Shown here one piece after another: positions 1-64,000 of a stretch of DNA of 64,000 nt. The notes under the pieces are model-generated. The model saw only the letters and a program-made list of their open reading frames with translations, did no database searches and had not been told where the DNA came from. The translations under genes and the position numbers were made by a program. The first letter of the stretch is position 1. Each line of letters starts with the position of its first letter. The stretch is from an uncultured bacterium (GTDB lineage Bacteria > Omnitrophota > Omnitrophia > Omnitrophales > Aquincolibacteriaceae). Where the stretch lies: positions 19,832-83,831 of the forward strand of contig CAYZYT010000009.1 of the NCBI GenBank assembly GCA_964482725.1, written 5' to 3'.

Positions 1-44
1 AACTCATCGAGACGGCCGCTCCCGCACTTTCTGAAAAATATCAG

Positions 45-3000
45 TTGAGCCCCGATCAAGTTGCCAAAAGTGTTGTGCAAACCGTAAGCTCGAGCTCCGT
101 ATTTTCCGGCACCCTGACAGCCGATCAGCAAAAAGAAAATCCTTCGACGGTCCGTTTCACTCCGGCAGCGAGTTCTGAAATATCAACATCTCAAAATTCC
201 GCCATCATGAAAGCGGCTGCGACCATGGGGCGCGCGGAAGCCCTCCAGCTTGATCCCAGGACAGACGCGGGGCTCGGACAATCCGCCACGGACATCGACT
301 TCAGCGCCAGGGCTCCTGCAGTGCTTCGTGCTGAGATCCGCCCAAAGGCGGATTCATTCCAGACGCCCATCACGGTTCAAGTGGCGCCTTATCGTCAGAT
401 CAAAATGTGGGGCGAGGGGAAGCGGTTGAATATAGCCATTCCGGGCATTACGGTTGTCCCGCTCGATCTTCAGGAAAGTTCTGGCATGGATAAGGTGATT
501 GCCGTACGCCTGAGCGTTTTTGTGAAAGTTCCCGCGGCATCGAGCGAGGATGTTTTTAAAGCCTACAGGGGGGACGTTTCTTTGGCCGCGAAAAAAATCC
601 CGGCATTGGGAAAAAATAAAAGTATTGTTTTTATTCCCAAAACCCCCAAGTCCGCGGAAGTAAAGGATTACGAAAATTGGCAGAGGGTTGTGATCAGCGA
701 TAACCCTGTGAAGGTCGCCATCGATCTTGGAAAGGCGATAGAGATTTTTGTGAAGGCCCGTTCCGAGCAGCGGCGGCCGACCAAGTTTGAGCCCGTGGAT
801 CCTGACACCGTCAAAAAGATGATGGATTTTATGGCATTGATCCAGCGGCCCTTTGATTCCGGGATCCACTTCGGACTTTTCCTGGGCGTTGGGGAAATGC
901 TGGCGGGCGAGCCGGCTTCTATATTAGCGGCGATCCGGCGCGGGAATTCAGGGGAGGCTCAAATTCGTGTGAGATCGCTGATGGAACGACTGAACAAACG
1001 TGTCGTGGCGATGCCCCTCTACTTCAAGAACCTTCGGGCACTTGCTGAAAAACTGGCCGGGATGGAATTGATCGATCCAGAATATCTCGAGACTTTGCAA
1101 TCATCGCTTCGGAAGAAAGAAGAAAAAGCCAGGTCAGAAGAGAGTTCTCTTAAGTCTCAGCTCGGCAAGTCTCAGTACATCAAGCTTTCTTCGGCCACGG
1201 AGGAACGCTCTGAACTCAGAGAAAGACAGGTTTTTGAAGGGGACTTGACCACGGAGAAAACCGTTCGCGGGCATGCGGTCTTTCTTTCGGAGGATAAACA
1301 CGATTTTCAGTGGGCCATGGCCCCCGGTGGAGAATCTTTGGCTGAAACGGAGTATGAGACCTGGTTCAAGATCGTTCACGATGGGATCAACGAGCTTTTT
1401 CTTCCGCCTATGGCAAGGCATCTGAAAATCTTTATTCAAAAAAAGAGGGAAGAGGCAATAAAAAGCAAAAAGACATCCAGCGATCCCATGCTGAAGACTT
1501 CCCACCCGATCGCGCTGGTGCTGGGGGCGGTTCAGGACGGGGTTGCCAAGAATGATATCAAACAGCTTGAAAAAGGATCCGTGGAAGAGAGTCTCTTTCT
1601 TAAGTATGTTGAAGATATGGCGCGTATTTTTAAGATCCAGCGGCAGATCGTCCTTCGCTCGGGAGGCTCTGATGAAGCGGAAAAGATCATCAAGCGTCAG
1701 TTCAGTGTTGCCCTTGAGCTTATGGAGGAGAATATCGCACAAAAAGAGGAGGCACTGGACAGTCAGCGACGACGGCTTGCTTTTTTCCCGCATGCCGAGC
1801 AGCAATTGAAAGACAATGAGATGATCCTTCAGGAGGGACGGGAGGGTCCCACGCCGCTTGATGATGAATACAGGGAAGATCTTGAAGAGAAAAATGAAAA
1901 CTGGCGAGAGATCCTCGAGACGAAAGAGGAGGTCGTGAAGGCGGAAGGCCGTCATGATCTTCAGAAGATGGTTTTGAAGGGGCTGGAGAAACGATTAAAA
2001 CAAGGTGTGGAATCCGAACTGTATTTGGGGAAGACGGATGCGGAAGGGAACCCCCTTGCTCTAGGGATGAAAGACGGAGGGAGTTTGCCTTTTGTTATTT
2101 ATAGTTATGCCCTCAAAAATTTCTTGAGTAAGATTAAAAAATTTGATCTGGAGACAATCGAGGGGGCTCATGGGGCCCAGTCGAATCAGGATAGTGGTAC
2201 GGTTTTTCGTGATATTGCGATGGGTTTGACCGAACGACTGGAATTGGAAATGATCGGAGGCGTGGCGCCTCAGGAAAAAAATATTTCGATCATTTCAGAC
2301 GGAACTCAGCGGATTCTTTTTGTGAGGAGGCCGCTTTCAGCCAATGAGATCCTCCGGGAGGTTTCCCGGTATGGGGCCGACCTGGTCGGGATCGTGGCGA
2401 CTCAGAGCAGCGCCAGTGCCCACTGGGTCATTGTTGTCCGGGGAAGAAATTCCGCGCCTCCGATTTTGTTTCTTTCGGAAAAAAAATATAAGGATATGCT
2501 GAACAAGATCCAGCTCGATGAGGATGTGCTTCTTGTGCCGAGTGATGAAACGGTAGGGCGAGGCGTTTTGAAAACGAATCCTTCTCCCGAAGATTTGGAT
2601 AAGGCTCTTCGGGCCAAAAAAGAAGAAGACCTCTTGGCCCAGGGGGAGAGAAAAATCGGTCAGTTCCCGTTGGGTATTTCTGTCGGGGTCAATCTTAGCA
2701 CGCACGATATCGGAGATCCTCGGGCGAGCGGAGCCGATAATTCGGGGCTCGTCCGTAAAGACTTTTTGGATGATAAGACAAAAAGAGAGATCGAGGATGT
2801 CGGGCAGTCGATCGGGTCCGGCGACTTTAAGTTTGATGAGTGGCTCACGGTCCTGGAAAAATTAAATTTTTCCGACATGAGCAGCAAGGTCGATATTGAT
2901 TCGCTCATGAATAATTTTGTCGGCGTGCTTACGCCTGAGGCCGTGGGACGGATCCGGACCCTTTTAGGACATTTGCGGACGGTTGACGGAAGAGTCCTCC

Positions 3001-6000
3001 GCGACGATTTTTTTGAAGGCGGCAAGTACGTTCCTTTCCGGACCCTCGATCTTCAGCCCGACAGTAAAAATAAAGATCTCCTGGATGCGCTTAAGCGTCT
3101 TCATCGCCAATACCCGAAGGCCGGGCTCATCCAGCTTTCACCGGAAGAGCTCAAAAAGGATCCTCTGAGAAACGGGGTCACGGGATTTGATTTTTATCAA
3201 CATTCGAATTTGGGGAAGTTTTTTCTGATCTGGCAGGTTACGGCCCTTCTTATCGAATATGCCCAACATTTGGATTCGACGGATCAAAAAGATCCGGCGA
3301 AGCTGGCTATTCTTTTCCCCATGGTGGCTTCTCCCGAACAGTTGAAGTTCATTCAGCAGGAAATTCTTCCTGTTGCCCGAAAGCTGGCGGTTTTGAACTT
3401 TGAACGAACAGACGAATGGGATACGCAGTCTTTCCTCGCGGTGCAGGCGAAGGTCCAGAAGGCTTCCGACCGGGTTTCCTACGGAATGATGGTGGAAGTG
3501 ATGGATATCCTGAAAAATGAGTCTTTGATGGATTCCATGGTCCAAAACCCATTTGTGGAATTCTATGATATCGGGACTAACGACCTCGAAAAGGAGCTGT
3601 GGGAGAGTATTGTCAAGGCCCCCGTTGATCGAGATGTCGAAGAAGCTCAAAGGCTTTTCGGAAGATTGATGCCTGATCTGGTCATGGGGCTCGACCGTTT
3701 TGCGAGGAAATTGGCCGATTACAATATGGAAGCCGGTCGGGATCCTGCCCGGAAGCAGAAACGAATGTGCGTTTGCGGGCAGATGGGGGGGAACCAGAAA
3801 TTTCTGGCCTTGGTCGAGCGTTGGCGTCGTTTAAAAGTTCCGGTTTCTGTCAGCGTGGGTCCCGAAGACGTTAGCCATGTGCGTCACGCATTGCTGCGTT
3901 ATTCGCGCGTATCGCAATCCTCCTTGGATGAGGTGTTTGAGGTTCCAAACTATATCGATCGCCGGGCGGGAAAGTTGGCAAAGTCCCAAATGTTGATCTC
4001 AAAAAAATTCCTCAAGGTGGCTGAGGCCTGGCAGGAACGCTATGCCCGAATGGGCTACTATCATGGCTTTTACAGGGATTCCCTAGATCCCGTGACGGGG
4101 ATCGGTAGTTTTCGGGACATTCTGGTCATGCGGGATATTTACAAGCTCTTCGGAGGGAAACAGCCCGATCTTAAAGGAGCTGGAGTTGCTGAAGAGGAGG
4201 ATATGACGCGGGAGGAATTTGAAAAGCTTCTGAATTACGAGAAGGGGAAGAGCGGTCTTTTTGACGAGCAGGTTTGCGCGGCCTTACTGAGTGCTTATGA
4301 TTTTCTGAAAGGAGTGAGACAGGTCTACCGGGAAATGCAAGTGAAAGATCCTCAGAAATTTAAAGAGCCGTTCAATCTTCATACCGGAAATCTGAATGAC
4401 TTTCTCGAAGCTTATGAAGGAAAATTTGGCAAGCAGGAATGGTTGGCGAGGACTGATGCCCAACAGCGGCAGGACCAATTCTTTCGTCATTATTACGTCA
4501 TGGCGAATCATGTTTATACGTCACTGACGGGCATGGTCCACGAAGGCTACGAGGATCTTTTTGGGGCCGATTATGAAGATATCGGGCTTGTAACCGTCAT
4601 TCAGACGGAGAGGGATAGCCAACACAAAGAGGAGGCGATTCCCCTGAGGGTCCAACTTCGGAGCGGGATGTTCTTTAAGCGTGAGGTGGGGCACATTTAC
4701 CGGAAAGTCAAAGAGCTCTATATCCCTGAAGCTTATGAGAGGATGGCGTTCGAGCGCTTTTCGAGAAACCCCGCTCTGATGCTTGAGGTCTTTAGCCGGG
4801 CCGTGGTCGATGGGGACGAAGAGGTTCGTATCAGTTACGATCTCCAGAAGATCATGCGTCGGGCCATTCGGAATGCGGGTCCTGTCTCGTCCGGCGCGGA
4901 CGAGATGCTCTTTAAAAATCTGATCAAGGGCTTTTTTGCTCTCGATCATGACATCTCCTATCCGATTTGGCGCATGCACCGCTTCGGCTTTTTCTCGAAA
5001 TTTCTTCCTGATTATGATGCGATGCCCAATTTTTTCCCCGGCGACGGCCGCCGGAGCTCGGTGCATATCCAGACACTGAACGCCATGGAATTTCTGGAAA
5101 AGCTTTTCAATACGAAGGATTTCGCGTTCTTGCGGGCCGGGTTGGTGCTCCAGCAGTTGAAAGTGGATCCTCAAGATCTCACCACGCTCCGTCTGAGTCT
5201 TCTGATGCTCGGGATCGTTCGGGCCAAGTTACGCCTGAAGCCGGGGAATGTTCCGGCGCCGGCCGACATAAAAAAGATCGTCGCGGAGGCGCTTGCGGCC
5301 TTCGGGATATCCGGTCAGTCGGAGCAGGCTGAGCTTATTGCCTGGTTGATCGAGGGGGAACGGACGTTGAACCGCAATGATCTCTCCGCCCCTGAAAAGA
5401 TCCGAAAAGCGCTTGAAACGATCTTCTTGGAGGAAGGGAAAAACATTACCAGCAAAAAGTGGGACATGCTTTATCTCCTTACTTTTGTGATGAGAGCCGG
5501 CCGGGCGGAGCACGAAAAACTCGTTATGTTGAAACGCGAAGGGCCGGACTCCTCTTTGGCGAATTGCGACAAGCTTTATCTCGCCGGGAAGGTGCTGACC
5601 AAGATCTCGATCCCGCCGCAGGAGTTCGAGCAGCTTGTGGAAAAAACGCAGCGTTTGGAGCGGGATGGATTGCAGGAATTGAATCAGCCGGTCCTGATGC
5701 GGTTACTGACCGGTGAAAAAGCCGATCCGGAAGAGGAAATATCAAAGGCGTGGGCGGATTTTTCACGGAGGGAAGCCGATATTTTGGCCTATTATGAGCA
5801 AAACGAGATTCTCCCTTCCAAATACCGGGAAGCCCTCCATGCCGAAATAGACGCGATGGCGCATCAAAGGACTGTTTTCAAAACGATGTTCCTCAAGTAT
5901 GAAAAAATGGTCTCGCGCTATTACTGGAAAGGGCTCGATCCGGAAACGTTAACGCAGCAGCTTATTTGCTGCATTTCCCTGGAGGTTCTCCAGAGGCATG

Positions 6001-9000
6001 CGGATCACCGGCCGATCCTTCTTTTCAATGCGTTGCCGCAGCATTATTCGAATGCTTTTGAAATTGTATTTGGACGGGTGTCCGAAGATCCGGCGCTGCT
6101 AGCCATTTATTCCCGCATTCTCTACCAAAATGATTTTTCGATAGAAACCGTGAACATTCAAAGAGAAAAAGGCGAGGAAGGGAAGTTCATCGTTCGGTTC
6201 ATGGGGAGCTTTCCGCGTGGGAAACAGGACCTCAAGCCGGTGATGACCGCGATGCGAAAAGATCTGGCGGATATCCTTGATGCCCCGGGAGAAGCGAAAG
6301 AGAACCGGCCGGGTTGGTTCGAGGAACGGGTGCGTCGTCTTTATCGGTTGTTGGGGCCGTATTCGGAATTGGCTCTGTTCGCGGCGAATCAAAGGAATAA
6401 CCCGCTCTTTTTCAGAAATACGTTCAATCGCCATGGCGATCTGGCGGTTCAACGGAGCGGTGGGACGACCCCGACTACGGAAGTTGATTTTTTTGAAGGC
6501 GGAGGGAGAGGGAATTCTTCTTACAATACTCTCACGATCAGCACGGAAGATCGCCGGGGGCTCACCGCGCTTGTGACGAACTATCTATCCTTGATCCGGG
6601 GATTGAATATCTCCGATTTTTCTTTCGAAGATACCCTGGGGAAAAAGACCAAGATGATCGTTCGCCTGAATCATCCCCGAAAAGAAACATGGCAAGAGGC
6701 GCTCTTTTTCCGGATCGTCGGGATCTTTTTCTTTTGGAAGGCCCCTTGGAAAAAATCCAAAGATCGGCTTTCTGAAAAAGAAAAGACGCAGATCAAAGAA
6801 GAGTTGACGAACATGTTGGACGCTTTTGAAGCCGTTATTCATCGCGGACATTTCTTGAATACCTATGCCTTGAAGATCAATGCTTCGGGAACGGTCAATC
6901 CTGCGGATGTTGCGGAGAAATCTTCGGAGGCTTCATCGGAACCTGCTCCCATCGAGGTCGAAGAATCGACCGCGGAAGTGATGCCGAAAGGAGCCGTGAC
7001 GAAAGCCGTTGATTTGCCGGAAATCCCTACCGTCGGAGTGGACGATCCGTCGGCCCGCGAGTATACGATTCAGGGGAGTCTCGGTCTTCACGCGATGCCC
7101 TCGCAGTTGCTGGCTAAATTCGCAATCAATCAGTCTTTTCTTGACGAGGTGATTTTTGAGCAGAAGGGTATTCCAACGGACATGAAGTCCGTCCTCAGCC
7201 TTTTGGAGTTGGGTCAGCTATGGGGAGAGCCTGTTGTGATCAGGATCAAAGCCAAGCCGGAGGCGACGCCGGAGCAGCTCCAGGCGTTTTGGACCTGGAT
7301 TGAGGAGCTTCGGGATCCCGGAGATCCGAAAAATCTTCTCTTCTTTGCCCCGATCAAGCGGTCGGAGGTACGAGTTGAGGAAAAACAGTTTAGTGTCGGC
7401 AATCGCCTCGGTATCCATGTGCGCCCCGCGGGTGTTATCGTGACTCTGGCCGAGGCATACGCAGGCTCGCTCAAGATCAAGATCACTAAGAAGAAAGTCA
7501 CCGTCAATGCAGCAAGCATGATGGGGTTATTGACACTCGATGCCGGAAAGGGTGCCAAGGTTACCATTACCGTGGAAGGTCCCCAGGAGCAGGCTAAGGA
7601 ATTCTGGGACAAGCTCGCGTTGCTTGAGGAAGGGGGTGAGTCCCTTTTCCGTTCGGAGATCCGCGGCAAGGGAAAGATCCTGTTTGTGGATGACGATCCC
7701 GGCATTCAAATGACGGTCGCAGATTCCTTGGCTTTTGTGGGGGGCTACGAGGTGGAAAAGGCTTTCAGCGCCGACGAGGCCCTCGAAATATTGAAGAAAG
7801 GCGATTTTGTCCCCGATCTTATTATTTCGGATTTTTCTATGCCGGGGAAGACGGGCGGCGATCTTGTAAAGGCAATCCGTCTAAGCGCAAACGGGATCGC
7901 GAGAATCCCGGTGCTTATGTTCACGGCGGCCGCGGCACAAATGGATATAGAGAATCTTTATCGTGAGGGCCAGATCACCGGGACGGTGTCAAAAACAAGC
8001 GAGCCGGACAAATTCCACGCCCAGGTCGAGTGGATCCTTCAGAATGAGCAGAGTGTCCGGGAGATCCTGGCTCTTGCGGGGGAAGATGTTGCTGCCAAAG
8101 TTGCCCTGGATCAGGAGATCCTCCAATTTATGCTCCATCCAAACCAGAGCCCTCGCGTTCTAGCGAAACTCCTGGAATTAGGGATCCGTGAAGACGTTCC
8201 CCGATGGCAAGAAGTGCTTGGGGAAGTTCAAATACGCCTCCATCGCGACATCGCAAAAACGCAGGTCGCGCGGGGCCGCTCAGAAATACGGAATTTTACG
8301 GACGTGTTCAACTCTATTCTGATCGTGGATGATCGTTTGGCGAATCGTTATGCCAATGTCCAGATATTGAAAGCCCGAGGATTTAAAGGCGTGATCCATC
8401 AGGCTGCCAGTGCCGCCGAGGCCCGGGACATTATGAAGCAGCAGAAAGTCGACGTTTTGATCCTGGACAGGAAAATGCCTGGCATGCTGGGAACGGAATT
8501 TGCCCGGGAGATCCTTCGGCCGTCAGAAAAACTTGGAGTGAGCGTCGTTCTTTTTACCGCTCAAAAGAAAGAAGCGGAACAGGAATTATCGGGGATCGGT
8601 GATCGGGTTGTGATCGTAGAAAAAGAAGGGGATGATCCCGTGGGCAAGATAGTCAGCGCGCTGAATCAATTAGCCAACCGGTCCGAAACGCGGGAGATCA
8701 CTAATCGTCAGAGGATCGCGCATCTGATGTCCTATCTGGTCAATAACATGACGATGCCCTTAGTGATGGCCACAGATCGTGATGCGGTCAGCATGGAGAG
8801 CCTCAAGTCTTCGATCGGTGAGCTTGTCCTGCTATTCCGCATATTGGATGTGAAAGATATGGAGTCTCGTGGGGAAGAGCTTTTTATCCCCGCCGGGGAC
8901 GACAATGAGAACATTATTGTCCATAAAAAGACCATTGGTCTTGGCGGCAAAACGCCAGGTCAGATTTTTAAGGGAGAATCCTTGGAACAATTAGCGGCGG

Positions 9001-12000
9001 AGGTCCGGTTTGATTGGATCCTGGAAGATTTCAAGCCGGAGATCCTTGAGCTTCGTGGATGGAGGGACGCTCTTGCCATAAAGGCTGCGGCGGACCTGAG
9101 CGCTACGGAACGCAGGAACATCGCCCGTATGGCAGAGAAGATCCTTGAGAAAAGTCAGAAGACCGTAGCGCGATTGAGCCAAACCGTCACCCAAGTGAAA
9201 AAGATCCTTGTGGTCGATGATGATGTCGCGAATCGTGCTCTTTTAGAGAATCTTTTAAGGCGCCAGGGGTATACGGTCGTTGTGGCGACCAACGGAGCCG
9301 AGGCGATCAAGAAGCTTGAAGACGAACACGACATTGATTTTCTGATCACGGATTTTCACATGCCCGAGAAAACAGGCGGGGATATTCTCCAGGCGATGGC
9401 CGAGGGGAAACTTTCCAGAAAAATACCTTCAGCCCTCATGAGCGGCGGTTTGAGCGATAGCACGGTGGACCTAAAACTGTTCTGGGCGGAAGGCGTTTAT
9501 GTGGAGTTTCTTCAGAAACCCAACTTGATCAAGCCTCTCTTTGAGATCCTGAAGCGATTTGATGGCCCTGGTGCGGCGGGAGTTGGCCCGGCGAAAGCAG
9601 CCGGCTCCGAAGCTTCCTTTTCAGCGGAAGCCGTTTTAAGGATCAAGAAGATGCTGGAACTTGAAAATCGCGCCGGTGATGTGCTGGAGATGTATCAAAA
9701 AGATGTCGTTGAAGGCCGATTGCCCCGGGCGGCTTCGCTCAAACAGTTGCTAGCCTCGTTCAGGGACGGAGCGGAGAAAGAGTCTAATCTTTACAAGAGC
9801 GCAAGTTGGGTTTTAGGAGAAATAGGGGCCCGTTCCGAAATGCGGGAATCTTCCAACCGTCAAAAGATTATTAATTTGCTGCGTCATTCTCTGAGCGGGA
9901 GGATCCAAATTTTTGAAAGTGCCGAAGATGCCTCGTTCGTTTCGAAGGAAATTTTGAGAGAGACTGTGAGAGAGACCCTCGTAGTCTTTAGAGTTTTTGA
10001 TCTGGAGCTGTTTAAAGCCCGGGGAGGCCAGCTTTTTATCCCGAAAGATGACCCCAATGTATTTGCTTATCAGATCCCTTCCGCGCAGACCCGTGATGAT
10101 GGAAAAGGCGGGAGAGAGCCGGTGAAGGTCTATCAAACGTCTGTTTTTGGAGCGATGGAGAAAGGAAAAACGTTCAGTTTTTTAAATTCCGAGGATCAAG
10201 CGGCTCTGTATCAACTTTCGGAGGAAGTCGGTTTTGAGAAGATCCGTGCTGATTTTAATCCGCAAGTTGTAAAGTTGGAGGAATTCAAAAAAGAGCTTTC
10301 AACGACGGCGGATATAGCCCCTGAATTAAGATCAAGGATCAAGCTTCTTGGCAAAGAGCTCTTGGAAAAGATCGATGAACTTTCCGCGCCTTTGGCTGCG
10401 GAGCCGAGGACGATCACCGCGGTGCCGAAAAATAAGGCAAACTTGCATATTCTTGTGGTGGATGACGAAGACGGCATGCGAACGACGACGGCAAAGTTAT
10501 TGCGAAACAAGGGATATGTGGTCAGTACGGCAGTGAATGGCAAAGACGCCTTGGATAAGCTTCGAGCGGGAGGCATTGAGGGTGTGGTCTCGGATATCAC
10601 CATGCCTGAGATGGACGGGATAGCCTTGACGAATGCGATCATTGATGAGGGAATAAACGTCTTTATTTTTCTTGTAAGCGGTTATAGCTCTACGGACTTG
10701 GGTTTAGAAGGGTTCGCGAAAAAGGGGAAGAAAGTAGGGTTTTTCCAAAAACCCTATTCGCTCTCGGATTTAGACAAAGCAATCAAGGAACATGTCCGCT
10801 CGGAAGTGCGGGGAACGGAGAAAATTCAGAAGGATATTGCGGATCTGAACGGGAAGATCGTTGCCGAGATGGAAAGGATGAGTCTCCGGGTCCTGGGGAC
10901 AAAAGAGATGAAAAGGACTTCGGAAGGTCGTTCGCTTTATAGAACTTTTGATCATATGACGAGGAAAACCTCACGCGATCGTTATGTCAGCCTGGCCGAT
11001 CTGGAGTTTACTCAGCGGGACTTGGCCCTGTTTGTGCAGAATCATGCTCGTCAGGTTGCCTCTGAAAAGGCCGCGCTGGATGTTTTGGGCCGCCACCTGG
11101 ATAATCTCATCACGCAAAGAAAAAAGATCGAAGATCTCTACAAAGAACTTGGCGCGACGCGTTATGCCCCGGTTTCCACGGAGGCTGATAAACAGGCGGC
11201 GCTTGATTATATTCAGACGGCGGGGACTGTTTGGCAGATTGATCTACAGCGTTTGATCGAAAGTGTCCCCGAACAACAGACCCATTTACGGCCCTTATTG
11301 GAGTCTTTCACAGCGCCGCTCAAAACATGGATTTTGAAACCGGGATACGTTTCTCTCGAGAAGGAGCAGAGCCCGGAATATCTCGTTGGGATTTTGAATC
11401 GATTGCACAAGTATGAACGAACCGCATCGGGGGACCTTGCGGAGCATCACGAAGCTGGCACGAGGGATCTGATCACTGCGCCGCGTCGCCTTGAGATGTT
11501 CCAACTGGCCGAAGGGCTGAGCTATCTGATTGCGGCTTCGAAAAATCTGAAATGGGCTCAATCGGAATTCCCATTCGCTCGCGCGGAAGTGCGCGTGGCC
11601 GGAACTGCCGAATATAAAGAATCCGTACGGAATACCTTGCCCGTCGTTGTCGATTTACCTGTGGGGCTGGAAGTTGTTGCGGCGGCCGAGCAGCTGGGGG
11701 TCTATTCCGATCGAGGCATCGCCGCGGAACTTGAAGGGGGCATTTCCGAGGATAATATTAAGCAAGCCCGTCTTTGGATCGCGGTGAAAGTGCTCAAGGC
11801 CATGGGAGCCAGTGACGGACAGATCATGAATGAACGGCTGCGGTCATTCATGGACAAGGTGATGGCGTCGCTTCCGGGTCATATCAAAGCCGTGGCAGGC
11901 TTAGAGGCCGCGAAGGGACCGCAGTTCCACGTCTACCTGGAAGGTCTTAGTGAACAGGATTGGTCCGAGTTTGTCCGGAATTTCCCTGTGGTTTTGGGGA

Positions 12001-12437
12001 TGTTAGTCACTTTGCGCGGCAACCTCTCGATCAATGTGAAGGGTGGGGTCGAAGATGTGCGTCTGATCCAGAAAAAGTTTGATGATCTTATGACCCAAGA
12101 GGGGATCACGCTGGCGGCTGGGCAGCTGCGTATTGTCCCGGCGACAAGCCGCAACCATTTCGAATCTTTTAAAGGCTCCGAAAAAGCCGATGCCTTTATG
12201 GCCCGCCGGGAAGATCACCTGCGTGCGCGGCCCCGGAACGTCAGCAGTTTTTGGATCACCCAGGACCAGGACCGGATGGAGACGCTGGCCGCGGGGATCG
12301 CGACGGCTTTACTTCAGGTCGCTTCGGATAAGCCTATGGACCGGAACACTCTTTACAGCCCTTCCATGTTCCGGGACCTTTTAACGAACGTGATGAATGC
12401 CATCCAAGGGTATCTCCAGATCCAGACAGCGGCCTGA
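45..12437 (+). CDS. Giant multidomain PTS-like phosphorelay protein (EI-like PEP-utilizing module + 2x HPr + 4x CheY-like receiver); possibly 5'-truncated by window edge (no in-frame stop upstream of pos 45, first codon TTG)
   Basis: ORF track 4130 aa. PEP-utilizing signature motifs ILFPMVASPEQL, FYDIGTNDLEKE, CVCGQMGGNQ (cf. EI IMFPMI/FSIGTNDL/CGE-AGD). Two HPr-like GLHAMPS / GIHVRPAG motifs. Four D-D...D...K receiver domains (FVDDDP..IISDFSMPG etc.). Confidence 0.8.
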   Translation: MSPDQVAKSVVQTVSSSSVFSGTLTADQQKENPSTVRFTPAASSEISTSQNSAIMKAAATMGRAEALQLDPRTDAGLGQSATDIDFSARAPAVLRAEIRPKADSFQTPITVQVAPYRQIKMWGEGKRLNIAIPGITVVPLDLQESSGMDKVIAVRLSVFVKVPAASSEDVFKAYRGDVSLAAKKIPALGKNKSIVFIPKTPKSAEVKDYENWQRVVISDNPVKVAIDLGKAIEIFVKARSEQRRPTKFEPVDPDTVKKMMDFMALIQRPFDSGIHFGLFLGVGEMLAGEPASILAAIRRGNSGEAQIRVRSLMERLNKRVVAMPLYFKNLRALAEKLAGMELIDPEYLETLQSSLRKKEEKARSEESSLKSQLGKSQYIKLSSATEERSELRERQVFEGDLTTEKTVRGHAVFLSEDKHDFQWAMAPGGESLAETEYETWFKIVHDGINELFLPPMARHLKIFIQKKREEAIKSKKTSSDPMLKTSHPIALVLGAVQDGVAKNDIKQLEKGSVEESLFLKYVEDMARIFKIQRQIVLRSGGSDEAEKIIKRQFSVALELMEENIAQKEEALDSQRRRLAFFPHAEQQLKDNEMILQEGREGPTPLDDEYREDLEEKNENWREILETKEEVVKAEGRHDLQKMVLKGLEKRLKQGVESELYLGKTDAEGNPLALGMKDGGSLPFVIYSYALKNFLSKIKKFDLETIEGAHGAQSNQDSGTVFRDIAMGLTERLELEMIGGVAPQEKNISIISDGTQRILFVRRPLSANEILREVSRYGADLVGIVATQSSASAHWVIVVRGRNSAPPILFLSEKKYKDMLNKIQLDEDVLLVPSDETVGRGVLKTNPSPEDLDKALRAKKEEDLLAQGERKIGQFPLGISVGVNLSTHDIGDPRASGADNSGLVRKDFLDDKTKREIEDVGQSIGSGDFKFDEWLTVLEKLNFSDMSSKVDIDSLMNNFVGVLTPEAVGRIRTLLGHLRTVDGRVLRDDFFEGGKYVPFRTLDLQPDSKNKDLLDALKRLHRQYPKAGLIQLSPEELKKDPLRNGVTGFDFYQHSNLGKFFLIWQVTALLIEYAQHLDSTDQKDPAKLAILFPMVASPEQLKFIQQEILPVARKLAVLNFERTDEWDTQSFLAVQAKVQKASDRVSYGMMVEVMDILKNESLMDSMVQNPFVEFYDIGTNDLEKELWESIVKAPVDRDVEEAQRLFGRLMPDLVMGLDRFARKLADYNMEAGRDPARKQKRMCVCGQMGGNQKFLALVERWRRLKVPVSVSVGPEDVSHVRHALLRYSRVSQSSLDEVFEVPNYIDRRAGKLAKSQMLISKKFLKVAEAWQERYARMGYYHGFYRDSLDPVTGIGSFRDILVMRDIYKLFGGKQPDLKGAGVAEEEDMTREEFEKLLNYEKGKSGLFDEQVCAALLSAYDFLKGVRQVYREMQVKDPQKFKEPFNLHTGNLNDFLEAYEGKFGKQEWLARTDAQQRQDQFFRHYYVMANHVYTSLTGMVHEGYEDLFGADYEDIGLVTVIQTERDSQHKEEAIPLRVQLRSGMFFKREVGHIYRKVKELYIPEAYERMAFERFSRNPALMLEVFSRAVVDGDEEVRISYDLQKIMRRAIRNAGPVSSGADEMLFKNLIKGFFALDHDISYPIWRMHRFGFFSKFLPDYDAMPNFFPGDGRRSSVHIQTLNAMEFLEKLFNTKDFAFLRAGLVLQQLKVDPQDLTTLRLSLLMLGIVRAKLRLKPGNVPAPADIKKIVAEALAAFGISGQSEQAELIAWLIEGERTLNRNDLSAPEKIRKALETIFLEEGKNITSKKWDMLYLLTFVMRAGRAEHEKLVMLKREGPDSSLANCDKLYLAGKVLTKISIPPQEFEQLVEKTQRLERDGLQELNQPVLMRLLTGEKADPEEEISKAWADFSRREADILAYYEQNEILPSKYREALHAEIDAMAHQRTVFKTMFLKYEKMVSRYYWKGLDPETLTQQLICCISLEVLQRHADHRPILLFNALPQHYSNAFEIVFGRVSEDPALLAIYSRILYQNDFSIETVNIQREKGEEGKFIVRFMGSFPRGKQDLKPVMTAMRKDLADILDAPGEAKENRPGWFEERVRRLYRLLGPYSELALFAANQRNNPLFFRNTFNRHGDLAVQRSGGTTPTTEVDFFEGGGRGNSSYNTLTISTEDRRGLTALVTNYLSLIRGLNISDFSFEDTLGKKTKMIVRLNHPRKETWQEALFFRIVGIFFFWKAPWKKSKDRLSEKEKTQIKEELTNMLDAFEAVIHRGHFLNTYALKINASGTVNPADVAEKSSEASSEPAPIEVEESTAEVMPKGAVTKAVDLPEIPTVGVDDPSAREYTIQGSLGLHAMPSQLLAKFAINQSFLDEVIFEQKGIPTDMKSVLSLLELGQLWGEPVVIRIKAKPEATPEQLQAFWTWIEELRDPGDPKNLLFFAPIKRSEVRVEEKQFSVGNRLGIHVRPAGVIVTLAEAYAGSLKIKITKKKVTVNAASMMGLLTLDAGKGAKVTITVEGPQEQAKEFWDKLALLEEGGESLFRSEIRGKGKILFVDDDPGIQMTVADSLAFVGGYEVEKAFSADEALEILKKGDFVPDLIISDFSMPGKTGGDLVKAIRLSANGIARIPVLMFTAAAAQMDIENLYREGQITGTVSKTSEPDKFHAQVEWILQNEQSVREILALAGEDVAAKVALDQEILQFMLHPNQSPRVLAKLLELGIREDVPRWQEVLGEVQIRLHRDIAKTQVARGRSEIRNFTDVFNSILIVDDRLANRYANVQILKARGFKGVIHQAASAAEARDIMKQQKVDVLILDRKMPGMLGTEFAREILRPSEKLGVSVVLFTAQKKEAEQELSGIGDRVVIVEKEGDDPVGKIVSALNQLANRSETREITNRQRIAHLMSYLVNNMTMPLVMATDRDAVSMESLKSSIGELVLLFRILDVKDMESRGEELFIPAGDDNENIIVHKKTIGLGGKTPGQIFKGESLEQLAAEVRFDWILEDFKPEILELRGWRDALAIKAAADLSATERRNIARMAEKILEKSQKTVARLSQTVTQVKKILVVDDDVANRALLENLLRRQGYTVVVATNGAEAIKKLEDEHDIDFLITDFHMPEKTGGDILQAMAEGKLSRKIPSALMSGGLSDSTVDLKLFWAEGVYVEFLQKPNLIKPLFEILKRFDGPGAAGVGPAKAAGSEASFSAEAVLRIKKMLELENRAGDVLEMYQKDVVEGRLPRAASLKQLLASFRDGAEKESNLYKSASWVLGEIGARSEMRESSNRQKIINLLRHSLSGRIQIFESAEDASFVSKEILRETVRETLVVFRVFDLELFKARGGQLFIPKDDPNVFAYQIPSAQTRDDGKGGREPVKVYQTSVFGAMEKGKTFSFLNSEDQAALYQLSEEVGFEKIRADFNPQVVKLEEFKKELSTTADIAPELRSRIKLLGKELLEKIDELSAPLAAEPRTITAVPKNKANLHILVVDDEDGMRTTTAKLLRNKGYVVSTAVNGKDALDKLRAGGIEGVVSDITMPEMDGIALTNAIIDEGINVFIFLVSGYSSTDLGLEGFAKKGKKVGFFQKPYSLSDLDKAIKEHVRSEVRGTEKIQKDIADLNGKIVAEMERMSLRVLGTKEMKRTSEGRSLYRTFDHMTRKTSRDRYVSLADLEFTQRDLALFVQNHARQVASEKAALDVLGRHLDNLITQRKKIEDLYKELGATRYAPVSTEADKQAALDYIQTAGTVWQIDLQRLIESVPEQQTHLRPLLESFTAPLKTWILKPGYVSLEKEQSPEYLVGILNRLHKYERTASGDLAEHHEAGTRDLITAPRRLEMFQLAEGLSYLIAASKNLKWAQSEFPFARAEVRVAGTAEYKESVRNTLPVVVDLPVGLEVVAAAEQLGVYSDRGIAAELEGGISEDNIKQARLWIAVKVLKAMGASDGQIMNERLRSFMDKVMASLPGHIKAVAGLEAAKGPQFHVYLEGLSEQDWSEFVRNFPVVLGMLVTLRGNLSINVKGGVEDVRLIQKKFDDLMTQEGITLAAGQLRIVPATSRNHFESFKGSEKADAFMARREDHLRARPRNVSSFWITQDQDRMETLAAGIATALLQVASDKPMDRNTLYSPSMFRDLLTNVMNAIQGYLQIQTAA
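2330..3900 (+). other. Domain: PEP-utilizing enzyme (Enzyme I / PPDK-like) phosphohistidine region + PEP-binding TIM barrel
   Basis: SSASAHWVIVVRG (candidate phospho-His loop). ILFPMVASPEQLKFIQQEI, YDIGTNDLEKELW, RMCVCGQMGGNQKFL match conserved EI/PPDK C-terminal motifs. Confidence 0.6.
7077..7320 (+). other. Domain: HPr-like phosphocarrier #1
   Basis: EYTIQGSLGLHAMPSQLLAKFA... resembles the HPr N-terminal His15 loop and fold length. Confidence 0.55.
7380..7630 (+). other. Domain: HPr-like phosphocarrier #2
   Basis: FSVGNRLGIHVRPAGVIVTLAEAY...VTVNAASMMGLLTLDAGKGAKVTITVEG; canonical G-hH-aRPA motif and serine-region LL/G pattern. Confidence 0.65.
7672..8030 (+). other. Domain: CheY-like receiver REC1
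   Basis: KILFVDDDPGIQ...PDLIISDFSMPGKTGGDLVKAI...VLMFTA. Confidence 0.7.
8320..8600 (+). other. Domain: CheY-like receiver REC2
   Basis: ILIVDDRLANRYANVQILKARG...VDVLILDRKMPGMLGTEFAREI...VVLFTA. Confidence 0.65.
9195..9545 (+). other. Domain: CheY-like receiver REC3
   Basis: KILVVDDDVANRALLENLLRRQGYTVVVATNGAEAI...DFLITDFHMPEKTGGDILQAM. Confidence 0.7.
10440..10800 (+). other. Domain: CheY-like receiver REC4
   Basis: HILVVDDEDGMRTTTAKLLRNKGYVVSTAVNGKDALDKL...GVVSDITMPEMDGIALTNAI. Confidence 0.7.
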
Positions 12438-12444
12438 TCTGCTT

Positions 12445-12462
12445 AATCCGCTTGGATTTTTT
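12445..12462 (+). terminator. Rho-independent terminator after giant gene 1
   Basis: AATCC-GCTT-GGATT hairpin followed by TTTTTT, 8 nt after stop at 12437. Confidence 0.6.
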
Positions 12463-12473
12463 ACGAAAAACAG

Positions 12474-12479
12474 TATAAT
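12474..12479 (+). promoter_or_regulatory. Candidate -10 box (TATAAT) driving structured leader + tRNA-Glu
   Basis: Perfect TATAAT immediately downstream of terminator and about 170 nt upstream of tRNA-Glu. Confidence 0.3.
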
Positions 12480-12648
12480 CCTGCACTCGTGTCGGAGATG
12501 AACGTCAAGTTCATCCCGAACACGCACTGGCACAGTGGGTGCCAGTGCTAGCTGACATTCGCGTCCCCATCGCACTTGCGCCCAATGCGCAAGTACAGCT
12601 CTTCAGCGGTTGGACACCGCTGTAAGAGGGGGGACAAAAAGAAAATAC

Positions 12649-12726
12649 GTCCCCATCGTCTAGGTCGGCCTAGGACACCAGGTTTTCATCCTGGTAACAG
12701 GGGTTCAAATCCCCTTGGGGACGCCA
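12649..12726 (+). tRNA. tRNA-Glu (anticodon UUC), CCA encoded
   Basis: GTCCCCATCGTCTAGG...CCAGG-TTTTCAT-CCTGG...GGGGTTCAAATCCCCTTGGGGACGCCA; near-identical in framework to bacterial tRNA-Glu; anticodon loop TTTTCAT. Confidence 0.9.
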
Positions 12727-12860
12727 AATTGCCCGGGTCACAGATGTGATCCGGGCAATTTGCATTTAGGGTGGGGATTTGAAGCCGACCCGAGCGCCAC
12801 GGGTTCAAGCGAGGGCGGCCGGCTTTGGAGGAGCGCGCTGACAAGCGCGCGGGGGAAAAG

Positions 12861-12880
12861 AAATCCCCTTGGGGACGCCA
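12861..12880 (+). repeat. 20-nt direct duplicate of tRNA-Glu 3' end (AAATCCCCTTGGGGACGCCA), att-site-like
   Basis: Exact repeat of 12707..12726, located 135 nt downstream. Each copy is followed by a strong hairpin. Confidence 0.7.
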
Positions 12881-12922
12881 AATCCCGCAGACAGCTTTTG
12901 CTGTCTGCGGGATTTTTGTTTT
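12880..12922 (+). terminator. Hairpin + T-run terminator after duplicated tRNA 3' end
   Basis: AAATCCCGCAGACAGC-TTTT-GCTGTCTGCGGGATTT followed by TTGTTTTG. Confidence 0.55.
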
Positions 12923-13118
12923 GGGGGCGTCATCGGTGATGAGCAGATCTGTCTGCGTGATGAAAAGACCGCTGTTGCGATATGCAAAATGCTTTTAGAA
13001 TGGTGCCAGGTCCGATTCTTAATAGCAGTTCGAACTTTCGGAGTCAAAGATGGATTTTTTTGCGTAGGCCGTTCACGGACCTGGAGATCTACGAGAAAAC
13101 CGGGCATTGGGAGATAAA

Positions 13119-13541
13119 ATGAAGAAGCTTTATCTGTTAAGGCATGCGGATGCGGCGCCGGCGGAGCCGGGACAAAAGGATTCCGCGAGGCCTCTGACCG
13201 CTCACGGCAGAAAGCAGGCCGCCGAGGCCGCCTCCGAAGCCAAGTCAAAAGGGTTTTCCTTTGACGTGATCCTGACATCGCCGTATGTCAGGGCGCGCGA
13301 GACTGCGCGGATCTTTGCCAGTCTCTATGAGATGTGCGGCAAAGTGATCGAGGAGCCGCGCCTCGCGTGCGGTTGTTCGGTCGGGGAGATCCGAAAGATC
13401 CTCTTACGATATCACGCGTGCGGGAGTATCCTGTGTGTCGGGCACGAGCCGGATCTCGGCGTGATCTCCGCGGCTTTACTCGGGCTGGATCATGCGCGGC
13501 CCTTCAAAAAGGCAGAATGCCGGGAGTTCGAACTCGCGTGA
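13119..13541 (+). CDS. sixA: Phosphohistidine phosphatase SixA (histidine phosphatase superfamily)
   Basis: LYLLRHADA (RHG catalytic motif), ~140 aa, LCVGHEPDLG; start taken at MKKLYLL with GGAGA RBS (ORF track start 13107). Confidence 0.75.
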   Translation: MKKLYLLRHADAAPAEPGQKDSARPLTAHGRKQAAEAASEAKSKGFSFDVILTSPYVRARETARIFASLYEMCGKVIEEPRLACGCSVGEIRKILLRYHACGSILCVGHEPDLGVISAALLGLDHARPFKKAECREFELA

Positions 13542-13852
13542 TGGCACTTCAAACGAACGCAAAAAAACTGAAGATTGCGCTACTCCTGGCAGCGCTCTTG
13601 ATGTGCTTCGCGGTTTTTCCCTCGCTTCCCCGAGCTTTTTATATTCTGCTCAAGTGGGTCGTTTGCGCGTCAGCGGTCTACGGGGTTTTGTGCTTCAAAG
13701 ATGAGCCGCGGATGAACCGTCACGTTTGGCCGCTGGTGGGCCTGGCCCTGTTGTTCAACCCTTTTGTCCCATTTTCTTTGACGCCGCTCGTCTGGCTGAT
13801 CCTTGATCTCGGGACGGCAGTCTATTTTTTGACCCTGTCCAAGAAATTCTGA
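13541..13852 (+). CDS. Small integral membrane protein (3 predicted TM helices), start overlaps sixA stop (TGATG)
   Basis: MALQTNAKKLKIALLLAALLMCFAVF...LVWLILDLGTAVYFLTL. The 5' part of track ORF 13334..13852 overlaps sixA in another frame. Confidence 0.5.
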   Translation: MALQTNAKKLKIALLLAALLMCFAVFPSLPRAFYILLKWVVCASAVYGVLCFKDEPRMNRHVWPLVGLALLFNPFVPFSLTPLVWLILDLGTAVYFLTLSKKF

Positions 13853-13899
13853 AGTCGACCGCGTGCCCGGCAAGCGCGCACAGCAAAGAAGGTTCTGAA

Positions 13900-14511
13900 A
13901 TGAGCGTCGGAAGGGAAAATTACAAACACGGCCAAATGAAATGCAAGAGGACTCATGAAAAGGGGGTTCTCCAAGGCCCGGTCACGTCGTATTACGAGAA
14001 CGGACAAGTGAGCGACGAGGCCGTTTACAAGGACGGGAAGATCGAGGGCACGGTGAAGCATTATCACCCGAACGGGAAGCTCAAGACCGAGAAAGTCCTC
14101 AAGGCCGGGCGCCTGGCGGGTCCGGTCAAGACGTATTATGAGAACGGGCAGCTTCAAAAAGAGGAAGGTTGGCGGGGCTGTCATCTGGAAGGGCCGTCCA
14201 GGATGTACTACGAGAACGGACAATTATCCTCTGAAAGTTTTTTCAGGAACGGAACGCGGGGGGGGCCGGTGAAATGGTATTACGCGAGCGGGCAACTCCA
14301 GGAAGAGAAATTTTACAGGAACGGGAGGCAGCACGGCCTGGCTAGGAAATACAGCAAAACCGGACAATTGCAGCGGGAAGAAGTTTGGGAGGATGGAGTT
14401 CGGGAGAATCAATTTAGGGAATATGACGGTCAGGCGATGGTCCTTCGCGAAAAAGAGGCAAAGACAACGGCCCGACCCGGACGGGACGGGAATAGGCTCG
14501 AGACTCGGTGA
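13900..14511 (+). CDS. MORN-variant repeat protein (YwqK-family-like)
   Basis: Repeated G-x-Y-YENGQL-x-EG / YKDGK-x-G units; AAGAAGG RBS. Confidence 0.7.
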   Translation: MSVGRENYKHGQMKCKRTHEKGVLQGPVTSYYENGQVSDEAVYKDGKIEGTVKHYHPNGKLKTEKVLKAGRLAGPVKTYYENGQLQKEEGWRGCHLEGPSRMYYENGQLSSESFFRNGTRGGPVKWYYASGQLQEEKFYRNGRQHGLARKYSKTGQLQREEVWEDGVRENQFREYDGQAMVLREKEAKTTARPGRDGNRLETR

Positions 14512-14562
14512 AGGAGTTGCGGTGAATAGTTATGCACGAAATCCATTTTTTGAAAGGCACGG

Positions 14563-15291
14563 ATGATCCCCCAGATCTTGATCGACAAGGCTGAAACACC
14601 CGACGGCGGAAAAGAACTGCGACTCTACCAGCACGATAAGGATTTCTCGATCAGCGTGGGCAATGTGCAGCTGATGAGCAGCCGGACGCATGATTCTGAA
14701 GAAGCGCTGGCCAGGCTTGCTCTGGAAAGAATTGAAAAAGATGGATACGCGCGCGTGCTGGTCGGGGGGCTCGGGATGGGGTTCACGCTCCGGGCGGCGC
14801 TGGACATCCTTCCGGCCACAGCCCGGGTGGATGTTGCGGAACTGGTGCCTGCGGTGGTGAAGTGGAACCGGGGACCTCTTGCCGCGCTGGCGGGATGTCC
14901 CCTGGATGACAAGCGGGTGGTCGTTCGTGAGGTGAATGCGGCCAGAATGATCCGGGACGGGCGGGGGGCTTATGACGCGATCTTGCTCGATGTGGATAAC
15001 GGGCCCGCGGGACTTTCCAGAACAGGCAACCACTGGTTCTATGGTCTTTCGGGCCTTCAGGCATCGCTGGCGGCCCTCCGGACGAAAGGTGTGCTTGCTC
15101 TCTGGTCGGCCGGTCCGGATATGGAATTCATGCGCCGTATGGAAAAGGTTGGATTTGAAGTGGAGGCGATCCGCGTTCGGGCTCGTGCCGGGCGGAAGGG
15201 CGCGCACCACCTCATTTGGATCGCGACAAAAGCCATTCCGGCCGCGGTCGGAAGGGTTGCAGGCTTTAAATATGATTCTTCCAAGAGATAA
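14563..15291 (+). CDS. Spermidine-synthase-like (PABS fold) methyltransferase-family protein
   Basis: VLVGGLGMGFTLRAAL (cf. GGGDGG-REV), ~240 aa. Confidence 0.5.
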   Translation: MIPQILIDKAETPDGGKELRLYQHDKDFSISVGNVQLMSSRTHDSEEALARLALERIEKDGYARVLVGGLGMGFTLRAALDILPATARVDVAELVPAVVKWNRGPLAALAGCPLDDKRVVVREVNAARMIRDGRGAYDAILLDVDNGPAGLSRTGNHWFYGLSGLQASLAALRTKGVLALWSAGPDMEFMRRMEKVGFEVEAIRVRARAGRKGAHHLIWIATKAIPAAVGRVAGFKYDSSKR

Positions 15292-16105
15292 ACCGGGCGA
15301 TGTCGTGTTGTATTACGAAATCCATGGCGAAGGAACGCCTCTTTTACTCATCGCCGGGCTTGGGTCGGATTGCCTGAGTTGGGGCGGTGTTGTCGCAAAA
15401 CTTGCGGCGCATTTTAAGGTCATCGTTTTCGATAATCGTGGGGTGGGGCGGAGTGAGGCTCCGGAGAAGAGTTATGCCGTCGGCGAGATGACAAGCGATG
15501 CCATCCGTTTGCTCGATCATTTAAAAATAAAAAAGGCGCATATTCTGGGTCATTCCATGGGCGGTTTTATCGCGCAGGAGATGGCGATCCATCACCCGGA
15601 ACGCGTCGAACGGCTTGTCCTGGCCAGCACCGCTGCCGTGTCTTCCGAGAGGAACAACACGCTTTTTCTGGAATTTTATAAGGAGCTCCGGACAGGCGCC
15701 GATCCGGAAACATGGATCCTGAAATGGGTTCGCTGGTTGTTTTCACCGGAACGTCTCAGCTGCAAGACATTCATCGATGCGTTTGTGAAGAACCGGCTGA
15801 AGGATCCTTTCCCGCAACAAGCGCGCGGTCTCAAGGGACAGATCGATGCGATCGCGTTGTTTGATTCGCGCGAAAAACTCGGTAGGGTAAAAGCTGAAAC
15901 GCTTGTCCTCCATGGTAGGGAAGACATTCTAATCCTTCCCGGGGAAGCGGAAGCGCTTGCCAAAGGGATTTCAGGCAGTGCTTTTCAATATATAAAGGGT
16001 GCGGCCCACTGTTTGCACATAGAAAATCGTCATGTATTTGTAAGGGCCGTCGTCGAATTTTTGGAACGGAACCAGGTGCCTTGGCACTCACAAAAGGAGA
16101 AATGA
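15272..16105 (+). CDS. Alpha/beta hydrolase
   Basis: GHSMGG nucleophile elbow, HGxEDxxxP, C-terminal His; start at MILPRDKP overlapping upstream gene by 20 nt. Confidence 0.75.
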   Translation: MILPRDKPGDVVLYYEIHGEGTPLLLIAGLGSDCLSWGGVVAKLAAHFKVIVFDNRGVGRSEAPEKSYAVGEMTSDAIRLLDHLKIKKAHILGHSMGGFIAQEMAIHHPERVERLVLASTAAVSSERNNTLFLEFYKELRTGADPETWILKWVRWLFSPERLSCKTFIDAFVKNRLKDPFPQQARGLKGQIDAIALFDSREKLGRVKAETLVLHGREDILILPGEAEALAKGISGSAFQYIKGAAHCLHIENRHVFVRAVVEFLERNQVPWHSQKEK

Positions 16106-16106
16106 C

Positions 16107-16340
16107 ATGCGTAAGTTCTTGATCGTTTTTTTTATTTCCGTGCTTATGTTAGGAGGCCCTGCGATTACCGCTTTTGCGGCCGATTGCGCGAAGGATACTC
16201 TCGTCGACCATTTTGGGGATTGGTTCGGCAATCTGGGTAAATCCGAAAGTTCGAAAAAAAAGCACATTGCTATACGTAAAGCCAATCGTCTTGCGGCGTG
16301 TGCCGAAATGAAAGCGAAGAGCGCTGGCAAGGCTGTTTAA
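16107..16340 (+). CDS. Small secreted protein (signal peptide), unknown function
   Basis: MRKFLIVFFISVLMLGGPAITAFAADC...; starts 1 nt after upstream stop. Confidence 0.45.
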   Translation: MRKFLIVFFISVLMLGGPAITAFAADCAKDTLVDHFGDWFGNLGKSESSKKKHIAIRKANRLAACAEMKAKSAGKAV

Positions 16341-16514
16341 GAGGCCCCGTAGTAGCCCTGAGACCGATTGCCATAAGCAATCGGCATCTCTTCAGGCGAT
16401 AATTTGGTGGTCATTGCACCGATATTGGATATAATAACGCGAATTTTTCCCATAGCGTTCCGTTGAATCCGGATTGGGACGGGACGCCCATTTTCAGTGC
16501 AAGGAGATGATCCA

Positions 16515-16898
16515 ATGAAATTCCGAATGATCCCCGTGTTCCTTTTAGCTCTGATGCTTATTCCCTTTCTAGGTTGCGCGAAGAAGGCGGATCCTAAGAG
16601 GTCGGTCGAGAAGATCCGAAAAGAAGTCGTCGCGATGCCCCTTGCGCAGCTTGAGGCCCAAGCGTCTGATTATGCGGCGGCGATCCGTGCGCAAAAGGCC
16701 GAGATCGAGAGTATCCAGCAGAAGATACAGAGAATGCCCATCGATAAGATTTTCAGTAATAAATCCATGACGCGCCGTATTGCCGAGATCGGTCGCACCG
16801 CCGAGGCGCTTTTTGAGCGGTACCGGATCTATGCGCAAGCTTTTCAGGAAAAAGGCGGAAGTCTGGCTAAGATCCAGATCGAACCAGCTCAAGCCTAA
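16515..16898 (+). CDS. Lipoprotein, unknown function
   Basis: [21 protein letters not shown] lipobox; coiled-coil rest. Confidence 0.55.
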
Positions 16899-16914
16899 AA
16901 CAGGAGGATCCCCC

Positions 16915-17358
16915 ATGAAAATAGCGAATGAATTCAAACAATTCATCATGCGCGGCAATGTGATCGATATGGCGGTCGGCGTGATCATCGGCGCGGCGTT
17001 CGGGAAGATCGTTGCTTCGATGGTCAGTGATATCATCATGCCCCCGATCGGGCTTCTGCTCGGGAAAGTGGATTTCAGCAGTCTCTTCATCAATATGTCC
17101 GGAAAGGTCTATGGCTCGCTTGCGGAAGCGCAGGCCGCCGGGGCCCCGACCCTGAATTACGGGCTCTTCCTTAATAACGTGATCAATTTTCTGATCGTTG
17201 CGTTTGTGATCTTCATCATGATCAGGCAGATCAACAAGCTTCAGAAACCGGCCAAGCCCGGCTCGTCGGCTGCGCCGACGACCCGAGAGTGCCCTTTCTG
17301 CTGCTCTACGATCGCGCTCAAAGCGGTCCGTTGTCCGAATTGCACGTCCCAGTTCTGA
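16915..17358 (+). CDS. mscL: Large-conductance mechanosensitive channel MscL with C-terminal CxxC...CxxC zinc-ribbon extension
   Basis: [44 protein letters not shown] nearly identical to E. coli MscL TM1; AGGAGG RBS; C-term [18 protein letters not shown]. Confidence 0.85.
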
Positions 17359-17566
17359 TTGAACAAATTGTCCGGCAAGGGTTATGAAGCCCGTATGGGT
17401 GAGGGTGACGGCAACGTAAAAGCAAAAAGACGCAAGACGTAACCGTAAAACGAAACGGGCATCGTAACCGAAAGTTGTGGGCGCTCCGGGATCAAGGGAT
17501 GTGCGTTTTTTTCTGCAAAAAGATGTATTCCTTACGCTTTGAAACTTCAATGGGTGCCGAAACATT

Positions 17567-18685
17567 ATGAAGATCCTGCATATGACGACCCACCTCAATA
17601 CCGGGGGTATTACCACGTATATCCGGACTTTGGCGGGAGAACAGGTCAAGGCTGGGCATGATGTGTTCATCTGGGGCGCCCGCGGGATATGTTCGGAGGA
17701 TCTGAGAACCCAGGGAATCACGGTCTTAGACGATGTCCTGCGTTTTAAAAGCGAGCTTTCTCCGAGGCTTTGGCTCGCGTTGCCCAAACTGATCCATGTC
17801 CTGAAGACCCACTCCATCGATATCGTTCACACGCATACTCGCGTGACCCAGGTGCTCATGGCCGGAGCGACCTTTTTTATTAAAATCCCCTTTGTCTCGA
17901 CGGCGCATATGTTCTACAAACGTCGTTTGGGCCGCCGTCTTTTTCCATGTTGGGGGAAAGCGATCATTGCTATCTCCAAAGTCATGGAAGCAGGGTTGCG
18001 GACGATCTTTAAGGGGGAAAAAATGCCTCCCGTCACCGTGGTGGAGAACGGGATCGATGTGGAGAAGTTGCGCGCGCAGTTTGACGCGGTCGATCGTGAC
18101 AAGGTCCGGGAAAGTTATGGGTATCGGAAAGAGGATCTTGTGATTTTGTCTCTTTCCCGATTGATCCCCGCTAAGGGAGTTCACTTTCTGATCGAGGCTT
18201 TCGCGGTGGCGCATCAAGAGGCCCCGGAATTAAAATTGCTCATCGCGGGCGACGGAGATCCGGATTACACCCAAGGACTGCGGGCTCGCGTTACGGCATT
18301 GCGCCTTGAAGAGGCCGTGCTTTTTGCCGGGAATGAACTCGAGATCGGAAAACCATTGCGTGCCGGGGATTTTTTTGCGGCGCCGTATCTTTGGCCGGAG
18401 GCTTTCGGACTGTCCGTGTTGGAGGCTATGGCGGTCGGATTGCCCGTGGCGGGATCGATCTCCGGGGCGATCGTGGATCTTTTAGGCCATGGGGAATATG
18501 GCCTGCTCTTCGAAAGCGGGAATATCGCTGACCTTGCCTCCTGCCTTCTTCGCTACGGGAAGGACGCGTCGTTACGTTCCCAAATGGGGGCAGCGGCTTG
18601 CAAGGCTGCCAGGGAATACACCTCCGTTAAGATGTGCGAACGTATCCAGAAGGTCTATGAAAATGTTCTCCGGGAAAAAATATGA
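17567..18685 (+). CDS. Glycosyltransferase family 4 (GT-B)
   Basis: MKILHMTTHLNTGGITTY..., E-x7-E region EAMAVGLPV, ~370 aa. Confidence 0.75.
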   Translation: MKILHMTTHLNTGGITTYIRTLAGEQVKAGHDVFIWGARGICSEDLRTQGITVLDDVLRFKSELSPRLWLALPKLIHVLKTHSIDIVHTHTRVTQVLMAGATFFIKIPFVSTAHMFYKRRLGRRLFPCWGKAIIAISKVMEAGLRTIFKGEKMPPVTVVENGIDVEKLRAQFDAVDRDKVRESYGYRKEDLVILSLSRLIPAKGVHFLIEAFAVAHQEAPELKLLIAGDGDPDYTQGLRARVTALRLEEAVLFAGNELEIGKPLRAGDFFAAPYLWPEAFGLSVLEAMAVGLPVAGSISGAIVDLLGHGEYGLLFESGNIADLASCLLRYGKDASLRSQMGAAACKAAREYTSVKMCERIQKVYENVLREKI

Positions 18686-19374
18686 AGAAATTGATCCCGA
18701 TCCTCGCCTATCACAGCCTCGATCCCGATCGGTTTCAGAATAAGCTTGCGATTAGTGCCGATCTTTTTCGGAAACAGATGGTTTGGCTCAATCAAAATCG
18801 ATGTCAGGGGATAGGGCTTGAGACGTGTGCGAAACGGTCTTGGCGGGAAAATTTTTGGGAGCGTAAAGTCGCGATCACATTCGACGATGGTTATCTGGAT
18901 AACTACCAGCGTGCTTTCCCCATTCTCAAAGAATTCGGGTTTTCGGCAGCTTTTTTTGTGACCCCGGAGTCTGTAGGGAAGCAAGGCTTCATGACCTGGG
19001 AGATGCTTCGCGAGATGGCGGCCGTGCCCGGGATCGAGATCGGAAGCCACTCTCTTGAGCACAAGCCGCTTTCCGATATTCCCGAACAAGAAGCCTGGAC
19101 TTCCCTGGTGGCTTCTAAGAAGATCCTGGAAGATAAACTCGGCCGCGAAATAAAGGGGATCTCTTATCCGTGCGGTTCCTTTAATGAAAGGGTTGTTGAA
19201 ATGGCCCGTGGCGCGGGGTATGCCTATGGTTGTGCGGCAAGTCATGTGCATGACCGGAAATTCATTGGAAATCCCTATCTTTTGAGGCGTATCAAGATCT
19301 CCGCTTCCTCGGGCTCCCACCTCGCTTTCAGCCTCCGTCTTTCCGGTTTCTATCACTTCTTCGGAAGACCCTGA
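18682..19374 (+). CDS. Polysaccharide deacetylase (NodB homology)
   Basis: ITFDDGYLDNYQRAFPILKEFGFSAAFFV; ATGA overlap with upstream GT4 gene. Confidence 0.75.
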   Translation: MKKLIPILAYHSLDPDRFQNKLAISADLFRKQMVWLNQNRCQGIGLETCAKRSWRENFWERKVAITFDDGYLDNYQRAFPILKEFGFSAAFFVTPESVGKQGFMTWEMLREMAAVPGIEIGSHSLEHKPLSDIPEQEAWTSLVASKKILEDKLGREIKGISYPCGSFNERVVEMARGAGYAYGCAASHVHDRKFIGNPYLLRRIKISASSGSHLAFSLRLSGFYHFFGRP

Positions 19375-19427
19375 ACTTTCCGGCATGACGCCCAAGTCTT
19401 TATTTTATATTCATCCATGGCGACTTG

Positions 19428-19477
19428 GGCAGTCCCAATACTTATCAATTTCAGCGAAGCAGAAATTGGGGCAGTCC
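19428..19477 (+). repeat. Dispersed copy of 12-bp-stem hairpin family (GGCAGTCCCAAT-N25-ATTGGGGCAGTCC)
   Basis: Same arms and loop start (ACTTATCAAT) as the tandem triple at 44808..45029. Confidence 0.6.
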
Positions 19478-19551
19478 AAACTGCCGTTTTGGAAAAGAAA
19501 TGAAAAGTTTGGACAGCCATGCTCAATCGTCTATTTTTACAAAAGAGGATT

Positions 19552-20634
19552 ATGACGAAACAAAAGCGCAAATCCATCGTGGTCGGGATGTCAGGCGGTG
19601 TGGATTCCTCCATGGCGCTCGTGCTTCTGAAAGAAAAAGGTTGGGACCCCGTCGGTGTTTCGCTCAAATATCCCGTCTGGAAGGATGAGGCGAATTGTTT
19701 GCGGGAGAACGTCTGCTGCAGCACGGAATCCTTTGAGATTGCTGCGAGCGTTTGCAAGAAACTCGATGTTCCTTACCACATTTTCGATGTCTCGCGCGAT
19801 TTCAAAAAAGAGGTTATCGATTATTTTCTGGATCGGTTGCGCGATCATAAGACCCCGAATCCCTGCGTGATGTGCAACCGGCATCTCAAATTCAAGAAGC
19901 TTCTGGAATGGGCCAAACGACACGGCATGGATCATGTGGCGACCGGGCATTATGCCCGGGTTCGCAAGAATCTGAAGACCCGGAAATTCGAACTTCGTGC
20001 GAGCCAAGATGAGAATAAGGATCAGACTTATTCACTCAGTTTTCTTTCGCAGGAGCAACTCCGTCACATCGTGCTTCCGCTTGGGGATTACACCAAATCC
20101 GAGATCTACCGGATGGCCGAGGACCATGGCTTCGAGATCTTCCTCAAGCGTAAACAAAGCCAGGATTTTTGTTTCGTCTCCGGAAATGCGATGGAGCCGT
20201 TCCTTGCCAAGGAGATCGGGAGGAACGAAGGCGAGGTTCGGGATGACTTGGGGCAGGTGATCGGCAAACATCAGGGGCTTCATTTTTACACCGTGGGCCA
20301 GCGCAAAGGGCTCGGTTTTTCCGGCGGGCCTTTTTTTGTGACGGGGTCTGATGTGAGCGGTAATATTCTTAAGGTGACCCGTGATGAGAAAAATCTTCTG
20401 AGTCGCGAATTACTCCTGGCCCCTTGCAATTTTATCGGTGGAATGCCCAAGCGCTCTCTGCGCGTCAAGGCGAAAATCCGGTATCGTCAGGAGGCGGCTG
20501 CCGCTGTGCTGCAGCCTCTTTCCGGGAAAAAAGCGAGGATCGTTTTTGATAAACCCCAGAGAGCTGTGACCCCCGGCCAGTTTGCCGTGCTTTATCAGAG
20601 GAATGTTTGCCTTGGGGCGGGGGAGATCCTCTAA
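19552..20634 (+). CDS. mnmA: tRNA-specific 2-thiouridylase MnmA
   Basis: SIVVGMSGGVDSSMALVLL PP-loop, CxxC...; start at MTKQKRK (ORF track 19519). Confidence 0.85.
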   Translation: MTKQKRKSIVVGMSGGVDSSMALVLLKEKGWDPVGVSLKYPVWKDEANCLRENVCCSTESFEIAASVCKKLDVPYHIFDVSRDFKKEVIDYFLDRLRDHKTPNPCVMCNRHLKFKKLLEWAKRHGMDHVATGHYARVRKNLKTRKFELRASQDENKDQTYSLSFLSQEQLRHIVLPLGDYTKSEIYRMAEDHGFEIFLKRKQSQDFCFVSGNAMEPFLAKEIGRNEGEVRDDLGQVIGKHQGLHFYTVGQRKGLGFSGGPFFVTGSDVSGNILKVTRDEKNLLSRELLLAPCNFIGGMPKRSLRVKAKIRYRQEAAAAVLQPLSGKKARIVFDKPQRAVTPGQFAVLYQRNVCLGAGEIL

Positions 20635-20708
20635 AACAGGATAGCGGAGGGAGGATGGCGAGAAACGGCTTGCTCCATTCGCCCTCCGTTATCCGGTATT
20701 GGCATTCA

Positions 20709-20737
20709 TTGACAAGGCCCAGCAAAACGATAATAAT
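20709..20737 (+). promoter_or_regulatory. Sigma70-like promoter (TTGACA-16-TAATAAT) for bactofilin-HTH gene
   Basis: Consensus -35 and AT-rich -10 about 45 nt upstream of ATG 20785. Confidence 0.4.
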
Positions 20738-20784
20738 GAGCGCGTAATTTTTGATCCCCACACTATCTCCAAAGGAGAGCGACC

Positions 20785-21321
20785 ATGGCCAATAATAAAA
20801 AGAAAGAAGATGTCCAGGAGAAGATTCTCGACGTTGATGCGAGCATGCAGGGGACGATCGCGTTCAAGGACCCCGTCAATTTGAGAATCAATGGAAGCTT
20901 TGAAGGCAAGCTCGACACGCGCGGCAATCTCACGATCGGCGAAAATGCCAAGGTGAGCGCGAATATCCACGGCGATAATATCGTGATCGCCGGAAAAGTT
21001 TCCGGGGACGTTTTTGCGACACGAAGTCTCTCCATCCTTGGGACGGCGACCCTCAAAGGGAATCTTACCACTCCGCGTTTGAGCATCGGAGAAGGCGCGA
21101 TCCTTCAGGGGCTTGTGAATATGCAAGGTGTGAGCGCTCCAGACGGGTCGGATGTTTTTCTGACCTTGAAGGACGTGGCGCAGTATCTGGAGGTGGAGGC
21201 CCGTATTATCGAAGAATGGGCCAACTCCAAGAAGATCCCCGCGCGTCTTGATAATGGTCACTGGATTTTCACCAAGGCCGAGGTCGATCAGTGGATCCAG
21301 CAGGAGCGGGCCCGGGTCTAA
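20785..21321 (+). CDS. Bactofilin domain fused to C-terminal excisionase-type HTH (HTH_17) DNA-binding domain
   Basis: Beta-helical bactofilin repeats (GSFEGKLDTRGNLTIGENAKVSANIHGDNIVIAGKVSGDV) + LTLKDVAQYLEVEARIIEEWANSKKIPARLDNGHWIF. Confidence 0.65.
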   Translation: MANNKKKEDVQEKILDVDASMQGTIAFKDPVNLRINGSFEGKLDTRGNLTIGENAKVSANIHGDNIVIAGKVSGDVFATRSLSILGTATLKGNLTTPRLSIGEGAILQGLVNMQGVSAPDGSDVFLTLKDVAQYLEVEARIIEEWANSKKIPARLDNGHWIFTKAEVDQWIQQERARV

Positions 21322-21400
21322 GCTCTTACGTCTCGATCCCGGAGTTTTTGCCTTCGCATACAAGGAACATTTCTTTTCGCCCTAAGGCGGTGGACCTATC

Positions 21401-21709
21401 ATGAATAACATGCTGACCCTCGACGAAGTGAAGAATTTTCTTGAGGTTGAACAACAAGTGATCGAAAAGTTCATCCAGGATGATGTCCTTCACGCCTATA
21501 AGATCGGCGGGGTGTATATCCGCTTTCGAAAAGAAGAGGTCCTCGGTCTTAAATATGATGTCCTGATTAAGAAAAAAAAGGCCGGGGCTTCCGGTTCCTT
21601 CTGGCAGCAGCTGCTGGATTTTTGGCGCTTTAATAATTTTTACATTATCTGCGTTTTGATCATCTTAGCCTTGGGTTATTGGTTCCTTCGCACCACGGTA
21701 TCCTCTTAA
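21401..21709 (+). CDS. HTH_17 (excisionase-family) DNA-binding domain protein with C-terminal TM helix
   Basis: LTLDEVKNFLEVEQQVIEKFIQDDVLHAYKIGGVYIRF + ...FYIICVLIILALGYWFL. Confidence 0.55.
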   Translation: MNNMLTLDEVKNFLEVEQQVIEKFIQDDVLHAYKIGGVYIRFRKEEVLGLKYDVLIKKKKAGASGSFWQQLLDFWRFNNFYIICVLIILALGYWFLRTTVSS

Positions 21710-21719
21710 GGCGGCGCTT

Positions 21720-22103
21720 TTGAAGATCCTTCAGGGAATCGATCTGGTCAAGGTTGAGCGGATGGAAAAGATGATCGAGCGCTCGTCCGGGAAGGCGTTC
21801 CTGGACCGCGTCTTTAGCGTTGCGGAACAAAGCTACTGCGGTTCGAAGCGCATGAAATGCGAGCATTACGCGGCCCGCTTTGCCGCCAAAGAGGCGGTTC
21901 TGAAGGCTTTGAAGGTTCGACCGAAGAAGAACCAGCGGCTTTCCGGTATCGAAGTCGGGCGCGAAGCGACCGGAAAACCCTTTATTATCCTGAACCCGAA
22001 GAGTCGCAAACAGCTCCGTATCCCGGCGCAAGCGCAGATCGAGCTATCGATCGCGCATGAACATGAATATGCGATCGCGACGGTCGTGATCGTGATCCCT
22101 TAG
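21720..22103 (+). CDS. acpS: Holo-ACP synthase (4'-phosphopantetheinyl transferase) AcpS, TTG start
   Basis: ILQGIDLVKVERMEKMIERSSGKAFLDRVFSVAEQ...FAAKEAVLKAL. Confidence 0.8.
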   Translation: MKILQGIDLVKVERMEKMIERSSGKAFLDRVFSVAEQSYCGSKRMKCEHYAARFAAKEAVLKALKVRPKKNQRLSGIEVGREATGKPFIILNPKSRKQLRIPAQAQIELSIAHEHEYAIATVVIVIP

Positions 22104-22116
22104 GCGAAAGAAAAAA

Positions 22117-22890
22117 ATGAAACAGAAAACACTCATCATCAATGCGGATGATTGCAACCTGACTTCCCAGGTCACCGAAGCTATTCTGAAGGCTCACGAG
22201 AACGGGATCGTGACCAGTACGACCTTTTTGATCAACCTGCCGGCGGGAACCGACGTGGTCCGGGAGCTTTTGGCCCGGAAAAAACTCGGGATCGGACTTC
22301 ACTTGAATGTGACGCTCGGGAAACCGGTGGCCAAGCCGGAACTTGTGAGATCGCTTCTTCAGAAGGACGGACGCTTCAAGAAAAAAGATCAATATTCTGC
22401 AAAAAAGCTTCCGCCTGTTTCCGAGATCACGGAAGAATTCAAAGCCCAGCTCCAGAAATTCGTCAAGACCTTCAAACGATTGCCGACCCATGTGGATGTT
22501 CATCATCACATGCACGATTTCCGGCCTTTTCTGGAAGCGCTTGCGACGGTCGCCGGGAAGCATGATCTTCCCATTCGCTGGACGCGGCTTTTGACCGAAC
22601 CGGAGATCAGGACTGCGCATAAGGATATCAAGACCACCGACCATTTTTATGGGAACATCGACCCGCATACGTTCTGGACGGAGGAAGTGTTGAGGCATTT
22701 GCTTTTCACGCTTCCGGAGGGGACCAGCGAGATCATGTGCCATCCGGGGTGGGTGGACGATGAGCTTTGCGCCATCAGTTCGCTGACGATCCCTCGTGAG
22801 AGAGAATACCAGCTTTTCAGTTTGAAGGAACTACGCCGGTATGTGGACCATCTCGGGATCAAATTGACGCATTTTGGGGCGCTGAAGTAA
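22117..22890 (+). CDS. YdjC/ChbG-family carbohydrate deacetylase
   Basis: LIINADDCNLTSQVTEAILKAHENGIVTSTTFLINLP ... HVDVHHHMH. Confidence 0.75.
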   Translation: MKQKTLIINADDCNLTSQVTEAILKAHENGIVTSTTFLINLPAGTDVVRELLARKKLGIGLHLNVTLGKPVAKPELVRSLLQKDGRFKKKDQYSAKKLPPVSEITEEFKAQLQKFVKTFKRLPTHVDVHHHMHDFRPFLEALATVAGKHDLPIRWTRLLTEPEIRTAHKDIKTTDHFYGNIDPHTFWTEEVLRHLLFTLPEGTSEIMCHPGWVDDELCAISSLTIPREREYQLFSLKELRRYVDHLGIKLTHFGALK

Positions 22891-22900
22891 AAGACAAATT

Positions 22901-22974
22901 GTCATTCTGAGGAGCGGAGTGACGAAGAATCTGTTGTGAGATCCTTCTCCCGCTACGGCGGGATCAGGATGATG
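22901..22974 (+). repeat. Nested palindromic element (GTCATTCTGAG family), intergenic copy between convergent genes
   Basis: GTCATTCTGAG..CGAAGAATCT-GTTGTG-AGATCCTTC..TCAGGATGATG. Confidence 0.7.
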
Positions 22975-22982
22975 CTATCGCA

Positions 22983-23174
22983 TCACTTGACGATCGTGCC
23001 GTCAAGCGTCTCGAAGATGATGGTGACGAGATTGTGGCACTTGGGACATTTGATCTGTTTGAAGGCCTGGATATTGTCGTGTTTGGGTCGGTACATGATC
23101 GAGAGGATTTTGGTAACGAAGGTGGCTTCACTGCCGGACCATTGACATGCGGGACAGTTATAAGCTGATTTCAT
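22983..23174 (-). CDS. Small zinc-ribbon protein (CPACQW...CPKCH)
   Basis: GAGGT RBS 5 nt upstream of internal Met22 of track ORF 22983..23237; two CxxC pairs. Confidence 0.45.
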   Translation of the reverse strand: MKSAYNCPACQWSGSEATFVTKILSIMYRPKHDNIQAFKQIKCPKCHNLVTIIFETLDGTIVK

Positions 23175-23389
23175 CGGTACCTCGTGTTGGTGTTTGATAA
23201 CCTTCGTTGTGTACGTGTTACAGTACGTAAAAATCATCGGCTTGGGCGCTTAAAAACTTTACCCCGCCGTCGCAAAAAGCCCATTTGTCTTGGCGGGGTT
23301 TCGCCGAAGCTGGAGATGCCACGGTCATAAGGCCGTGAAGCTCAAAATGTGTTTGTCTAAGCAGTTCCTCAAAGGATCCGGAGGGTGTC

Positions 23390-23731
23390 GTGAGAGTTCG
23401 AATGACCGGTCTTATGCTCGTAGGGATGTTTTGCCTCGTCTTGAGTCCTGCCTGTCTTGCGCAGGAGCAAGGGTATTTTGCTCAAATGGGGCAGGCCCTT
23501 AGCCGAGGTGTCAAGAATATCGTCAGTTTTCCCTTGGAGATTCCCGCGACGATCGCTAAACATGACAGGGAAGATGACGGGAACACCCGCGTTTTCCGGG
23601 ATGCTGCTGGCTTTGTGGATGGAACCTTTCGAGCTGTGACAAGGCTGGGCTGCGGTATTTGGGACGTTCTTTTTTCCGTGGTGCCCGGGCAGCAAGATGA
23701 GCTTCCGTTAACACCCAAGACTTTGTTTTAA
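23390..23731 (+). CDS. Small secreted protein, unknown function
   Basis: Signal peptide MRVRMTGLMLVGMFCLVLSPACLA; precedes paralog cluster. Confidence 0.5.
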   Translation: MRVRMTGLMLVGMFCLVLSPACLAQEQGYFAQMGQALSRGVKNIVSFPLEIPATIAKHDREDDGNTRVFRDAAGFVDGTFRAVTRLGCGIWDVLFSVVPGQQDELPLTPKTLF

Positions 23732-23783
23732 TTTGAAGATTTATCAGATTTTCTTAAAATCCGTTTGTGCCCGGGAGGGAAAG

Positions 23784-24716
23784 ATGTCGAGGATTGCTTT
23801 TTTATGTGCTTTGACGATTTTAACCGGTGCTTTAGCAACGGTTGCCCATGCCGGCAAAGTGGAACTGACGACCTACTATCCCGCGCCGATGGGAGAGTAT
23901 CAAACTTTAAACACAACAGAAAGTGCTTACTTTGCCACCACCTCCGGGAGTGTCGGCATCGGGACGACCACTCCGAATTATGCCGGCTACGGCGGGCGGG
24001 GTCTGACCATCAATTCGCTCGGCCGTGCTTCTTATATCGAACTTTTCAGGAACGAGAACGTGGGGACGGACTCCATGGTCGGCGCGTGGCGGGCCGGGAC
24101 GGATGTGAACTCCGCTATCGCCGGGATCGATTTTTTGACCGGGCACGATGATAAGGCCAAAGGTGCGATTTCATTTAAGGTCTACAAATCGGGAAGTCTT
24201 AGTGACGCAGTGAACGAAGTCATGCGCATTACGGATGATGGAAGCGTCGCTATCAATAATACCCTGACACTGGCTCCGGTCACCGGTGCTGCGAGCGCCC
24301 AATCCGGTGGAACGGCGGGTTCTCTTCGCTACAGCTCAGACGCCGGAGGGGCGGGCATCGGCGGGGTTCTTTATAAGGACGGTTCGGGGTGGCAAAAACT
24401 TTCAAAGCCAGCCCTCGGGAACTGGCTCAACAGTTTTGTGAAAAATACGGTATATCGAGCCAGTGGCGACGGTTTTGTGCTAGCGTCGGTCTATTTTGAC
24501 GGTGGATCTTATGGCCTTCCGGCTGATACTCCTGCATTTCAAGCGTATACGGATTCTAACAGTTCTCCCACGACCATGGTTGTGGGGACAGGTTATGGCG
24601 GCAGGATCGATCTTTTCTCTATGACATTTCCCGTAAAAAAAGGGGATTATTGGAAAGTCGTCTTTTTGGGGAATAGTGTTACTCAACCTACGATATGGTG
24701 GATCCCTCTGGAGTAG
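23784..24716 (+). CDS. Secreted protein, GKVELTTYYPAP-N-terminus family member 1 (tail-fibre-like Gly/Thr-rich body)
   Basis: MSRIAFLCALTILTGALATVAHA|GKVELTTYYPAPMGEYQTL; VGIGTTTPN motif. Confidence 0.65.
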   Translation: MSRIAFLCALTILTGALATVAHAGKVELTTYYPAPMGEYQTLNTTESAYFATTSGSVGIGTTTPNYAGYGGRGLTINSLGRASYIELFRNENVGTDSMVGAWRAGTDVNSAIAGIDFLTGHDDKAKGAISFKVYKSGSLSDAVNEVMRITDDGSVAINNTLTLAPVTGAASAQSGGTAGSLRYSSDAGGAGIGGVLYKDGSGWQKLSKPALGNWLNSFVKNTVYRASGDGFVLASVYFDGGSYGLPADTPAFQAYTDSNSSPTTMVVGTGYGGRIDLFSMTFPVKKGDYWKVVFLGNSVTQPTIWWIPLE

Positions 24717-24895
24717 TTCTTTGCCAGGTTCTGCCGTTGGGCGGAGGGTATGTTCAATGTTTCGGCTCGAGTTTTTTTATCAGGCGTTCTGGAAAAAGAA
24801 AAGCAGGACTATGGCATCCCCTATGCCAGCAGGGAATGTAAACGAAGTTTCGATGGAACAGAATGCTATCCGCATGAGCGGGGAGGAGGCGTGGA

Positions 24896-25393
24896 ATGCT
24901 TAGGAATATTTTTTGGGGCAGCTTGATTGCTTTCGTCTTAACGATGGCGCCTTCCATTTACGCCGGCAAAGTGGAGTTGACCACCTACTATCCCGCGCCG
25001 ATGGGGGAATATCAGGATCTGAAGGCGACGAACAGTGTCGAGGTGGGAACGCCCGCTGTTCCCGGAACCTTCAAATTGGTCGACGGTCATCAGACCAATA
25101 AGTATGTTTTAACTTCGGACGCAAATGGTGTGGGCACTTGGCAGGCCAATAGCGCTTCCCCCGCGGGTTGGACATGCGGCGTGGTGTCGGCGACCCAACA
25201 CATGACCGCGGCTTATTCCAATTTTACAGTATGGTGTCCTGTTCCAAGAAAGCCTATTTCCGGCGGGATGAGGGGGTGGACTGAATCCCAGATCCTTATG
25301 CCGGTCCAATCGGGAAATCAGTTTGGCTATACGGCGACCAATGGTTCTGCTGTTCCGACTGATATTTCAGTCAACGTTCTTTGCTGCGAATAA
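24896..25393 (+). CDS. Secreted protein, GKVELTTYYPAP-N-terminus family member 2
   Basis: ...APSIYA|GKVELTTYYPAPMGEYQDL; divergent C-terminus. Confidence 0.65.
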   Translation: MLRNIFWGSLIAFVLTMAPSIYAGKVELTTYYPAPMGEYQDLKATNSVEVGTPAVPGTFKLVDGHQTNKYVLTSDANGVGTWQANSASPAGWTCGVVSATQHMTAAYSNFTVWCPVPRKPISGGMRGWTESQILMPVQSGNQFGYTATNGSAVPTDISVNVLCCE

Positions 25394-25480
25394 AGGCCGG
25401 AAGAGACACTGATAAAAGGCCGCATTTTCATGCGCCCGCTTGAGACCGTAAGTTTGGGCGATCGCGGCCACATCCATGCC

Positions 25481-26278
25481 ATGAATCTGAAGCGAACGAG
25501 CCTTCTTTGTTTTTTTCTCCTGAGCGGCATTTTCTCGCCGCCTGTTTTTTCAGCCCCGATGATTTCTCCTCCCGCGAAGGCGTTTTCTTCTCGCCCCTCG
25601 AGTGATCTACCTTATTTAACGCTCGTCTTTATGCCCTTGCATTATGCGAAACCGTCCGCGTTTCGACAGGATGTCGATACCCTTTTCGCTGAGTTAAAAA
25701 AAGAGCCCCCTTTCAATAAGTTTGACAGACTCAGGATCTATTTGCTGGAAGAGTCCTCTTCGGACGAGGAATTTTTCCGGAAGACAGACGCCTTTCCTTT
25801 TCTGGAACCCAAAAGAGATTTCTTGGATCAGCTGAGTCTGATGCTCGGGGGTCCTTATAAATTGATCGTTCTGGATCAGAAGGGAAGTGCCACGGGCGCG
25901 CAGTTGTCGGATTTATCACACGTGTCGGTGATCATCCTTGGCCGGAAGGTTTCTTCGGGGGATTCCGGATTTTCATGTGCTTTTCTGCATGAAATTGGGC
26001 ATAGCCTTGGCTTGCGTGAGGAAGGGGCTTTTAGCAGCGAACCGGTCGTTCCGGGTCCGCCCAATTGCGCTATCGACCGAGCGACGGCTGAAAAATGGTG
26101 GGGCGACATGGTGCCTCAGGACAAACGCGTCGGCTATTTTGAATTTGAGGCCGGAGGGAAAAAATTTATCAAACCGACGCGTTATTCCGTGATGTCGAAC
26201 TCTGCTCGGTTTGGATCCTACGGACCGGTGAACGAGCGGTATTTGCGGACGATCCTGGATGGCCCTAAGCAGAGTTAA
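25481..26278 (+). CDS. Secreted zinc metallopeptidase (HEIGHSLGL)
   Basis: Signal peptide MNLKRTSLLCFFLLSGIFSPPVFSA; AFLHEIGHSLGLRE HExxH motif. Confidence 0.55.
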   Translation: MNLKRTSLLCFFLLSGIFSPPVFSAPMISPPAKAFSSRPSSDLPYLTLVFMPLHYAKPSAFRQDVDTLFAELKKEPPFNKFDRLRIYLLEESSSDEEFFRKTDAFPFLEPKRDFLDQLSLMLGGPYKLIVLDQKGSATGAQLSDLSHVSVIILGRKVSSGDSGFSCAFLHEIGHSLGLREEGAFSSEPVVPGPPNCAIDRATAEKWWGDMVPQDKRVGYFEFEAGGKKFIKPTRYSVMSNSARFGSYGPVNERYLRTILDGPKQS

Positions 26279-26424
26279 TTCCGTGTCTTGCGGTTGTTTC
26301 TCTCGCGGTTATTTATTTAGTAAAGGGCTTCACGCTTTCCTTGTAAAACCCTCTCATCTTAAGTAGAATACCGCCTCTTGCGACTTCGGAAGACAGACGG
26401 TTTTTTGAATGAAATGATTTTTTT

Positions 26425-26500
<76 letters not shown>

Positions 26501-26522
26501 ATTCTCAATGAATGGGTGCCAC

Positions 26523-26570
26523 GCCGTCAGGACTTCCTTGAGTCCTGACGGCGACGGCATCATTTTTTTG
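26523..26570 (+). terminator. Hairpin + T7 terminator between tRNA-Ala and tRNA-Leu
   Basis: GCCGTCAGGACT-TCCTTG-AGTCCTGACGGC ... CATTTTTTTG. Confidence 0.6.
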
Positions 26571-26581
26571 TTCTGTGCCGT

Positions 26582-26665
26582 GCGGGGATGGCGGAACTGG
26601 CAGACGCACTGGACTCAAAATCCAGCGGTAGCAATACCATGAGAGTTCGACTCTCTCTCTCCGCA
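26582..26665 (+). tRNA. tRNA-Leu (anticodon CAA), long variable arm, CCA not encoded
   Basis: GCGGGGATGGCGGAACTGGCAGACGCA-CTGGA-CTCAAAA-TCCAG-CGGTAGCAATACCAT-GAGAGTTCGACTCTCTC-TCTCCGCA; aligns with E. coli tRNA-Leu(CAA). Confidence 0.85.
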
Positions 26666-26769
26666 GTATTTCATATTTCGTCCAGCGCATATCGTATTTC
26701 GTATATCGAAAAAAATCGCGCGTAGATTTTTACGACATGCGAGGCACGAATAACGACATACGGTCTCCT

Positions 26770-29535
26770 ATGGCCAGTGGTTTTAAAGCATATCCTTTCG
26801 ACGAGATCGAAAAAAAATGGCAGACCTACTGGTCTGATCATCAAACCTTCCGTGCCCCTGACCCCGGAGAATCCGGCGGCGACAAGCCCAATTCTCCATC
26901 AGAAAATTCAAAGGTTAATTGGGCTAGCCCTGGCAACCTTCAATCAAAAGAAGATAGTCCCAATGCTATTCAATTTCCAAGCAGTGGAAATTGGGGCAAT
27001 CCTGACCACCATCATGGGAAAGAAAATAAAAGTCAGGATAGATGCCAGGGCAAGAAAAAATATTATGTCCTCGATATGTTCCCGTATCCTTCCGGCTCCG
27101 GCCTTCACGTCGGACATTTAGAAGGGTATACCGCCACCGACATTGTCAGCCGCTACAAACGGATGCGCGGGTTCAATGTCCTGCACCCGATGGGCTGGGA
27201 CGCGTTCGGACTTCCGGCCGAGCAATATGCCATCGAGACGGGCACGCATCCCCGCGAGACTACCCAAAAGAATATCGAGACCTTCAAGCGCCAGATCCAG
27301 CAGGTGGGTTTCAGTTATGATTGGGAACGCGAGATCGACACCACCGATCCTCTCTATTACCGCTGGACCCAATGGATCTTTATGAAACTTTTTGAAAGAG
27401 GGCTGGCCTACGAATCCGAGAAGCCGGTGTGGTGGTGCGACGGATGCAAGGCCGTCCTCGCGAACGAAGAAGTCGATGCTAACGGGACTTGTGAACGCAA
27501 AGGCCACAAGGACGTTTACCGCCGCCCGCTTCGCCAATGGATGCTCAAGATCACGGCCTACGCCGACCGTCTTTTAAAAGATCTGGACCTTCTGGATTGG
27601 TCGGAGCCCATCAAGGAAATGCAGCGCAACTGGATCGGGAAATCAACCGGGGCGGAGGTGACTTTCCCGATTGATTGGGAAAGTCATCCTGAGCGACCGG
27701 AGGGAGTCGAAGGATCTGCTCAAGCAAAGATTCTTCGCTGCGCTCAGAATGACGATCGATCCATCCGTGTTTTTACGACGCGGCCGGATACGCTTTTTGG
27801 CGCGACGTATATGGTTTTAGCTCCGGAGCACGCGATGGTGTCGAAGATCACGACGTCAGAGCAGAAGAAGGCCGTGGAAGCTTATGTGGCCACCGCGACG
27901 CACAAATCCGATCTGGATCGCACGGATCTTGCCAAAGAAAAAACCGGCGTTTTTACCGGGGCTTATGCGATCAACCCCGTGAATGATAAGAAGATCCCGG
28001 TGTGGATCGCGGATTATGTGCTGATGGGCTACGGGACGGGAGCCATCATGGCGGTACCCGCACACGATGAGCGGGATTTTGAGTTTTCGAAAAAGTTCAG
28101 ATTGCCGATTATTCCCGTCATTCTGAGGCCGAAGGCCGAAGAATCTAAAAACGTAGATCCTTCGCACCCTCGGGGTGCTCAGGATGACGGTGAAAGTGCC
28201 TTTGTCGGCGATGGGGTCAATATCAACTCTACGACGCCGGACGGTTCATTTTCGATTAACGGCCTTCCGACCCCGGAAGCGAAACAAAAGATCACGAAGT
28301 GGCTCGAAGAAAGGAAGATCGGCAAAGAAGCGGTCCAGTACAAGCTCCGGGATTGGCTCTTTAGCCGGCAACGATATTGGGGTGAGCCGATCCCAGTCGT
28401 GCACTGCGCGAAGTGCGGCCCCGTACTTATTCCTGAAAGCGAATTGCCGCTCATGCTTCCCGAGATGAAAGATTACACGCCGACCGGCAACGCGGAGCCG
28501 CCGCTTGCCAAGGCCGTCGACTGGCTGAAATGTAAATGCACCCAGTGCGGCGGTCCGGCCATGCGCGAAACGAACACCATGCCGCAGTGGGCGGGTTCGT
28601 GCTGGTATTATCTTCGCTATCTGGATCCGAAGAATACCAAAGCTCCGGTCGATCCGGAAAAAGAAAAATACTGGATGAATGTGGATCTCTATGTCGGTGG
28701 CGCGGAACACGCGGTGCTTCATTTACTCTATGCAAGGTTCTGGCATAAGGTGCTTTATGACATCGGGGTCGTTTCCACGCTGGAACCCTTCCAAAAACTT
28801 ACGAATCAGGGGATGATCCTCGGCGAAGACAGTCAGAAGATGTCCAAGTCGCGCGGCAATGTGGTGAATCCCGATGAGATGATCTCCCAATACGGCGCTG
28901 ATAGTCTTCGACTTTACGAAATGTTCATGGGGCCGCTGGAGATGACAAAGCCCTGGGCGAATTCCGGAGTGGAAGGGGTCTACCGGTTCCTCGGGAAAGT
29001 GTGGCGTCTCTTTATCGATAAGGATGACAAACTTCACCCTGTCATGGTTCAACGTGCGCCGAACGCTGCGGAGCTCAAGGCACTTCACAAGGCGATCAAA
29101 AAAGTAACGGAAGATCTGGAAGCGCTGCGATTTAATACGGCGATCTCGGCCCTGATGATCTTTATGAACGAAATAGCGGCCCATCAAGATCACTCGAAGG
29201 AAGTGATGGAGCAATTCCTTCTTCTTTTAGCGCCTCTTGCGCCTCACGTGGCGGAGGAATTATGGCAGCGCCTGGGTCATGCCAAGACGCTTGCTTATGA
29301 AAAATGGCCCGACTACGATAACCGATATCTTATCGAGGATCATGCGGAGATGGCGATCCTTGTGGGCGGTAAAGTACGCGCAAAAATGGTCGTTTCTCAT
29401 AATCAGAGCGAAGAGGTGATCCGACAAATGTGTTTGGAGCATCCCCGTGTGAAAGAACTGCTCGTGGGGAAGGTCGTCAAGAAGGTCATCATCGTTCCGG
29501 GTCGCACGGTCAACCTTGTGGTGGCGGATGCCTAG
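26770..29535 (+). CDS. leuS: Leucyl-tRNA synthetase carrying three in-frame insertions
   Basis: [27 protein letters not shown] (HIGH), KMSKS, editing and anticodon domains; start at [17 protein letters not shown] (ORF track 26737). Confidence 0.9.
26866..27057 (+). other. Low-GC in-frame insertion (~64 aa) in leuS between N-terminus and HIGH motif
   Basis: [65 protein letters not shown] absent from canonical LeuS; internal inverted AATTGGG / CCCAATT repeats. Confidence 0.5.
27683..27754 (+). repeat. Nested palindromic element (GTCATTCTGAG family), inverted orientation, in-frame inside leuS
   Basis: GTCATCCTGAGCG..CGAAGGATCT-loop-AGATTCTTCG..CGCTCAGAATGAC; encodes [28 protein letters not shown]. 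Confidence 0.7.
28116..28189 (+). repeat. Nested palindromic element (GTCATTCTGAG family), in-frame inside leuS
   Basis: CGTCATTCTGAGGCCGAAGGCCGAAGAATCTAAAAACGTAGATCCTTCGCACCCTCGGGGTGCTCAGGATGACG; encodes [25 protein letters not shown]. Confidence 0.8.
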
Positions 29536-29548
29536 CACAGCGGCAAGT

Positions 29549-29573
29549 TTGAAATGGGATGCGCCCATTTCAA
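29549..29573 (+). terminator. Perfect 10-bp palindrome after leuS (TTGAAATGGG-ATGCG-CCCATTTCAA) with T-rich tail
   Basis: 14 nt after leuS stop. Confidence 0.45.
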
Positions 29574-29611
29574 TCTGTTTTATGTGCTGTACCGTTAACC
29601 CGAAGGAATAA

Positions 29612-31666
29612 ATGAAAAACGGCACTAAAGTCGAGATCAAGAATCAAAAGATCTTTGTCGGGAAAAAAGAAGTGCCGCTCATTTCCGGCGAAGTCCACTA
29701 CTGGCGCCTCAATCCTCATGCCTGGCGCGAAGCCCTCAAACGTGTCAAAGAGATGGGGCTTGAGATCGTCTCCACGTATGTTCCCTGGGATTTTCACGAA
29801 TACAAGCGCGGCCATTTTGATTTTACCGGAAAAACCGATCAGGCGCGCAACCTTAAGGCATTCCTCGATCTGACCCGCAAGGAAGGTTTCTGGCTCATCC
29901 TTCGTCCGGGTCCTTATATCTACAGCGAATGGCCGCGTGACGGCGTTCCCGATTATGCCTACAAGTATCACCGCCTGCATCCCAAGTTCCTCGGCTATGC
30001 CAAGGAATATTTAAAACAAGTCAGTAAGATCTTCAGGCCTTATCTTGCCTCGCGCAAGAACGGTCACATCCTGATGCTTCAGGCGGATAATGAGATCGAT
30101 CCCTGGCCGGATGTCTTCGGACAGCAATACGGTCTTTCCAAGAAGCCGGGACTTTTCCAGGATTTTATGCGCGATCTTTACAAGGATGATCTCCCGGCGC
30201 TGAACGAATCCTGGGGCACGCATTACGCGTCTTTCCGGGAAGCGTCGCCTTTTATCGCGACCATGCTGCCGGGCGAAAAAGGGCTTCCGCTTAAAGGGGA
30301 TAAAGAACTCAAACGGCATCTTGATTATTTCAAGTTCAAGTATGCGTATTCCCAGGAGGTCGCGAAGGGCAGCGTCCAAATGTATCGCGATCTGGGGGTC
30401 GATATCCCGATCTACCTGAACACCTATCCTTTCTTTTACGCGCACGATTGGGCCGCTTTTCAGGAAGTCTCGGATGCGGTGGGGCTGGACCTTTATCCCG
30501 CCAATGAGCTCAAAGAGGACGAGTATGAGCATCGCAAATTTTGCGACAAGATCCGTTATCTTTCGAGCGTTTCGAAACTTCCGTTCATCGCGGAATTCCA
30601 GTCAGGAATATGGCACGGCCGTCATTATGAAACCAGCGTGCTGACGCCCAATCACTACCGGATGATCTGTTTTTCCGCGTTCCTTGCCGGGGTTAAGGGG
30701 TGGAATTGGTACATGCTGGTGAATCGCGACAACTGGTACATGTCGCCGATCAACGAGTGGGGACGAGTGCGCGGGGAGCTGTATGATGTGTTCAAACAGA
30801 TCGTTTCCGTTTTTAAACAGCTCCGGCCGACCTCGCTTAAGAAAATGACCGAGATTGGCGTCACCTTCAATCCTCTCCAGTACGCGGCCCGGACGCTCAC
30901 GCACAACAGCCCCATTCTCGTCGCGCTTTATCAGGGGGATGTGGACTATGACATGTGCGATCCCCGGCGTAAGCTTCCCGGAAAAAAGGTGTTCTTTTAT
31001 TCCGGAAATCAGTGGCTCGGGAAAGCCGCGCATCAGAATCTTCGGAGGTATGTGGAAGAAGGCGGCACTTTGGTGGCCTTCCGTTCTTTCCCCCGCAAGG
31101 ACGATGATTTCATGCCGTACCAAGGGGTGGGCTTTGAAGAACCGGAGCGCACTCTTTTTGAGTTCAAACGGCAATTCAAAATAACTCTTGGTAAGGGTGC
31201 CGCGCCGATCGACGTCCATAGCTCCGTTTATGTTTTTAAGGCTGCGGGATGCGAAAAGATCCAGGCGGATCTTGGGACCTATGGAAAACAAACGGTCGGT
31301 TACATCAAAAAGATCGGCAAGGGAAAGATCATTCATCTGGGGATGGAGCCGGTCCCGGAGCTCGTGCTGGGAGTTTTGAACTATCTCAAAGCACCTCTGA
31401 TGAGCTATTCAGTCACGAGGGACGTCAAGACCGCGCTTTTTAACCGGGGCCGACGTTATTTTCTGGTGGTGGTCAATAACGGCAATGAAGATAAGAGCGC
31501 CACGATCTGTTTGCCGGCGCTGGATGGGATTCGTGGGAAGATGACCGCTCGTGACCTGTTGAGCGGAGAAAAAAAAGTTTATTTGAAAGAGAGCCGCCAT
31601 CCGTTCAATGTGCACGTTGCGCGCAAAGATGGCCGTGTTCTCGAGTTTACGTTCTCGCGTAGCTAA
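29612..31666 (+). CDS. Glycoside hydrolase family 35 beta-galactosidase-like
   Basis: ISGEVHYWRLNPHAWREALKRVKEMGLEIVSTYVPWDFHEY...GFWLILRPGPYIYSEWPRDGVP typical GH35 N-terminal TIM barrel. Confidence 0.75.
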   Translation: MKNGTKVEIKNQKIFVGKKEVPLISGEVHYWRLNPHAWREALKRVKEMGLEIVSTYVPWDFHEYKRGHFDFTGKTDQARNLKAFLDLTRKEGFWLILRPGPYIYSEWPRDGVPDYAYKYHRLHPKFLGYAKEYLKQVSKIFRPYLASRKNGHILMLQADNEIDPWPDVFGQQYGLSKKPGLFQDFMRDLYKDDLPALNESWGTHYASFREASPFIATMLPGEKGLPLKGDKELKRHLDYFKFKYAYSQEVAKGSVQMYRDLGVDIPIYLNTYPFFYAHDWAAFQEVSDAVGLDLYPANELKEDEYEHRKFCDKIRYLSSVSKLPFIAEFQSGIWHGRHYETSVLTPNHYRMICFSAFLAGVKGWNWYMLVNRDNWYMSPINEWGRVRGELYDVFKQIVSVFKQLRPTSLKKMTEIGVTFNPLQYAARTLTHNSPILVALYQGDVDYDMCDPRRKLPGKKVFFYSGNQWLGKAAHQNLRRYVEEGGTLVAFRSFPRKDDDFMPYQGVGFEEPERTLFEFKRQFKITLGKGAAPIDVHSSVYVFKAAGCEKIQADLGTYGKQTVGYIKKIGKGKIIHLGMEPVPELVLGVLNYLKAPLMSYSVTRDVKTALFNRGRRYFLVVVNNGNEDKSATICLPALDGIRGKMTARDLLSGEKKVYLKESRHPFNVHVARKDGRVLEFTFSRS

Positions 31667-31699
31667 CATCGGATCTGGAACATAGAAGGAAGGGGAAGC

Positions 31700-32440
31700 A
31701 TGTTTGGGAAGCTCAGTTTATACCTAGCGTTTCTGGCCTTTGTTTTTTCGGCGAATGCTTTTGCCGGGAAGGTGGAACTGACGACCTATTATCCCGCGCC
31801 ATATGGAGAGTATAAAGAATTAACAACAACGGAAAATGCGGCCTTTGCCTCGACATCGGGAAATGTCTCGGTGGGATCCACAACGAATCATGCGGTTCTG
31901 GCTATAGATAATACTCTGACGCTTGCTCCGGTCGCAGGCGTTGCGAGTGCCCAATCGGGTGGGACGGCGGGTTCTCTGCGCTACAGTTCAGACGCTGGAG
32001 GGTCGGGTGTGGGAGGGCTGCTTTATAAAAATGGCTCTGATTGGCAGCGCTTGGGGGGCGCCGTTTCTGATGTTGTGACTGCTTCTCAAGGTTCGCCTGT
32101 GACGTGCGATCAACCCGGGGGGGCTTCGGCAATAGCCTGTGATATTGTTTCCGTGTCTTTGGCTCCCGGAAAGTGGATTGTTACTTCCTCGCATAGTCAG
32201 TATGGCATCGACCATGGCGGAGCTTGTGCTCAATCTAAGTGGGCTATTAAAGCCAACGGAGGTTTCCTTGTAAACCCGACACTTGTTGTTTCCTGCGGCG
32301 TTGCGGAGTTTAGGCCGGGAGCCACTACTCTCTACACGAATGCTACAAGTAGCAACCAAACAGTTTCACTGGTTGCCGTGGTGGATCCTGGAACGGGCGG
32401 CGTAGCTTCAAATGCGACGCTCATCGCATCTAAGATATAA
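31700..32440 (+). CDS. Secreted protein, GKVELTTYYPAP-N-terminus family member 3
   Basis: ...SANAFA|GKVELTTYYPAPYGEYKEL; middle segment LTLAPVAGVASAQSGGTAGSLRYSSDAGG shared with member 1. Confidence 0.65.
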   Translation: MFGKLSLYLAFLAFVFSANAFAGKVELTTYYPAPYGEYKELTTTENAAFASTSGNVSVGSTTNHAVLAIDNTLTLAPVAGVASAQSGGTAGSLRYSSDAGGSGVGGLLYKNGSDWQRLGGAVSDVVTASQGSPVTCDQPGGASAIACDIVSVSLAPGKWIVTSSHSQYGIDHGGACAQSKWAIKANGGFLVNPTLVVSCGVAEFRPGATTLYTNATSSNQTVSLVAVVDPGTGGVASNATLIASKI

Positions 32441-32510
32441 GCTGTTCCCAGCAGCTAAAATAGGATCGTTCTTTTTTGCAGAGAGTTAAAGTGATGATGC
32501 TCTGAGAGGA

Positions 32511-33326
32511 GTGACTTTGTACGAAACCTTTTTTGGATTGAATGAGTCGCCGTTTAACGTTACGCCCGACCCGAGGTTTGTCTATCTGAGCAAGCACCAC
32601 CAGGCGGCGCTCTCGGCAATGCGCTATGGTGTGGACCGGCGCTCGGGCTTCATCCAGATCACCGGCGAGATCGGGGCGGGGAAGACGACGCTTTCGCGTA
32701 TGTTTCTCCAGCAGTTGGGCGAGAATGTCCACACCTCGCTTGTCTTCAATCCGAAACTTTCAGAGCTGGAGCTTTTGCAAGGGATCGTTGAGGACTTCGG
32801 ACTCAAGCCCAAGGCGAAACGGCGTAAGGATTATTTTGATTGTCTGAACCGCTTTCTCCTGGAAGAAAGTACGAAGGGATTCAATGCGGTCGTGATCATT
32901 GACGAAGCGCAGCTTCTGCCCCCGCGGGCGTTGGAACAGGTCCGTCTTTTGTCGAACCTTGAGACCACGACGCAGAAGCTTTTGCAGATCATTTTGATGG
33001 GGCAGCCGGAGCTGAAGGACCTTCTCAAGCGTCCGGACCTCAAGCAACTCCGGCAGCGCATCACCGTGCGTTGTCACTTGCCGGAACTCAGTTCGGAAGA
33101 AGTGGGGTATTACATCGCGCATCGCTTGAGCGTGGCCGGCGCGCGCGAGAATTTTTTTACGGCAGAAGCCATGCAACGCATTTATGAACTTTCCTCGGGG
33201 ATCCCGAGAGTTATTAACGTGCTGGCGGACCGGGCTTTGCTTGCCGCCTATGCCAAAAGTACTTTCGTGATCGATCCGGTGCTCGTGGAATGCGCCGAAG
33301 CCGATCTCCAAGGAGTGAGCGTATGA
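32511..33326 (+). CDS. ExeA/GspA/MshM-like AAA ATPase
   Basis: LYETFFGLNESPFNVTPDPRFVYLSKHHQAALSAMRYGV...GEIGAGKTTL Walker A, hhhhDEAQ Walker B. Confidence 0.8.
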   Translation: MTLYETFFGLNESPFNVTPDPRFVYLSKHHQAALSAMRYGVDRRSGFIQITGEIGAGKTTLSRMFLQQLGENVHTSLVFNPKLSELELLQGIVEDFGLKPKAKRRKDYFDCLNRFLLEESTKGFNAVVIIDEAQLLPPRALEQVRLLSNLETTTQKLLQIILMGQPELKDLLKRPDLKQLRQRITVRCHLPELSSEEVGYYIAHRLSVAGARENFFTAEAMQRIYELSSGIPRVINVLADRALLAAYAKSTFVIDPVLVECAEADLQGVSV

Positions 33327-33802
33327 GCCTGATCCAACAAGCTTTGGATAAAACAAACAAAGTGCAAGAAACGAGGACTGTGAATCCGTCTCCTAAGGCG
33401 TATGACCGTGACCCGATGGGTGTGGCTCTGGAGCAGGAGCTCACTCAAGTCCAGCGATCTTATGCCGCGAGGCGGAGGCTGTACTGGAAAGTTTCCTTGG
33501 GAATTCTTGCAATCTGCTTTCTGGCCGGACTTTCTTACCTGGGGCTCCGGAGTACTCCGGCGAGGGGGAAAGTTTCATCCAGCGTGGCTACGGTCACGTC
33601 GCATGCGCCGCTTCGGATCTTTTCCGGGACGCTCTACCGCCTTACGGGCATTACGAGTATAAACGGTAAGTCGATGGCTGTGATCAATGAAGATATTGTT
33701 AGCGTGGGAGATTCTCTTTCAGGTAAAGCTATTGTCAAGGCGATCGGTCCCGGAGAAGTTCGTTTGGATGTCCAGGGAAGAGAGATCAAGCTCACGCTTT
33801 AA
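33323..33802 (+). CDS. Single-pass membrane partner of ExeA-like ATPase (GspB-like position), ATGA overlap
   Basis: MSLIQQAL... one TM (VSLGILAICFLAGLSYLGL) + periplasmic C-terminal domain. Confidence 0.5.
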   Translation: MSLIQQALDKTNKVQETRTVNPSPKAYDRDPMGVALEQELTQVQRSYAARRRLYWKVSLGILAICFLAGLSYLGLRSTPARGKVSSSVATVTSHAPLRIFSGTLYRLTGITSINGKSMAVINEDIVSVGDSLSGKAIVKAIGPGEVRLDVQGREIKLTL

Positions 33803-34037
33803 GAATATCTTCTCCTCATGGCGCCGCTTTCCAAATACCAAAACACCCTCCTGCTTGTTCTCCTCTTAATCCTCGCCTTGTTTATTGCCTTCCGGTATGG
33901 GGCGCAGTAATTAGTAAAGCCGTATGTAGTATGTCGTGAGTCTCGACGTACGACATACAATATGCGACATACGATTTTGATGATCCCGTCTCACAATAAT
34001 TTACATTAATCATATAAATAATGTATAATGCCCATAT

Positions 34038-36437
34038 ATGAAGCTTCCCTTTCTATGGCTCGCTCTTGGATTTTCAATCGGGATCATTGTGGAGAAGTAT
34101 TGGAAGGTCCCAGTCCTCTGGCTTGTTTACGGACTTTTTACGGGAATCGTTCTTTTGTGGTTTCTTCGAGGGCACCGTGCTTTTCTGCCTTTTCTCATCC
34201 TTTGCTTGGGATGTGCGGGAATTCTTTGGGCAGGCCTCGATGCTTTTGTCCCAGCGAATGCGGTTCAGAACTTTACAGGCCCTGAGCGCGTGATCCTCAG
34301 GGGAGTTGTGGATTCTCTCCCGGAGTTGAAGACGCGCGGGAAAAAGAAAACGGTCTCCTTGGTGCTTGCGGCACGATCGATCACCCGAGAGGAGAGCGGT
34401 TTACCTCAGAAACAAGGCGAGGCCCGCCTCTCAATAAATCCTTCTGATAGTGGGCGAGGTTCGCCTCCGGCGAACCGCCCGTTTTTGAAGGGCGGCCGCA
34501 GGAAATTCCATAGGGTGAGCGGCCAGGTGCAGGTTTTTTTGCTCCAAGCACCGAGCCTTCCGCAAGTGGGGGATGAGCTTCGACTTTTCGGAGAGTTGAG
34601 TGCGCCGAGGCAGGTCCTGAATCCCGGGGAATTCGATTACGGAAGTTTTTTAGCTCAAAAAAACATCGCTGCTCTTTTTCAGACGATCGGACCTAAGAGC
34701 GTTCGTGTCGTTCGCGAGGGTTCGAGATTTTCTCCGGCCCGGATCATCGCGGAAACCCGGCGAAGTCTGGCCGCGTTGATCGACAAGCTTTATGTTGCTT
34801 CCGAAGCCGCGATCCTGAAAGCCCTGGTGCTTGGGTTGAGGAGCGATGTGGCGCCGGAGGTTCGGGACCAGTTCATGAAGACCGGGACGATCCACTTGCT
34901 TGCGATCAGCGGACTGAATATCACGATGATCGCAGGGACTTTTTATTTGATGTTCCTCTTTTCGGGACTGGGGTATCGAAAGACATCGTTTTTGACGATC
35001 CTGATCGTGGCCCTTTACGTCGGGCTTGCGGGGGCCGGGATCCCGGTCCAGCGCGCGGGGTATGGGTCCGTGTTGGTGCTTGCCGGAGTTCTTATCGGCC
35101 GGCCCGCGAACCTTTTGAACGCACTCTGCTTTGCTTTTTTTGTGATCCTTCTCTGGAATCCGAAGAGCCTTTGGAATATCGGATTTCAGCTTTCCTTTCT
35201 TTCGGTTTTCTCGCTCATGCTGGTCCTGCCGCTTTTATCGCGTTTTAGTGCCTGGACCTTGTCTTTGGGTTCAAGCCTTGCGGTTCTTTTCGGGACTTTT
35301 CCGGTCGTTCTTTATCATTTTAATATTTTCTCTCCGGTTAGCATTCTTGCGAATCTCGCCGCTATCCCGATTTTTGATGCGGCCCTTTTCAGTACTCTTT
35401 TCGCACTGATCCTGAGTGGGGTCCCGTTCGTGAACATCCTTTTAATCAAGGTGTCTTCTTGGATACTTGCGATCGGACTTGTCTGGGTGAAATATCTCTC
35501 CACGTGGCGCTGGGGTTACTGGTTTTTGGAACGGCCGTCTCTAGGCCGGCTTATAGCCTATTACCTCAGCGTGGCGATGATCTTGATCTTTTATAAAAAA
35601 GTTTTCCGAGGAAAGCGTTTTCTGATGACGGGTTGGGTCTGTTGCTGGATCGTGCTCGCCGTCTCTTTTTTTATCGGTCCCGGGGGGAAAGGATTCGAGC
35701 TCACGATGCTTGCCAGTGGCAGGAACCAGATTGTGCACGCGCGTTTCACGAGTGGGGTTCACTGGCTTCTGAACGCCGGAAGAAGTTTTCCCTCCGACCA
35801 GGGCGAGTGGCTGATCGCGCCTTTTCTGAGGAATCGTGGGATTCAGCGACTGGAGGGGATTCTGCTTGCGGATCTCTCCAAAAAAAATACGGGGGGGCTC
35901 GCAGCGGTCATGCGGGATTTTCCGGTCCGACATCTTCTTTATCCTGCAGAAGCTCCGTACGGGCCGGAGGAGTTTTATAAAAGCCTCCGAAAACTGGGCC
36001 GTAAGGCGAAGACATTCCAGCGGGGGGATGCGGTGTTGATGGCGGGGGAAAAAATAACCATGCTCGCCCGGTCACCCAAAGGCGGTGCGTTTCTGATCGA
36101 GTCAGGCCCTTGGCATATTCTTCTCATCTCACGATGGGATAGCGAGATCTTTACGCAGCTTCTCAGCATTGATGAGCCAGAAATCCATGCGGCTTTTTTA
36201 CCGGCGCCAGGGCCGGCGGGGATTCCGGGCGAGTTTCAAGATTGGCTCGATGGAGCCCGGCCCCGGCTTATTGTTGTTCCGGACCCGTCGCAGGAAACGG
36301 CTCCGTATCTGGCCTCCCGCGGCATTCCGTATCTTGATCTGAAAAGTACCGGCGCATTAGGTTTCAGAAAGAACGGTTCTCGGCTTGAGTTGGTGTCGTT
36401 CTCGCGAGGGCCGTTGGGCGTTTTCTCGTATCCTTAA
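34038..36437 (+). CDS. comEC: ComEC/Rec2-family DNA internalization channel protein
   Basis: DQFMKTGTIHLLAISGLNITMIAG competence domain motif, many TM helices, ~800 aa. Confidence 0.75.
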   Translation: MKLPFLWLALGFSIGIIVEKYWKVPVLWLVYGLFTGIVLLWFLRGHRAFLPFLILCLGCAGILWAGLDAFVPANAVQNFTGPERVILRGVVDSLPELKTRGKKKTVSLVLAARSITREESGLPQKQGEARLSINPSDSGRGSPPANRPFLKGGRRKFHRVSGQVQVFLLQAPSLPQVGDELRLFGELSAPRQVLNPGEFDYGSFLAQKNIAALFQTIGPKSVRVVREGSRFSPARIIAETRRSLAALIDKLYVASEAAILKALVLGLRSDVAPEVRDQFMKTGTIHLLAISGLNITMIAGTFYLMFLFSGLGYRKTSFLTILIVALYVGLAGAGIPVQRAGYGSVLVLAGVLIGRPANLLNALCFAFFVILLWNPKSLWNIGFQLSFLSVFSLMLVLPLLSRFSAWTLSLGSSLAVLFGTFPVVLYHFNIFSPVSILANLAAIPIFDAALFSTLFALILSGVPFVNILLIKVSSWILAIGLVWVKYLSTWRWGYWFLERPSLGRLIAYYLSVAMILIFYKKVFRGKRFLMTGWVCCWIVLAVSFFIGPGGKGFELTMLASGRNQIVHARFTSGVHWLLNAGRSFPSDQGEWLIAPFLRNRGIQRLEGILLADLSKKNTGGLAAVMRDFPVRHLLYPAEAPYGPEEFYKSLRKLGRKAKTFQRGDAVLMAGEKITMLARSPKGGAFLIESGPWHILLISRWDSEIFTQLLSIDEPEIHAAFLPAPGPAGIPGEFQDWLDGARPRLIVVPDPSQETAPYLASRGIPYLDLKSTGALGFRKNGSRLELVSFSRGPLGVFSYP

Positions 36438-36458
36438 GCCGTTTTTGGGTCATTGCTA

Positions 36459-36488
36459 TTGACAATTTTTTAGGGCCTATGATATAGT
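36459..36488 (+). promoter_or_regulatory. Sigma70-like promoter TTGACA-18-TATAGT
   Basis: Located in 95-nt gap upstream of 36532 CDS. Confidence 0.45.
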
Positions 36489-36531
36489 AACGCCTCGCGA
36501 ATTTTCCTAACCTGAAGATTGTAAACGACTT

Positions 36532-39500
36532 ATGAAGATTTCGAAGGTTTTGGCCTTCATTTTTATATTGCTCCTCCCGCACACTTTTGCCTCTGCGGAT
36601 TGGGTTTGGTCTCCTGAACAGGGGAAATTCATCAATACCGAATCCGAGACTCAAAGTGGTGCCGATGACATCTTCGATAATGCCCTCGATCTTTACAAAG
36701 AAAAGAAGCTCGATAAAGCGACCGAGCAATTCAAGATAGTTCTCAAGCAGTACCCCAAATCCCGCGTGGCTCCTGAATCTCAATACCGGATCGGTACGAT
36801 TTTTGAAGAAACCGGTGATTATGTCGAGGCCCACAAGGCCTATCAGGATTTGATCAAATCCTATCCCCAGAGCGAGCGTTTTGAAGAGGTGATCGAGCGC
36901 GAGTATCAGATCGGGACCATGTTCCTTTCCGGAAAAAAAGGGAAGCTTTTGGGGCTCGATATCCGGCCGTCTTTGCCCTTGGCCATCGAAGTGTTCCAGA
37001 AGATCGTGACGGCGGCGCCTTATGGGGCCTTCGGGGATAAAGCCCAGTTCAGTCTCGGGGTGGCTTATCAAAAGTCCGGGCAGCTTGATAATTCCGTGGA
37101 GGCTTTCCAGGCCTTGATCGATCAGTACCCTCAAAGTAAATTGATCCAGCAGGCCCGTTTGCAGATGGCGGAAGTTTCGTATGCGAAAACCGGAGGTCAG
37201 TCGCGCGATCAGAGCGCGCTTGATGAAGCGGCCCGCCAGGCGCAGGGCTATCTCAAACGATATCCGGGCTCTGAAGAATCTCAGCAAGCCGAAAAGATCA
37301 GCCGGGAAGTGGATGAGCTGAATGCTGAGAAGAACTATCGGATCGGTCTTTATTACGAAAAGGACAATTACCTCGCAAGCGCGCTCATCTATTACTTTGA
37401 TACCGCAAAGCGCTATCCGAATACAAATTGGGGACGGAAGGCGGCGGAAAAACTTCATTCGTTGCAAGAGCCCGTGAAATATCTGAATTCCAAGGCTGAG
37501 GAGTTGAAGAAAGAATTAGCGGCCCTGGAGTCAAAATATCAGGCGTTGGGGGCGGGTCAGAAAGCCGAGCGAAAGCAGCTTGAAAAAGAGATCGCTCAAA
37601 TGAAAAAACGCATTAAGGCGATCGATAAAAACAAGACCGAGAGCTTGGGGCGTCGCAAACAGGACCTGAAGCGTCGCGAACGTGAATTGAATGAAAAGTT
37701 CAAGGAACTCGAACGCAAGAAGAAGCGTTTTAAGAATAATACGTCCCCGGACTTTCAAAAAGCCATTGATCGTTGGCAGGCGTCTCTTGAGGCGGAGCGG
37801 GATGCTTTGGCCGAGGAGAAGGGCCGCCTTGAATCCTGGCGTTCTGAGTTGGGTGTTCCGGATGAAAAGTTCTATGAGAATTTGATCCCCGGCAACCTGA
37901 TCCCGGATAATCTGATCCCGTTCATGGGCAAGTCCGAAACTCCGCTTCAAAAGATCCAGCAGCTGGATGAAAAGGAGCTTTACAAGCTTTCCCGGAAGAA
38001 AAAGGAGCTGCTCGAGAAAAAGGAAAAACTCTACAAACGGTACAGTGAGCTGCAGTCTTTGTTGATACCGGAGCGTTCGGAAAGCGGTTTGAAGCGGAAG
38101 CGTTTGCGCGGTGTTGCAGCCAAGGATCCGAGTAAGCCCATCGACCCGAAACTCTTAGCCCGGGAAAAAGACATCGAGGCTTTGGAGGCTAAGTTGGACG
38201 CGAAAATGGTGCTCTATGAAAAATATTTTGGTAAATCCGCCGAGCAGGAGCTTGAAGCCATGATCGAGAGTCGATCCGCTCCGAAGGCGGCTTTTAATCC
38301 GTTCACGGTCGAGACCGGCGATCTTCCCCAAAAAAGCATCGAAGAATTACTCGAACTGAAAATGCATCTTAGCGAGCAGGTGAAGGCTCAGGAGGACATT
38401 GTTGGAACGCTGACCACCGCTTTTGATAAGGACCTGGCTTTGAAGGAGCAGCAAGCCCTGATGAAGTCCCTTGAAGATGACAAGAAAGTGGATGTGCGTA
38501 AACTCCGCAAGAATATTAAAGGCGTGGAAAAAGAACTCCGTAAATGTTATCAGGATATTCAAGATCGTCAGAAGAATAAGAAGAAGCTTCTTGAGGAACT
38601 GGATGAAACGCTGAATGGGCAAGAGGGCAAGGGGAAGGTTCTGAAAACCCTCGCTAAGCCGATCACAGGCCCCGCCTATCTTGCTAAGGCATTTATTTTC
38701 GGGCTTCCGAACGAAGATGTTACTTTGACGGATGCTGCGAAGAAACCGGGTTCTGACGCAAAGGCCAAAAAACTTCAGGAGGGGATTGAGCTGGAAAGTC
38801 TTATGATCCAGGCGCAGGCGCAGGAGATCAACAAGCTTGAAAAAGATCTTGAGATCCTGAACGCGAAGGCCTCCCTCGCCGGGGGCATGAAATTCAGGAG
38901 TTCCTTCGTCAAGGTCCCGTATGCTTTTATCGAAGAAGCGGTTCAAAGCGCGCAACGAGTGGTCCCCCGAAAGAGTCGAAAGGATGTGCTTCTGAATCGC
39001 TTGGACAACCAGACCCGAGAGTTGGAGCGCTTTAAAGCTGAATTGGAGGCGACGGAGGCTATGATTAAGGAAAAGACTCCCCCCCCGCCTCCGCCCGTCG
39101 ATGTTGCGGTGTCAGGAACGGATGCAGAGAAAAAAGAAAAAACCGAACCTGCCCCGGATGAGAGACAGCTACGGGACGATGCGATGAGTCTGCGGGAGCA
39201 ACTCGAGATCGCCTACAGTATCTATGCACAGGAACAAGGCGTCGCGCTCGGGGACGAGGGGAAGAAGGAAAGTCCTAAAGATGCCGAAGGCGCCCGGAGA
39301 TACAAAGAATACAAGGAAGCGGGGGTTGAACTCTCCGGAGTGATCGATCAAGAACTCGCGATCGAACAGCAGGAGAGAGAGATCCTTGAAAAACGGATCC
39401 TGGAGGCTGACAAAGTGATACCGACCGTGACTTCCAAAGCGATGCAGCAGGATCTCGAGACCGAAAAGGATCGCATCGGGCAGCGTCTTTCGGACTTGGC

Positions 39501-39552
39501 CACGCGGCATGATTTTCTTTCCAAGGAAAAAGAACGTTTCAGCGCTAAGTGA
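36532..39552 (+). CDS. BamD/YfiO-like TPR lipoprotein N-domain fused to ~750-aa K/E-rich coiled coil
   Basis: Signal peptide; YPKSRVAPESQYRIGTIFEETGDYVEAHKAYQDLIKSYPQSERFEEVIEREYQIG; long heptad-rich tail; tandem NLIPGNLIPDNLIP. Confidence 0.6.
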   Translation: MKISKVLAFIFILLLPHTFASADWVWSPEQGKFINTESETQSGADDIFDNALDLYKEKKLDKATEQFKIVLKQYPKSRVAPESQYRIGTIFEETGDYVEAHKAYQDLIKSYPQSERFEEVIEREYQIGTMFLSGKKGKLLGLDIRPSLPLAIEVFQKIVTAAPYGAFGDKAQFSLGVAYQKSGQLDNSVEAFQALIDQYPQSKLIQQARLQMAEVSYAKTGGQSRDQSALDEAARQAQGYLKRYPGSEESQQAEKISREVDELNAEKNYRIGLYYEKDNYLASALIYYFDTAKRYPNTNWGRKAAEKLHSLQEPVKYLNSKAEELKKELAALESKYQALGAGQKAERKQLEKEIAQMKKRIKAIDKNKTESLGRRKQDLKRRERELNEKFKELERKKKRFKNNTSPDFQKAIDRWQASLEAERDALAEEKGRLESWRSELGVPDEKFYENLIPGNLIPDNLIPFMGKSETPLQKIQQLDEKELYKLSRKKKELLEKKEKLYKRYSELQSLLIPERSESGLKRKRLRGVAAKDPSKPIDPKLLAREKDIEALEAKLDAKMVLYEKYFGKSAEQELEAMIESRSAPKAAFNPFTVETGDLPQKSIEELLELKMHLSEQVKAQEDIVGTLTTAFDKDLALKEQQALMKSLEDDKKVDVRKLRKNIKGVEKELRKCYQDIQDRQKNKKKLLEELDETLNGQEGKGKVLKTLAKPITGPAYLAKAFIFGLPNEDVTLTDAAKKPGSDAKAKKLQEGIELESLMIQAQAQEINKLEKDLEILNAKASLAGGMKFRSSFVKVPYAFIEEAVQSAQRVVPRKSRKDVLLNRLDNQTRELERFKAELEATEAMIKEKTPPPPPPVDVAVSGTDAEKKEKTEPAPDERQLRDDAMSLREQLEIAYSIYAQEQGVALGDEGKKESPKDAEGARRYKEYKEAGVELSGVIDQELAIEQQEREILEKRILEADKVIPTVTSKAMQQDLETEKDRIGQRLSDLATRHDFLSKEKERFSAK

Positions 39553-39565
39553 CGAACGAGGACTT

Positions 39566-40093
39566 ATGATGAAAAATCTGCGAGGGTGGGGGATAGTTTT
39601 TTTGGTGACAGCGGTGATCTTGAGCGGTTGTGGCTATACTCGAAAGACCGTGCTTCCGCGCAACATCAAAACGATTTATATCGAAACAGTAAAAAACAAA
39701 CTGGATGCCGAGAAACTCTATGCCTATCAGCCCGGACTCGAAATGGACATCACCAACGCGGTGATCCAGAGGATCCACCAGGATGGCACTTTAAAAATTG
39801 TGGAACAGAAGAAGGCCGACGCGTTCCTGAAAACGGAGCTGGTGTCCCTGGATCAGGAGGGGCTCCGGTTCACTTCTTTGGAAGGCGTGGCGCAATACCG
39901 TCTTTTTATCGTCGTCCGGATGAAGCTTGTGGACGCGAAGACGGGAGATATCATCTGGGAAGAGCCGAATTTCTCGGGAGATACCGAGTACTATGTGACC
40001 ACCGTGACGTCGATCGGCGAGCAGAAAGCGGCCGTGGATGCCGTCCATCGCCTCGCGTATAACATTGTGGATCGCATTACCGAAGACTGGTAA
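39566..40093 (+). CDS. lptE: LPS-assembly lipoprotein LptE
   Basis: Lipobox VILSGCGY; size and position immediately upstream of holA as in leuS-lptE-holA of proteobacteria. Confidence 0.6.
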   Translation: MMKNLRGWGIVFLVTAVILSGCGYTRKTVLPRNIKTIYIETVKNKLDAEKLYAYQPGLEMDITNAVIQRIHQDGTLKIVEQKKADAFLKTELVSLDQEGLRFTSLEGVAQYRLFIVVRMKLVDAKTGDIIWEEPNFSGDTEYYVTTVTSIGEQKAAVDAVHRLAYNIVDRITEDW

Positions 40094-40103
40094 GGTCTTT
40101 TCC

Positions 40104-41057
40104 TTGCCGCCCCTTGTGAATACCGACGTGTTCCTCATTGCCGGGGATCCTTTTCTCCGAACCCAAAAAGCCAAGACTCTTGTCGCCGGGATCGAAAAAA
40201 AATCCGGCGGTCCTCTTGCGCATCAGACCTTCAACCTGGACGAAACACCTTTTGAATCCGTTCTTGCTGCGGCCAGGACCTTGCCGTTCTTTGCATCGGG
40301 CCAGGTGATCTCGGCTCTAGGCGCCGGGGCTTTAAAGGATTCGGATCTTGCCGTGCTGGCCGCTTATCTTGGAAATCCCGCGCCCGGAACCACGCTGATC
40401 CTGGAATCGGATGATCTTAAAGGTGCTGCCGAGCTTCAAAAACTCATTAAAGCCAAGGGGCAGTTGATCCTTCTGGCAAAAGAAGAGGCTCGCGGGGCCG
40501 GCGCGACGTTCATTCAGCAAAAACTCGTGCAATATCACAAGACGATGGCCTCCGGGGCCAAGGCTCGGATCCTCGCCATGTGCGGGGATGCGGTGATGTT
40601 CCTGGACACCATCCTTGAGCGACTCGTGCAATTCGCAGGGGATCAGCCAGAGATCGATGAGGACATGGTCAACCGGTTCGAAGAGAACTGGACGGAGATG
40701 GATGTTTTTAAACTTACGAACGCTTTGGTGGACCGTGATCCGGCGCGGGCACTAAAAGTTTTTCGCGACTTGATGGAGTTCTATGAAGCGGATCTTTTTT
40801 CTGTGGTCGGGATCCTGCATTGGCAGCTTCGGCAATTGTGGCAGGCCGCCATGCTTTTAGCCTCGGGAGTTTCCGAGCGAGAGATCAGTTCCAAGCTCCG
40901 GATGTCTCCGAGTCGAGTGAGTGCGTTAAGGCGATTTTCTGTCGAGCGATTAGAATCAGCCGTAGAGGCCCTCTATCAGATCGACCGGAAGTCCAAGAGT
41001 GGGCAAGTCGACGGCGTTGCGGGATTGGAAGCTTGGCTTTTAGAATATACAGCTTAG
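40104..41057 (+). CDS. holA: DNA polymerase III delta subunit HolA (start uncertain; TTG with AAGG RBS chosen; track ORF starts 40038)
   Basis: DVFLIAGDPFLRTQKAKTL ... delta-subunit fold length ~320 aa. Confidence 0.6.
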   Translation: MPPLVNTDVFLIAGDPFLRTQKAKTLVAGIEKKSGGPLAHQTFNLDETPFESVLAAARTLPFFASGQVISALGAGALKDSDLAVLAAYLGNPAPGTTLILESDDLKGAAELQKLIKAKGQLILLAKEEARGAGATFIQQKLVQYHKTMASGAKARILAMCGDAVMFLDTILERLVQFAGDQPEIDEDMVNRFEENWTEMDVFKLTNALVDRDPARALKVFRDLMEFYEADLFSVVGILHWQLRQLWQAAMLLASGVSEREISSKLRMSPSRVSALRRFSVERLESAVEALYQIDRKSKSGQVDGVAGLEAWLLEYTA

Positions 41058-41117
41058 GTTGCAACACAAAAGGGGACAGGCATCAATGGCTTGCCTGTCC
41101 CCAAAAGTGTTTTGAGA

Positions 41118-41381
41118 CTATTTTTTCTTGAGTTTTGCGAGGAAAAGCGCGATGCGGGATTTTCTCCGGTCTGCGCGGCCGTGCGGGATCACCCCTTTGG
41201 TGACCGCATGATCATAACGGGCAATCAACGTTGCGGCGACGCCCTGGGCCTTTTCGGGCTCTGCGGCGAGTTGGGCCAGTTTTTTGCTGAGAGATTTCAG
41301 CTCAGAAAGAACCGCCATGTTTTTTGCGCGTTTTTTAGCATCACTTCGAATACGTTTTGCAGCGGAACGAATATTGGGCAT
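41118..41381 (-). CDS. rpsT: 30S ribosomal protein S20
   Basis: MPNIRSAAKRIRSDAKKRAKNMAVLSELKS...GVIPHGRADRRKSRI; 87 aa. Confidence 0.85.
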   Translation of the reverse strand: MPNIRSAAKRIRSDAKKRAKNMAVLSELKSLSKKLAQLAAEPEKAQGVAATLIARYDHAVTKGVIPHGRADRRKSRIALFLAKLKKK

Positions 41382-41484
41382 TTCGATGACTCCTTTAGGT
41401 GAAAAAAGTGGCGACAATGTAACACGGGGCTCCTGTTCTGTCAATCCGCATCCCCAAGGACAGAAAAGCGGAAAACATCATCTC

Positions 41485-43071
41485 ATGAAAGCTGCCGCGG
41501 TGGTGGCGGTGATGACCCTGATCGGGCGCATTTTGGGGCTTATTCGCGATATTGTGAGCGCTAAAAGCTTCGGGACGAATTGGCACTACGACGCCTTCCT
41601 CTATGCGTTCATGCTTCCCAACCTTTTTCGCCGCATCGTCGGCGAAGGCGGGCTTACAAGCGCTTTTATTCCGGTTTATAACGAGATCGGAGAAAAACAG
41701 GGGCGTGCGGAAGCGTTCCGCTTCGCGAATATCACGATCAGTTTTCTAAGCCTTGCTCTTTTTGCCTTCATTCTGGGGGTGGAAGGAGTTTTGAATATTC
41801 TCTTAAAGATCGGTTTTCAGTCCCAGACGGTGATGTTGACCCTGGAACTGTCGCGCATTCTCTTTCCTTATCTCTGGTTCCTGTCCCTTTACGCTCTCGG
41901 GATGGGGATCTTGAACAGCCACCGTCACTTTCTTGCGCCCGCCATGGGTCCCGCGATCCTCGATCTTGTGTGGATCGGCGCGGTGCTCTGGGTGCCCTCC
42001 TGGGTGGGACATGATTATCTGGCGAAAATAAGCTGGCTTTCCTATGTGATCCTTTTGGGCGGGTTCCTGCATGTGGCGGTGGAGCTTCCGCCGCTTCGCA
42101 AGCTCGGTTTCAAATTCCACTGGGTCTGGAATACCGGTTATGAAGGTCTTAAGAAGACCTGGAAACTTTTGCTCCCGGTGGTGCTGAGTTTTGCGGTCGT
42201 TCAGATCAATATTACCGTGGATATGACGCTCGGGCTGGCGATTGGACCGGGTGCGAATTCAAGTCTTTGGTATGGGAACCGGCTCATGCAGTTCCCGCTC
42301 GGTGTGTTTGCGCTCGCGATGGGGACCGCTCTTTTGCCGATGCTCGCGCAGCAGATCGCGCGGGGCGAGAAAGAGGCGTCTCGGAAAACACTTTCGTTTG
42401 CGCTCAGGAGTATTTTCTTTATCATCATTCCTTCCTCGGTCGGGTTGATTGTGCTTCGGGAACCGATCATCCGGATGCTTTTTGAGCGGGGCGAATTTGA
42501 TGCCGTTTCGACCGCGCGCAGTTCTGCCGTTTTGCTGGGGTACACGATCGGACTTTTTGCTTTTGCGGGACAAAAGATCATGAATAGCGGTTACTACGCG
42601 GCGCATGATTCAAAAACGCCGATGATGACGTCTGTGATTTCACTCCTCTCGAATATTGTTTTTAGCGTGATTTTGATGATTCCGTTCAAGGAAGCGGGGC
42701 TTGCGCTGGGGACCTCGATCTCCGGTATTCTCCAATTGGGGCAGTTGGTTTATTTCTATCCTAAAAAAGTGGGGGAGTTCCCGTTCCGCGAGGTCGGAGC
42801 TTCTTTCCTGCGCATCCTGCTGGCATCCCTTGTGATGGGCGTGATAGGTCACTATGGTTTAAAGCTTTTTCAGTTTTGGCTTCCGGGGCAAAGCACGAAG
42901 ATGCAACTGCTTCAGGTGTTTGGCAGCATCACCCTTGCCACGGTGGCTTATCTGGGACTGTGCCTCGCGTGCCATGTTCCTGAAGCGAAGGAAGCCTGGG
43001 CCTGGTTCCGGAGAAAGAAAAAGCCCGCGGCCGATCCTCTGGAAGTGGAAAAGTTGATCGATGGTGCGTAA
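41485..43071 (+). CDS. murJ: Lipid II flippase MurJ (MviN)
   Basis: MKAAAVVAVMTLIGRILGLIRDIVSAKSFGTNWHYDAFLYAFMLPNLFRRIVGEGGLTSAFIPVY. Confidence 0.85.
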   Translation: MKAAAVVAVMTLIGRILGLIRDIVSAKSFGTNWHYDAFLYAFMLPNLFRRIVGEGGLTSAFIPVYNEIGEKQGRAEAFRFANITISFLSLALFAFILGVEGVLNILLKIGFQSQTVMLTLELSRILFPYLWFLSLYALGMGILNSHRHFLAPAMGPAILDLVWIGAVLWVPSWVGHDYLAKISWLSYVILLGGFLHVAVELPPLRKLGFKFHWVWNTGYEGLKKTWKLLLPVVLSFAVVQINITVDMTLGLAIGPGANSSLWYGNRLMQFPLGVFALAMGTALLPMLAQQIARGEKEASRKTLSFALRSIFFIIIPSSVGLIVLREPIIRMLFERGEFDAVSTARSSAVLLGYTIGLFAFAGQKIMNSGYYAAHDSKTPMMTSVISLLSNIVFSVILMIPFKEAGLALGTSISGILQLGQLVYFYPKKVGEFPFREVGASFLRILLASLVMGVIGHYGLKLFQFWLPGQSTKMQLLQVFGSITLATVAYLGLCLACHVPEAKEAWAWFRRKKKPAADPLEVEKLIDGA

Positions 43072-44584
43072 AAAAAAGGATGGAGGATGGAGGATGGAGG
43101 ATGGCGTCGAGCGGAAAGCCAAAACGCCCTCCGCCCTCCGCCCTCCGTCCCCCGAACCGCTGAAATTGCTTCGTCCTTTCGTGGAAAGAATGCCGCTCAC
43201 TTCCGGCATCTACCTCATGAAAGACGCCCGGGGAACGATCCTCTACATCGGCAAGGCGAAATCTCTCCGGAAAAGAGTGCGGTCATATTTTAAGATTCCT
43301 GCCCCGATCCCCAAGATCACGATCCTGATGGGAAAAGTGAGGGCGATCGACCACATCGATACCCCGACGGAAGTTGATGCGCTGCTTCTTGAAGCTCATC
43401 TGATCCGCAAGCACCAGCCCCGCTACAATCAGGATCTGAAAGATGATAAGAGCTTTCCGCTTTTTAAGATCACACGCGAGAAATTCCCGAAGCTTTCGGT
43501 CACGCGACAAAAAGGGGACGGCAAGGCGGATTATTACGGTCCCTATACGGACGCGAAACTTTTGCGACAGGCCTTGAATTTGATACAGGCGCTTTTTCCG
43601 ATCAGAAAATGCCAAGCGTTGCCTAAAACGGCATGCCTCTATCATCATATTGGACAGTGCCTTGCCCCGTGTATCAAGCCGGAAGTGAAACCGGAATACG
43701 ACCGCCTGATCCATGAGGTGAAGCGTTTCCTGGGAGGTGGCAAAAAAAGTTTTGTGCAGTATCTCAATGACAGAATGGAGCGGGCGAGCCAGGCGTTGCA
43801 ATTTGAGGACGCGCAATTTTTTAAGGAACAGATCGACGCGCTTTCCAAGCTCCGGAAAAAGCGTTTTCTTCCCAAAAATCCGGGGCAAGGGATTTCTCTT
43901 TCGGCGACGATCGAGCTCAAGCAACGACTCAAGCTGGAGAGGATCCCTGAACGTATCGTTTGTTTCGATGTCTCGAATGTGCAGGGCGATCAGGCGGTTG
44001 CTTCCAAGGTGAGTTTTTACCGGGAGCTGCCCGACAAGTTCGGGTACCGCCGCTACAAGATCCGGGGAGTTTCCGGGATCAACGACTATGCCATGATCGC
44101 CGAAGCTTTGACGCGTATGCTTTGCGGTATCAAGGAAGGCCGGGAAGAATTTATACCGGATCTTATTATGATCGATGGCGGGAGAGGGCATCTCAATACT
44201 GCGGCCAGGGTCCTCGCCCGGGAGGGGATGACCTCGATCGATATTGTTTCCATCGCCAAACAGTTCGAGTGGATCCATTCTCCGAAGTTCCTGGGGCCGC
44301 TTGTCCTGGCCTCGGATTCACCCGCGCTTTATCTCCTAAAAAAAGTGCGGGATGAGGCCCACCGGTTCGCCATCACCTATCACAGGAAGCTCAAGTCAAA
44401 GGCCCTGCAGCGATCGGCCCTAGATGATATCCCGGGGATTGGCGGGAAGCTTAAACGTATCTTGCTCGGTCATTTTAATTCCGTCGAGGAGATCCGGAGC
44501 GCCAGCATGGAAAAGCTTCGTGCCGCTCCGGGTATTGATCCGAAAACGGCTAAGGCGGTTCATACCTACTTTTCACCTCGTTAG
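43061..44584 (+). CDS. uvrC: Excinuclease ABC subunit C (UvrC), short form; start overlaps murJ stop; 5' end contains heptamer repeats
   Basis: GIY-YIG: SGIYLMKDARGTILYIGKAKSLRKRVRSYF; Cys cluster CQALPKTACLYHHIGQCLAPC; C-terminal HhH. Confidence 0.8.
   Translation: MVRKKKDGGWRMEDGVERKAKTPSALRPPSPEPLKLLRPFVERMPLTSGIYLMKDARGTILYIGKAKSLRKRVRSYFKIPAPIPKITILMGKVRAIDHIDTPTEVDALLLEAHLIRKHQPRYNQDLKDDKSFPLFKITREKFPKLSVTRQKGDGKADYYGPYTDAKLLRQALNLIQALFPIRKCQALPKTACLYHHIGQCLAPCIKPEVKPEYDRLIHEVKRFLGGGKKSFVQYLNDRMERASQALQFEDAQFFKEQIDALSKLRKKRFLPKNPGQGISLSATIELKQRLKLERIPERIVCFDVSNVQGDQAVASKVSFYRELPDKFGYRRYKIRGVSGINDYAMIAEALTRMLCGIKEGREEFIPDLIMIDGGRGHLNTAARVLAREGMTSIDIVSIAKQFEWIHSPKFLGPLVLASDSPALYLLKKVRDEAHRFAITYHRKLKSKALQRSALDDIPGIGGKLKRILLGHFNSVEEIRSASMEKLRAAPGIDPKTAKAVHTYFSPR
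43077..43152 (+). repeat. Heptamer-tandem element: (GGATGGA)x3.5 - spacer - (GCCCTCC)x3
   Basis: Seen directly; in-frame at uvrC 5' end (encodes KDGGWRMEDG...PSALRPPSPEP). Confidence 0.7.
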
Positions 44585-44807
44585 TCTCTTGTTTTAAGTT
44601 GTCTGTCGAGAATAAATCGCTGCATTGGCGCTATGCGCTGCTATGAATCGATAGTTGCATTTTAGGCGATTTATAACATTTTAAGCCGCCTCAAGGTCCG
44701 ATTTCCTGCCGAAATAAAATCGTTAAATTTCACAAAAAAAGAGGCTGTGCCCTTGCGGATGTCCGATTATGTGTTATCTTTTCATAAGACTTTAGAAATC
44801 AAAGAAT

Positions 44808-45029
44808 GGCCGTTCCAATACTCATCAATCCCAGCTTCCGAAAAGATGAAATTGGGGCGGCCATAACGACCATTGTTGTAAAAAAATAGCACGTTAAGGC
44901 CGTCCCAATACCATGCAATCGAAGCGTAGCTGAGATTGGGGCGGTCTTGACTACCGTTCAGTAAAATAAATCTGAAGTCAAGGCCGTCCCGATACATATC
45001 GATTTCACGGAGTTGAAATCGGGGCGGTC
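44808..45029 (+). repeat. Tandem array of three ~50-nt hairpin units (GGCCGTyCCrAT-N24-31-ATyGGGGCGGyC) with ~35-nt palindromic spacers
   Basis: 12-bp stems perfect only when G.U pairs allowed (plus-strand RNA); copy 3 carries compensatory CCCGAT/ATCGGG. Confidence 0.7.
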
Positions 45030-45074
45030 GTAATTACCATTAGTTAAAAGAAATAAAAATTACGGCCGAGGCAA

Positions 45075-48000
45075 ATGATCCAAAAAACATCTGCACACAA
45101 GACGCTCATTCCACGCTTTTTCCTCAAGGCGATCAGTCTGTTTACGGTAGTCGTTTTCCTCGGAACTTCCTTTCCGTCCCAGACTCTAGCGCAGATGCCT
45201 TCTACTTCCAATGTTACGGGAGGGATTGACGCCAGTCTTCTTGCCTCGGCCTCCGCCACAAGCGGAAAAGTGCAGGAGATCGTCATCCCTTCCGAACTTG
45301 GAACGATAAGCGAAGCTTATCGCGGGGAACGGGGAACGATGAACGTGGAACGTGGGGCCGAAAACGTTAGCCGTTCCCCGTTAGCCGTTCCCCGGCACGG
45401 CCGTATGGTCGTGCTGATCCAAGACGCTCACGCGGTTCCCGATGCCCAGAGGTCCGTTGAAAAACTGATCGAACATCTCCAGAAAGAATACGGCGTCACG
45501 ACCGTAGCGGTGGAAGGCGCGGAAGGGAAGCTGGACCCCACGCTTTTCCGCCTGTTTCCTGATGCGGAAAAAAGAAAAAGCATTTTTGAAGATTATCTTG
45601 CGAGCGGAGAACTTTCCGGCGCGGCGGCGGCAAGCGTGCTTTCGCCTTACACGGCGGACTATGTCGGGATGGAAGACTGGACGCTTTATCAGGACGGGGT
45701 AGCGGCGTTTCTGGCCGGCCTTGGAAAGCAGGTCGATCTCAAATCTCACATCTCAACTCTCAAATCGGAGCTGCAAAGGCTTAAAACAAAATACTATTCA
45801 GAGGAGGCGCTGGCATTTGATGCCAAACTGGGCGCATGGAATGAAAAACAGAATAATTTGACGGAGCTTTTGAGCTATCTTGCTAAGTTCGTCGAGGTCA
45901 ACGCGCAACGCACAACGCTCAACGTATTATTTGAGGCGTTGGCGCAAGAGAGGAAGGCTGCCCCGAAGCTTGAATCGGAAGTAAAACAGCTTGCCAAGTA
46001 TGTCCACGAGACTGCGCCGAGTGCGAAACTGAACGGACTGGTCCAGGATTACCGGACCGGGCGCTTATCCCTCGCGGCTTTTGCGTATGAGCTTACCGAA
46101 CTCATCTCTGGCAACAAGTCCGTCATTCTGAGCCCGAAGGGCGAAGAATCTCAAAAAAGAGATCCTTCGGTTTTGCCTCAGGATGACGTGAAGATTGTTG
46201 TTTCGGCTGAACTCCGATCGATCATCCAAAACCACGAAAAACTCGTTCAGATGAAAGGGCCTGCATTTATCAAAGAGCTGGAGGCTTTCGTGGAAGACGT
46301 CCGGGCAAAACTTCATACGACACCGGAAGCGAAGGCGGTTGCCGTGCTGGCCAAGCAGTTGCAGCTGCTGGAGAAGCTCTCAACGTTTGAATTGTCGCGG
46401 AGCGAATGGGAAGAACTACGAGCGGGGAACGGGGAACGGGGAACGTGGAACGGGGATGAAAGTATCGATATCTCCCAAAAAAGGATCCTCGATCTTTATC
46501 ACGCACCGCTTGTGGCCGATTTTCTTTCTTTTTATGAAATAGCAATTAAACGCGAAGCCGTTTTTAAGGAGAAGCTTTTTGACCTGTTAGGCGTTAACGT
46601 TTCCCGTTTCCCGTTACCCGCTCCCTACGCCACAAATTCTGTCGCATTTGTGGCGGGCGGCTTCCATACAGGCGGCCTCGCGGCGAAACTCAAGGAACAG
46701 GATATTCCCTATGTCGTCATCTCGCCGGCGATGAAAGAAGTGCCGCAGGACAATCGCTACTTTGAACATATGCAGGGCAAGGTGTCGTGGCGTTCTTACT
46801 TTAAACCGCATAGCGGACGGATTGATCTATTTGATGCCTTTAACCGTGCTACGACAGAAAAACTTTTAGGGGGTAGGGGACAGGGGATAGGCGATAGAAA
46901 ACTAAACCCTAAACCCTATACGCTATACGCTAAGGAATGGCGCGATTCGATCATCCGCAATCTTGCCGCCTCCGGCCGTGTTGCGGAACATGCAAAATAC
47001 ACACATTTCATTGACGAGCAAGCCGCCGGAAATTCCGAAGAGTTTCAGGGGCTCAAACAAACCTGGACCGCGAAACTTGAGCGATTCATCGAAAAACTGC
47101 AGTTCCTTGGTAAGAACAATCAGATCAACGAAGCGAATGTGGCGAAGTTGCTTTCTCAGCCAGCCAACCAGACGCCTTATGCGGTTCCCCTGGTTCCGGG
47201 TGCGACCATTCCCGAAAGCTTTTCAGGAGGTGAACGTGCAACCCACAGGGGCTGGACAGAAAGCGTTCTGACGGACAACGCGCAGCGAGAAATACGAAAA
47301 CCTGAAGCGTTGACCCCTGACCGTAAAACGTTGCCTGCGGCCCAAGGCCGACGTTCCGAGGTGAGAATCTCAGGGGCGAGTCGAGCTGGGGAGAATCTCG
47401 CCCATGATGTGCGTCCGCAAGTTTCGATTGTCATTGAAACGACGCTCAGGGATGAGGTTTTTTTGAACCAACTCGAGAAATATTTTTCCTCGGAGAAGAG
47501 TTCGGAGATCAACAAACAAGTGATCATCGCCGTCGACGGGCGCAGTCAAGCGCTTCAACGCGAACGTTTTGAAAAGCTCAAACGACTGATCAGAGGATTT
47601 GATCCCGAGAAATCAGTTTCCCATGTCCAGTTCGTGCTCGTTCCCGGAACGGGGGCCGTGGGACAGGGGATCCGGAACGGGATTGCCGTTTCGACCGGGG
47701 ACGTCGTTGTTTTGGCAGATGATCGCGCGCCGCTAGACGACGAGATCTATCTTGCTTTGGCGTCACCCGTTCTTCAGAAAAAATCAGAGGCAGTCTATGA
47801 TGCGTCCGGTCTTTACTCGGCGATCAAAACGCGGACGATGAAAGAAGTGCGGTGGAGCAAACGCGGGCCTTTCAGAGACGCAGAGATCAAAGCCAAATTT
47901 GAGCGTCTTGCTTATAAAGCTCAAGTATCTTCCGTTTTATCGTCCGAAGAGCAGGCGCGTATTTCTGCTCGCCCAGGTGTCTCAATTTTCGAGCGCGTTC

Positions 48001-51000
48001 GTGGTGTGCTGGTCCAGGCCTTTTACTCTTTTATCCCCCCTCGGAGTTTCTACTACGGCCAATACGAATTTGAGAAGTCCATGGAAGCCATGGCGAGATT
48101 GCCGCGTCTTGCTGAAGGCGAGAAACGAAAAGTGAGCGTTGTTATTTCTTCGCGGAGCGGAAAACGTTTTTTTTCACCCAACGAGGAAGACGAAGGTCAG
48201 GATGCCTTGCGGGTTAAAGTAGAACAATTGCAGACACTCTTTGCGCTGAATGCTTCCTATGAATGGGAGCTTGTGATCGTTGATGATGCGAGCCCGGGCG
48301 GAAAAACGGGTGAGCGGATCGCTCAAAAAGCCAAGGAACTTTTTCCGGAGTTTTTCCGGTCCGGTAAGATCCGCATTATTTTTTCGAAGGATAAAAAAAG
48401 CCAGAAAGGCGGCGGCATCCTTTTTGGAATGAAGGATGCTCTGAGTCGCAGCGCGGATTATCTGGTTTATACCGATGTCGACCTTTCGGCGGATCTAAGG
48501 CTCATCGGGTCGCTTTTGGAGCCGATCGTTTCCACCGGCGTCGGGATCACGATCGGTTCTCGCGGGCATCCGCGTACCCGGATCATCGGTAAGGGTTCTT
48601 TCCGGAATATCTCAAGCGTCATTTATAATTCTCTGGCGCGTTTTATCCTTCCTATCGGAAAGATCCGAGATACGCAGGCCGGTTTCAAGGCTTTTAGCCG
48701 CGAGACAGCATTGGCGATCGTTCCCGAAGCAAAAGATGTCGGGTTTTCATTCGACACGGATCTTTTGCTCTTGGCGATGGAAAAAGGTTACAAGGTCGAA
48801 GAAATACCCGTTTATTGGAAAGACAGTCAAGTCGGCACTTCCGTGTCCGTCTATTTGTGGGCGCTTCACATGACGACGGGTCTTCTCGAGCAGCGCATTC
48901 GCATGTCCGAACGTGTCTTGGCGCGCCCCGGCATCCAGCCTCGTGCAGTGTTATCGATTCTGGTGTCCCGTGCTGCCATCATGGCGATCCGTGGTATCCA
49001 GAGCTTTATTCGAGCTTACCGACGCGTGAAATCTCTTATACCGGATCGGCCGTCTTTTAAGGCCGTGCCTGTCCCCGGGGCATTCGAGCTCCATGAAGCG
49101 GTGCTCGACAAGCGAACGACTCAGGAATTCTCAGAGAAGGCTCGTGTGATCGTAAGCCAGGCGGGCAAGAATCTTGCCGGTTTCCGAGAACGGATTGCGA
49201 GCATGGACGTGAAAACAAAAACAGAACAAGGACTCGGGAATCGCACCCCTGTGACCGAGGCCGACGAGGCTTTGCAACGATTTATCGTCTCAGAAATTCA
49301 GAGGGTTTTCCCGGGACATTTTGTTATCGCGGAGGAAAAAATCGAGGATGAGATCCTCCGTAAAAATAGGGAAAACGAAAACTCGGACTATGTCTGGATC
49401 CTTGATCCGATCGACGGGACCAAAGAATTCCTCAATCCCGGAAGTGATTATTATGGGATTTCCCTGGCACTCTACTACAAAGGGTTGCCGGTGCTTGCCG
49501 TCGTTCACTCCCCGCATTTTGGGATGATCGAGACCTCCTCAGAGCGTAGCGGCGTTTATCTGAACGGAGAGCCGGTGCGTGTCCGCCAAGAATCTTCGAT
49601 ACGGGACCGTCATGTGGTGATTGACGATGCTCCGCAGAAAATACTCGGTTCCATTCTTGCCGTGGGGAAGGGATGGAAATCCGTTTCTCACAACACCCGT
49701 TCCGTGGTGTTGAATCTGGTGGGGATGGCCGCTTCAGGCCAAGACGCGATGGCGCCGGATCTTTTTTGGAAAGGCGGTGATCGCGGGCCTTTGCTTTGGG
49801 ATATTGCCGCGGCAAGTTATCTTCTCAAAAAAGCGGGGGGGATTGCGTTCAGCGTTGAACAAGGGAGGGTCGTTGAAGTCGAACAAGCGATCCGTGAGAC
49901 GATCCTTGATCCGGCCCAACGAGGCAGGCATTTTTCTGTTTTGGCGGGCACGCCGGAGGCCGTCCTCGCAGCGGCGAATGCTTTGCAGAGGAACCTTGGC
50001 GGAGGTATGTCCCAGAGCACGAAATCTCAGGATCTTGTCGTCGAACGGGTGACCGCGGATCAAAAAATCAGCGCGGTGCACTTCCACTACGATTTTGAAA
50101 TACCCGGAAACCAGATCGCTTTTCCGATCGGTCATGCGGTAAAACCGCAGGCCCCGGTGCTCCTGCAATTCAAGGAAGGATCTTTTGTTTTTAAAAAAGT
50201 CAGCGATTCTCGTTCGCGCGCCCAATACGTGGTGTCTTATCAGAAGGCATTAAAGCAAAGCGGCCTTCTTTCGGTGCCTGGGCTTATCCCGCTCAAGGGA
50301 CGGGCGGGGCAAGCTGCGGATGATTTCCTGGTCGAGCTTTCGGACGGTTATTACGCGCTCGAGGAAGCGCTTCTCCAGGGCTTGGAGATCTCCTATGCGA
50401 AAGCCAATCTAAAACAATTTGAGGATCTTGGCGCGTTGATCGCGGTATTCCATAATACTTCCGAGGGTTTTGAGCTGGAGGGGAAGAAGAGTGAAAATCC
50501 TCTCATCGCGATCGTTGATCGGCAGAAGGATTTTGAAACGTTGGGGATCGCGCTCCGAATTAAAGAACTCATGAAGGGGACGGCGCATCTTGCCCGGGGT
50601 GAGAAACTCTTCCTTAAGAACTATCCGATGCTCATCTCCCAACTCGAGATTCTGCGAGCCCATCTTCCGGGCTCCCGATACGACGCACTTCCGAAGGCGT
50701 TCGTGCCAGCGGATTTGAGCCTCCACAATATGCGGTTTTCCGGGGATGGGAGTTCCGCGCTTTCAGTCTACGATTTTGGCAAGCTGCGCTATCAACCGCG
50801 TCTTGAGGACCTGAAAAATCCAGCCATGTCCCTCGGGCCTGAGAAGGGAAGGACTTATAATCTGGATGTTTTAAATGCGATTGTTCGGGGATACCAGTCG
50901 GCGGCGCGCGAGCCTCTCACGGCAGAGGAGCTTGAGGCCTTGCCGGAATTTATCCGCGGAACTTTTCTCTGGCAATATGCGGGATGGTTTTTTCTTGAGA

Positions 51001-54000
51001 TGGCCAAGCTGAATACCGACGATGCGGTCTACGATCAAGCCGTGGATCTTTTTCAGTATTTCGGTCGGGTTGCGCATGATTTTCCGGCGGGTCCTCCGTC
51101 TCCTTCTTCAGCCGAAGGCCGCCGTTCCGAGTTGCGGAAGGGCGAGGATGTTCTTCTCCCGGAAGTTTCGGCGGAAGGGAAGTCTGAAATTGAAAAATAT
51201 CTTTCCGGAAAAACGCTCATTCATTCTGTTTTTGAAGGGGGCGGGGCGAAAGGGGTGGCCTATGTCGGCGCTTTGGAAGAGCTGGAATCGCAAAACATGT
51301 GGTTTAAGGAAGTGGCCGGCACCTCGGCCGGGGCGATCACGGCGGCTTTGATCGCGGCCGGGTATACGTATCCCGAGATCAAAAAGATCGTTTTTGAATC
51401 CGACTTCAACCAGTTCAAGGACTTGCGGTGGGGGATCGTTCCGCCTTGGCTCAATCTCATGGTCTTTGGGGGCTTGTACCGCGGCCTCGCGTTTGAAAAA
51501 TGGATCGCCGAAAAACTGAAGGACAAGCTCGGCTTTGAGCCGGTGTTCAAGGACCTTCCCATTCCGCTTTCGGTCGTCTCGAGCGATATTTCCAACAAAG
51601 ACATGCTGATCCTCGATAAAGATACGGCGCCCGACCTCAAGGTCGCGGAAGCCGTGCGTATGTCGATGGGCATTCCGTTTTTCTTTGAAGTTTACCGCTG
51701 GCTTGGGGCTTATAAGCGCTTTCCGCTTGCGGTGCGTCGCATGGTCGACGGGGGGCTCCTAAGCAATTTCCCGCTTTTTATTTATGACGAGGCGGGAAGC
51801 AAGGGGGAACCGGTCGTCGGTTTCATGCTTCAGGAAATTCCGCACAAGAAAGAAGCCTCAAAAGGCTGGATTAGCAAGCTGCTGGCTCTCCTGAAATATC
51901 TTCCGGCGTTTCACATAGCCTCGGCTGTGATCGAAACGGCGCTCCAGGGTCAGGACAACCGTCATATTGAAGATGATGTGTGGGCCAAGATCGTCAATAT
52001 TCCGGTCGATGTTGGGACTTTGGATTTCGATCTGACGCTTGCGCAAAAAGAAGAATTGGCGGCACGCGGCAAGGAAGCCACCCGGAAGATCCTCGGACTT
52101 GCGCTTCGCGGTGAAAAAGGGAAAGATTCTGAAGTTTCGGTTGCTTCAATTCGATCCGAAGTAAGGGGAAAGAGTGCTCCGGATGCGATCACCGGCCGTC
52201 GGATCCCTGTTTCCAAGCAGCTGCTCCTTCCGGATTGGGCGCGGGGTTTTATTGATGCCCGTCAGGGAAATCAATACAGAACGCCAGACGAGCGCATGGC
52301 CGTGGCCGTGGAGTTGTCACGGCTGAATGTCGAGAACCATACCGGGGGACCTTTCGGGGCCGCGATCTTTGAGCGCGAAAGCGGGCGTCTCTTTGCCATC
52401 GGCGTCAACCGCGTGGTGCCTCAAAACAACTCGATGGCTCATGCCGAAATGATGGCATTCGTGATGGCACAGGCCCGCCTGAGAAAATTCACTCTCGACA
52501 GGCCGGGGCCGGGACTTGAACTCGTCACCAGCGCACAACCTTGCGCCATGTGTTTCGGAGCGACGCCGTGGTCGGGGGTCAAGAGCGTTGTGATTGGCGC
52601 GCGTGGGGAAGATGTGGAAAGCATCACGGGTTTTGATGAAGGTCCAATCCATCCGGAGTGGCAGAAGGAACTTGAAAGCCGCGGGATCTCGGTTCAACGC
52701 GATGTATTGCGTGATGAAGCGATCGCGGAACTGCGCAGCTATGTCGAACAGAACGGCGTGGTCTATAACGGCCGCTTATCGGCGGCTGAATCAGTGGATG
52801 ATAAACAGGAAGTGAAGTCTGATGCCTCTGTCCGATCGGCATTGGAACCCAATCCCACAGGGACTTCACAAAACGCCGTGTTCCAAACGCTTCGGCAGGA
52901 ACATGCGGACGGTAGGGATTCTCAAGAATCCCACAGACCGTACTTGGCGGAAGGACCGACAAGTAATGGTTCTGTCCGATCCGAAATCCGGAAAATGTGG
53001 GTCAAGGTCGCCGTGGCAGTCGCGGCGGGTGGACTGCTCGTAAGCGGGGCTTTTTTGCTCGACTCTTTTTTGAAGACCTTTCTGACGATCCTTTTTGTCG
53101 TGAATCCGATCGGTTCGGCCGTCACATTTGTTTCGATGACCGGGGAAATGAAGGATGCGGGGAAGCGGGAAAGCCTTTCCAAAAAGTCGCTTATTGCCGC
53201 CACAGCGGTTGGGGCGTTATTCCTTTTTTCCGGCAACCTCCTTTTTGATTTTATGGGGATCACGCTCGGAACCTTTATGATCGCCGGCGGGGCGCTTCTT
53301 TTCACGATTTCCCTCACTTCTTTGACAGCTTCGACGAGCGACAAAAGGGTCGATCCAAACGAGATGGGAGTCGTTCCTCTGGGTATCCCGCTTATCGTCG
53401 GTCCTGCGACGCTTACGACTTTAATGATCCTCCGGGGCCAATACGGCTGGCCGGTCGTGATCGCCGCTTTCCTTGCGAACATGTTCCTGACGGCCATGCT
53501 TTTCCGTTATTCCGGGAAAGTAATCGCTGTGCTCGGGAAGGAAGGCGCCAAGGTCATCGGCAAGATCTTTAATCTGCTTCTTGCGGCGCTCGGCGTCACC
53601 TTGATCGTGAAGGGCCTTTTGACGGTTTTTCCTGGCCTTCATTCCGATACCGTGCGCCCTTTAAGTCTTCCGAAGGACAAGCCGGTCATTGAATCCTCAT
53701 CGCAACCAGGGGCGAATATCCGTTTTGAGCATGCCCGCTTCGATCTGCTGGCAAAGCAGTCTGGATCCGTTCCGCCATCTCGTTCGGAGGTTAGAGAAAA
53801 TACTTCCGCTGACTTTCAGGAGCTGTCCATTCACAAAGGGAAGCAGGTCTCGGAGATTTTGCGTGCGATGGGCCGGCTCGATCATACCAAGGTCTGGGGA
53901 GTGACAAGCCGCGGCGTTCTGCAGATCAGCTGGGGGGACTGGATCGAGCATGAAATGAACAATGCCATGCAGCTTCTTCTTTCCGGCATGGATCTTTATC

Positions 54001-57000
54001 TTCTGGGATGGGGAAAGGACAATCTAGTCACAGCCCGGGAAGGCTGGGACAAAGCGGAAGATTTTTTGATGATCCACAAGGCGTGGCGGGAGGCGGTTCG
54101 AAATAATTTTTCGGAAGTGATTCCGAAGGTTCATTCCCCCGTGGCCGGAAGCTCCCGGGAGCTGGCTTTGGATCGAATCGAGCAGCCCTACTATTTTATG
54201 CGCACGGTTTTTATCGACAGTCCGGACGCCGAAAATAACCGGGAACTCTACATCAGATTTGTGGATCGCCTGGAAAATGTCTTGATGTGGTTTGGAGGAC
54301 AGGTTGCCCAGGAAGTAGACAAGTACGAAAAGGCGAATGGCCCGCTTTCTCCTAAGGGAGCCGAATTATTTTCCGATTCCAGGAAGGGCCGTTCCGAAGT
54401 GCGGGATGATAAGCCGTTAGCTTCAAAAACAGTCAGGCTTCAGATTCCTAAGGGCATATTCAAAAGTATGGCGCAGCAGCCGGCAGGCGAACCTTCCAGA
54501 CCGGATACCGCGGTTGCTGGACCCGGTCCGGAACAGGCAGAAAAATCCCTCAAGAAAAGGGCTGTAAAGTCCACGCCGCTTATCGAGAGTCTCCGCGGGT
54601 ATTACTCAGCGAGAGAGAAAATGCTCAAGGCGATCAAGCAGGGAGACAGCCTGGTTTATGAAGAAAACCTCTTCGCCATGGCGAAATTTTCCCGGGAGAC
54701 GGTAAGCCTGGACAAAAAGAAATCCGCGATCGAGGATGCCGTCGAAGAACTCAGGACGTCGGGGGAAGAATCTTTTAAAACCGAGCTGATCGGCGACGGC
54801 CTGGAGATCACGCGCGTCCTTTCCGATGAATTTTCTTCCGTCGAAAAAGAACAACTGAGTCAGGCTTACGGTGAGTTTCTGCAGGCGCTCGGCTACGATG
54901 CCGTGAATCGTGAGACGCTTGTCCGCGAACTGATGCTGATCACGTATCCGCTGACGTTGATGGACCTCATGCCGAAGAGTATCAAGGATTTCCAGACGAA
55001 GCCGCGCGCCCTCATGGATGTTTTTCAGGCATTTGAGTCCGTCGCCTTCGCCGAAGGGCGCGGGGCTCTCGGGGCTTTGATCGGCGGCGACGTTCTGGAC
55101 CATGACCTTGGCATCCATTTGATCAAGCAGGACGACGAAGTCCTGCTCCGATCTGTCGCGCTGCATGAAGTGACCCATTATCTCGCCCGGAAGAATCTCC
55201 TACCTTTCGATGTTTCAAGCGAGATCATCACGCAGGCTGTGACGATGGTCATTCTCTTTCACGGTATGCCCTACAAAAAAGCCGTGACCGCTTTCGAAGG
55301 CTTCGGCAGTCTCTCAAAGGAGATCGTGGAGCAGGCTAAGGAGGATGTCCGGAAGAAAAGACGCCTCATGGAGCCTGAAGAACTGATGGACTGGGTCCAC
55401 AAAATGATCGTGCTTCATAAGCCGGAGCTCTTGCACGCGCCTCAGGACGCTTTCCGGGACATGCAGGAAAGATTCGCCGGCATGTATTTGGGGGCGTACG
55501 GCTTTTTTGTGACCGAGAATAAATCAGAAAGCGATTCGCTCCGGTACGTGATCCATTACGGTTCGAAAAATTTGCCGAAGGTGAATCACGCGGACTATTC
55601 AAGGAAGCTGTCTTCCAGGGATTGGGAATACATCCATAAAGTGCTGGCTCGCCTCCAGGCGATCGCCGAGGTCATTTTGCAGGAGGACGGGATCAAGTTT
55701 ACCGCGCGTCTCAAGAAAGATATGCGGAATATGGCGGGGGTGCGGTGGTACTACAATCAGGAAGAACACACCTTCTATTATGTGCCCTGGGATATTCTGG
55801 AATACGGGGAAGAAGGCTCGGAGGGGATGCTTCTCACGGAGCTTTTCCGGCAGATGTATTCCCGCATGGAATTTATTGAGGGCGACTACGACACTCCGGA
55901 GTTCCGTCTCCTTTACGGTCTCCTGGATACCCACCGGGTGGTCGGGGAAGGGATCAAGGAATTCTCGGGCCGCGAAGAGGCTGTTAAGAAATTCTTCGAA
56001 AAAAAGATCAGGATCCTCAACCTCGAAACGGAAAAAGAGCGGATGGCGCAAAACCCGCTTTTTGTCCAGTTCTCGGAAGGTGTCTTCTATTATCTCGCGA
56101 CTGATTTTGCTGAATCCTCCGCGAAGAACGATCCCCGCATTACGAACGCAAAGGTCCTTTATGCCCTAACGGAATCTTATCCCGCTATTTTGCAGGCCAC
56201 CGCTCTGAAGGATGAGAAATTCTATCAATGGATCCGCGACGAGATCTGGCCGCATGTGAAGCCGCTGATCGATGAGGATCTCAAAAAACTGTTCGATGAA
56301 ATGATGGAAGATGAAATGCTTCGCCAGCTTCTCGAAGAGCAGATGAAAGAAGGCGGTGAAATGCCGGATATGCCGGGGATGCCGGGCATGCCCGGGATGG
56401 GACAGGGCAGGGGCGAGGGAAATACCCAGGCCGGAGATCTTGATCCCGAGATGAAGGCTAAGCTCCAGAAGATGCTGAAAGAAAAACTTGCCTCGATGAC
56501 CCCCGCCGAACGGGAAGCTTTCCTCAAGAAGGTCAAAGAAGCTTATCAAAAACAGCTCCGCAAACAGACCGATCAAATGTCGGATGTGACGGGACAGACG
56601 CCGAGCTCAATGCAACCCGGCGTCGGCCAGCCGTCGCCTGAGCAGGTCAAGGCCGGTCTTTCCCAGGTCGCGAACGCGCTTCGCGGTCTGGCGGATCAGG
56701 TGGAAGGTATCAAGGGCAATGCCGGAGAGATCAGCTCTTCTGCCGGCCAGGCGTCCCAGGGCGCTGCCGGTGTTTCAGAACAGGCGGATACTTTGAGCGC
56801 GAAGCCCGAGGAAATGTCGAAGGGAGCTATGCAGCCCATGGATCAATCTTTGGGCGGTTTGATGGACAAGATCAAGGCCCTGCGGGAAAAAACTTTCGAG
56901 TTCAACCGCAAGGCCCGTGAGATCGACGATCAGGCCAATGCTTTCGGAAACATCGGGGATGCGGTCCAGGATCAAATGAAACAGCTCCTGGACCATGCCG

Positions 57001-60000
57001 ATGACCTTGCTTCTCTCTCTGCGGATGTTCATCAAACGTCGGCCGAGGCGGACCAGGAAGGCCGTGAGGCCGGTGAAATTGCCGGAGAATTGAAAGCCAG
57101 GCTTGAAGGAGAGAACCCGAGGATCGACGGCCTCAAGGGCCGGGCGCAGCAGATCCAGGCTAAAATGGAAAAGATCGATAAGTCCCTCGAGGACATGGTG
57201 AAGGAACTGCAGGAAGCCCGGCGCCATGCGGACGGTCTTCAAAGCAGTGTCAATCAGGTGGCCCGTCGCGTGGAATCTCCGATGCCGCAGATTTCGGCGG
57301 AGGGTGGGTCGACCGCGGGATCAACAGGTTCCGGGGATCCCGGTGCTCATGGCGCGGCGCCGAGCGATAATCGCGAGAGAGCCATGAATGCCAGGGCCGG
57401 CAGCAGGAGCTCCACGGGGATCGAACGGCATCATTCCGTGGATAGCGCGATCGCGGAGCAGATGAAGCGGTTGCTAGCAGAGCCCGAATATCAGGTCGAT
57501 CCGGAAACCATGCGTCTTCCTGCGAAAACCGTCATTCCTCGGATCACGAACAGTCAGTCGGCGGTCTACCAGGCGATCCGCAAGCCCTCGATCCAGTTCG
57601 AGGCGACGCTGCGGAGCAATATTTTGAATGTACTTCACGAACTTGAAACGAGCCTGCTCCTTGCGAACCAGCGGAAGGGACGCATCAACCCGCGGGCCCT
57701 GACCCGGGTGAACACCGGCGATCAGCGGATCTTCCAGCTCAAAAAAATCCCTGACATCAAAAAAATGAGGCTCACGCTTCTGATCGACGTGAGCGGCAGC
57801 ATGTACTCGGACGGCGGCAATCTGGATCTTGATGCTTTCAATCCAGGAGCGCTTGTCGGGAGTAACAGGATCAACAGCGCCATCCGGACCGCGGTTATGT
57901 TTATGGAAGCCTTCGGCAACGATGAGGATATCGAACTTGAGATCATTCTTGTGGCAGACAATGCCCGGATTGAAAAGCCCTTTGACCAGCCGGTGACCCC
58001 TGAGTTTGCTTATCAAGTCGTTTCCAGGATCCTGCATCACAACCTGGGAGGCGGAAATGCCGATCTGAAAGGGCTTAAGCTCGCGGTCGAAAGCCAGGAC
58101 CTTCGGGAAAAAGAAGCCGGCGTTCAACCCAAGATCATTGTGATAGTTGCGGACGGAGGCATCAACTATACGGATAAAGAGGGGATTGAAAAAACCCTCA
58201 CGACTCGCAAAGACATTGCCTGGCTGCCCACGGGAATCGGTCCCGCGTCCGCGGACGTCAAAAATGCCTATGCCCCTTACGGAGAGGTCGTCGATAGCGT
58301 CAATCAGCTCCCTGAAAAGATCGGAGAAAGATTACAGACACAGATCGAGGCGATCGTGGCGGGCGTCACAGGACGCAGTGAGTTGCGGGATCCGCAGCGT
58401 TTCGAGAACTTCAGCGCGTCCATGGTCGAAGCTTCGCGCAATCTTATGAAAGACGGATTTGACTACGTCACGGAGGACGGGAAAACCTACCTCGTTGTTT
58501 CGCCGGAGACGGACGGAAGCCAAAAATATCCTGATTTCAAGGTGCCGGTGCGGGATGGCGTGAGCAATCTGCGCAAGGAGTCCTTTTATGCGTCGCCTAC
58601 CAATATCCGCGATATCACGAAGATCATTTTGAGAGCGCATGATCAGTCGCTTGACCGCACCGCGCTCAACGTCCAGGGAGACGCCGGATCGGGTAAAAAT
58701 AAGAAGATCTATCACGCGGCCCGTCTCATCGGACAGAATGTCCGCTTCATGGCGCTCCATGATGACATCCACGAAGATGACCTTGTGGAGCGGCGGGGGG
58801 TGAACGAACGCTCCGACGGGAAAACCGACTGGATCCCTTCGGCAATTGTTGAAGCCATGTTGAAAGGGGAATGGGTGATCCTCGACGAATACAACAAAGC
58901 GAAGCCGGAAGTGCTCGCCCGCCTCAATCAGATCATTCAGTCCCGCACCGTGACTTTGCATGACGGAACCAAGGTCAAGGCCAAAGAAGGCTTTGCCATC
59001 ATCCTGACCAGTAATCCTCCGAGCGGTTCGGGCGACGCTGCGGTTTATTCGGTCGCGGCGACCTCCGGCGAGATGCTCGACCGTATTCGTACGATCAATA
59101 TTGAATATTTACCGGCGCAGGAAGAACAAGCGCTTCTGTTTTGGACGCTCATGAAAGAGCGCAAGCTTTCGAACACCGACAAGATCAGCCGGGAAGAGCG
59201 GGAATTGATCCTTCAGCTGGTTTCGGCCGCAAATATCAACCGTACCATTTATAACGGGCAGAATGAGTCGGGCCAGAAAGGCACCGGGCGCGGCAGGAAC
59301 ATCGCGCGGCCGCTGTCGACCCGTTCTCTGGTCAATATCCTCAAGCATATCGCGGAGTTTCCCGGTGAGATCCACCGTATGAAATCGGTGATCAAGCGTT
59401 TTTACTCCTACGAGTGGGAAAAACAGGATCAGATCCTGCGCGTCGAAGAGATCTTCAACCACTTCGCCAGTTTAAATCGGGATATGCCGCTCCTGTTTAA
59501 CGAGGAAGATCTCAAAGGACCTGTTTACGGGACGAATGCCCGGGGGAAGCGCGTTCTAAAGTTTAAAGGCCTCGAAGTGCCGGTGAGCGACGATGCTCCG
59601 CAAAGTCTTGAGGAGATACCGCTTGAAGACCGCGTGATGTGGACGCCCACCAATCTCCGGTATCTCTATGATTGCCTCATGGATTTCAAAAAAGGAAGGC
59701 ACATGCTTTTCATCGGCGAGGCCGGAACGGGGAAAGACGTGATCGCGGAATACGTTTCGTGGCTCCTTTACGGTCCGAAAGTCGAGACCTTCGGCGTGAC
59801 GCGCAATGCCATGGTGGAGGATCTGATCGCTTACCTCGGGCTCGGGGAAGGCGAAAGGATGGACAAAGGCGGCATGGTGATCGCGGCCGGGAAGAACGAA
59901 ACGGGGCTTGTGCCGGCGTATGTGATCCGCGCGATGAAAGCAGGCCGTCCGGTCATTCTGGACGAGATCAACAAAGGGAAACCGGAAGTTTTTGCGGTCA

Positions 60001-63000
60001 TGAACAACATTCTCGAAGAAGGCTGGATCGATCTGGCCAACGGGCAGAGGATCTATTCAGAACCCGGATTTTTGATCATTGCGACCATGAACCCCGACAG
60101 CAAACGGACGTATATCGGCAACTATCGCCTGTCGGGAGAATTCATTGACCGGTTTTCCGCTCATAAATTCGATTATCTGAACCGGGAGGAGGAGATCCGT
60201 ATCCTCCGGGATTTTAACCAATACATCCGCAAGTCATCGCCCGATGCTTACAAGAATTTCAGATCTTTGAGAACGGAATTCATTGGGGCGCTCGTAGCCA
60301 TGACAAGCGTTCTAAGGCAGAAATACCAGTCTCAGGAAATCCCGCATCCTGTTTCGATGCGGTCGCTTAAAAAACTGATCGTGACCTTATCCCGGACGCC
60401 GCGGGAGTATTTTGACGCATTTCCCGCCTTGCTTCGCGAGACCTATGTGTTTGAAGACCCCGTTCATAATGAGGCCGTTCTTGCCGCCGCGGTCCAGGCC
60501 GGGTTGCTGCAGCGGCAGCGCGATCTGTACGTTCCCGCGATGGAAGAGATCATCGCCGTGGATATCGCAACAGGCGATGCGGCTCTGGACAACCTCCTTG
60601 TGGATTTGCGTGATAACGGGATCGATGCCCCGAATGTGATACGGATCTTGTCAGCGCTGGACCGGTTCTTGCACGTGCAGATGAAAGATCTGAATGAGAA
60701 TCAAATCCTCGAATTTAAAACCGTTTTTCAGGCGCTGTACGATTTCCGCGTAGCTCGCAAAGGAGTTGCCTGCGTTCAACTGGCCGGGCAAATTCAAAAG
60801 CGCCTGGCCGGCACCCAGACATTCGAGGGCTATGTCCCGGAACTTACAGGCGAGATCCCGATGACCGGTCACTGGGATTTTTCGTCTTCCGTTCATCCCG
60901 AGATCGCCATGTATGCCCAGACGGTCACGGGCATCCTGACCGAAAAGCGGGCGCGATCGAAAGAGCCTTTCTTTTTTACCCGTATTAACGGCCGCAATTT
61001 TCTCGTGGTCCCCGAAGGCACGAAATTCAGCGATATCGAAGAGGTGCTGCGCGTGGAAGGTGTGGAGATGTACGGGGAGCAAGTGCTCGGAAGTCCCGAA
61101 GCGGGTATCCGTCTTCAAAGCGCCTATCAGCTGATGAAGTATCTTCGTGGTTTGAATGTCGGCAAAGAGGCGGTTTTGCCAGACGTCGATCCCAAGGGAA
61201 TCCTCCGCATCGGGGAAACTGAATGGAAGACCATCGCCGAACTCGGCTTGACCCCGGCCTGGGCGCGGAATATGGCGGTCTTTCTTTCCACCGAGCCGAT
61301 CGATGCCATTCTGAAGGAATCTGCATTCCGAGCGGCCGGCCGGGAGCTTATGGCTGCGAATTTTGACGAGCAAAACCGCAAGATCCTCACGACGGTATTG
61401 AAGCTTCAGAACATTAAACCGTTTGATGCCGCGAAGCTGAAGGAACCTCTCATCAAGGGTAAGGCGGATTCCTCGGAGCTTCTGGAAGCCATCAGTTTGA
61501 TGGGGGAATTCAACGACGGCTACCTCGCTGAACTCAAGAGTCTGATCTGGGCTGACGGCGCACCCCTTGTTTATTGGGCGGAGGATGTCCGGGAAGATAT
61601 CGGCCTTGTGACCGAGGTGATCAATGGACGGCAGTTCTCCTACCTTGTGCTGTCTGCCGGATTAAAGGCCAAGATGGACGATTTTGTTTCGGGCATGCTG
61701 AAGCGGAAGGAAAGGACCGCTATCACGGGTTTTCTTTACCTGCTTCTGGTCGATCTCATGACTGACGATGCTTCCCGCGGCGATGCGGATCACGCGTCGG
61801 AGTTTACGGTTGAGGGCAAGATCAAAGGATTTTTTAACCGCGCCTTGGCCTATTACCGTCTGAAGTCAAAGGCCCCCGCGGAATTTGAGGACTGGTTAAA
61901 GATCTACGGCCGCCCGGATTATCAGGCATGGTCTGAGTTTGTCCAAAAATTCACGGAAGAAACCTATATGAGCGATGAGGCGATCAGCGAAGCGGTCCGG
62001 GCTCTTTTCCCGGAGCATACCGACCAGGCGAATCTCGTGGCGGCGCTCGGAAGCCTGCTCCGGGGCTATGGCACATCTGTGTTCAGCGAGTTGAGCCAGG
62101 TCCGCACCCAGCTTGCCTGGACCCGCAACCAGCTTGAAACGGGGCGTTTAACCCGTCCGGGGCCTGAGATCAAACTGCCCGAGGAGTCGGGTCTTGAGCT
62201 GGAATTTTTGAAAATGGTGAACAAGCGCAACACCAATTTTGAGGCCCCTCATGTGATCTCTTACCGGGTCGGAGAAGACGTTTACGCCGCGTCGATCTCC
62301 CGGTCCGGGCAGGGCGGACTGTTCCAGTTCATGCGCCAGGGGAACGGTGCTTACAAAGTCACAGAGATGAATAATGATCACGAGATGATGACTTTCCTGC
62401 GCGGCATTTTTAAACGGGATAAAACAGGATTTCTTGGATCTTATACTCTCGCGGGGAAAACCCGTTTTCTCACGAAGGATCACACCGTTCCGCGTGAATA
62501 TGAGATCGATGAAACCGGCAAGATCCGTGAACTTGAAACGCGGGAGTCTTTGCTGCTTCAGGCCCTCCTTAAAAACCATCCGCCCAAAGAAGAAGAGAGT
62601 AAAAAAGGGGGTGTTTGGGAGAAAAGTATTAAGTGGCTGCGCTCCGTCGGAAAAAATAATCAGCCGATCAATCTTTTCTTGGCCTATCCGCTCGGGGAAT
62701 CGCTACGGTTGGTGAGCTTGGGACAGGACGGGAAGGCCTTCGAATATGAGTATAACGCGAAGGGAGCCTTCCGCGAGCTGGATGCCTCGGAGCCGGGGTT
62801 TGCCGACGTGCTGCGGACCGAACATGGCCGGCAGGTGAACGGTTTGGCGGATGTCTTTAGTTTTATGCTTGGAGACGAGGTGCGTTTTCAAGTGACGGGG
62901 TTTATGGGAAGCAATGTCCAACAGTATCGTCTGGATAAGGATTGGAACCTGGCGCCAGTCGCTGCGGACAAAAATGCTTTGACGGGTCTCATCGTCAACG

Positions 63001-64000
63001 GAGGCGGGAGAGGGCAAAGCTATCGGGCTTATCCGATCGTTCTGGGAGACCGGACCATTCATTTTTTAACGGCGGGACTTGGGACGAAAGTAGTCCTGCT
63101 CCAGCCCCATGTTGAAGATGTGGGCGGCGTTCAGGTCATGGAGCGCCGAGCGAAGGCGCTTGAAGCCCGCAAAGACGAACTTGAATCGGAGATCGGCGCC
63201 CTGGGATTTCTCGTCCAGCGTTCGGAAGTGCGGACAGAACTGCTGTCGGCGGTAGCGGCTGCGGCCCAGCCGTGGGTACCGGTCCTGAAAAGTTTTATTG
63301 CCAGCTCATCGCGGCCGGTAGAAATGGCGATTTTATTCTCTCCGGTGGGGATCGTATTTCTGGGGCTGGCTCGGGGCTATTGGCTGAGCGGCCGGGGGAA
63401 GGTCTCATGGATGTCGCAGAGCGGGGAACAGGCGGCAGCGATCATCCGGGGGATGCTCTGGGGAGCGCTTTTTGCTTCGGCGGCGCCTGTCGCAATGATC
63501 TTTAGAGGCTGGGAGCAAAGTCGGTCCGGAGTGCTTCCTGAAGGTAATATCCTGGGGTGGCTGCCGGATTATTTCATCGTGCTCTGCGCGATTCAGCTCT
63601 ATACGACGGCAGCTTCGCTTTGGGCCTCTCCTCGAAAAATCAATCATAAGCTTCGTCTGTTTATTGCGGGCGTGGTCCCTGTGGTTTATACCGCAGCCGA
63701 ATTCCTTGTGCCTCTGAGCGGGGCGACCGGCATTGGAGCGACCTTCAGTTGGTACGATGTCGGAGCGATCTGGCTTGCGATGGGGACGAGCCTGTTTTTC
63801 AATGCTCAGGAAAAAACAGCGGAAAATCCTAACGCCGTCACTCAACCTGTTCTGCCCTTGCTCGGCGAGAGCAACGCAGGTCAAATCACCCGTTCAGAAA
63901 CTCGGAAAAACATTGCGCAGGCCGAGATGCGGGATAAGGTGATCCGGCACGGTTTTTTTGGGCTGGCGGTGATCGCGGGTACGGCGGCTGTTTTTACCGT
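45075..64000 (+). CDS. Giant multi-enzyme protein, >6300 aa, 3'-truncated by window end (2xGT2, IMPase-like, kinase-like, patatin, CMP/dCMP-deaminase-like, MarC membrane, coiled coil, vWA, 2xAAA+, C-terminal TM)
   Basis: Frame 0 open from stop TAA at 45054 to window end. All track ORFs in 45-64 kb are in other frames. Frame relation verified against track ORFs at 46339, 55780, 63272. N-terminal signal/TM MIQKTSAHKTLIPRFFLKAISLFTVVVFLG. Confidence 0.8.
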   Translation, partial: MIQKTSAHKTLIPRFFLKAISLFTVVVFLGTSFPSQTLAQMPSTSNVTGGIDASLLASASATSGKVQEIVIPSELGTISEAYRGERGTMNVERGAENVSRSPLAVPRHGRMVVLIQDAHAVPDAQRSVEKLIEHLQKEYGVTTVAVEGAEGKLDPTLFRLFPDAEKRKSIFEDYLASGELSGAAAASVLSPYTADYVGMEDWTLYQDGVAAFLAGLGKQVDLKSHISTLKSELQRLKTKYYSEEALAFDAKLGAWNEKQNNLTELLSYLAKFVEVNAQRTTLNVLFEALAQERKAAPKLESEVKQLAKYVHETAPSAKLNGLVQDYRTGRLSLAAFAYELTELISGNKSVILSPKGEESQKRDPSVLPQDDVKIVVSAELRSIIQNHEKLVQMKGPAFIKELEAFVEDVRAKLHTTPEAKAVAVLAKQLQLLEKLSTFELSRSEWEELRAGNGERGTWNGDESIDISQKRILDLYHAPLVADFLSFYEIAIKREAVFKEKLFDLLGVNVSRFPLPAPYATNSVAFVAGGFHTGGLAAKLKEQDIPYVVISPAMKEVPQDNRYFEHMQGKVSWRSYFKPHSGRIDLFDAFNRATTEKLLGGRGQGIGDRKLNPKPYTLYAKEWRDSIIRNLAASGRVAEHAKYTHFIDEQAAGNSEEFQGLKQTWTAKLERFIEKLQFLGKNNQINEANVAKLLSQPANQTPYAVPLVPGATIPESFSGGERATHRGWTESVLTDNAQREIRKPEALTPDRKTLPAAQGRRSEVRISGASRAGENLAHDVRPQVSIVIETTLRDEVFLNQLEKYFSSEKSSEINKQVIIAVDGRSQALQRERFEKLKRLIRGFDPEKSVSHVQFVLVPGTGAVGQGIRNGIAVSTGDVVVLADDRAPLDDEIYLALASPVLQKKSEAVYDASGLYSAIKTRTMKEVRWSKRGPFRDAEIKAKFERLAYKAQVSSVLSSEEQARISARPGVSIFERVRGVLVQAFYSFIPPRSFYYGQYEFEKSMEAMARLPRLAEGEKRKVSVVISSRSGKRFFSPNEEDEGQDALRVKVEQLQTLFALNASYEWELVIVDDASPGGKTGERIAQKAKELFPEFFRSGKIRIIFSKDKKSQKGGGILFGMKDALSRSADYLVYTDVDLSADLRLIGSLLEPIVSTGVGITIGSRGHPRTRIIGKGSFRNISSVIYNSLARFILPIGKIRDTQAGFKAFSRETALAIVPEAKDVGFSFDTDLLLLAMEKGYKVEEIPVYWKDSQVGTSVSVYLWALHMTTGLLEQRIRMSERVLARPGIQPRAVLSILVSRAAIMAIRGIQSFIRAYRRVKSLIPDRPSFKAVPVPGAFELHEAVLDKRTTQEFSEKARVIVSQAGKNLAGFRERIASMDVKTKTEQGLGNRTPVTEADEALQRFIVSEIQRVFPGHFVIAEEKIEDEILRKNRENENSDYVWILDPIDGTKEFLNPGSDYYGISLALYYKGLPVLAVVHSPHFGMIETSSERSGVYLNGEPVRVRQESSIRDRHVVIDDAPQKILGSILAVGKGWKSVSHNTRSVVLNLVGMAASGQDAMAPDLFWKGGDRGPLLWDIAAASYLLKKAGGIAFSVEQGRVVEVEQAIRETILDPAQRGRHFSVLAGTPEAVLAAANALQRNLGGGMSQSTKSQDLVVERVTADQKISAVHFHYDFEIPGNQIAFPIGHAVKPQAPVLLQFKEGSFVFKKVSDSRSRAQYVVSYQKALKQSGLLSVPGLIPLKGRAGQAADDFLVELSDGYYALEEALLQGLEISYAKANLKQFEDLGALIAVFHNTSEGFELEGKKSENPLIAIVDRQKDFETLGIALRIKELMKGTAHLARGEKLFLKNYPMLISQLEILRAHLPGSRYDALPKAFVPADLSLHNMRFSGDGSSALSVYDFGKLRYQPRLEDLKNPAMSLGPEKGRTYNLDVLNAIVRGYQSAAREPLTAEELEALPEFIRGTFLWQYAGWFFLEMAKLNTDDAVYDQAVDLFQYFGRVAHDFPAGPPSPSSAEGRRSELRKGEDVLLPEVSAEGKSEIEKYLSGKTLIHSVFEGGGAKGVAYVGALEELESQNMWFKEVAGTSAGAITAALIAAGYTYPEIKKIVFESDFNQFKDLRWGIVPPWLNLMVFGGLYRGLAFEKWIAEKLKDKLGFEPVFKDLPIPLSVVSSDISNKDMLILDKDTAPDLKVAEAVRMSMGIPFFFEVYRWLGAYKRFPLAVRRMVDGGLLSNFPLFIYDEAGSKGEPVVGFMLQEIPHKKEASKGWISKLLALLKYLPAFHIASAVIETALQGQDNRHIEDDVWAKIVNIPVDVGTLDFDLTLAQKEELAARGKEATRKILGLALRGEKGKDSEVSVASIRSEVRGKSAPDAITGRRIPVSKQLLLPDWARGFIDARQGNQYRTPDERMAVAVELSRLNVENHTGGPFGAAIFERESGRLFAIGVNRVVPQNNSMAHAEMMAFVMAQARLRKFTLDRPGPGLELVTSAQPCAMCFGATPWSGVKSVVIGARGEDVESITGFDEGPIHPEWQKELESRGISVQRDVLRDEAIAELRSYVEQNGVVYNGRLSAAESVDDKQEVKSDASVRSALEPNPTGTSQNAVFQTLRQEHADGRDSQESHRPYLAEGPTSNGSVRSEIRKMWVKVAVAVAAGGLLVSGAFLLDSFLKTFLTILFVVNPIGSAVTFVSMTGEMKDAGKRESLSKKSLIAATAVGALFLFSGNLLFDFMGITLGTFMIAGGALLFTISLTSLTASTSDKRVDPNEMGVVPLGIPLIVGPATLTTLMILRGQYGWPVVIAAFLANMFLTAMLFRYSGKVIAVLGKEGAKVIGKIFNLLLAALGVTLIVKGLLTVFPGLHSDTVRPLSLPKDKPVIESSSQPGANIRFEHARFDLLAKQSGSVPPSRSEVRENTSADFQELSIHKGKQVSEILRAMGRLDHTKVWGVTSRGVLQISWGDWIEHEMNNAMQLLLSGMDLYLLGWGKDNLVTAREGWDKAEDFLMIHKAWREAVRNNFSEVIPKVHSPVAGSSRELALDRIEQPYYFMRTVFIDSPDAENNRELYIRFVDRLENVLMWFGGQVAQEVDKYEKANGPLSPKGAELFSDSRKGRSEVRDDKPLASKTVRLQIPKGIFKSMAQQPAGEPSRPDTAVAGPGPEQAEKSLKKRAVKSTPLIESLRGYYSAREKMLKAIKQGDSLVYEENLFAMAKFSRETVSLDKKKSAIEDAVEELRTSGEESFKTELIGDGLEITRVLSDEFSSVEKEQLSQAYGEFLQALGYDAVNRETLVRELMLITYPLTLMDLMPKSIKDFQTKPRALMDVFQAFESVAFAEGRGALGALIGGDVLDHDLGIHLIKQDDEVLLRSVALHEVTHYLARKNLLPFDVSSEIITQAVTMVILFHGMPYKKAVTAFEGFGSLSKEIVEQAKEDVRKKRRLMEPEELMDWVHKMIVLHKPELLHAPQDAFRDMQERFAGMYLGAYGFFVTENKSESDSLRYVIHYGSKNLPKVNHADYSRKLSSRDWEYIHKVLARLQAIAEVILQEDGIKFTARLKKDMRNMAGVRWYYNQEEHTFYYVPWDILEYGEEGSEGMLLTELFRQMYSRMEFIEGDYDTPEFRLLYGLLDTHRVVGEGIKEFSGREEAVKKFFEKKIRILNLETEKERMAQNPLFVQFSEGVFYYLATDFAESSAKNDPRITNAKVLYALTESYPAILQATALKDEKFYQWIRDEIWPHVKPLIDEDLKKLFDEMMEDEMLRQLLEEQMKEGGEMPDMPGMPGMPGMGQGRGEGNTQAGDLDPEMKAKLQKMLKEKLASMTPAEREAFLKKVKEAYQKQLRKQTDQMSDVTGQTPSSMQPGVGQPSPEQVKAGLSQVANALRGLADQVEGIKGNAGEISSSAGQASQGAAGVSEQADTLSAKPEEMSKGAMQPMDQSLGGLMDKIKALREKTFEFNRKAREIDDQANAFGNIGDAVQDQMKQLLDHADDLASLSADVHQTSAEADQEGREAGEIAGELKARLEGENPRIDGLKGRAQQIQAKMEKIDKSLEDMVKELQEARRHADGLQSSVNQVARRVESPMPQISAEGGSTAGSTGSGDPGAHGAAPSDNRERAMNARAGSRSSTGIERHHSVDSAIAEQMKRLLAEPEYQVDPETMRLPAKTVIPRITNSQSAVYQAIRKPSIQFEATLRSNILNVLHELETSLLLANQRKGRINPRALTRVNTGDQRIFQLKKIPDIKKMRLTLLIDVSGSMYSDGGNLDLDAFNPGALVGSNRINSAIRTAVMFMEAFGNDEDIELEIILVADNARIEKPFDQPVTPEFAYQVVSRILHHNLGGGNADLKGLKLAVESQDLREKEAGVQPKIIVIVADGGINYTDKEGIEKTLTTRKDIAWLPTGIGPASADVKNAYAPYGEVVDSVNQLPEKIGERLQTQIEAIVAGVTGRSELRDPQRFENFSASMVEASRNLMKDGFDYVTEDGKTYLVVSPETDGSQKYPDFKVPVRDGVSNLRKESFYASPTNIRDITKIILRAHDQSLDRTALNVQGDAGSGKNKKIYHAARLIGQNVRFMALHDDIHEDDLVERRGVNERSDGKTDWIPSAIVEAMLKGEWVILDEYNKAKPEVLARLNQIIQSRTVTLHDGTKVKAKEGFAIILTSNPPSGSGDAAVYSVAATSGEMLDRIRTINIEYLPAQEEQALLFWTLMKERKLSNTDKISREERELILQLVSAANINRTIYNGQNESGQKGTGRGRNIARPLSTRSLVNILKHIAEFPGEIHRMKSVIKRFYSYEWEKQDQILRVEEIFNHFASLNRDMPLLFNEEDLKGPVYGTNARGKRVLKFKGLEVPVSDDAPQSLEEIPLEDRVMWTPTNLRYLYDCLMDFKKGRHMLFIGEAGTGKDVIAEYVSWLLYGPKVETFGVTRNAMVEDLIAYLGLGEGERMDKGGMVIAAGKNETGLVPAYVIRAMKAGRPVILDEINKGKPEVFAVMNNILEEGWIDLANGQRIYSEPGFLIIATMNPDSKRTYIGNYRLSGEFIDRFSAHKFDYLNREEEIRILRDFNQYIRKSSPDAYKNFRSLRTEFIGALVAMTSVLRQKYQSQEIPHPVSMRSLKKLIVTLSRTPREYFDAFPALLRETYVFEDPVHNEAVLAAAVQAGLLQRQRDLYVPAMEEIIAVDIATGDAALDNLLVDLRDNGIDAPNVIRILSALDRFLHVQMKDLNENQILEFKTVFQALYDFRVARKGVACVQLAGQIQKRLAGTQTFEGYVPELTGEIPMTGHWDFSSSVHPEIAMYAQTVTGILTEKRARSKEPFFFTRINGRNFLVVPEGTKFSDIEEVLRVEGVEMYGEQVLGSPEAGIRLQSAYQLMKYLRGLNVGKEAVLPDVDPKGILRIGETEWKTIAELGLTPAWARNMAVFLSTEPIDAILKESAFRAAGRELMAANFDEQNRKILTTVLKLQNIKPFDAAKLKEPLIKGKADSSELLEAISLMGEFNDGYLAELKSLIWADGAPLVYWAEDVREDIGLVTEVINGRQFSYLVLSAGLKAKMDDFVSGMLKRKERTAITGFLYLLLVDLMTDDASRGDADHASEFTVEGKIKGFFNRALAYYRLKSKAPAEFEDWLKIYGRPDYQAWSEFVQKFTEETYMSDEAISEAVRALFPEHTDQANLVAALGSLLRGYGTSVFSELSQVRTQLAWTRNQLETGRLTRPGPEIKLPEESGLELEFLKMVNKRNTNFEAPHVISYRVGEDVYAASISRSGQGGLFQFMRQGNGAYKVTEMNNDHEMMTFLRGIFKRDKTGFLGSYTLAGKTRFLTKDHTVPREYEIDETGKIRELETRESLLLQALLKNHPPKEEESKKGGVWEKSIKWLRSVGKNNQPINLFLAYPLGESLRLVSLGQDGKAFEYEYNAKGAFRELDASEPGFADVLRTEHGRQVNGLADVFSFMLGDEVRFQVTGFMGSNVQQYRLDKDWNLAPVAADKNALTGLIVNGGGRGQSYRAYPIVLGDRTIHFLTAGLGTKVVLLQPHVEDVGGVQVMERRAKALEARKDELESEIGALGFLVQRSEVRTELLSAVAAAAQPWVPVLKSFIASSSRPVEMAILFSPVGIVFLGLARGYWLSGRGKVSWMSQSGEQAAAIIRGMLWGALFASAAPVAMIFRGWEQSRSGVLPEGNILGWLPDYFIVLCAIQLYTTAASLWASPRKINHKLRLFIAGVVPVVYTAAEFLVPLSGATGIGATFSWYDVGAIWLAMGTSLFFNAQEKTAENPNAVTQPVLPLLGESNAGQITRSETRKNIAQAEMRDKVIRHGFFGLAVIAGTAAVFT
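45322..45395 (+). repeat. Heptamer-tandem element H1: (GGGGAAC)x2..-(CGTTCCCCGTTAGC)x2, in-frame
   Basis: Encodes GERGTMNVERGAENVSRSPLAVPR. Confidence 0.6.
46121..46188 (+). repeat. Nested palindromic element (GTCATTCTGAG family), in-frame inside giant gene 2
   Basis: CGTCATTCTGAGCCCGAAGGGCGAAGAATCTCAAAAAAGAGATCCTTCGGTTTTGCCTCAGGATGACG; encodes VILSPKGEESQKRDPSVLPQDDV. Confidence 0.8.
46424..46622 (+). repeat. Heptamer-tandem element H2: (GGGGAAC)x3 ... ~140 nt ... (CGTTTCC)x2 CGTTACC, in-frame
   Basis: Encodes AGNGERGTWNGDE ... VNVSRFPLPAP; parallels H1. Confidence 0.6.
46866..46935 (+). repeat. Heptamer-tandem element H3: TAGGGGG TAGGGGA CAGGGGA TAGGCGA TAG - AAAACT - AAACCCT AAACCCT ATACGCT ATACGCT
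   Basis: Arms are imperfect inverse complements of CTAnnCC heptamers; in-frame (GGRGQGIGDRKLNPKPYTLYA). Confidence 0.6.
47420..47760 (+). other. Domain: GT2-like glycosyltransferase (partial/divergent)
   Basis: VSIVIETTLRDEVFLNQ...VVVLADDRAPLDD. Confidence 0.4.
48130..48900 (+). other. Domain: GT2 glycosyltransferase (DPM1-like)
   Basis: VSVVISSRSGKRF...WELVIVDDASPGGKTGERI...LVYTDVDLSADL...DTQAGFKAFSRE. Confidence 0.65.
49250..49900 (+). other. Domain: inositol monophosphatase family
   Basis: VIAEEKIED...YVWILDPIDGTKEFLNPGSDYYGISLAL ... WDIAAASYLLKKAGG. Confidence 0.65.
50050..51050 (+). other. Domain: APH/choline-kinase-like phosphotransferase fold (tentative)
   Basis: FVPADLSLHNMRFSGDGSSALSVYDFGKLRY resembles HGDLxxxN...IDF catalytic/DFG-like loops. 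Confidence 0.3.
51225..52050 (+). other. Domain: patatin-like phospholipase
   Basis: VFEGGGAKGVAYVGALEEL (GGGxKG), GTSAGAITAALIA (GxSxG), MVDGGLLSNFP (DGG). Confidence 0.75.
52330..52640 (+). other. Domain: CMP/dCMP-type zinc deaminase
   Basis: MAHAEMMAFVMA...(24)...SAQPCAMCFGA (HAE...PCxxC). Confidence 0.65.
53000..53640 (+). other. Domain: MarC/UPF0056-like integral membrane region (6 TM)
   Basis: FLKTFLTILFVVNPIGSAVTFVSMT ... MGVVPLGIPLIVGPATLTTLMIL. Confidence 0.5.
57770..58330 (+). other. Domain: von Willebrand factor A (MIDAS DxSxS)
   Basis: LTLLIDVSGSMYSDGG ... KIIVIVADGGINYTD. Confidence 0.6.
58650..59110 (+). other. Domain: AAA+ ATPase (AAA_5/MoxR/midasin-like) #1
   Basis: GDAGSGKNKKIYHAARLIG (Walker A) ... 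EWVILDEYNKAKPEVLARLNQIIQSRTV (Walker B) ... IILTSNP. Confidence 0.6.
59700..60200 (+). other. Domain: AAA+ ATPase (AAA_5/MoxR/midasin-like) #2
   Basis: MLFIGEAGTGKDVIAEYV ... PVILDEINKGKPEVFAVMNNILEEGWIDLANGQRIYSEPGFLIIATMNP. Confidence 0.7.
63270..64000 (+). other. Domain: C-terminal multi-TM region of giant gene 2 (continues beyond window)
   Basis: MAILFSPVGIVFLGLARGYWL..., LFASAAPVAMIF, YFIVLCAIQLYTTAASLW, FIAGVVPVVYTAAEFLVPL. Confidence 0.5.

Follow-up and report, generated by a model that had tools for sequence, protein, structure and literature searches.

The window, by which we mean the whole 64 kb stretch of DNA analysed here, was scanned in six frames for the motif, and exactly three matches were found, all on the plus strand (Table 1). 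In the products of all three genes (fam1, fam2 and fam3), a Sec signal peptide leads straight into GKVELTTYYPAP(M/Y)GEY, which we call the handle or tag. Their signal peptides differ in sequence, are 22–23 aa long and end in AHA, IYA or AFA. The scan confirms the first-pass annotation, which had described three genes with unlike signal peptides and one common segment after cleavage; it had also rightly listed VGIGTTTPN in fam1. A TTG further upstream, at 23733, could also serve as the start of fam1, but this is less probable.

Table 1. Features of the window
Feature	Position	Strand	Description
Small secreted protein	23390-23731		Weak TIGR04073 match, 39 bits (cutoff 50)
fam1	23784-24716	+	310 aa; no Pfam/NCBIfam match; signal peptide aa 1-23, handle, ATTSGSVGIGTTTPN tail-fibre motif, ~77-aa inserted domain, block 2, variable C-terminal tip
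Handle 1 (fam1)	23853-23900	+	Encodes GKVELTTYYPAPMGEY, predicted mature N-terminus
Block 2 of fam1	24249-24394	+	NTLTLAPVTGAASAQSGGTAGSLRYSSDAGG...W; conserved neck module
fam2	24896-25393	+	165 aa; no Pfam/NCBIfam match; signal peptide aa 1-23, handle, VLTSDANGVGTWQ motif, Cys-containing C-terminal tip
Handle 2 (fam2)	24965-25012	+	Encodes GKVELTTYYPAPMGEY
HExxH (zincin-like) secreted protein	25481-26278	+	Directly downstream of fam2
tRNA-Ala	26425-26500	+	With tRNA-Leu, bounds the variable slot holding fam1, fam2 and the zincin gene
tRNA-Leu	26581-26666	+	See tRNA-Ala
fam3	31700-32440	+	246 aa; signal peptide aa 1-22, handle, block 2, variable C-terminal tip
Handle 3 (fam3)	31766-31813	+	Encodes GKVELTTYYPAPYGEY
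Block 2 of fam3	31901-32046	+	DNA repeat of fam1 block 2
AAA_22 ATPase	32511-33326		TIGR03015-like, 282 bits (cutoff 324.5)
ATPase partner	33323-33802		Small bitopic protein; weak C-terminal T2SSC match, E 1.7e-3

Over the 48 nt of the handle the three genes are pairwise 90%, 85% and 75% identical, so the earlier figure of about 85% was roughly right. Handles 1 and 2 are 90% identical with five synonymous codon differences; overall, 4–9 synonymous differences occur per 15–16 conserved codons, and the longest identical run is 23 nt. The second block that had been noticed in the first and third members is 75% identical between fam1 and fam3 over 57 aa and forms a 146-nt repeat (80% identical), with synonymous differences at 18 of the 43 conserved codons. 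The codon-level comparison of handles and block 2 gave no sign of recent recombination among the three copies, and the suggested cassette switching was not borne out. Domain shuffling, by contrast, is clear across the family.

The three proteins were compared with known classes. No match to the prepilin signal (TIGR02532/PF07963: short leader, G|F/M-x-x-x-E, hydrophobic helix) was found in fam1–fam3, no prepilin motif or gene was found in the 64 kb window, and the N-termini are classical AxA signal peptides; an assignment as type IV pilins, which requires a class III signal, was rejected. The C-termini (…WWIPLE, …VLCCE and …LIASKI) lack a PEP motif with a TM helix, and classification as PEP-CTERM/exosortase cargo or as GspA/ExeA-dependent cargo was likewise rejected, given the missing PEP motif and the missing co-occurrence with the ATPase described below.

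Family extent and architecture

The N-terminal profile matches 2577 clusters at 50% identity (E<=1e-3), nearly always at residues 1–51. A degenerate DNA motif located 69 genome loci, of which every one named to phylum is an Omnitrophota MAG and the rest are generically labelled TPA MAGs; the motif is far beyond chance, since only ~0.3 matches would be expected in 596 Gb. No Pfam or NCBIfam model covers the family, and no mention of the motif was found in the literature searched. The family is thus large, undescribed and restricted to Omnitrophota.

The 197 unique N-termini keep the consensus xxPhi-x-Phi-TTYYP(A/S)PxG(E/D)Y, in which Phi is a hydrophobic residue and T, Y, Y, P, P, G and Y, including three Tyr, are invariant. 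In 162 of the 197, the TT starts 5 residues past the signal-peptidase I site (range 3–14), as predicted by the -3/-1 rule and not by SignalP. The tag therefore lies at the predicted mature N-terminus across the family. It occurs even on members of 68–75 aa with almost no body, and conservation spans only ~16–20 residues plus the GIGT motif.

The bodies are tail-fibre-like and mosaic. A Peptidase_S74 chaperone ends 22 of 144 members, Collar, Gp53-like_C, Gp34_trimer, Peptidase_G2 and H_lectin domains occur among the same 144, and GxVGIGTxxP repeats are found in the bodies; a Pfam search detected no tail-fibre domains in the three window proteins, though they are present elsewhere in the family. 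Folds as unrelated as H_lectin, S74 fibres and Cys-rich tips all retain the tag. The protein P0056 is a chimera of a fam1-like and a P0017-like half, and a second case of mosaicism is given by fam3 and P0002, which are 73% identical over residues 9–124 and unrelated beyond. Closer relatives of the window proteins are P0011 (95% identical to fam1) and P0001 (96% identical to fam3), and the N-terminal half of fam2 is similar to P0016 (44% identity). Family genes are mostly scattered among housekeeping genes, and no phage structural genes lie nearby. The family is tail-fibre-like yet not phage-borne, because its neighbours are housekeeping genes and the degenerate DNA motif has no match in 2.9 million viral contigs. 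As had been proposed, a mature N-terminus that is conserved while the body varies does resemble a shared sorting or assembly handle, and both the constant spacing and the mosaic bodies agree with this.

An AF2 model made from an alignment of 144 sequences shows the tag as a coil with pLDDT 55–64 (40–64 across the AF2 monomer models); block 2 reaches 92–96 and the signal-peptide helix exceeds 90. No packed structure for the tag appears in the AF2 models, nor a folded N-domain in the AF2 model. The models suggest that the tag is a linear peptide outside any folded domain, although disorder cannot be proved from monomer models.

Genomic neighbourhoods

The neighbouring genes named in the first-pass annotation, those of the small secreted protein, the ATPase and its partner, are all present. 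The ATPase aligns end to end with TIGR03015, with a score below the family cutoff, and lies 70 nt downstream of fam3. With a start at 33323, the partner gene overlaps the stop codon of the ATPase gene in an ATGA; its longest ORF starts at 33290. These three genes had been suggested as a possible dedicated export system for the family, which the synteny does not support. No homologue of the three components was found in the 489 kb around 77 family ORFs at 71 loci. About 25 closely related contigs (ATPase 80–96% identical) share a backbone of YdjC, small protein, LeuRS, GH35, ATPase, partner and ComEC, in which the small protein travels with YdjC, GH35 is directly followed by the ATPase and no family gene lies within 10 kb. 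Specific to the strain, fam3 is inserted between GH35 and the ATPase and occupies this slot only in the same-strain contigs L072 and L101 (98–99% identical).

All three family genes of the window occupy such strain-variable slots. The gap between the small protein and LeuRS, which holds fam1 and fam2, is only ~300–460 nt in five relatives (L074, L081, L082, L087 and L092) and carries other cargo in a sixth (L073). The zincin-like protein encoded there has only sub-threshold Pfam matches, to Reprolysin and M66, around its HEIGH motif. With homologues directly 3' of a family gene in L036 and L043, that is, in three genomes including the window, it is a possible accessory of the island.

The commonest recurrent neighbours of the family genes are prepilins (TIGR02532 above cutoff), together with GspG/PilA-, GspH/PilV- and GspK-like proteins. 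Prepilin ORFs occur in 10 of 71 loci (raw count) from 10 different MAGs, and each time the pilins precede the family gene on its own strand; the loci are orthologous, so this orientation does not represent 10 independent events. The conserved order is SurA-like (divergent), PilV/GspH-like, J-like, GspK-like, one or two major pilins, the family gene, guaB and guaA. The same order is found in L154, which brings the total to at least 11 MAGs in which a minor-/major-pilin operon is followed by a same-strand family gene. The proteins in this slot are S74-type fibres in L019, L044, L047 and L064, and the L047 fibre shares its middle domain with fam1. The family and the pilins are thus joined by a conserved operon link. 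The link concerns a single paralogue in these MAGs, with most paralogues elsewhere, and pilins are not adjacent to family genes in at least 55 of the 71 loci, including all three genes of the window. The adjacent GspE-like ATPase of 3–4 MAGs belongs to the kds (LPS core) operon and not to the pilus operon; in L008, two family genes lie within a kdsA-kdsD-gspE-kdsC...lpxL-like LPS context.

Discussion

The three window genes are scattered and vary between strains. They belong to a family of Sec-exported, tail-fibre-like proteins that is specific to Omnitrophota and whose members are probably trimeric surface adhesins. Our tentative proposal, which we hold to be quite possible, is that the tag is a docking or export label sending interchangeable adhesin fibres to a type IV filament; we infer the binding to the filament, the trimeric state and the adhesin function alike. 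Cleavage by signal peptidase would expose the same short aromatic, proline-rich peptide on every member, and this peptide would act as a linear docking/export tag through which many interchangeable bodies, built of stalk modules and swapped tips, could address one common partner. The likeliest partner would be a type IV filament, either a type IV pilus or a T2SS-like endopilus. In the periplasm the tag may bind the minor-pilin tip complex; passage of the fibre through the secretin would follow, ending either in display at the filament tip or in release.

Besides the operon link to pilins, the proposal has a precedent in TcpF (Vibrio cholerae) and CofJ (ETEC), whose N-terminal export signals work in this way on type IVb pili: their N-terminal 10–15 mature residues are disordered, contain a key aromatic residue and bind a trimeric minor pilin at the pilus tip (PMC9565799, PMC10120004, PMC6048534). 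Both systems place a short, aromatic-containing peptide at the very start of a mature, Sec-exported protein other than a pilin; the genes of TcpF and CofJ lie in a pilin operon, as does here one paralogue in at least 11 MAGs. In TcpF and CofJ the peptide docks on the trimeric minor pilin and the cargo trimerises, and docking and trimers of the Omnitrophota proteins would follow by analogy. However, the tag has no evident sequence similarity to their signals, and one cargo per pilus operon there stands against many paralogues per genome and thousands of clusters here; most family genes lie outside pilin operons, and the family-linked pilins are not typed as T4b. PilY1/PilC, the non-pilin tip adhesins of type IVa pili, are also encoded within a minor-/major-pilin operon and Sec-exported, and are thought to ride the minor-pilin tip complex. 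PilY1, however, docks via a large C-terminal beta-propeller instead of an N-terminal peptide, is present in a single copy per operon and has no sequence relation to the family. Omnitrophota do possess a conserved T2SS-like locus with class III signal-peptide genes (bioRxiv 10.1101/2023.11.21.568195). Of the earlier suggestion that these proteins belong with an envelope filament or secretion machine, the general direction survives in part, through the recurrent type IV pilin operons, while the ExeA-like ATPase drops out.

By analogy, the family may be functionally comparable to the mosaic adhesive trimer (MAT) fibres of Bdellovibrio bacteriovorus, whose conserved N-terminal domain has been proposed to hold variable fibres on the surface (PMC10769870). 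Both are multi-paralogue families of predatory or host-dependent bacteria, with a signal peptide, a conserved N-terminus, a tail-fibre-like shaft (trimeric in MAT, and putatively so here) and swapped C-terminal tips, and both comprise S74 and non-S74 subfamilies (PMC10769870). The MAT N-terminus, however, is folded, beta-rich and ~130 aa long, as against a coil of 16–20 aa, and the conserved parts are not homologous; the short conserved stretch and the lack of a folded N-domain in AF2 set the family outside the MAT type as defined by that domain. Phage tail fibres and tailspikes share S74, Collar, gp34 and gp53 domains and GxVGIGTxxP repeats with the family, from which they differ in that the family genes are cellular, with Sec signal peptides and housekeeping surroundings. 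The logic is also shared, with these fibres and with the adenovirus fibre and its tail motif FNPVYPY: a short conserved N-terminal peptide attaches a trimeric fibre that varies to a base that does not.

Other readings of the tag have to be weighed against docking on a filament. The tag might bind a constant outer-membrane or LPS component and hold the variable fibres on the cell, the pilin synteny being mere co-regulation of attachment genes. The MAT-like architecture (signal peptide, conserved N-terminus, fibre, variable tip; S74 and non-S74; PMC10769870), the scatter of most family genes among housekeeping genes and the LPS context in L008 are consistent with such anchoring, which we nevertheless judge unlikely: a 16-residue coil is small for a stable anchor when the MAT N-domain has ~130 beta-rich residues, the outer-membrane crossing of the fibres is left unexplained, and the strict order of pilins then family gene in at least 11 MAGs exceeds loose co-regulation. 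It is also quite improbable that the tag is no address label but an element intrinsic to the fibre, such as a folding or trimerisation nucleus, an N-terminal cap, or a site of post-translational modification or of proteolytic maturation, in which the adjacent zincin-like protein might act. Tail fibres do need registration elements, the tag is rich in Tyr, Thr and Pro, a secreted HExxH protein lies 3' of a family gene in three genomes, and proteolysis also acts on the export signal of TcpF once the protein has been exported (PMC10120004). Yet the tag is borne by members with almost no body and kept by unrelated body folds, it is unpacked in AF2, and its constant distance to the free N-terminus suggests that an outside partner reads the terminus.

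That the ATPase, its partner and the small protein export or assemble the family is scarcely credible to us. In some T2SS, GspA and GspB assist in assembling the secretin; the AAA_22 ATPase and the small bitopic partner, with its weak T2SSC-type C-terminal match, resemble GspA/GspB (ExeA/ExeB) and the TIGR03015 PEP-CTERM-associated ATPases, and fam3 lies close upstream. The ATPase score, however, is below the TIGR03015 cutoff, the fibres lack PEP-CTERM, and conserved co-occurrence is missing on both sides, with no homologues at the 71 family loci and with GH35 directly before the ATPase in the ~25 related contigs outside L072 and L101; the small protein belongs with YdjC in the conserved backbone.

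If the tag is indeed a docking label for type IV filaments, a broader picture, which we consider somewhat unlikely, would be an Omnitrophota-wide modular 'tag-and-load' system, in which one type IV filament would take many tail-fibre-like receptor-binding proteins via the 16-residue tag. A cell could then equip the tip of its pilus with one or another fibre for recognising hosts or prey, and populations could do so through strain-variable insertions, a cellular counterpart of phage tail-fibre swapping. No earlier case would be known of a linear export/docking signal that is general and serves many cargoes of a type IV filament.

How T2SS and type IV pili recognise their substrates has long been a question in the field, and to our knowledge only two single-cargo linear signals, those of TcpF and CofJ, have been characterised. 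A 16-residue tag common to thousands of proteins would offer a directly testable, generalisable signal. The motif is also a simple annotation marker for proteins that are at present all 'hypothetical'. Omnitrophota are uncultured, ultra-small and probably host-dependent or predatory bacteria, and tail-fibre-like adhesins that diversify behind a common handle offer a concrete candidate for the means by which they recognise partners.

RESULTS

A six-frame scan of the window detected the handle motif, a conserved peptide of about 16 residues, exactly three times, always on the + strand, in the genes designated fam1, fam2 and fam3. Their signal peptides are all different and of the classical type, with a basic N-terminus and 15–18 hydrophobic residues followed by AHA, IYA or AFA, and GKVELTTYYPAP(M/Y)GEY comes immediately after each of them, which confirms the three-gene observation of the first-pass annotation. 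The second block that it had noticed in fam1 and fam3 (block 2, NTLTLAPV..SAQSGGTAGSLRYSSDAGG..W) was borne out as well, with 75% identity over 57 amino acids; the C-terminal parts are unrelated. None of the three proteins matched a model in Pfam or NCBIfam.

Over its 48 nt, the handle DNA shows pairwise identities of 90%, 85% and 75%; 4–9 of the 15–16 conserved codons differ synonymously between copies, and no identical run exceeds 23 nt. With so many synonymous differences and such short identical runs, the conservation is therefore held at the protein level, and on the same figures we reject recent gene conversion and cassette switching between copies, for which the first-pass annotation had suggested a check. 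In block 2, 18 of 43 conserved codons differ synonymously between fam1 and fam3. The repeat analysis of the window revealed no inverted repeats or invertase-type arrangement around these same-strand genes.

Coordinates of the features discussed (window positions unless a locus is named)
Feature	Position	Strand	Remarks
fam1	23784–24716	+	310 aa
fam2	24896–25393	+	165 aa
fam3	31700–32440	+	246 aa
Secreted HExxH protein	25481–26278	+	about 265 aa; HEIGH zincin motif
Secreted HExxH protein, L036	408–1130	-	about 265 aa; HEIGH zincin motif
Secreted HExxH protein, L043	762–1505	-	about 265 aa; HEIGH zincin motif
Short family member, L021	2242–2487
Short family member, L040	6065–6283
Short family member, L154	1144–1359
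Small secreted protein	23390		weak TIGR04073 match
GspA-like ATPase	32511–33326		AAA_22 domain; end-to-end alignment with TIGR03015, score below cutoff
ATPase partner	start probably 33323		ATGA overlap with ATPase stop; weak T2SSC-type C-terminus
kds operon with GspE-like gene and the genes after it, L008	595–7814
First giant ORF	3–12434	+	>4144 aa; runs off window end
Second giant ORF	45057–63998	+	>6314 aa; runs off window end
LeuRS	26737–29535		932 aa
Inverted repeat copies in LeuRS insertions	27683–27704, 28167–28188		GTCATCCTGAGCG-type repeat

All 37 first-round homologues carry AGKVELTTYYPAPYGEYK after the signal peptide, on very different bodies, and the best named ones bear the label Candidatus Omnitrophota or Omnitrophica; the window, with giant ORFs running off both of its ends, is itself Omnitrophota-like. 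A degenerate DNA pattern for TTYYP(A/S)PxG(E/D)Y, with about 0.3 chance matches expected by calculation in 596 Gb, matched 69 loci in the species-representative genome set, which belong to Omnitrophota MAGs or generically labelled TPA MAGs, commonly with several matches per MAG. The same pattern had 0 matches in 2.9 million viral contigs, on which ground a phage origin of this TTYYP family was rejected. Among 1.84 billion cluster representatives, an N-terminal profile of 51 positions matched 2577 with E<=1e-3 (175 with E<=1e-10), nearly always at residues 1–51 of the protein. P0126, a protein of 2172 aa with 11 'matches', is a false positive, namely an unrelated repeat protein. A 43-aa N-terminal alignment profile returned only 9 short proteins from an index of 5.8 billion, a result of no use for sizing the family, and exposed a subfamily of about 71 aa.

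The consensus is looser in more distant lineages, where it reads Phi-x-Phi-TTYYP(A/S)PxG(E/D)Y (Phi, hydrophobic) behind a short acidic linker; the invariant residues are T, Y, Y, P, P, G and Y. When cleavage sites are predicted by the simple -3/-1 rule, TT starts 5 residues past the site in 162 of 197 unique N-termini and never more than 14 residues past it. A constant tag near the mature N-terminus, borne by mosaic bodies, supports the earlier idea of a shared N-terminal handle.

Peptidase_S74 (S74), an intramolecular trimerisation chaperone of tailspikes, ends 22 of the 144 members scanned; the other domains found among them are Collar, Gp53-like_C, Gp34_trimer, Peptidase_G2, H_lectin and CTHRC1_C, and GxVGIGTxxP repeats are present in many members. 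Modules are shuffled across the family: fam3 and its homologue P0002 are 73% identical across residues 9–124 and unrelated beyond, P0056 joins a fam1-like N-terminal half to an S74 half like that of P0017, and the inserted middle domain of fam1 recurs in the fibre of L047. In fam1, fam2 and fam3 themselves no tail-fibre Pfam domain is detectable, and the shared tag, the GIGT motif, block 2 and these mosaic relations suggest a tail-fibre-like assignment.

The AF2 monomer models were poor overall. Mean pLDDT was 46.5 for fam3, too low for a fold search, and 62.6 for fam1, for which Foldseek found nothing in the PDB below E 1; its best match was the Mu tail fibre (E 1.9). In the model built on 144 aligned sequences, the signal-peptide helix (pLDDT 93–94) and block 2 (92–96) are confident, and the tag is predicted as an unstructured coil (55–64).

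Proteins of a 68–75-aa subfamily, such as P0039–P0044, add little to the tag itself: a signal peptide precedes it, and about 30 residues follow, with ..VPVKTV....AGEIWVEG at their end.

When all ORFs of the 71 family loci were clustered, type IV pilin-like proteins were the most recurrent non-family neighbours, and they were confirmed by matches to TIGR02532 and PF07963 above cutoffs and by GspG/PilA-, GspH/PilV- and GspK-like similarities. Strict prepilin ORFs occur in ten loci from ten MAGs, and in 10/10 of these loci, which are orthologous and not independent, the family gene follows the pilins on the same strand, often at a distance of only 4–150 nt. The conserved order is a divergent SurA-like chaperone gene, a PilV/GspH-like, a J-like and a GspK-like gene, one or two major pilins, the TTYYP gene, guaB and guaA. 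This order is seen in L003, L021, L025, L040, L046, L047 and L064, in part in L019, L044, L048 and L055, and also in L154. The gene in this slot encodes an S74-type fibre in L019, L044, L047 (432 aa) and L064, and a short member, right after the major pilin gene, in L021, L040 and L154.

A GspE/PilB-family ATPase gene adjoins a family gene in L027, L061 and L008. The last case has little weight as a pilus link, since the ATPase lies in a kds/LPS operon. The ATPase lacks the N-terminal domain, and its gene is embedded in a kdsA, kdsD, gspE-like, kdsC operon. A tandem pair of TTYYP genes and a gene for an LpxL-like acyltransferase come next. It is unusual for a filament-type ATPase to be combined with LPS-core genes in this way.

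The first-pass annotation had proposed that the ExeA/GspA-like ATPase, its partner and the small secreted protein form the export system of the family. None of the three had any tblastn match in the 71 family loci (489 kb, 77 family ORFs). For the comparison from the ATPase side, 80 metagenome loci encoding relatives were retrieved. In about 25 close relatives (ATPase 80–96% identical, much above the 39–82% of the partner), the gene order is YdjC, small protein, LeuRS, GH35, ATPase, partner, ComEC; no TTYYP gene lies within the flanks, and GH35 directly abuts the ATPase gene. fam3 occupies this gap only in the 98–99% identical contigs L072 and L101. The absence of co-occurrence from the family side and the fam3-less relatives from the ATPase side argue against the proposed export system. 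The ATPase pair and the small protein are therefore conserved backbone genes, the family genes are variable insertions, and their vicinity in the window is coincidental. The pair (32511–33802) is translationally coupled by an ATGA overlap at 33323–33326, and ComEC always follows it across these relatives.

The island of fam1, fam2 and the zincin gene (23.7–26.3 kb), bounded downstream by tRNA-Ala and tRNA-Leu, is missing from the ATPase-locus relatives, most of which have next to nothing in its slot; L073 has an unrelated membrane-protein pair there. Elsewhere too, TTYYP genes are present or absent in differing intergenic slots of a common housekeeping backbone, for example between RuvC and RuvA or between the PDDEXK and Cupin genes. 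Along the backbone RuvC, RuvA, RuvB ... PdxJ ... PDDEXK, Cupin, DJ-1, CYTH, EF-P, the slots vary among L155, L157 and L001, with no transposase or integrase near the TTYYP genes.

LeuRS is longer in the window than in the close relative L073 (819 aa), and the extra length consists of in-frame insertions. Two of these carry mutually inverted copies of one repeat, both translated; it seems that a small palindromic repeat element has entered an essential gene without disturbing its frame. The two giant ORFs are typical of the giant proteins reported for Omnitrophota; their sampled parts contain PEP-utilizers_C, three Response_reg, Glycos_transf_2 and dynein-type AAA_5 domains, and the second starts with a signal-anchor-like hydrophobic segment.

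DISCUSSION

The best-supported reading of the tag, drawn by analogy, is a linear docking or export peptide. The partner that all members share would most likely be the minor-pilin tip of a type IV filament. The signal of TcpF binds the clefts of the trimeric minor pilin TcpB via aromatic residues, and TcpF trimerises on TcpB; CofJ and CofB behave alike (PMC9565799, PMC10120004, PMC6048534). Like these signals, the Omnitrophota tag is aromatic, lies at the mature N-terminus, apparently has no intrinsic structure, as far as the models indicate, and is linked to pilins in operons; its cargo is probably trimeric. Unlike them, it serves very many cargoes, most of which are encoded away from the pilin operon. 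The short subfamily could serve that docking site as a minimal ligand or a cap. In Omnitrophota, a T2SS-like locus that comprises gspD/E/F, a PPIase gene and genes with class III signal peptides is described as conserved (West-Roberts et al., bioRxiv 10.1101/2023.11.21.568195).

Two other readings place the function of the tag elsewhere. That it anchors the proteins directly to the surface seems to us unlikely. We regard it as quite improbable that the tag is intrinsic to the fibre, serving in folding or modification, perhaps with processing by the neighbouring secreted HExxH protein, although homologues of this protein also come after a family gene in L036 and L043. Three genomes thus have the gene of this HEIGH zincin protein immediately downstream of a TTYYP-family gene; the protein reached no Pfam family threshold, and might process the fibres or their tag. 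Functionally, the TTYYP family resembles the mosaic adhesive trimer (MAT) fibres of Bdellovibrio bacteriovorus, in which a conserved N-terminus behind a signal peptide is likewise joined to a fibre whose tips are swapped, and S74 is present in some and absent from others (PMC10769870). The N-terminus of MAT, however, forms a folded domain of about 130 aa, and because of this difference the TTYYP family is not a MAT member.

A text search of the literature for the motif strings found no paper, and the available passages on secretion, pili, fibres and adhesins in the Omnitrophota giant-protein preprints contain no description of the family. To conclude, the TTYYP family is an unreported, phylum-specific family of tagged fibres whose link to type IV pilin operons is conserved.

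Follow-up and report, generated by a model that had tools for sequence, protein, structure and literature searches.

Results

Heptamer arrays at the locus

The window, that is the whole 64-kb stretch of DNA that was analysed, contains the murJ-uvrC spacer and, downstream of it, the start of a giant open reading frame (giant ORF 2). All arrays of tandem heptamers in the window lie within 3.9 of the 64 kb (43077-46935), and the period scan returned none from the other 60 kb. The features are:

43077..43104, + strand: H0 left arm, (AGGATGG)x4.0, perfect, in the murJ-uvrC spacer or uvrC leader
43125..43152, + strand: H0 right arm, (CGCCCTC)x3.3 at 43125-43147, then CGTCCCC
45075..47300, + strand: 5' part of giant ORF 2 (the ORF runs from 45075 to beyond 64000), encoding a signal peptide and an N-terminal domain of ~650 aa and holding all intragenic arrays
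45322..45359, + strand: H1 (slot A) left arm, CGGGGAA CGGGGAA CGATGAA CGTGGAA CGTGGGG; in TRF and the period scan (GGAACGT/CGGGGAA)x4.3 at 45326-45355
45364..45395, + strand: H1 (slot A) right arm, CGTTAGC CGTTCCC CGTTAGC CGTTCCC; in TRF and the period scan (CCGTTCC)x3.4 at 45371-45394
45736..45766, + strand: slot B array, (ATCTCAA)x4.4, without inverted partner
45897..45926, + strand: slot C array, GTCAACG CGCAACG CACAACG CTCAACG, that is (NNCAACG)x4, unpaired
46125..46185, + strand: in-frame hairpin without heptamers, in an indel-rich segment
46420..46456, + strand: H2 (slot D) left arm, (CGGGGAA)x4.9, 3 units perfect, array at 46423-46456
46597..46623, + strand: H2 (slot D) right arm, (CGTTTCC)x3.3, array at 46598-46620
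46865..46897, + strand: H3 (slot E) left arm, TAGGGGG TAGGGGA CAGGGGA TAGGCGA; in TRF and the period scan (TAGGGGA)x4.4 at 46867-46897
46902..46935, + strand: H3 (slot E) right arm, CTAAACC CTAAACC CTATACG CTATACG; in TRF and the period scan (CTAAACC)x4.6 at 46902-46933

At a score of at least 11 the period scan of the window gave six period-7 arrays, against 0.04 expected from shuffles, and none at any other period from 4 to 12, apart from one period-9 run. TRF and the period scan recovered the four loci (H0, H1, H2 and H3) that an earlier sequence-only reading of this DNA had described. The arms, which that reading had put at about three tandem 7-mers, measure ~3.3-4.9 units with a mode of ~4. 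The parallel peptides proposed for H1 and H2 are indeed encoded there (RGERGTMNVERGAENVSRSPLAVP and GNGERGTWNG...VNVSRFPLPAP). The unpaired arrays at 45736-45766 and 45897-45926 had been overlooked.

The H1 arms (31 nt each) are 77% complementary at a spacing of 10 nt, and the H2 arms (27 nt each) are 89% complementary at a spacing of 150 nt, with a conserved coding segment between them. None of 200 dinucleotide shuffles folded as well as H0 (MFE -44.6, z -5.1) or H2 (z -4.4), 2 of 200 did so for H3 (z -3.0) and 17 of 200 for H1 (z -1.5), which is weak by the folding test alone. When the window and related loci are taken together, 63% of 95 arrays have an inverted partner (at least 70% identity, no more than 300 nt away), whereas the control searches for direct, reversed-only and complement-only partners gave 6-16% of the 95; the family of inverted tandem-heptamer elements is real, and the complementarity of its arms is beyond chance. 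About one third of the arrays, those of slots B and C among them, are unpaired.

GGAGG and ATG occur in the units of the H0 left arm, the ATG at 43094 sharing the frame of uvrC. The proposal that all the elements are frame-preserving and inside genes holds at most in part: the frame happens to be open in the window, but of 12 orthologous loci 7 have an in-frame stop between the murJ-uvrC hairpin and uvrC. More probably, H0 belongs to the spacer or leader, and it is not securely inside uvrC. A hairpin of like build is present in the murJ-uvrC spacer of most orthologs, ~2 kb upstream of the giant-gene arrays, and where it is intergenic it cannot act by frameshifting.

Arrays in related Omnitrophota loci

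In a comparison set of 73 related Omnitrophota loci (820 kb) we counted 66 period-7 arrays, against 0-5 arrays for any other period within 4-13. The localisation count, for which the cut-off was slightly looser, comprises 79 arrays, 67 of which lie 0-2000 nt from the domain-match start, within the initial 2 kb of the giant gene, while 71 fall between 500 nt before and 3 kb after this start. The 611 kb outside the domain region hold only 8 arrays, and 7 of these are in the bins from -2000 to -1000, 1-2 kb upstream, where the murJ-uvrC spacer hairpins of orthologous loci are found. Further downstream in the giant genes no arrays were seen in the ~270 kb scanned, which includes many non-conserved linkers. 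The additional loci anticipated by the sequence-only reading are thus present in related genomes, but they are restricted to one gene region and not dispersed.

Most arrays (69 of 87) have 3.5-4.5 units, and a gene carries 4-8 of them. Distant paralogs, at 25-30% identity, show the association again, and each genome has several paralogous loci. More than ten unit types were found, differing between slots and genomes and many of them lacking G-richness. Units are shared by 22% of the pairs from other loci of the same genome, as compared to 5.3% of the pairs from different genomes. NNCAACG units occur in slots B, C and D, at a further position beyond slot E (L016 8083) and, in other genomes, in the murJ-uvrC spacer, GGGGAAC units in slots A and D, and H3 of the window resembles an element that in locus L012 is located in another slot. 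Mosaic tracts are found in L012/L015 and in the window/L016, the right arm of H1 being identical to L016 over 30 nt.

The arrays of 11 orthologs fall in the same poorly conserved alignment columns, which we refer to as slots. These are mostly loops of pLDDT <50 in the AF2 model, as for the H1 residues 83-107, while the slot B array codes for a stretch of helix predicted with confidence. One and the same slot is filled anew by other units, so that hairpin positions are kept and the sequence is replaced: slot D has six unit types among 8 genomes, and its arms have a complementarity of 0.86 to the arm of their own genome versus 0.61 across genomes. The segment that they flank is conserved coding sequence, already there in homologs without arrays. 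H1 is absent from L011 and L005, and almost all arrays are missing from L011, which indicates that the arrays are dispensable. Periodicity, confinement to one gene region, conservation of slots with turnover of units and co-variation of arms are accordingly supported directly by our data.

Reading frame and loss of single units

As 7 is not a multiple of 3, gain or loss of one unit shifts the reading frame. The sequence-only reading held that three heptamers keep the frame; this does not apply to arrays of mostly ~4 units, where it is the total insertion length that keeps the frame and a change of one unit that breaks it. The intragenic period-7 arrays of the window lie inside an intact giant ORF. 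A stop triplet is present in 11% of the consensus units as compared to 21.7% of random heptamers, and in five arrays the unit departs from the repeat at precisely the position that would give an in-frame stop. For instance, the third unit of the H3 left arm has CAG at the position where TAG would be in frame, and in the H3 right arm the unit changes where TAA would be.

The metagenome scan returned no close relative. Changes in unit number are seen among L013, L001 and L080, three assemblies from a single related species. Over 14,021 nt, L013 and L001 are identical but for one GTACGGA unit in the left array of slot D (4 units reduced to 3), and over 11,541 nt L080 differs from L013 by one substitution and the loss of one AGTACGG unit in slot C. 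A different array is affected in each variant, and each loss splits the giant ORF, which is intact in L013, into 460 aa + 9158 aa in L001 and into 280 aa + 9302 aa in L080. The slipped arrays are the two most perfect ones of that gene. That of slot C has no inverted partner nearby, and an inverted partner is therefore not required for slippage. The variation in heptamer copy number that had been suggested as a check is consequently found in a related species, where single-unit indels toggle the frame; both selection preserving the ORF and natural single-unit indels that break it are directly supported. Of the loci in the genome collection, 72 of 73 are in frame through the domain, the exception (L071) being a scaffold gap, and OFF states were seen in one species only among the loci compared.

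Discussion

The proteins specified by Omnitrophota giant genes run to tens of thousands of residues and are thought to serve attachment to, or predation on, other cells. We suggest, at a probability of about 0.55, that the hypermutable heptamer arrays are on/off switches of the contingency-locus type at the 5' end of these costly surface-protein genes. The arrays occupy a few fixed slots, for the most part predicted disordered loops, within ~2 kb of the giant-gene start, in addition to the murJ-uvrC spacer. Slipped-strand mispairing would add or remove one unit, and the resulting frameshift would end translation after 260-460 codons of >6,000-9,000; regaining the unit would restore the frame, and we infer that such switching can go both ways and is favoured by selection. 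The inverted arm may help in that periodic arms can pair in several registers, stabilising a looped-out unit, and an arm close by could make good a +/-7 change inside a short loop. The arms may be kept complementary by template switching or gene conversion, and unit types may spread by recombination between alleles and paralogs.

Contingency loci vary in phase through slipped-strand mispairing of simple sequence repeats, for instance CTCTT within the 5' coding region of Neisseria opa genes and a 7-bp unit at the promoters of Haemophilus hmw. Similarly to these, the Omnitrophota arrays have units whose length three does not divide, are located at the 5' end of sequences that code for secreted or surface proteins, toggle the frame by one-unit changes (in the related species represented by L013, L001 and L080) and occur at several paralogous loci per genome, with adjoining variable segments that are mosaic, as recombination predicts. 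They differ in having ~4 units of 7 nt, 4-8 arrays per gene in fixed slots, in being mostly paired with an inverted array, and in a unit that varies by slot and genome; moreover, the phylum is uncultivated, the target gene exceeds 6,000 codons, and reversibility is here a presumption. Classic contingency loci have longer arrays, and it speaks against the switch reading that those described here run to only 3-5 units and in many cases deviate from perfect repetition. The OFF variants might instead be alleles with a one-way loss of function. On our best reading the Omnitrophota arrays resemble known contingency loci and are swapped between alleles by recombination.

Heptamer repeats of period 7 are also known from G-rich families, namely the GGGAATC (Xanthomonas) and GGGGAYT (Nostoc) simple sequence repeats, which favour ~4 units and often form convergent pairs (Rehm et al. 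2015, PMC4692102), and the four tandem GGGACCG units at 49 sites, some within genes, in Geobacter metallireducens (PMC2700814). The period, the ~4 units, the frequent convergent inverted pairs and the presence of some intragenic copies are in common; however, those families have one genome-wide consensus unit and are dispersed and mostly intergenic, whereas the Omnitrophota arrays comprise many unit types, are confined to one gene region and have documented frameshifting variants. A dispersed single-consensus heptamer family was rejected, with more than ten unit types and 71 of 79 arrays near the domain-match start.

If the switch reading is true, a frame switch in 5' repeats would be a simple and testable control mechanism for costly giant genes, it would explain the split-ORF calls for giant genes in many assemblies, and contingency-locus biology would reach beyond pathogens into an uncultivated environmental phylum. 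The 7-nt period, fixed slots and co-varying arms also bear on the older puzzle of the excess of ~4-unit heptamers in several bacterial lineages. The searchable literature on Omnitrophota giant genes makes no mention of heptamers, hairpins, frameshifts or phase variation.

Unlikely, in our view, is that the arrays are a neutral by-product of a lineage-specific mutational bias (heptamer duplication together with fold-back or template switching), surviving only in insertion-tolerant loops, so that the frameshifts are ordinary deleterious or loss-of-function alleles. The low-pLDDT loops and indel-rich alignment columns in which the elements lie, the lack of H1 in L011 and L005 and the heptamer excess without known function in other bacteria (PMC4692102) all fit such an origin. 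Bias alone, however, leaves the confinement to the 5' 2 kb unexplained, the linker-rich downstream giant-gene sequence and the other 60 kb of the window being free of arrays, and the recurrence in distant paralogs and the new units in re-used slots also argue against it.

Switching by itself, on the other hand, does not explain why a gene has 4-8 arrays or why there are inverted partners, since one switch per gene would be enough. It is tempting to speculate that the inverted heptamer pairs are dedicated, actively maintained hypermutation cassettes for giant surface-protein genes, in which sliding hairpins would raise +/-7-nt slippage, the other arm would compensate within a disordered loop, and arms would be re-templated mutually and copied between slots and paralogs, giving each giant gene independent on/off switching and variable loop peptides; we regard this elaboration as decidedly unlikely. 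Quasipalindrome correction, a mutational mechanism by intramolecular template switching, would keep imperfect inverted arms complementary during sequence change, as in slot D, and is a candidate mechanism for the arm co-variation only, as the 7-nt period is unexplained by it.

It is improbable that the hairpins, as mRNA or single-stranded DNA, are conserved functional structures, acting in mRNA stability, in pausing of translation or transcription or in recognition, with the heptamer period secondary. Such a role would agree with hairpin sites that are kept while the sequence is replaced, the co-variation of the slot D arms as whole units over 150 nt, the strong predicted folds and the intergenic spacer hairpin of most orthologs. 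The mismatches between arms (25 G-U, 47 A-C and 136 other) nevertheless show no sense-strand excess of G-U and recur periodically at 2-3 per heptad (one A-C and one G-U per heptad in H0). Also the unpaired third of the arrays and the complete absence of arms in some orthologs count against a structural role, as does the only mild enrichment of generic hairpins. Rfam gave no match at gathering score; the miRNA hairpins that came up scored 27-30 bits, below their cut-offs of 60-97.

Rickettsia palindromic elements are hairpin-forming insertions, in frame, in protein-coding genes. Here too, DNA able to form hairpins is read as part of the coding frame, in portions of the proteins that are exposed at the surface and little conserved, but the Omnitrophota elements have no single consensus, consist of tandem heptamers and are undispersed. 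That they are miniature mobile elements of this or the MITE kind, inserted in frame into permissive sites, is very improbable. The unit types common to several slots and genomes (NNCAACG, GGGGAAC), the likeness of H3 to the displaced L012 element and the empty H1 sites in L011 and L005 would suit mobility, but copies are restricted to one gene region, the slot D arms flank a pre-existing coding segment and are thus not one contiguous insertion, and shared termini or target-site duplications were not seen.

The suggestion of G-quadruplex-forming repeats acting on transcription or translation can practically be discarded, for although H2-left has at least four GGGG tracts with 3-nt loops, H3-left three to four, and the G-rich ~4-unit heptamer arrays of Xanthomonas and Nostoc form G4 in vitro (PMC4692102), at least four tracts of at least three G are present in some window arms only, H0 has GG tracts only, slots B and C and most orthologous slots lack G tracts, and G4 is impossible in orthologous slots with GTACGGA, GCGCAAC, GCCACGG, AGTCTCC or ATCTCAA, so that it is not a conserved property. 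The supposed plant-type telomere repeat, AAACCCTAAACCCT, is a coincidence; it represents two units of one array, the third being changed to avoid an in-frame TAA.

Heptamer arrays in the window

The window has a G+C content of 52.5%, and an open frame extends past each of its ends (3-12437; 45057 to beyond 64000). A sequence-only reading of this DNA had described inverted tandem heptamers at four loci, H0 to H3. Heptamer tandems were found by TRF and by an independent period scan at every one of them, together with two arrays that had been missed, at 45736 and 45897. The elements, with the fixed positions (slots) they occupy in the 5' domain of the giant genes, are:

41284-43071, murJ, upstream of the second giant ORF
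43077-43152, H0, inverted heptamer locus between murJ and uvrC
to 44584 (end), uvrC, upstream of the second giant ORF
45075 (ATG) to beyond 64000, second giant ORF
45322-45395, H1, slot A
45736-45766, (ATCTCAA)x4.4, slot B
45897-45926, GTCAACG CGCAACG CACAACG CTCAACG, slot C
46420-46623, H2, slots D-left and D-right
46865-46935, H3, slot E
slot F, no element in the window

Six period-7 arrays were seen versus 0.04 in mononucleotide shuffles, the scan gave no enrichment in the window for the other periods from 4 to 12, and a single stretch of 3.9 kb in the 64 kb holds all the arrays. The inverted arrangement was likewise borne out, with H1 arms of 31 nt and 77% complementarity and H2 arms of 27 nt and 89% complementarity that are separated by 150 nt. 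Relative to dinucleotide shuffles the predicted folding gave z values of -5.1 for H0, -4.4 for H2 and -3.0 for H3, and the predicted H1 hairpin was less clear (z -1.5).

Further hairpins were noted in the same region. Small ones stand on both sides of H1 (45303-45322 and 45395-45414; ACGATAAGC/GCTTATCGC and GCACGGCC/GGTCGTGC), a perfect 9-bp hairpin (GCCACAAAT/ATTTGTGGC) lies at 46629-46655 just 3' of H2 within conserved coding sequence, and an in-frame hairpin that has no heptamers (GUCAUUCUGAG...CUCAGGAUGAC) occupies 46125-46185, in a segment where indels are frequent and pLDDT is low. At the matching site of the related locus L004 there is a hairpin of unrelated sequence, and at ~5925-5975 of L004 an extra near-perfect one (CCCCTCACCCCTCCCTCTCCC...GGGAGAGGGCAGGTGAGGG) is inserted beside the slot D left arm; the L004 contig, assembled from long reads at 1.97x coverage, contains many errors, so that its hairpin details are unreliable, and it was left out of the frame arguments.

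Occurrence across Omnitrophota loci

Scanning the domain alignment against species-representative genomes gave 73 loci (820 kb), nearly all from Omnitrophota MAGs and commonly with several paralogous loci per genome. These contain 66 period-7 arrays, versus 0-5 for each other period from 4 to 13, and the array length has its mode at 3.5-4.5 units. At a slightly lower threshold, which gave 79 arrays, positions were counted from where the domain match begins: 67 arrays lie at 0-2000 nt, and seven lie at -2000 to -1000, the place of the murJ-uvrC spacer hairpins in orthologous loci. Almost none lie further upstream, and the ~270 kb of these giant genes that follow downstream contain none. An inverted partner stands within 300 nt of about two thirds of the arrays, against 6-16% in three types of control, and hairpins in general, heptamer arrays excluded, are only mildly enriched in the 5' 2 kb. 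The heptamer pattern holds generally in the phylum and is specific to a single gene region.

Fixed slots, changing units

When the proteins of 11 orthologs are aligned, the arrays share the same poorly conserved column blocks, and the heptamer unit at a given slot varies between genomes; two orthologs (P0002/L011 and P0007/L005) are wholly without H1. In an AlphaFold model (mean pLDDT 62) H1, the 46125 hairpin, H2-right and H3 fall in segments with pLDDT below 50, H2-left lies within a loop, and slot B lies within a confidently predicted long helix, where three heptamers of (ATCTCAA)n make seven codons and encode the exact heptad-periodic amphipathic stretch DLKSHISTLKSELQ. At slot D both arms change in concert across ~150 nt of conserved coding sequence:

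window, GGGGAAC with GTTTCCC
L006, CGGATGG with CATCCTY
L009, GCCACGG with CGTGGCC
L010, GCGCAAC with GCGTTGC
L013, GTACGGA with CCGTACA

The mean complementarity of a slot D arm is 0.86 with the partner in its own genome and 0.61 with arms of other genomes. Units (counted as shared at one mismatch or fewer, in any rotation or on either strand) are common to 22% of pairs of different loci in the same genome versus 5.3% between genomes, the chance level being roughly estimated at ~2%. Between the loci L012 and L015 the overall identity is 86% and some stretches reach 100%; slot B falls to 72% and has a different unit type, and slot E cannot be aligned. Around H1, ~180 nt of the window (45279-45458) match L016 (6163-6340) at 81-90% identity, including 30 identical nt in the right arm, while the flanks show 39-68% and the proteins 47%. 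This stretch resembles a tract left by recombination or conversion, and both mosaics suggest recombination as their origin rather than point mutation.

Reading frame and one-unit losses

A stop triplet occurs in the consensus unit of 8 of the 71 arrays that lie in a unique open frame (11%), versus 21.7% of random genomic heptamers, and in five of these eight the unit is changed exactly where the stop would fall in frame. In H3, the third unit of the left arm is CAGGGGA instead of TAGGGGA, and in the right arm CTAAACC becomes CTATACG, avoiding an in-frame stop. The arrays are translated and selected for an open frame. The plant-type telomere repeat that had been read into one arm does not serve as a general explanation, since the H3 units change where a stop would be in frame; the string is two units of the H3 array followed by that stop-avoiding change.

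Variation in heptamer copy number, suggested earlier as a check, was found in a related species, where one-unit losses toggle the giant ORF. The 90% cluster of protein P0005 contains N-terminal ORFs of 460, 280, 258 and 794 residues, and the underlying loci compare as follows:

L013 (CAISGE010000077.1), reference, giant ORF intact
L001 (ERZ27245625), 14,021 nt identical to L013 save that slot D-left has three GTACGGA units instead of four; giant ORF split into 460 + 9158 residues
L080 (ERZ27313066), differs from L013 over 11,541 nt by a single substitution and the loss of one AGTACGG unit from the slot C array; giant ORF split into 280 + 9302 residues
L081 (ERZ18626558), arrays as in L013, abrupt divergence past position 8316; called N-terminal ORF of 794 aa ends beyond the divergence point

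The two arrays that lost a unit are the most perfect ones in that gene, and a more diverged pair (L011 and L079) shows 40 substitutions and zero gaps. It is unlikely that the 7-nt losses are artefacts of k=141 assembly. The sequence of L081 past ~8316, unrelated to L013, is probably a chimeric scaffold end, or possibly a rearrangement inside the giant gene. One further candidate for a frameshifted locus (L071) proved to be a scaffold gap of N10. For the window's own arrays, a metagenome scan for close relatives gave one locus only, at 50% identity and from the same species as L011.

The uvrC 5' end

H0 had been placed inside uvrC. Both the window and L006 do have a frame that is open from the spacer hairpin (H0 in the window) into uvrC; of 12 orthologous loci, 7 have an in-frame stop between the two. 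Because of these stops, and because UvrC usually starts ~36 codons ahead of YIGKA, the spacer element is basically intergenic. In the window and L006 the hairpin would encode a putative common N-terminal UvrC extension (MEDGV.RK..T.S..RPPS). The GGAGGATGG units (window 43077-43104; L006 4317-4343) carry GGAGG 7 nt ahead of an in-frame ATG (43094 in the window) and amount to tandem Shine-Dalgarno-plus-ATG combinations, one third of the ATGs being in frame with uvrC.

Possible function

The slippage-prone tandem-heptamer arrays, mostly in inverted pairs, are real and highly non-random; they keep to fixed slots within the 5' domain of giant genes in Omnitrophota, and the frame is broken in natural variants that differ by one unit. 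The best-supported reading, to which we give a probability of about 55%, is that they act as selected on/off switches. The closest functional match would be a contingency locus, of which the Neisseria opa genes are an example. Three of the four defining features of such a locus are found, reversibility being the fourth, and those of copy number and frame switching come from a related species, not from the window.

The main rival is that the arrays are a neutral by-product, which does not account for their absence from the ~270 kb of downstream giant-gene sequence or from the window's other 60 kb. That the hairpins function as RNA structure finds no support in the strand test, since G-U versus A-C asymmetry shows no sense-strand excess of G-U (of the mismatches in 37 pairs, 25 are G-U, 47 A-C and 136 others); moreover, the arms pair periodically, with 2-3 mismatches in each heptad, many arrays have no partner, and Rfam (E-value mode, 42000-48000) returned only sub-threshold miRNA-like hairpin resemblances. 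Against a mobile element, the copies are not dispersed, and the coding DNA between the slot D arms pre-exists in homologs that have no arrays. G-quadruplexes, suggested earlier for the G-rich arms, are rejected as a general explanation, as most unit types have no G tracts. A sequence-specific binding protein for the repeats is unlikely because a single gene holds several unrelated units. Three further candidates, integron attC sites, invertons and programmed-frameshift heptamers, were dropped: the arms are in-frame tandem arrays, loops go down to 6-10 nt, and the units do not have the form of slippery X XXY YYZ sites.

Heptamer SSRs of ~4 units, frequently in convergent pairs, are described in Xanthomonas and Nostoc (PMC4692102), and Geobacter metallireducens has four tandem heptamers at 49 sites, both inside genes and in the spaces between them (PMC2700814). 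Unlike the Omnitrophota arrays, each of these families has one consensus, and its copies are dispersed. The literature searched on Omnitrophota giant genes makes no mention of heptamers, hairpins, frameshifts or phase variation.

The N-terminal domain and the leader

The second giant ORF encodes GT2, inositol monophosphatase, APH, patatin, cytidine deaminase, MarC, VWA and AAA_5 domains. Its first 742 residues have homologs that are all from Candidatus Omnitrophota, at ~50% identity. Ahead of the GT2 domain there were no Pfam matches, a PDB profile search gave coiled-coil noise only, and Foldseek gave no match against PDB at E<=0.001; its erythromycin-esterase and BcR135 matches were weak and unusable. 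Distant homologs of the N-terminal domain occur in MAGs labelled Planctomycetales (L073) and Elusimicrobia (L072 and L077), possibly through binning errors, and L073 likewise has heptamer arrays (7029-7095) within the domain match. In L012 (=L003), an in-frame TAG at codon 548 (~nt 2270) replaces part of the conserved GKVSW motif, which is intact in L015, and the rest of the L012 gene is conserved; this is explained either by a pseudogene or by an error in assembly or sequencing.

Just 5' of the giant-gene ATG, the leader (44808-45078) contains three ~84-nt tandem units, each with an imperfect hairpin (GGCCGTYCCAAT ... ATTGGGGCGGYC), for which Rfam gives nothing above threshold. A weak promoter-like site lies within this region at 45013-45040.

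Follow-up and report, generated by a model that had tools for sequence, protein, structure and literature searches.

The window, that is, the whole stretch of 64,000 nt that was analysed, carries on its plus strand an array of three tandem repeat units at 44808-45069, and a further unit lies on the same strand at 19428-19519. The array is situated between uvrC and giant ORF 2 (the giant gene), which starts with the ATG at 45075 and has a GAGG ribosome-binding site at 45068-45071. The arms of a 12-bp stem given in a preliminary description of this DNA were found at the positions reported there, with GGCCGTTCCAAT/ATTGGGGCGGCC at 44808-44819/44851-44862 and the same arms at 44898-44909/44935-44946 and 44982-44993/45018-45029. 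The fourth unit reported at 19428-19477 was also recovered. The count of four units was confirmed as far as it went, but more copies exist in the window, namely a full unit within leuS, a degenerate outer unit around it and an inverted hairpin module at 19389-19433. Since 541 nt across the array were 100% identical in an independent Logan assembly (SRR12261223), the array is not an assembly artefact. The core descriptor GTCCCRATAC-N15-40-ATYGGGGC gave three matches in the window, compared to 0.00 expected from 100 shuffles. The features at the array are listed here, where R1 is a covariance model built on the P1/P2/P3 structure described below and R2 is a P3-only model.

44753-44800, plus strand: conserved block TTGCGGA...TATGTGTTAYCTTTTCATAAGA, common to four of four orthologous loci and upstream of the insertion point (alignment)
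44808-44812, plus strand: GGCCG pentanucleotide, directly 5' of unit 1 (sequence)
44813-44902, plus strand: unit 1, 90 nt; R1 match at 44806-44895, 37.7 bits, E 1e-8
44903-44986, plus strand: unit 2, 84 nt; R1 match at 44896-44989, 80.8 bits, E 6e-21
44987-45068, plus strand: unit 3, 82 nt; R1 match at 44991-45069, 41 bits

The GGCCG pentanucleotide was deemed to be a target-like direct repeat because all three units end with those five bases. The final base of unit 3 overlaps the GAGG of the giant gene. The array is probably transcribed within the 5' untranslated region (UTR) of the giant gene, as deduced from its landing position. The conserved block at 44753-44800 lies outside the repeat and is a possible promoter of the giant gene; it was not called in a sigma-70 consensus scan. 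The promoter scan of the array itself returned one match, weak and inside unit 3, compared to 0.9 expected by chance, and no terminators or expression platform were found at the array. Rfam at the gathering score yielded three tRNAs only in the whole window, and around the array at E<=10 it yielded sub-threshold, miRNA-like chance matches only.

The repeat unit is 82-94 nt in length, most commonly 84 nt, and folds into two adjacent hairpins. Hairpin I comprises P1 (GUCC/GGGC, with an invariant U.G pair), a conserved 9-nt bulge AAUACYUAU and a covarying 10-bp helix P2 (CAAUnnnnnn/nnnnnnAUUG). Hairpin II is P3, a covarying stem of 8-11 bp with a conserved A-rich loop, ACCAUU..GAAAAGAAA. The spacers between the 12-bp stems had been described as palindromic, and they are: they constitute the P3 hairpin, which is supported by covariation. 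The units begin yrG|TCCCAAT at the 5' end and finish GGAyrG at the 3' end. Unit 1 contains P1, the bulge AAUACUCAU, a long-loop P2 (CAAUCCCAGC...GAUGAAAUUG) and P3 (GGCCAUAACG/CGUUAAGGCC). The helices of unit 2 are P1 (44902-44905 with 44939-44942), P2 (44916-44925 with 44929-44938) and P3 (44943-44952, GGUCUUGACU, with 44976-44985, AGUCAAGGCC), while P3 of unit 3 is GGUCGUAAUU/AAUUACGGCC. The R2 scores on the array were 41.5 bits for unit 1, 43.3 bits for unit 2 and 44 bits for unit 3.

This structure was compared to the 12-bp stem on an alignment of 28 units. The P1/P2/P3 structure was 92.8% paired in these units, compared to 27-52% when the partners were slid, and changes on both sides were observed for six P2 pairs and seven P3 pairs. 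The result was replicated with 41 distinct metagenome-contig matches, none of them in the training set, which were 93.7% paired with both-side changes at 20 of 22 pairs. The fold and covariation check on the copies thus upheld P1, P2 and P3. The 12-bp stem is present, but its inner 8 bp are invariant in the 28 units and therefore uninformative, and its outer 4 bp are only partly paired, covariation supporting P2 and P3 instead. It was assigned as an alternative pairing that competes with P2 for the same AUUG. The base change in unit 3, previously read as a compensatory double change, is indeed compensatory and proved to be triple (CCCGAU/AUCGAU/AUCGGG, or CCCGAT, ATCGAT and ATCGGG as DNA): AUUG became AUCG, and both of its potential partners (CCCAAU and AUCAAU) became CGAU, which fits the 12-bp stem as well as P2. 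The usual state (A, A, U) at these positions was found in 63 of 73 units surveyed, and the fully compensated state was found in unit 3 alone. This is modest evidence, drawn from sequence comparison, that both competing pairings may matter.

The earlier proposal that the stems are perfect only as plus-strand RNA proved weak. The plus strand of the array folds at -101.6 kcal/mol (z -7.5 versus shuffles) and the minus strand at -95.8 kcal/mol (z -5.7 versus shuffles), and the variable stems of the family hold 15 G.T compared to 12 A.C cells, with no strand asymmetry. Because both strands fold well and G.T and A.C cells are about equally frequent, strand specificity was concluded to be mainly the invariant T.G of P1. 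The minimum-energy fold of the tandem array consists of long inter-unit hairpins (3' arm, P3 and next 5' arm). Across the family, modules were seen singly, in tandem, inverted and nested in one another's loops, and half-units also occur. Units nested in the P2 loop of another unit were found at five loci (L073, L096, L052, L047 and L064), and isolated, tandem and inverted P3 modules were all observed.

The search for more copies with a descriptor, as the preliminary description had suggested, revealed a dispersed family. A degenerate pattern, run against a single genome for each species, matched at least 120 stretches, most of them chance matches with random gap lengths. Among the matches listed, about 35 had the same 40-41 nt core, GTCCCAATACyTATCAAT-n-ATTGGGGC, and these came from at least 15 assemblies, of which twelve were labelled Candidatus Omnitrophota or Omnitrophica and three "uncultured bacterium". 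The family is also present on many metagenome contigs. The covariance model gave 38 strong matches in the loci of the pattern scan and 35 strong matches outside the training set in the metagenome scan. Viral contigs gave 38 pattern matches, none of which passed the covariance model; these serve as a negative control and argue against phage carriage. A full-text search of the literature on Omnitrophota repeats, MITEs and giant genes returned no account of these elements, and the repeat family is apparently new to description.

Most copies are intergenic, in both orientations relative to the adjacent genes, and the neighbours in the element-bearing loci are housekeeping genes. For example, two antisense units occupy gaps of the thrS-infC-rpmI-rplT-pheS operon at locus L118, and a unit downstream of ptsH adjoins the ptsI ATG. 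Besides intergenic gaps, the positions occupied are immediately at start codons, within tRNA-Leu genes and, in frame, within LeuRS, KdtA and giant ORFs. The in-frame copy in KdtA (L019) was Pfam-confirmed, and two in-frame copies are present in a single ORF of more than 2666 residues (L035). The KdtA and L035 copies are read as VPIPIN..EAEIGAV and the leuS copy as SPNAIQF..NWG; two reading frames are used, and hence there is no single conserved coding frame. When orientation was set against local GC skew, 16 cases were positive and 18 negative, which is no bias (a weak test on 8-kb fragments), and orientation was likewise unbiased relative to flanking ORFs, as judged by crude ORF calling. The absence of a GC-skew bias gives no help to a replication-coupled single-strand model.

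One of the options put forward in the preliminary description was an array of small-RNA genes with separately transcribed units. The discrete structured units of about 85 nt and the weak promoter-like match in unit 3 are consistent with such an array. Against it, promoter-like matches are at the chance level (1 compared to 0.9) and terminators were not found, nested and half units are common, copies lie in frame in coding sequences, and the minus strand folds nearly as well as the plus strand. Taken with the copy-number, empty-site, orientation and Rfam data and the copies in coding sequences and tRNA genes, this leaves small-RNA genes as the least probable of the explanations considered, and we give them next to no credence.

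The insertions within the window were analysed by comparison to relatives. The leuS gene contains two inserts, one inside the other.

26888-27055 (26888-26952 plus 27037-27055), plus strand: outer, older 84-nt leuS insert; degenerate, weak R1 and R2 matches
26953-27036, plus strand: inner unit, 84 nt, in frame in leuS; R1 match at 26951-27044, 82.1 bits, outside the training set

By translation, the inner unit encodes 28 residues, and it lies just before a 14-residue motif. GATAG borders the inner unit on both sides, and the unit occupies the P3 loop of the older insert. In the outer insert, a P3-like hairpin (GCCCTGGCA/TGCCAGGGC) comes after a CCAATT...AATTGG hairpin, and in the relative L121 this insert has CAAGC on both sides. 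The LeuRS of two relatives (P0001 and P0002/L122, 92% identical) are without the whole insert of about 56 residues, and the LeuRS of a third (P0003/L121, 91% identical) has the outer 28 residues only, without the inner 84 nt.

The fourth unit is part of a larger insertion upstream of mnmA.

19385-19551, plus strand: composite insertion, 167 nt, between the ancestral mnmA ATG (19385) and the current ATG (19552)
19389-19433, minus strand: inverted P3 module; R2 match of 27.1 bits, E 4e-5; DNA fold

The composite consists of the inverted P3, the full unit (19426-19519; R1 match of 98.7 bits) and a T-rich tail that provides a new GAGG (19545-19548), and ATGAC(G) is present on both sides. The stem of the inverted P3 is GCCCAAGTC/GACTTGGGC, and its loop fits the P3 loop consensus on the minus strand. 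The old mnmA ATG now starts a 56-codon upstream ORF (uORF), the TGA of which overlaps the new ATG. In the syntenic locus L122 (deacetylase, mnmA and, further on, leuS; MnmA 82% identical) there is no element before mnmA, and 9 nt separate the deacetylase stop from the mnmA ATG. Composites of about 170 nt with 83% column identity, each made up of an inverted P3, a unit and a T-rich tail, were found upstream of mnmA in the window, of a response regulator gene (L013) and of ptsH (L081). In all three genomes the composite starts right after ATG(A/G)C and ends with SD-ATGA(C/T), where SD is a Shine-Dalgarno sequence and the ATG is the working start codon. The L013 and L081 copies had been considered as orthologous mnmA leaders, and this was ruled out by tblastn; the genes downstream of them are the response regulator gene and ptsH. 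Their position before genes other than mnmA is evidence for a mobile composite of about 170 nt.

At the giant-gene site, the order holA, rpsT, murJ, uvrC, giant gene is kept in three relatives (L123, L124 and L125; UvrC 81-86% identical), and the copy number is 0 in L123, 1 (degenerate) in L124, 1 in L125 and 3 in the window. The orthologous loci all end GGCC|GAGGCAAATG. When the window was aligned with the relatives, units 2 and 3 corresponded to a 168-nt block after ...AAGGCCG, ending ...ACGGCCG. The three P3 stems of the array are mutually unrelated in sequence, so the units did not arise by recent tandem duplication. The P3 half of unit 3 is almost identical to that of the single unit of L125; from its sequence, this single unit resembles a recombinant with a 5' half like unit 1 and a 3' half like unit 3. 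The array, or at least a part of it, is older than the split from L125, which implies long retention.

Two further sites are in tRNA genes. In L122 a tRNA-Leu(CAA) copy is broken after GGCGGAACTGGCAG by a full unit (81 bits) with GGCAG on either side; a second copy of this gene is intact, and it alone is called by ARAGORN. The insertion in the tRNA-Leu(UAG) of L131 likewise falls at GGCAG|ACGC. A hairpin module of 39 nt, flanked by CCGGTCCA, adjoins the 3' end of the L122 tRNA-Ala and is missing from the window. Presence/absence polymorphism was thus found at five orthologous sites: leuS, mnmA, the giant-gene 5' region, tRNA-Leu and tRNA-Ala.

These sites bear directly on another of the earlier options, a structured 5' leader. 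As a dedicated cis-regulatory leader RNA for the giant gene and mnmA, the array might be a riboswitch, a thermosensor or a protein-binding attenuator, with the competing helices as the switch. Such a role would fit the position of the array between the conserved upstream block and the ribosome-binding site, the mutual exclusion of the 12-bp stem and P2 through their shared AUUG with all three partner positions changed in unit 3, the highly conserved bulge and loops, and the fold z-score of -7.5. A riboswitch, however, is recognised by a fixed sense orientation, coherent genes and conserved orthologous sites, and what was observed was both orientations, unrelated neighbours and empty sites. The orthologous giant-gene site has 0, 1, 1 or 3 units, the mnmA copy is missing in a close syntenic relative, and the element also occurs in ORFs and tRNA genes, with no match in Rfam and neither an expression platform nor a terminator found. 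The leader-RNA explanation is already largely refuted by the empty sites, and we consider it highly improbable.

The third earlier option, REP/BIME-like elements, was essentially right in that the units are copies of a dispersed repeat that some relatives have and others lack. The array very probably consists of three clustered but independent copies of a small palindromic repeat, mobile and non-autonomous, that pervades Omnitrophota genomes. The array would merely ride in the 5' UTR between the conserved block and the ribosome-binding site, and its effect on giant-gene expression, if any, would be secondary.

The family was compared to known repeats. The basic REP/BIME unit is an imperfect palindrome of 20-40 nt that is strictly extragenic and is moved by RAYT tyrosine transposases in Enterobacteria and Pseudomonas, the RAYT gene being typically REP-flanked in the same genome. 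The Omnitrophota elements resemble REP/BIME in being short, dispersed palindromic repeats, single and clustered, mostly intergenic or within operons, with a hairpin kept by compensatory change that is plausible as a single-strand substrate. They differ in being 82-94 nt with two different hairpins rather than a 20-40 nt palindrome, in forming a head-to-tail and not an alternating array, and in not being strictly extragenic, with copies in leuS, kdtA, a giant ORF and tRNA-Leu genes. The search for a RAYT in the element-bearing loci, about 0.6 Mb, was negative. REPs carry a GTAG or CGTC tetranucleotide tag at one end (PMC3733652). Neither tag is present in the family alignments.

Rickettsia palindromic elements (RPEs) are about 150 bp long, and every RPE family has its own conserved peptide, read in one frame. 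The present family resembles them in its in-frame, stop-free inserts in unrelated genes (LeuRS, KdtA and, twice, a giant ORF), with predicted translation, and in its usual 84-nt unit, which equals 28 codons. It was set apart from RPEs by its host phylum (Omnitrophota), its use of two frames and its mostly intergenic copies, and it is not known to be related to them in sequence. RPEs insert in frame in unrelated housekeeping genes and are read through as an extra peptide (PMC10969869).

With MITEs and modular repeats (Correia/NEMIS, ERIC and pneumococcal BOX) the family shares its non-autonomous nature, variable presence and short flanking direct repeats. Its mosaic, modular build resembles boxA-boxB-boxC of BOX, and like Correia/NEMIS, ERIC and BOX it is able to supply or alter the expression signals of its neighbours. 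MITEs are defined by terminal inverted repeats of about 10 bp or longer that match an autonomous IS and by a target-site duplication of fixed length. In the Omnitrophota repeat, by contrast, there are no long terminal inverted repeats (CnGTCC...GGACnG, 6-8 nt) and no matching IS in the loci, the flanking repeat contributes to the terminal helix of the element itself, and the stems covary freely while the loops are fixed. The family behaves like REP/BIME, RPE and MITE repeats and fails the defining tests of each. It is best read as selfish repeats of a known kind (REP/BIME-, RPE- or MITE-like) that form a new family with an unusual structure.

The distinction has practical value for annotation. 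The covariance model separates these 82-94 nt blocks from the riboswitch or small-RNA candidates that they would mimic in Omnitrophota genomes. The elements reshape genes in a little-known, mostly uncultured phylum: they add 28-residue segments to LeuRS, KdtA and giant proteins, split tRNA-Leu genes, replace translation-initiation regions and create uORFs.

Domestication, whereby repeats are kept for a host function such as mRNA stabilisation, supply of a ribosome-binding site and start codon, or provision of protein-binding sites, is compatible with a mobile origin. Such host functions have been proposed for REP/BIME and ERIC, and a similar role may apply to the Omnitrophota repeat. In at least 15 species the unpaired bulge and loops hardly differ in sequence. 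This also fits a host-selected RNA or protein-binding function and is a point against the mobile reading, although conservation of the loops would be no less likely with a transposase that has to recognise them. Many copies adjoin start codons: the composite of about 170 nt gives SD and ATG to mnmA, the response regulator gene and ptsH, a unit adjoins the ATG of ptsI, and the giant-gene array has been kept since before the L125 split. On the other side, the sites are dispensable in close relatives, orientation is random relative to genes, and the in-frame and tRNA insertions look accidental. We consider such retention for a host function unlikely. All copies in the window are on the plus strand, sense to the genes, and this counts against the mobile reading, as do the long retention of at least part of the array, the lack of a transposase in the roughly 0.6 Mb of loci searched and the lack of long terminal inverted repeats.

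Each of the six insertions with a known empty site is directly 3' of 5-8 nt identical to the 3' end of the insert. The direct repeats are GATAG, CAAGC, ATGAC, GGCAG, GGCCG and CCGGTCCA; the length is exactly 5 nt in four of the six cases and 6 and 8 nt in the other two. Across 31 copies, the trinucleotide 5' of TCCC was compared to the 3' terminal trinucleotide, and the two variable positions were equal in 26 and 19 cases, compared to 14.8 and 10.8 in shuffles. The rule was replicated in a further comparison of 23 copies (21 and 18 equal, compared to 11.7 and 7.7 in shuffles). The 3' terminal bases of the element pair and covary with the segment right after GGGGC (pairs 55-96 and 56-95). Since the 3' copy of the repeat is paired and covaries in P3, it was deduced to belong to the element rather than to be a duplicated target.

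This deduction weighs on the alternative of a classical MITE that depends on a DDE transposase making a staggered cut, for which the 5-nt flanks would be true target-site duplications and not guide-selected. The exact 5-nt length in four of six insertions, the presence/absence polymorphism and the short inverted ends CnGTCC...GGACnG would agree with such an element. The pairing and covariation of the 3' repeat copy with the inter-hairpin segment are contrary to it, as are inverted ends of 6-8 nt only and the absence of a related IS in the loci. On balance a DDE-type MITE is also unlikely. Microhomology-mediated copy-choice may be another mechanism of mobility.

We infer that the repeat would spread as DNA by means of a trans-acting enzyme that recognises the conserved hairpin features. 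Our best guess is that an HUH/Y1 transposase acting on single strands, as in IS200/IS605-RAYT, would fill this role. Under this model the inter-hairpin segment would be the guide that selects the target, the target would be picked for its match to the element's end, and the conserved T.G, bulge and loops would be features for protein recognition. A regular-expression search for Y1/HUH motifs in 2076 open frames of the element-bearing loci (about 0.6 Mb in 8-kb fragments) returned nothing, tblastn with the E. coli RayT gave no credible match in the same 0.6 Mb, and no IS elements were found in these loci. Two candidates were rejected. A weak RayT match antisense in the giant gene corresponds to an ORF with no Pfam match, and in L104 the ORF that adjoins a half-unit encodes a membrane protein that has neither a Pfam match nor relatives in the loci.

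Barabas and colleagues in 2008 and Guynet and colleagues in 2009 are said to have described "peel and paste" single-strand transposition of IS200/IS605, with target selection directed by the transposon. Like IS200/IS605 elements and their miniature derivatives (PATEs), the present repeat has subterminal hairpins (5', hairpin I; 3', hairpin II) instead of inverted terminal repeats. It also shares with IS200/IS605 a conserved hairpin mismatch and, apparently, insertion directly 3' of a short specific sequence and complementarity (4-5 of 5) of the target and the right end to an internal segment at the foot of a hairpin. The target was 4-5 of 5 complementary to the inter-hairpin segment in four cases, as read by eye from the sequences. 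Unlike in IS200/IS605, one inter-hairpin segment would have to guide both ends, so that target and 3' end of the element are the same sequence, guide and target differ from copy to copy (CGG, CAG, TAG, CTG and others), and neither a TnpA nor an orientation bias was seen in the loci searched. Given mobility, a target-selection mechanism like that of IS200/IS605 and, more loosely, of REP/RAYT is proposed tentatively, as a genuine possibility to which we assign somewhat less than an even chance.

A more specific proposal, which we regard as rather doubtful, is that the family is a naturally reprogrammable remnant of a single-strand DNA transposon, in which a 5-nt inter-hairpin guide would pair both with the target and with the 3' terminus of its own element. 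Sub-lineages would then insert right after a pentanucleotide equal to their own terminus, and variants of the guide would retarget the copies. The 84-nt length, as 28 codons, would ease absorption into proteins, including the giant proteins typical of the phylum. If the rule of inserting after the element's own 3' end reflects transposition chemistry, the family would represent a compact, natural form of guide-directed target choice with many guide variants. Two sets of landing sites fit the reprogrammable reading. The sub-lineage ending in SD-ATGAC lands on ATGAC start codons, where it rebuilds the ribosome-binding site and start codon (mnmA, the response regulator gene and ptsH), and the lineages ending in GGCAG land in the D-loop of tRNA-Leu genes.

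Units of the two-hairpin repeat lying in frame within coding sequence were found in other Omnitrophota, outside the window, at the following positions.
L019 6961-7054: in-frame unit in the inter-domain linker of the Kdo transferase (KdtA)
L035 6636-6729 and 7467-7560: two in-frame units, both within one ORF longer than 2666 residues

Giant proteins are typical of Omnitrophota, and the gain of such 28-residue modules may be one way in which they grow. The window itself carries two giant ORFs.
45-12437: giant ORF of at least 4130 residues
45075-63998: giant gene 2, an ORF that exceeds 6300 residues and continues past the window end

The product of giant gene 2 was found to have glycosyltransferase-2 and inositol-monophosphatase domains within its first 1500 residues, a domain content in keeping with the giant multi-enzyme proteins that have been described from Omnitrophota.

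At the composite insertion before mnmA (window 19385-19555), the ancestral mnmA ATG is still present and opens a 56-codon uORF running through the element. As the TGA of this uORF overlaps the new mnmA ATG (ATGA), the sequence suggests that translation of the two is coupled. The counterpart uORF before ptsH (L081) terminates in TAATG at the ptsH start, and that before a response regulator gene (L013) has an early stop. The ptsH locus carries a further copy.
L081 1133-1225, plus strand: reverse-orientation unit between ptsH and ptsI

This unit occupies the entire gap from the ptsH stop codon to the ptsI ATG, and, on this arrangement, the ptsI ribosome-binding site would have to lie within the element.

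Elements were also found to split two tRNA-Leu genes, with anticodons CAA and UAG, at the identical D-loop position (GGCAG|ACGC).
L122 9640-9980: interrupted tRNA-Leu, in the syntenic close relative of the window
L131 about 1284-1434, minus strand: interrupted tRNA-Leu

The 3' end of the interrupted copy in L122 has been lost as well, and 130 nt downstream of this copy there is an intact tRNA-Leu. In the same locus (9520-9565), comparison with window 26495-26510 showed an insertion at the precise 3' end of tRNA-Ala(GGC), namely a 39-nt CCAATT...AATTGG hairpin module flanked by CCGGTCCA. The older, outer insert in the window leuS has a hairpin of this module type as its first.

Many short tandem arrays with a 7-nt unit were additionally observed in the coding sequence of the window.
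43077-43147: heptamer array at the uvrC start
45320-45395, 45736-45766, 45899-45924, 46423-46456, 46598-46620 and 46867-46933: heptamer arrays

A change in the copy number of a heptamer array shifts the reading frame unless it amounts to three copies. The arrays could serve phase variation or be a further type of in-frame repeat. At 45320-45395, in the 5' part of giant gene 2, a (GGGAACG)n array is opposed by a (CGTTCCC)n array, and the two form a long imperfect hairpin inside the gene.
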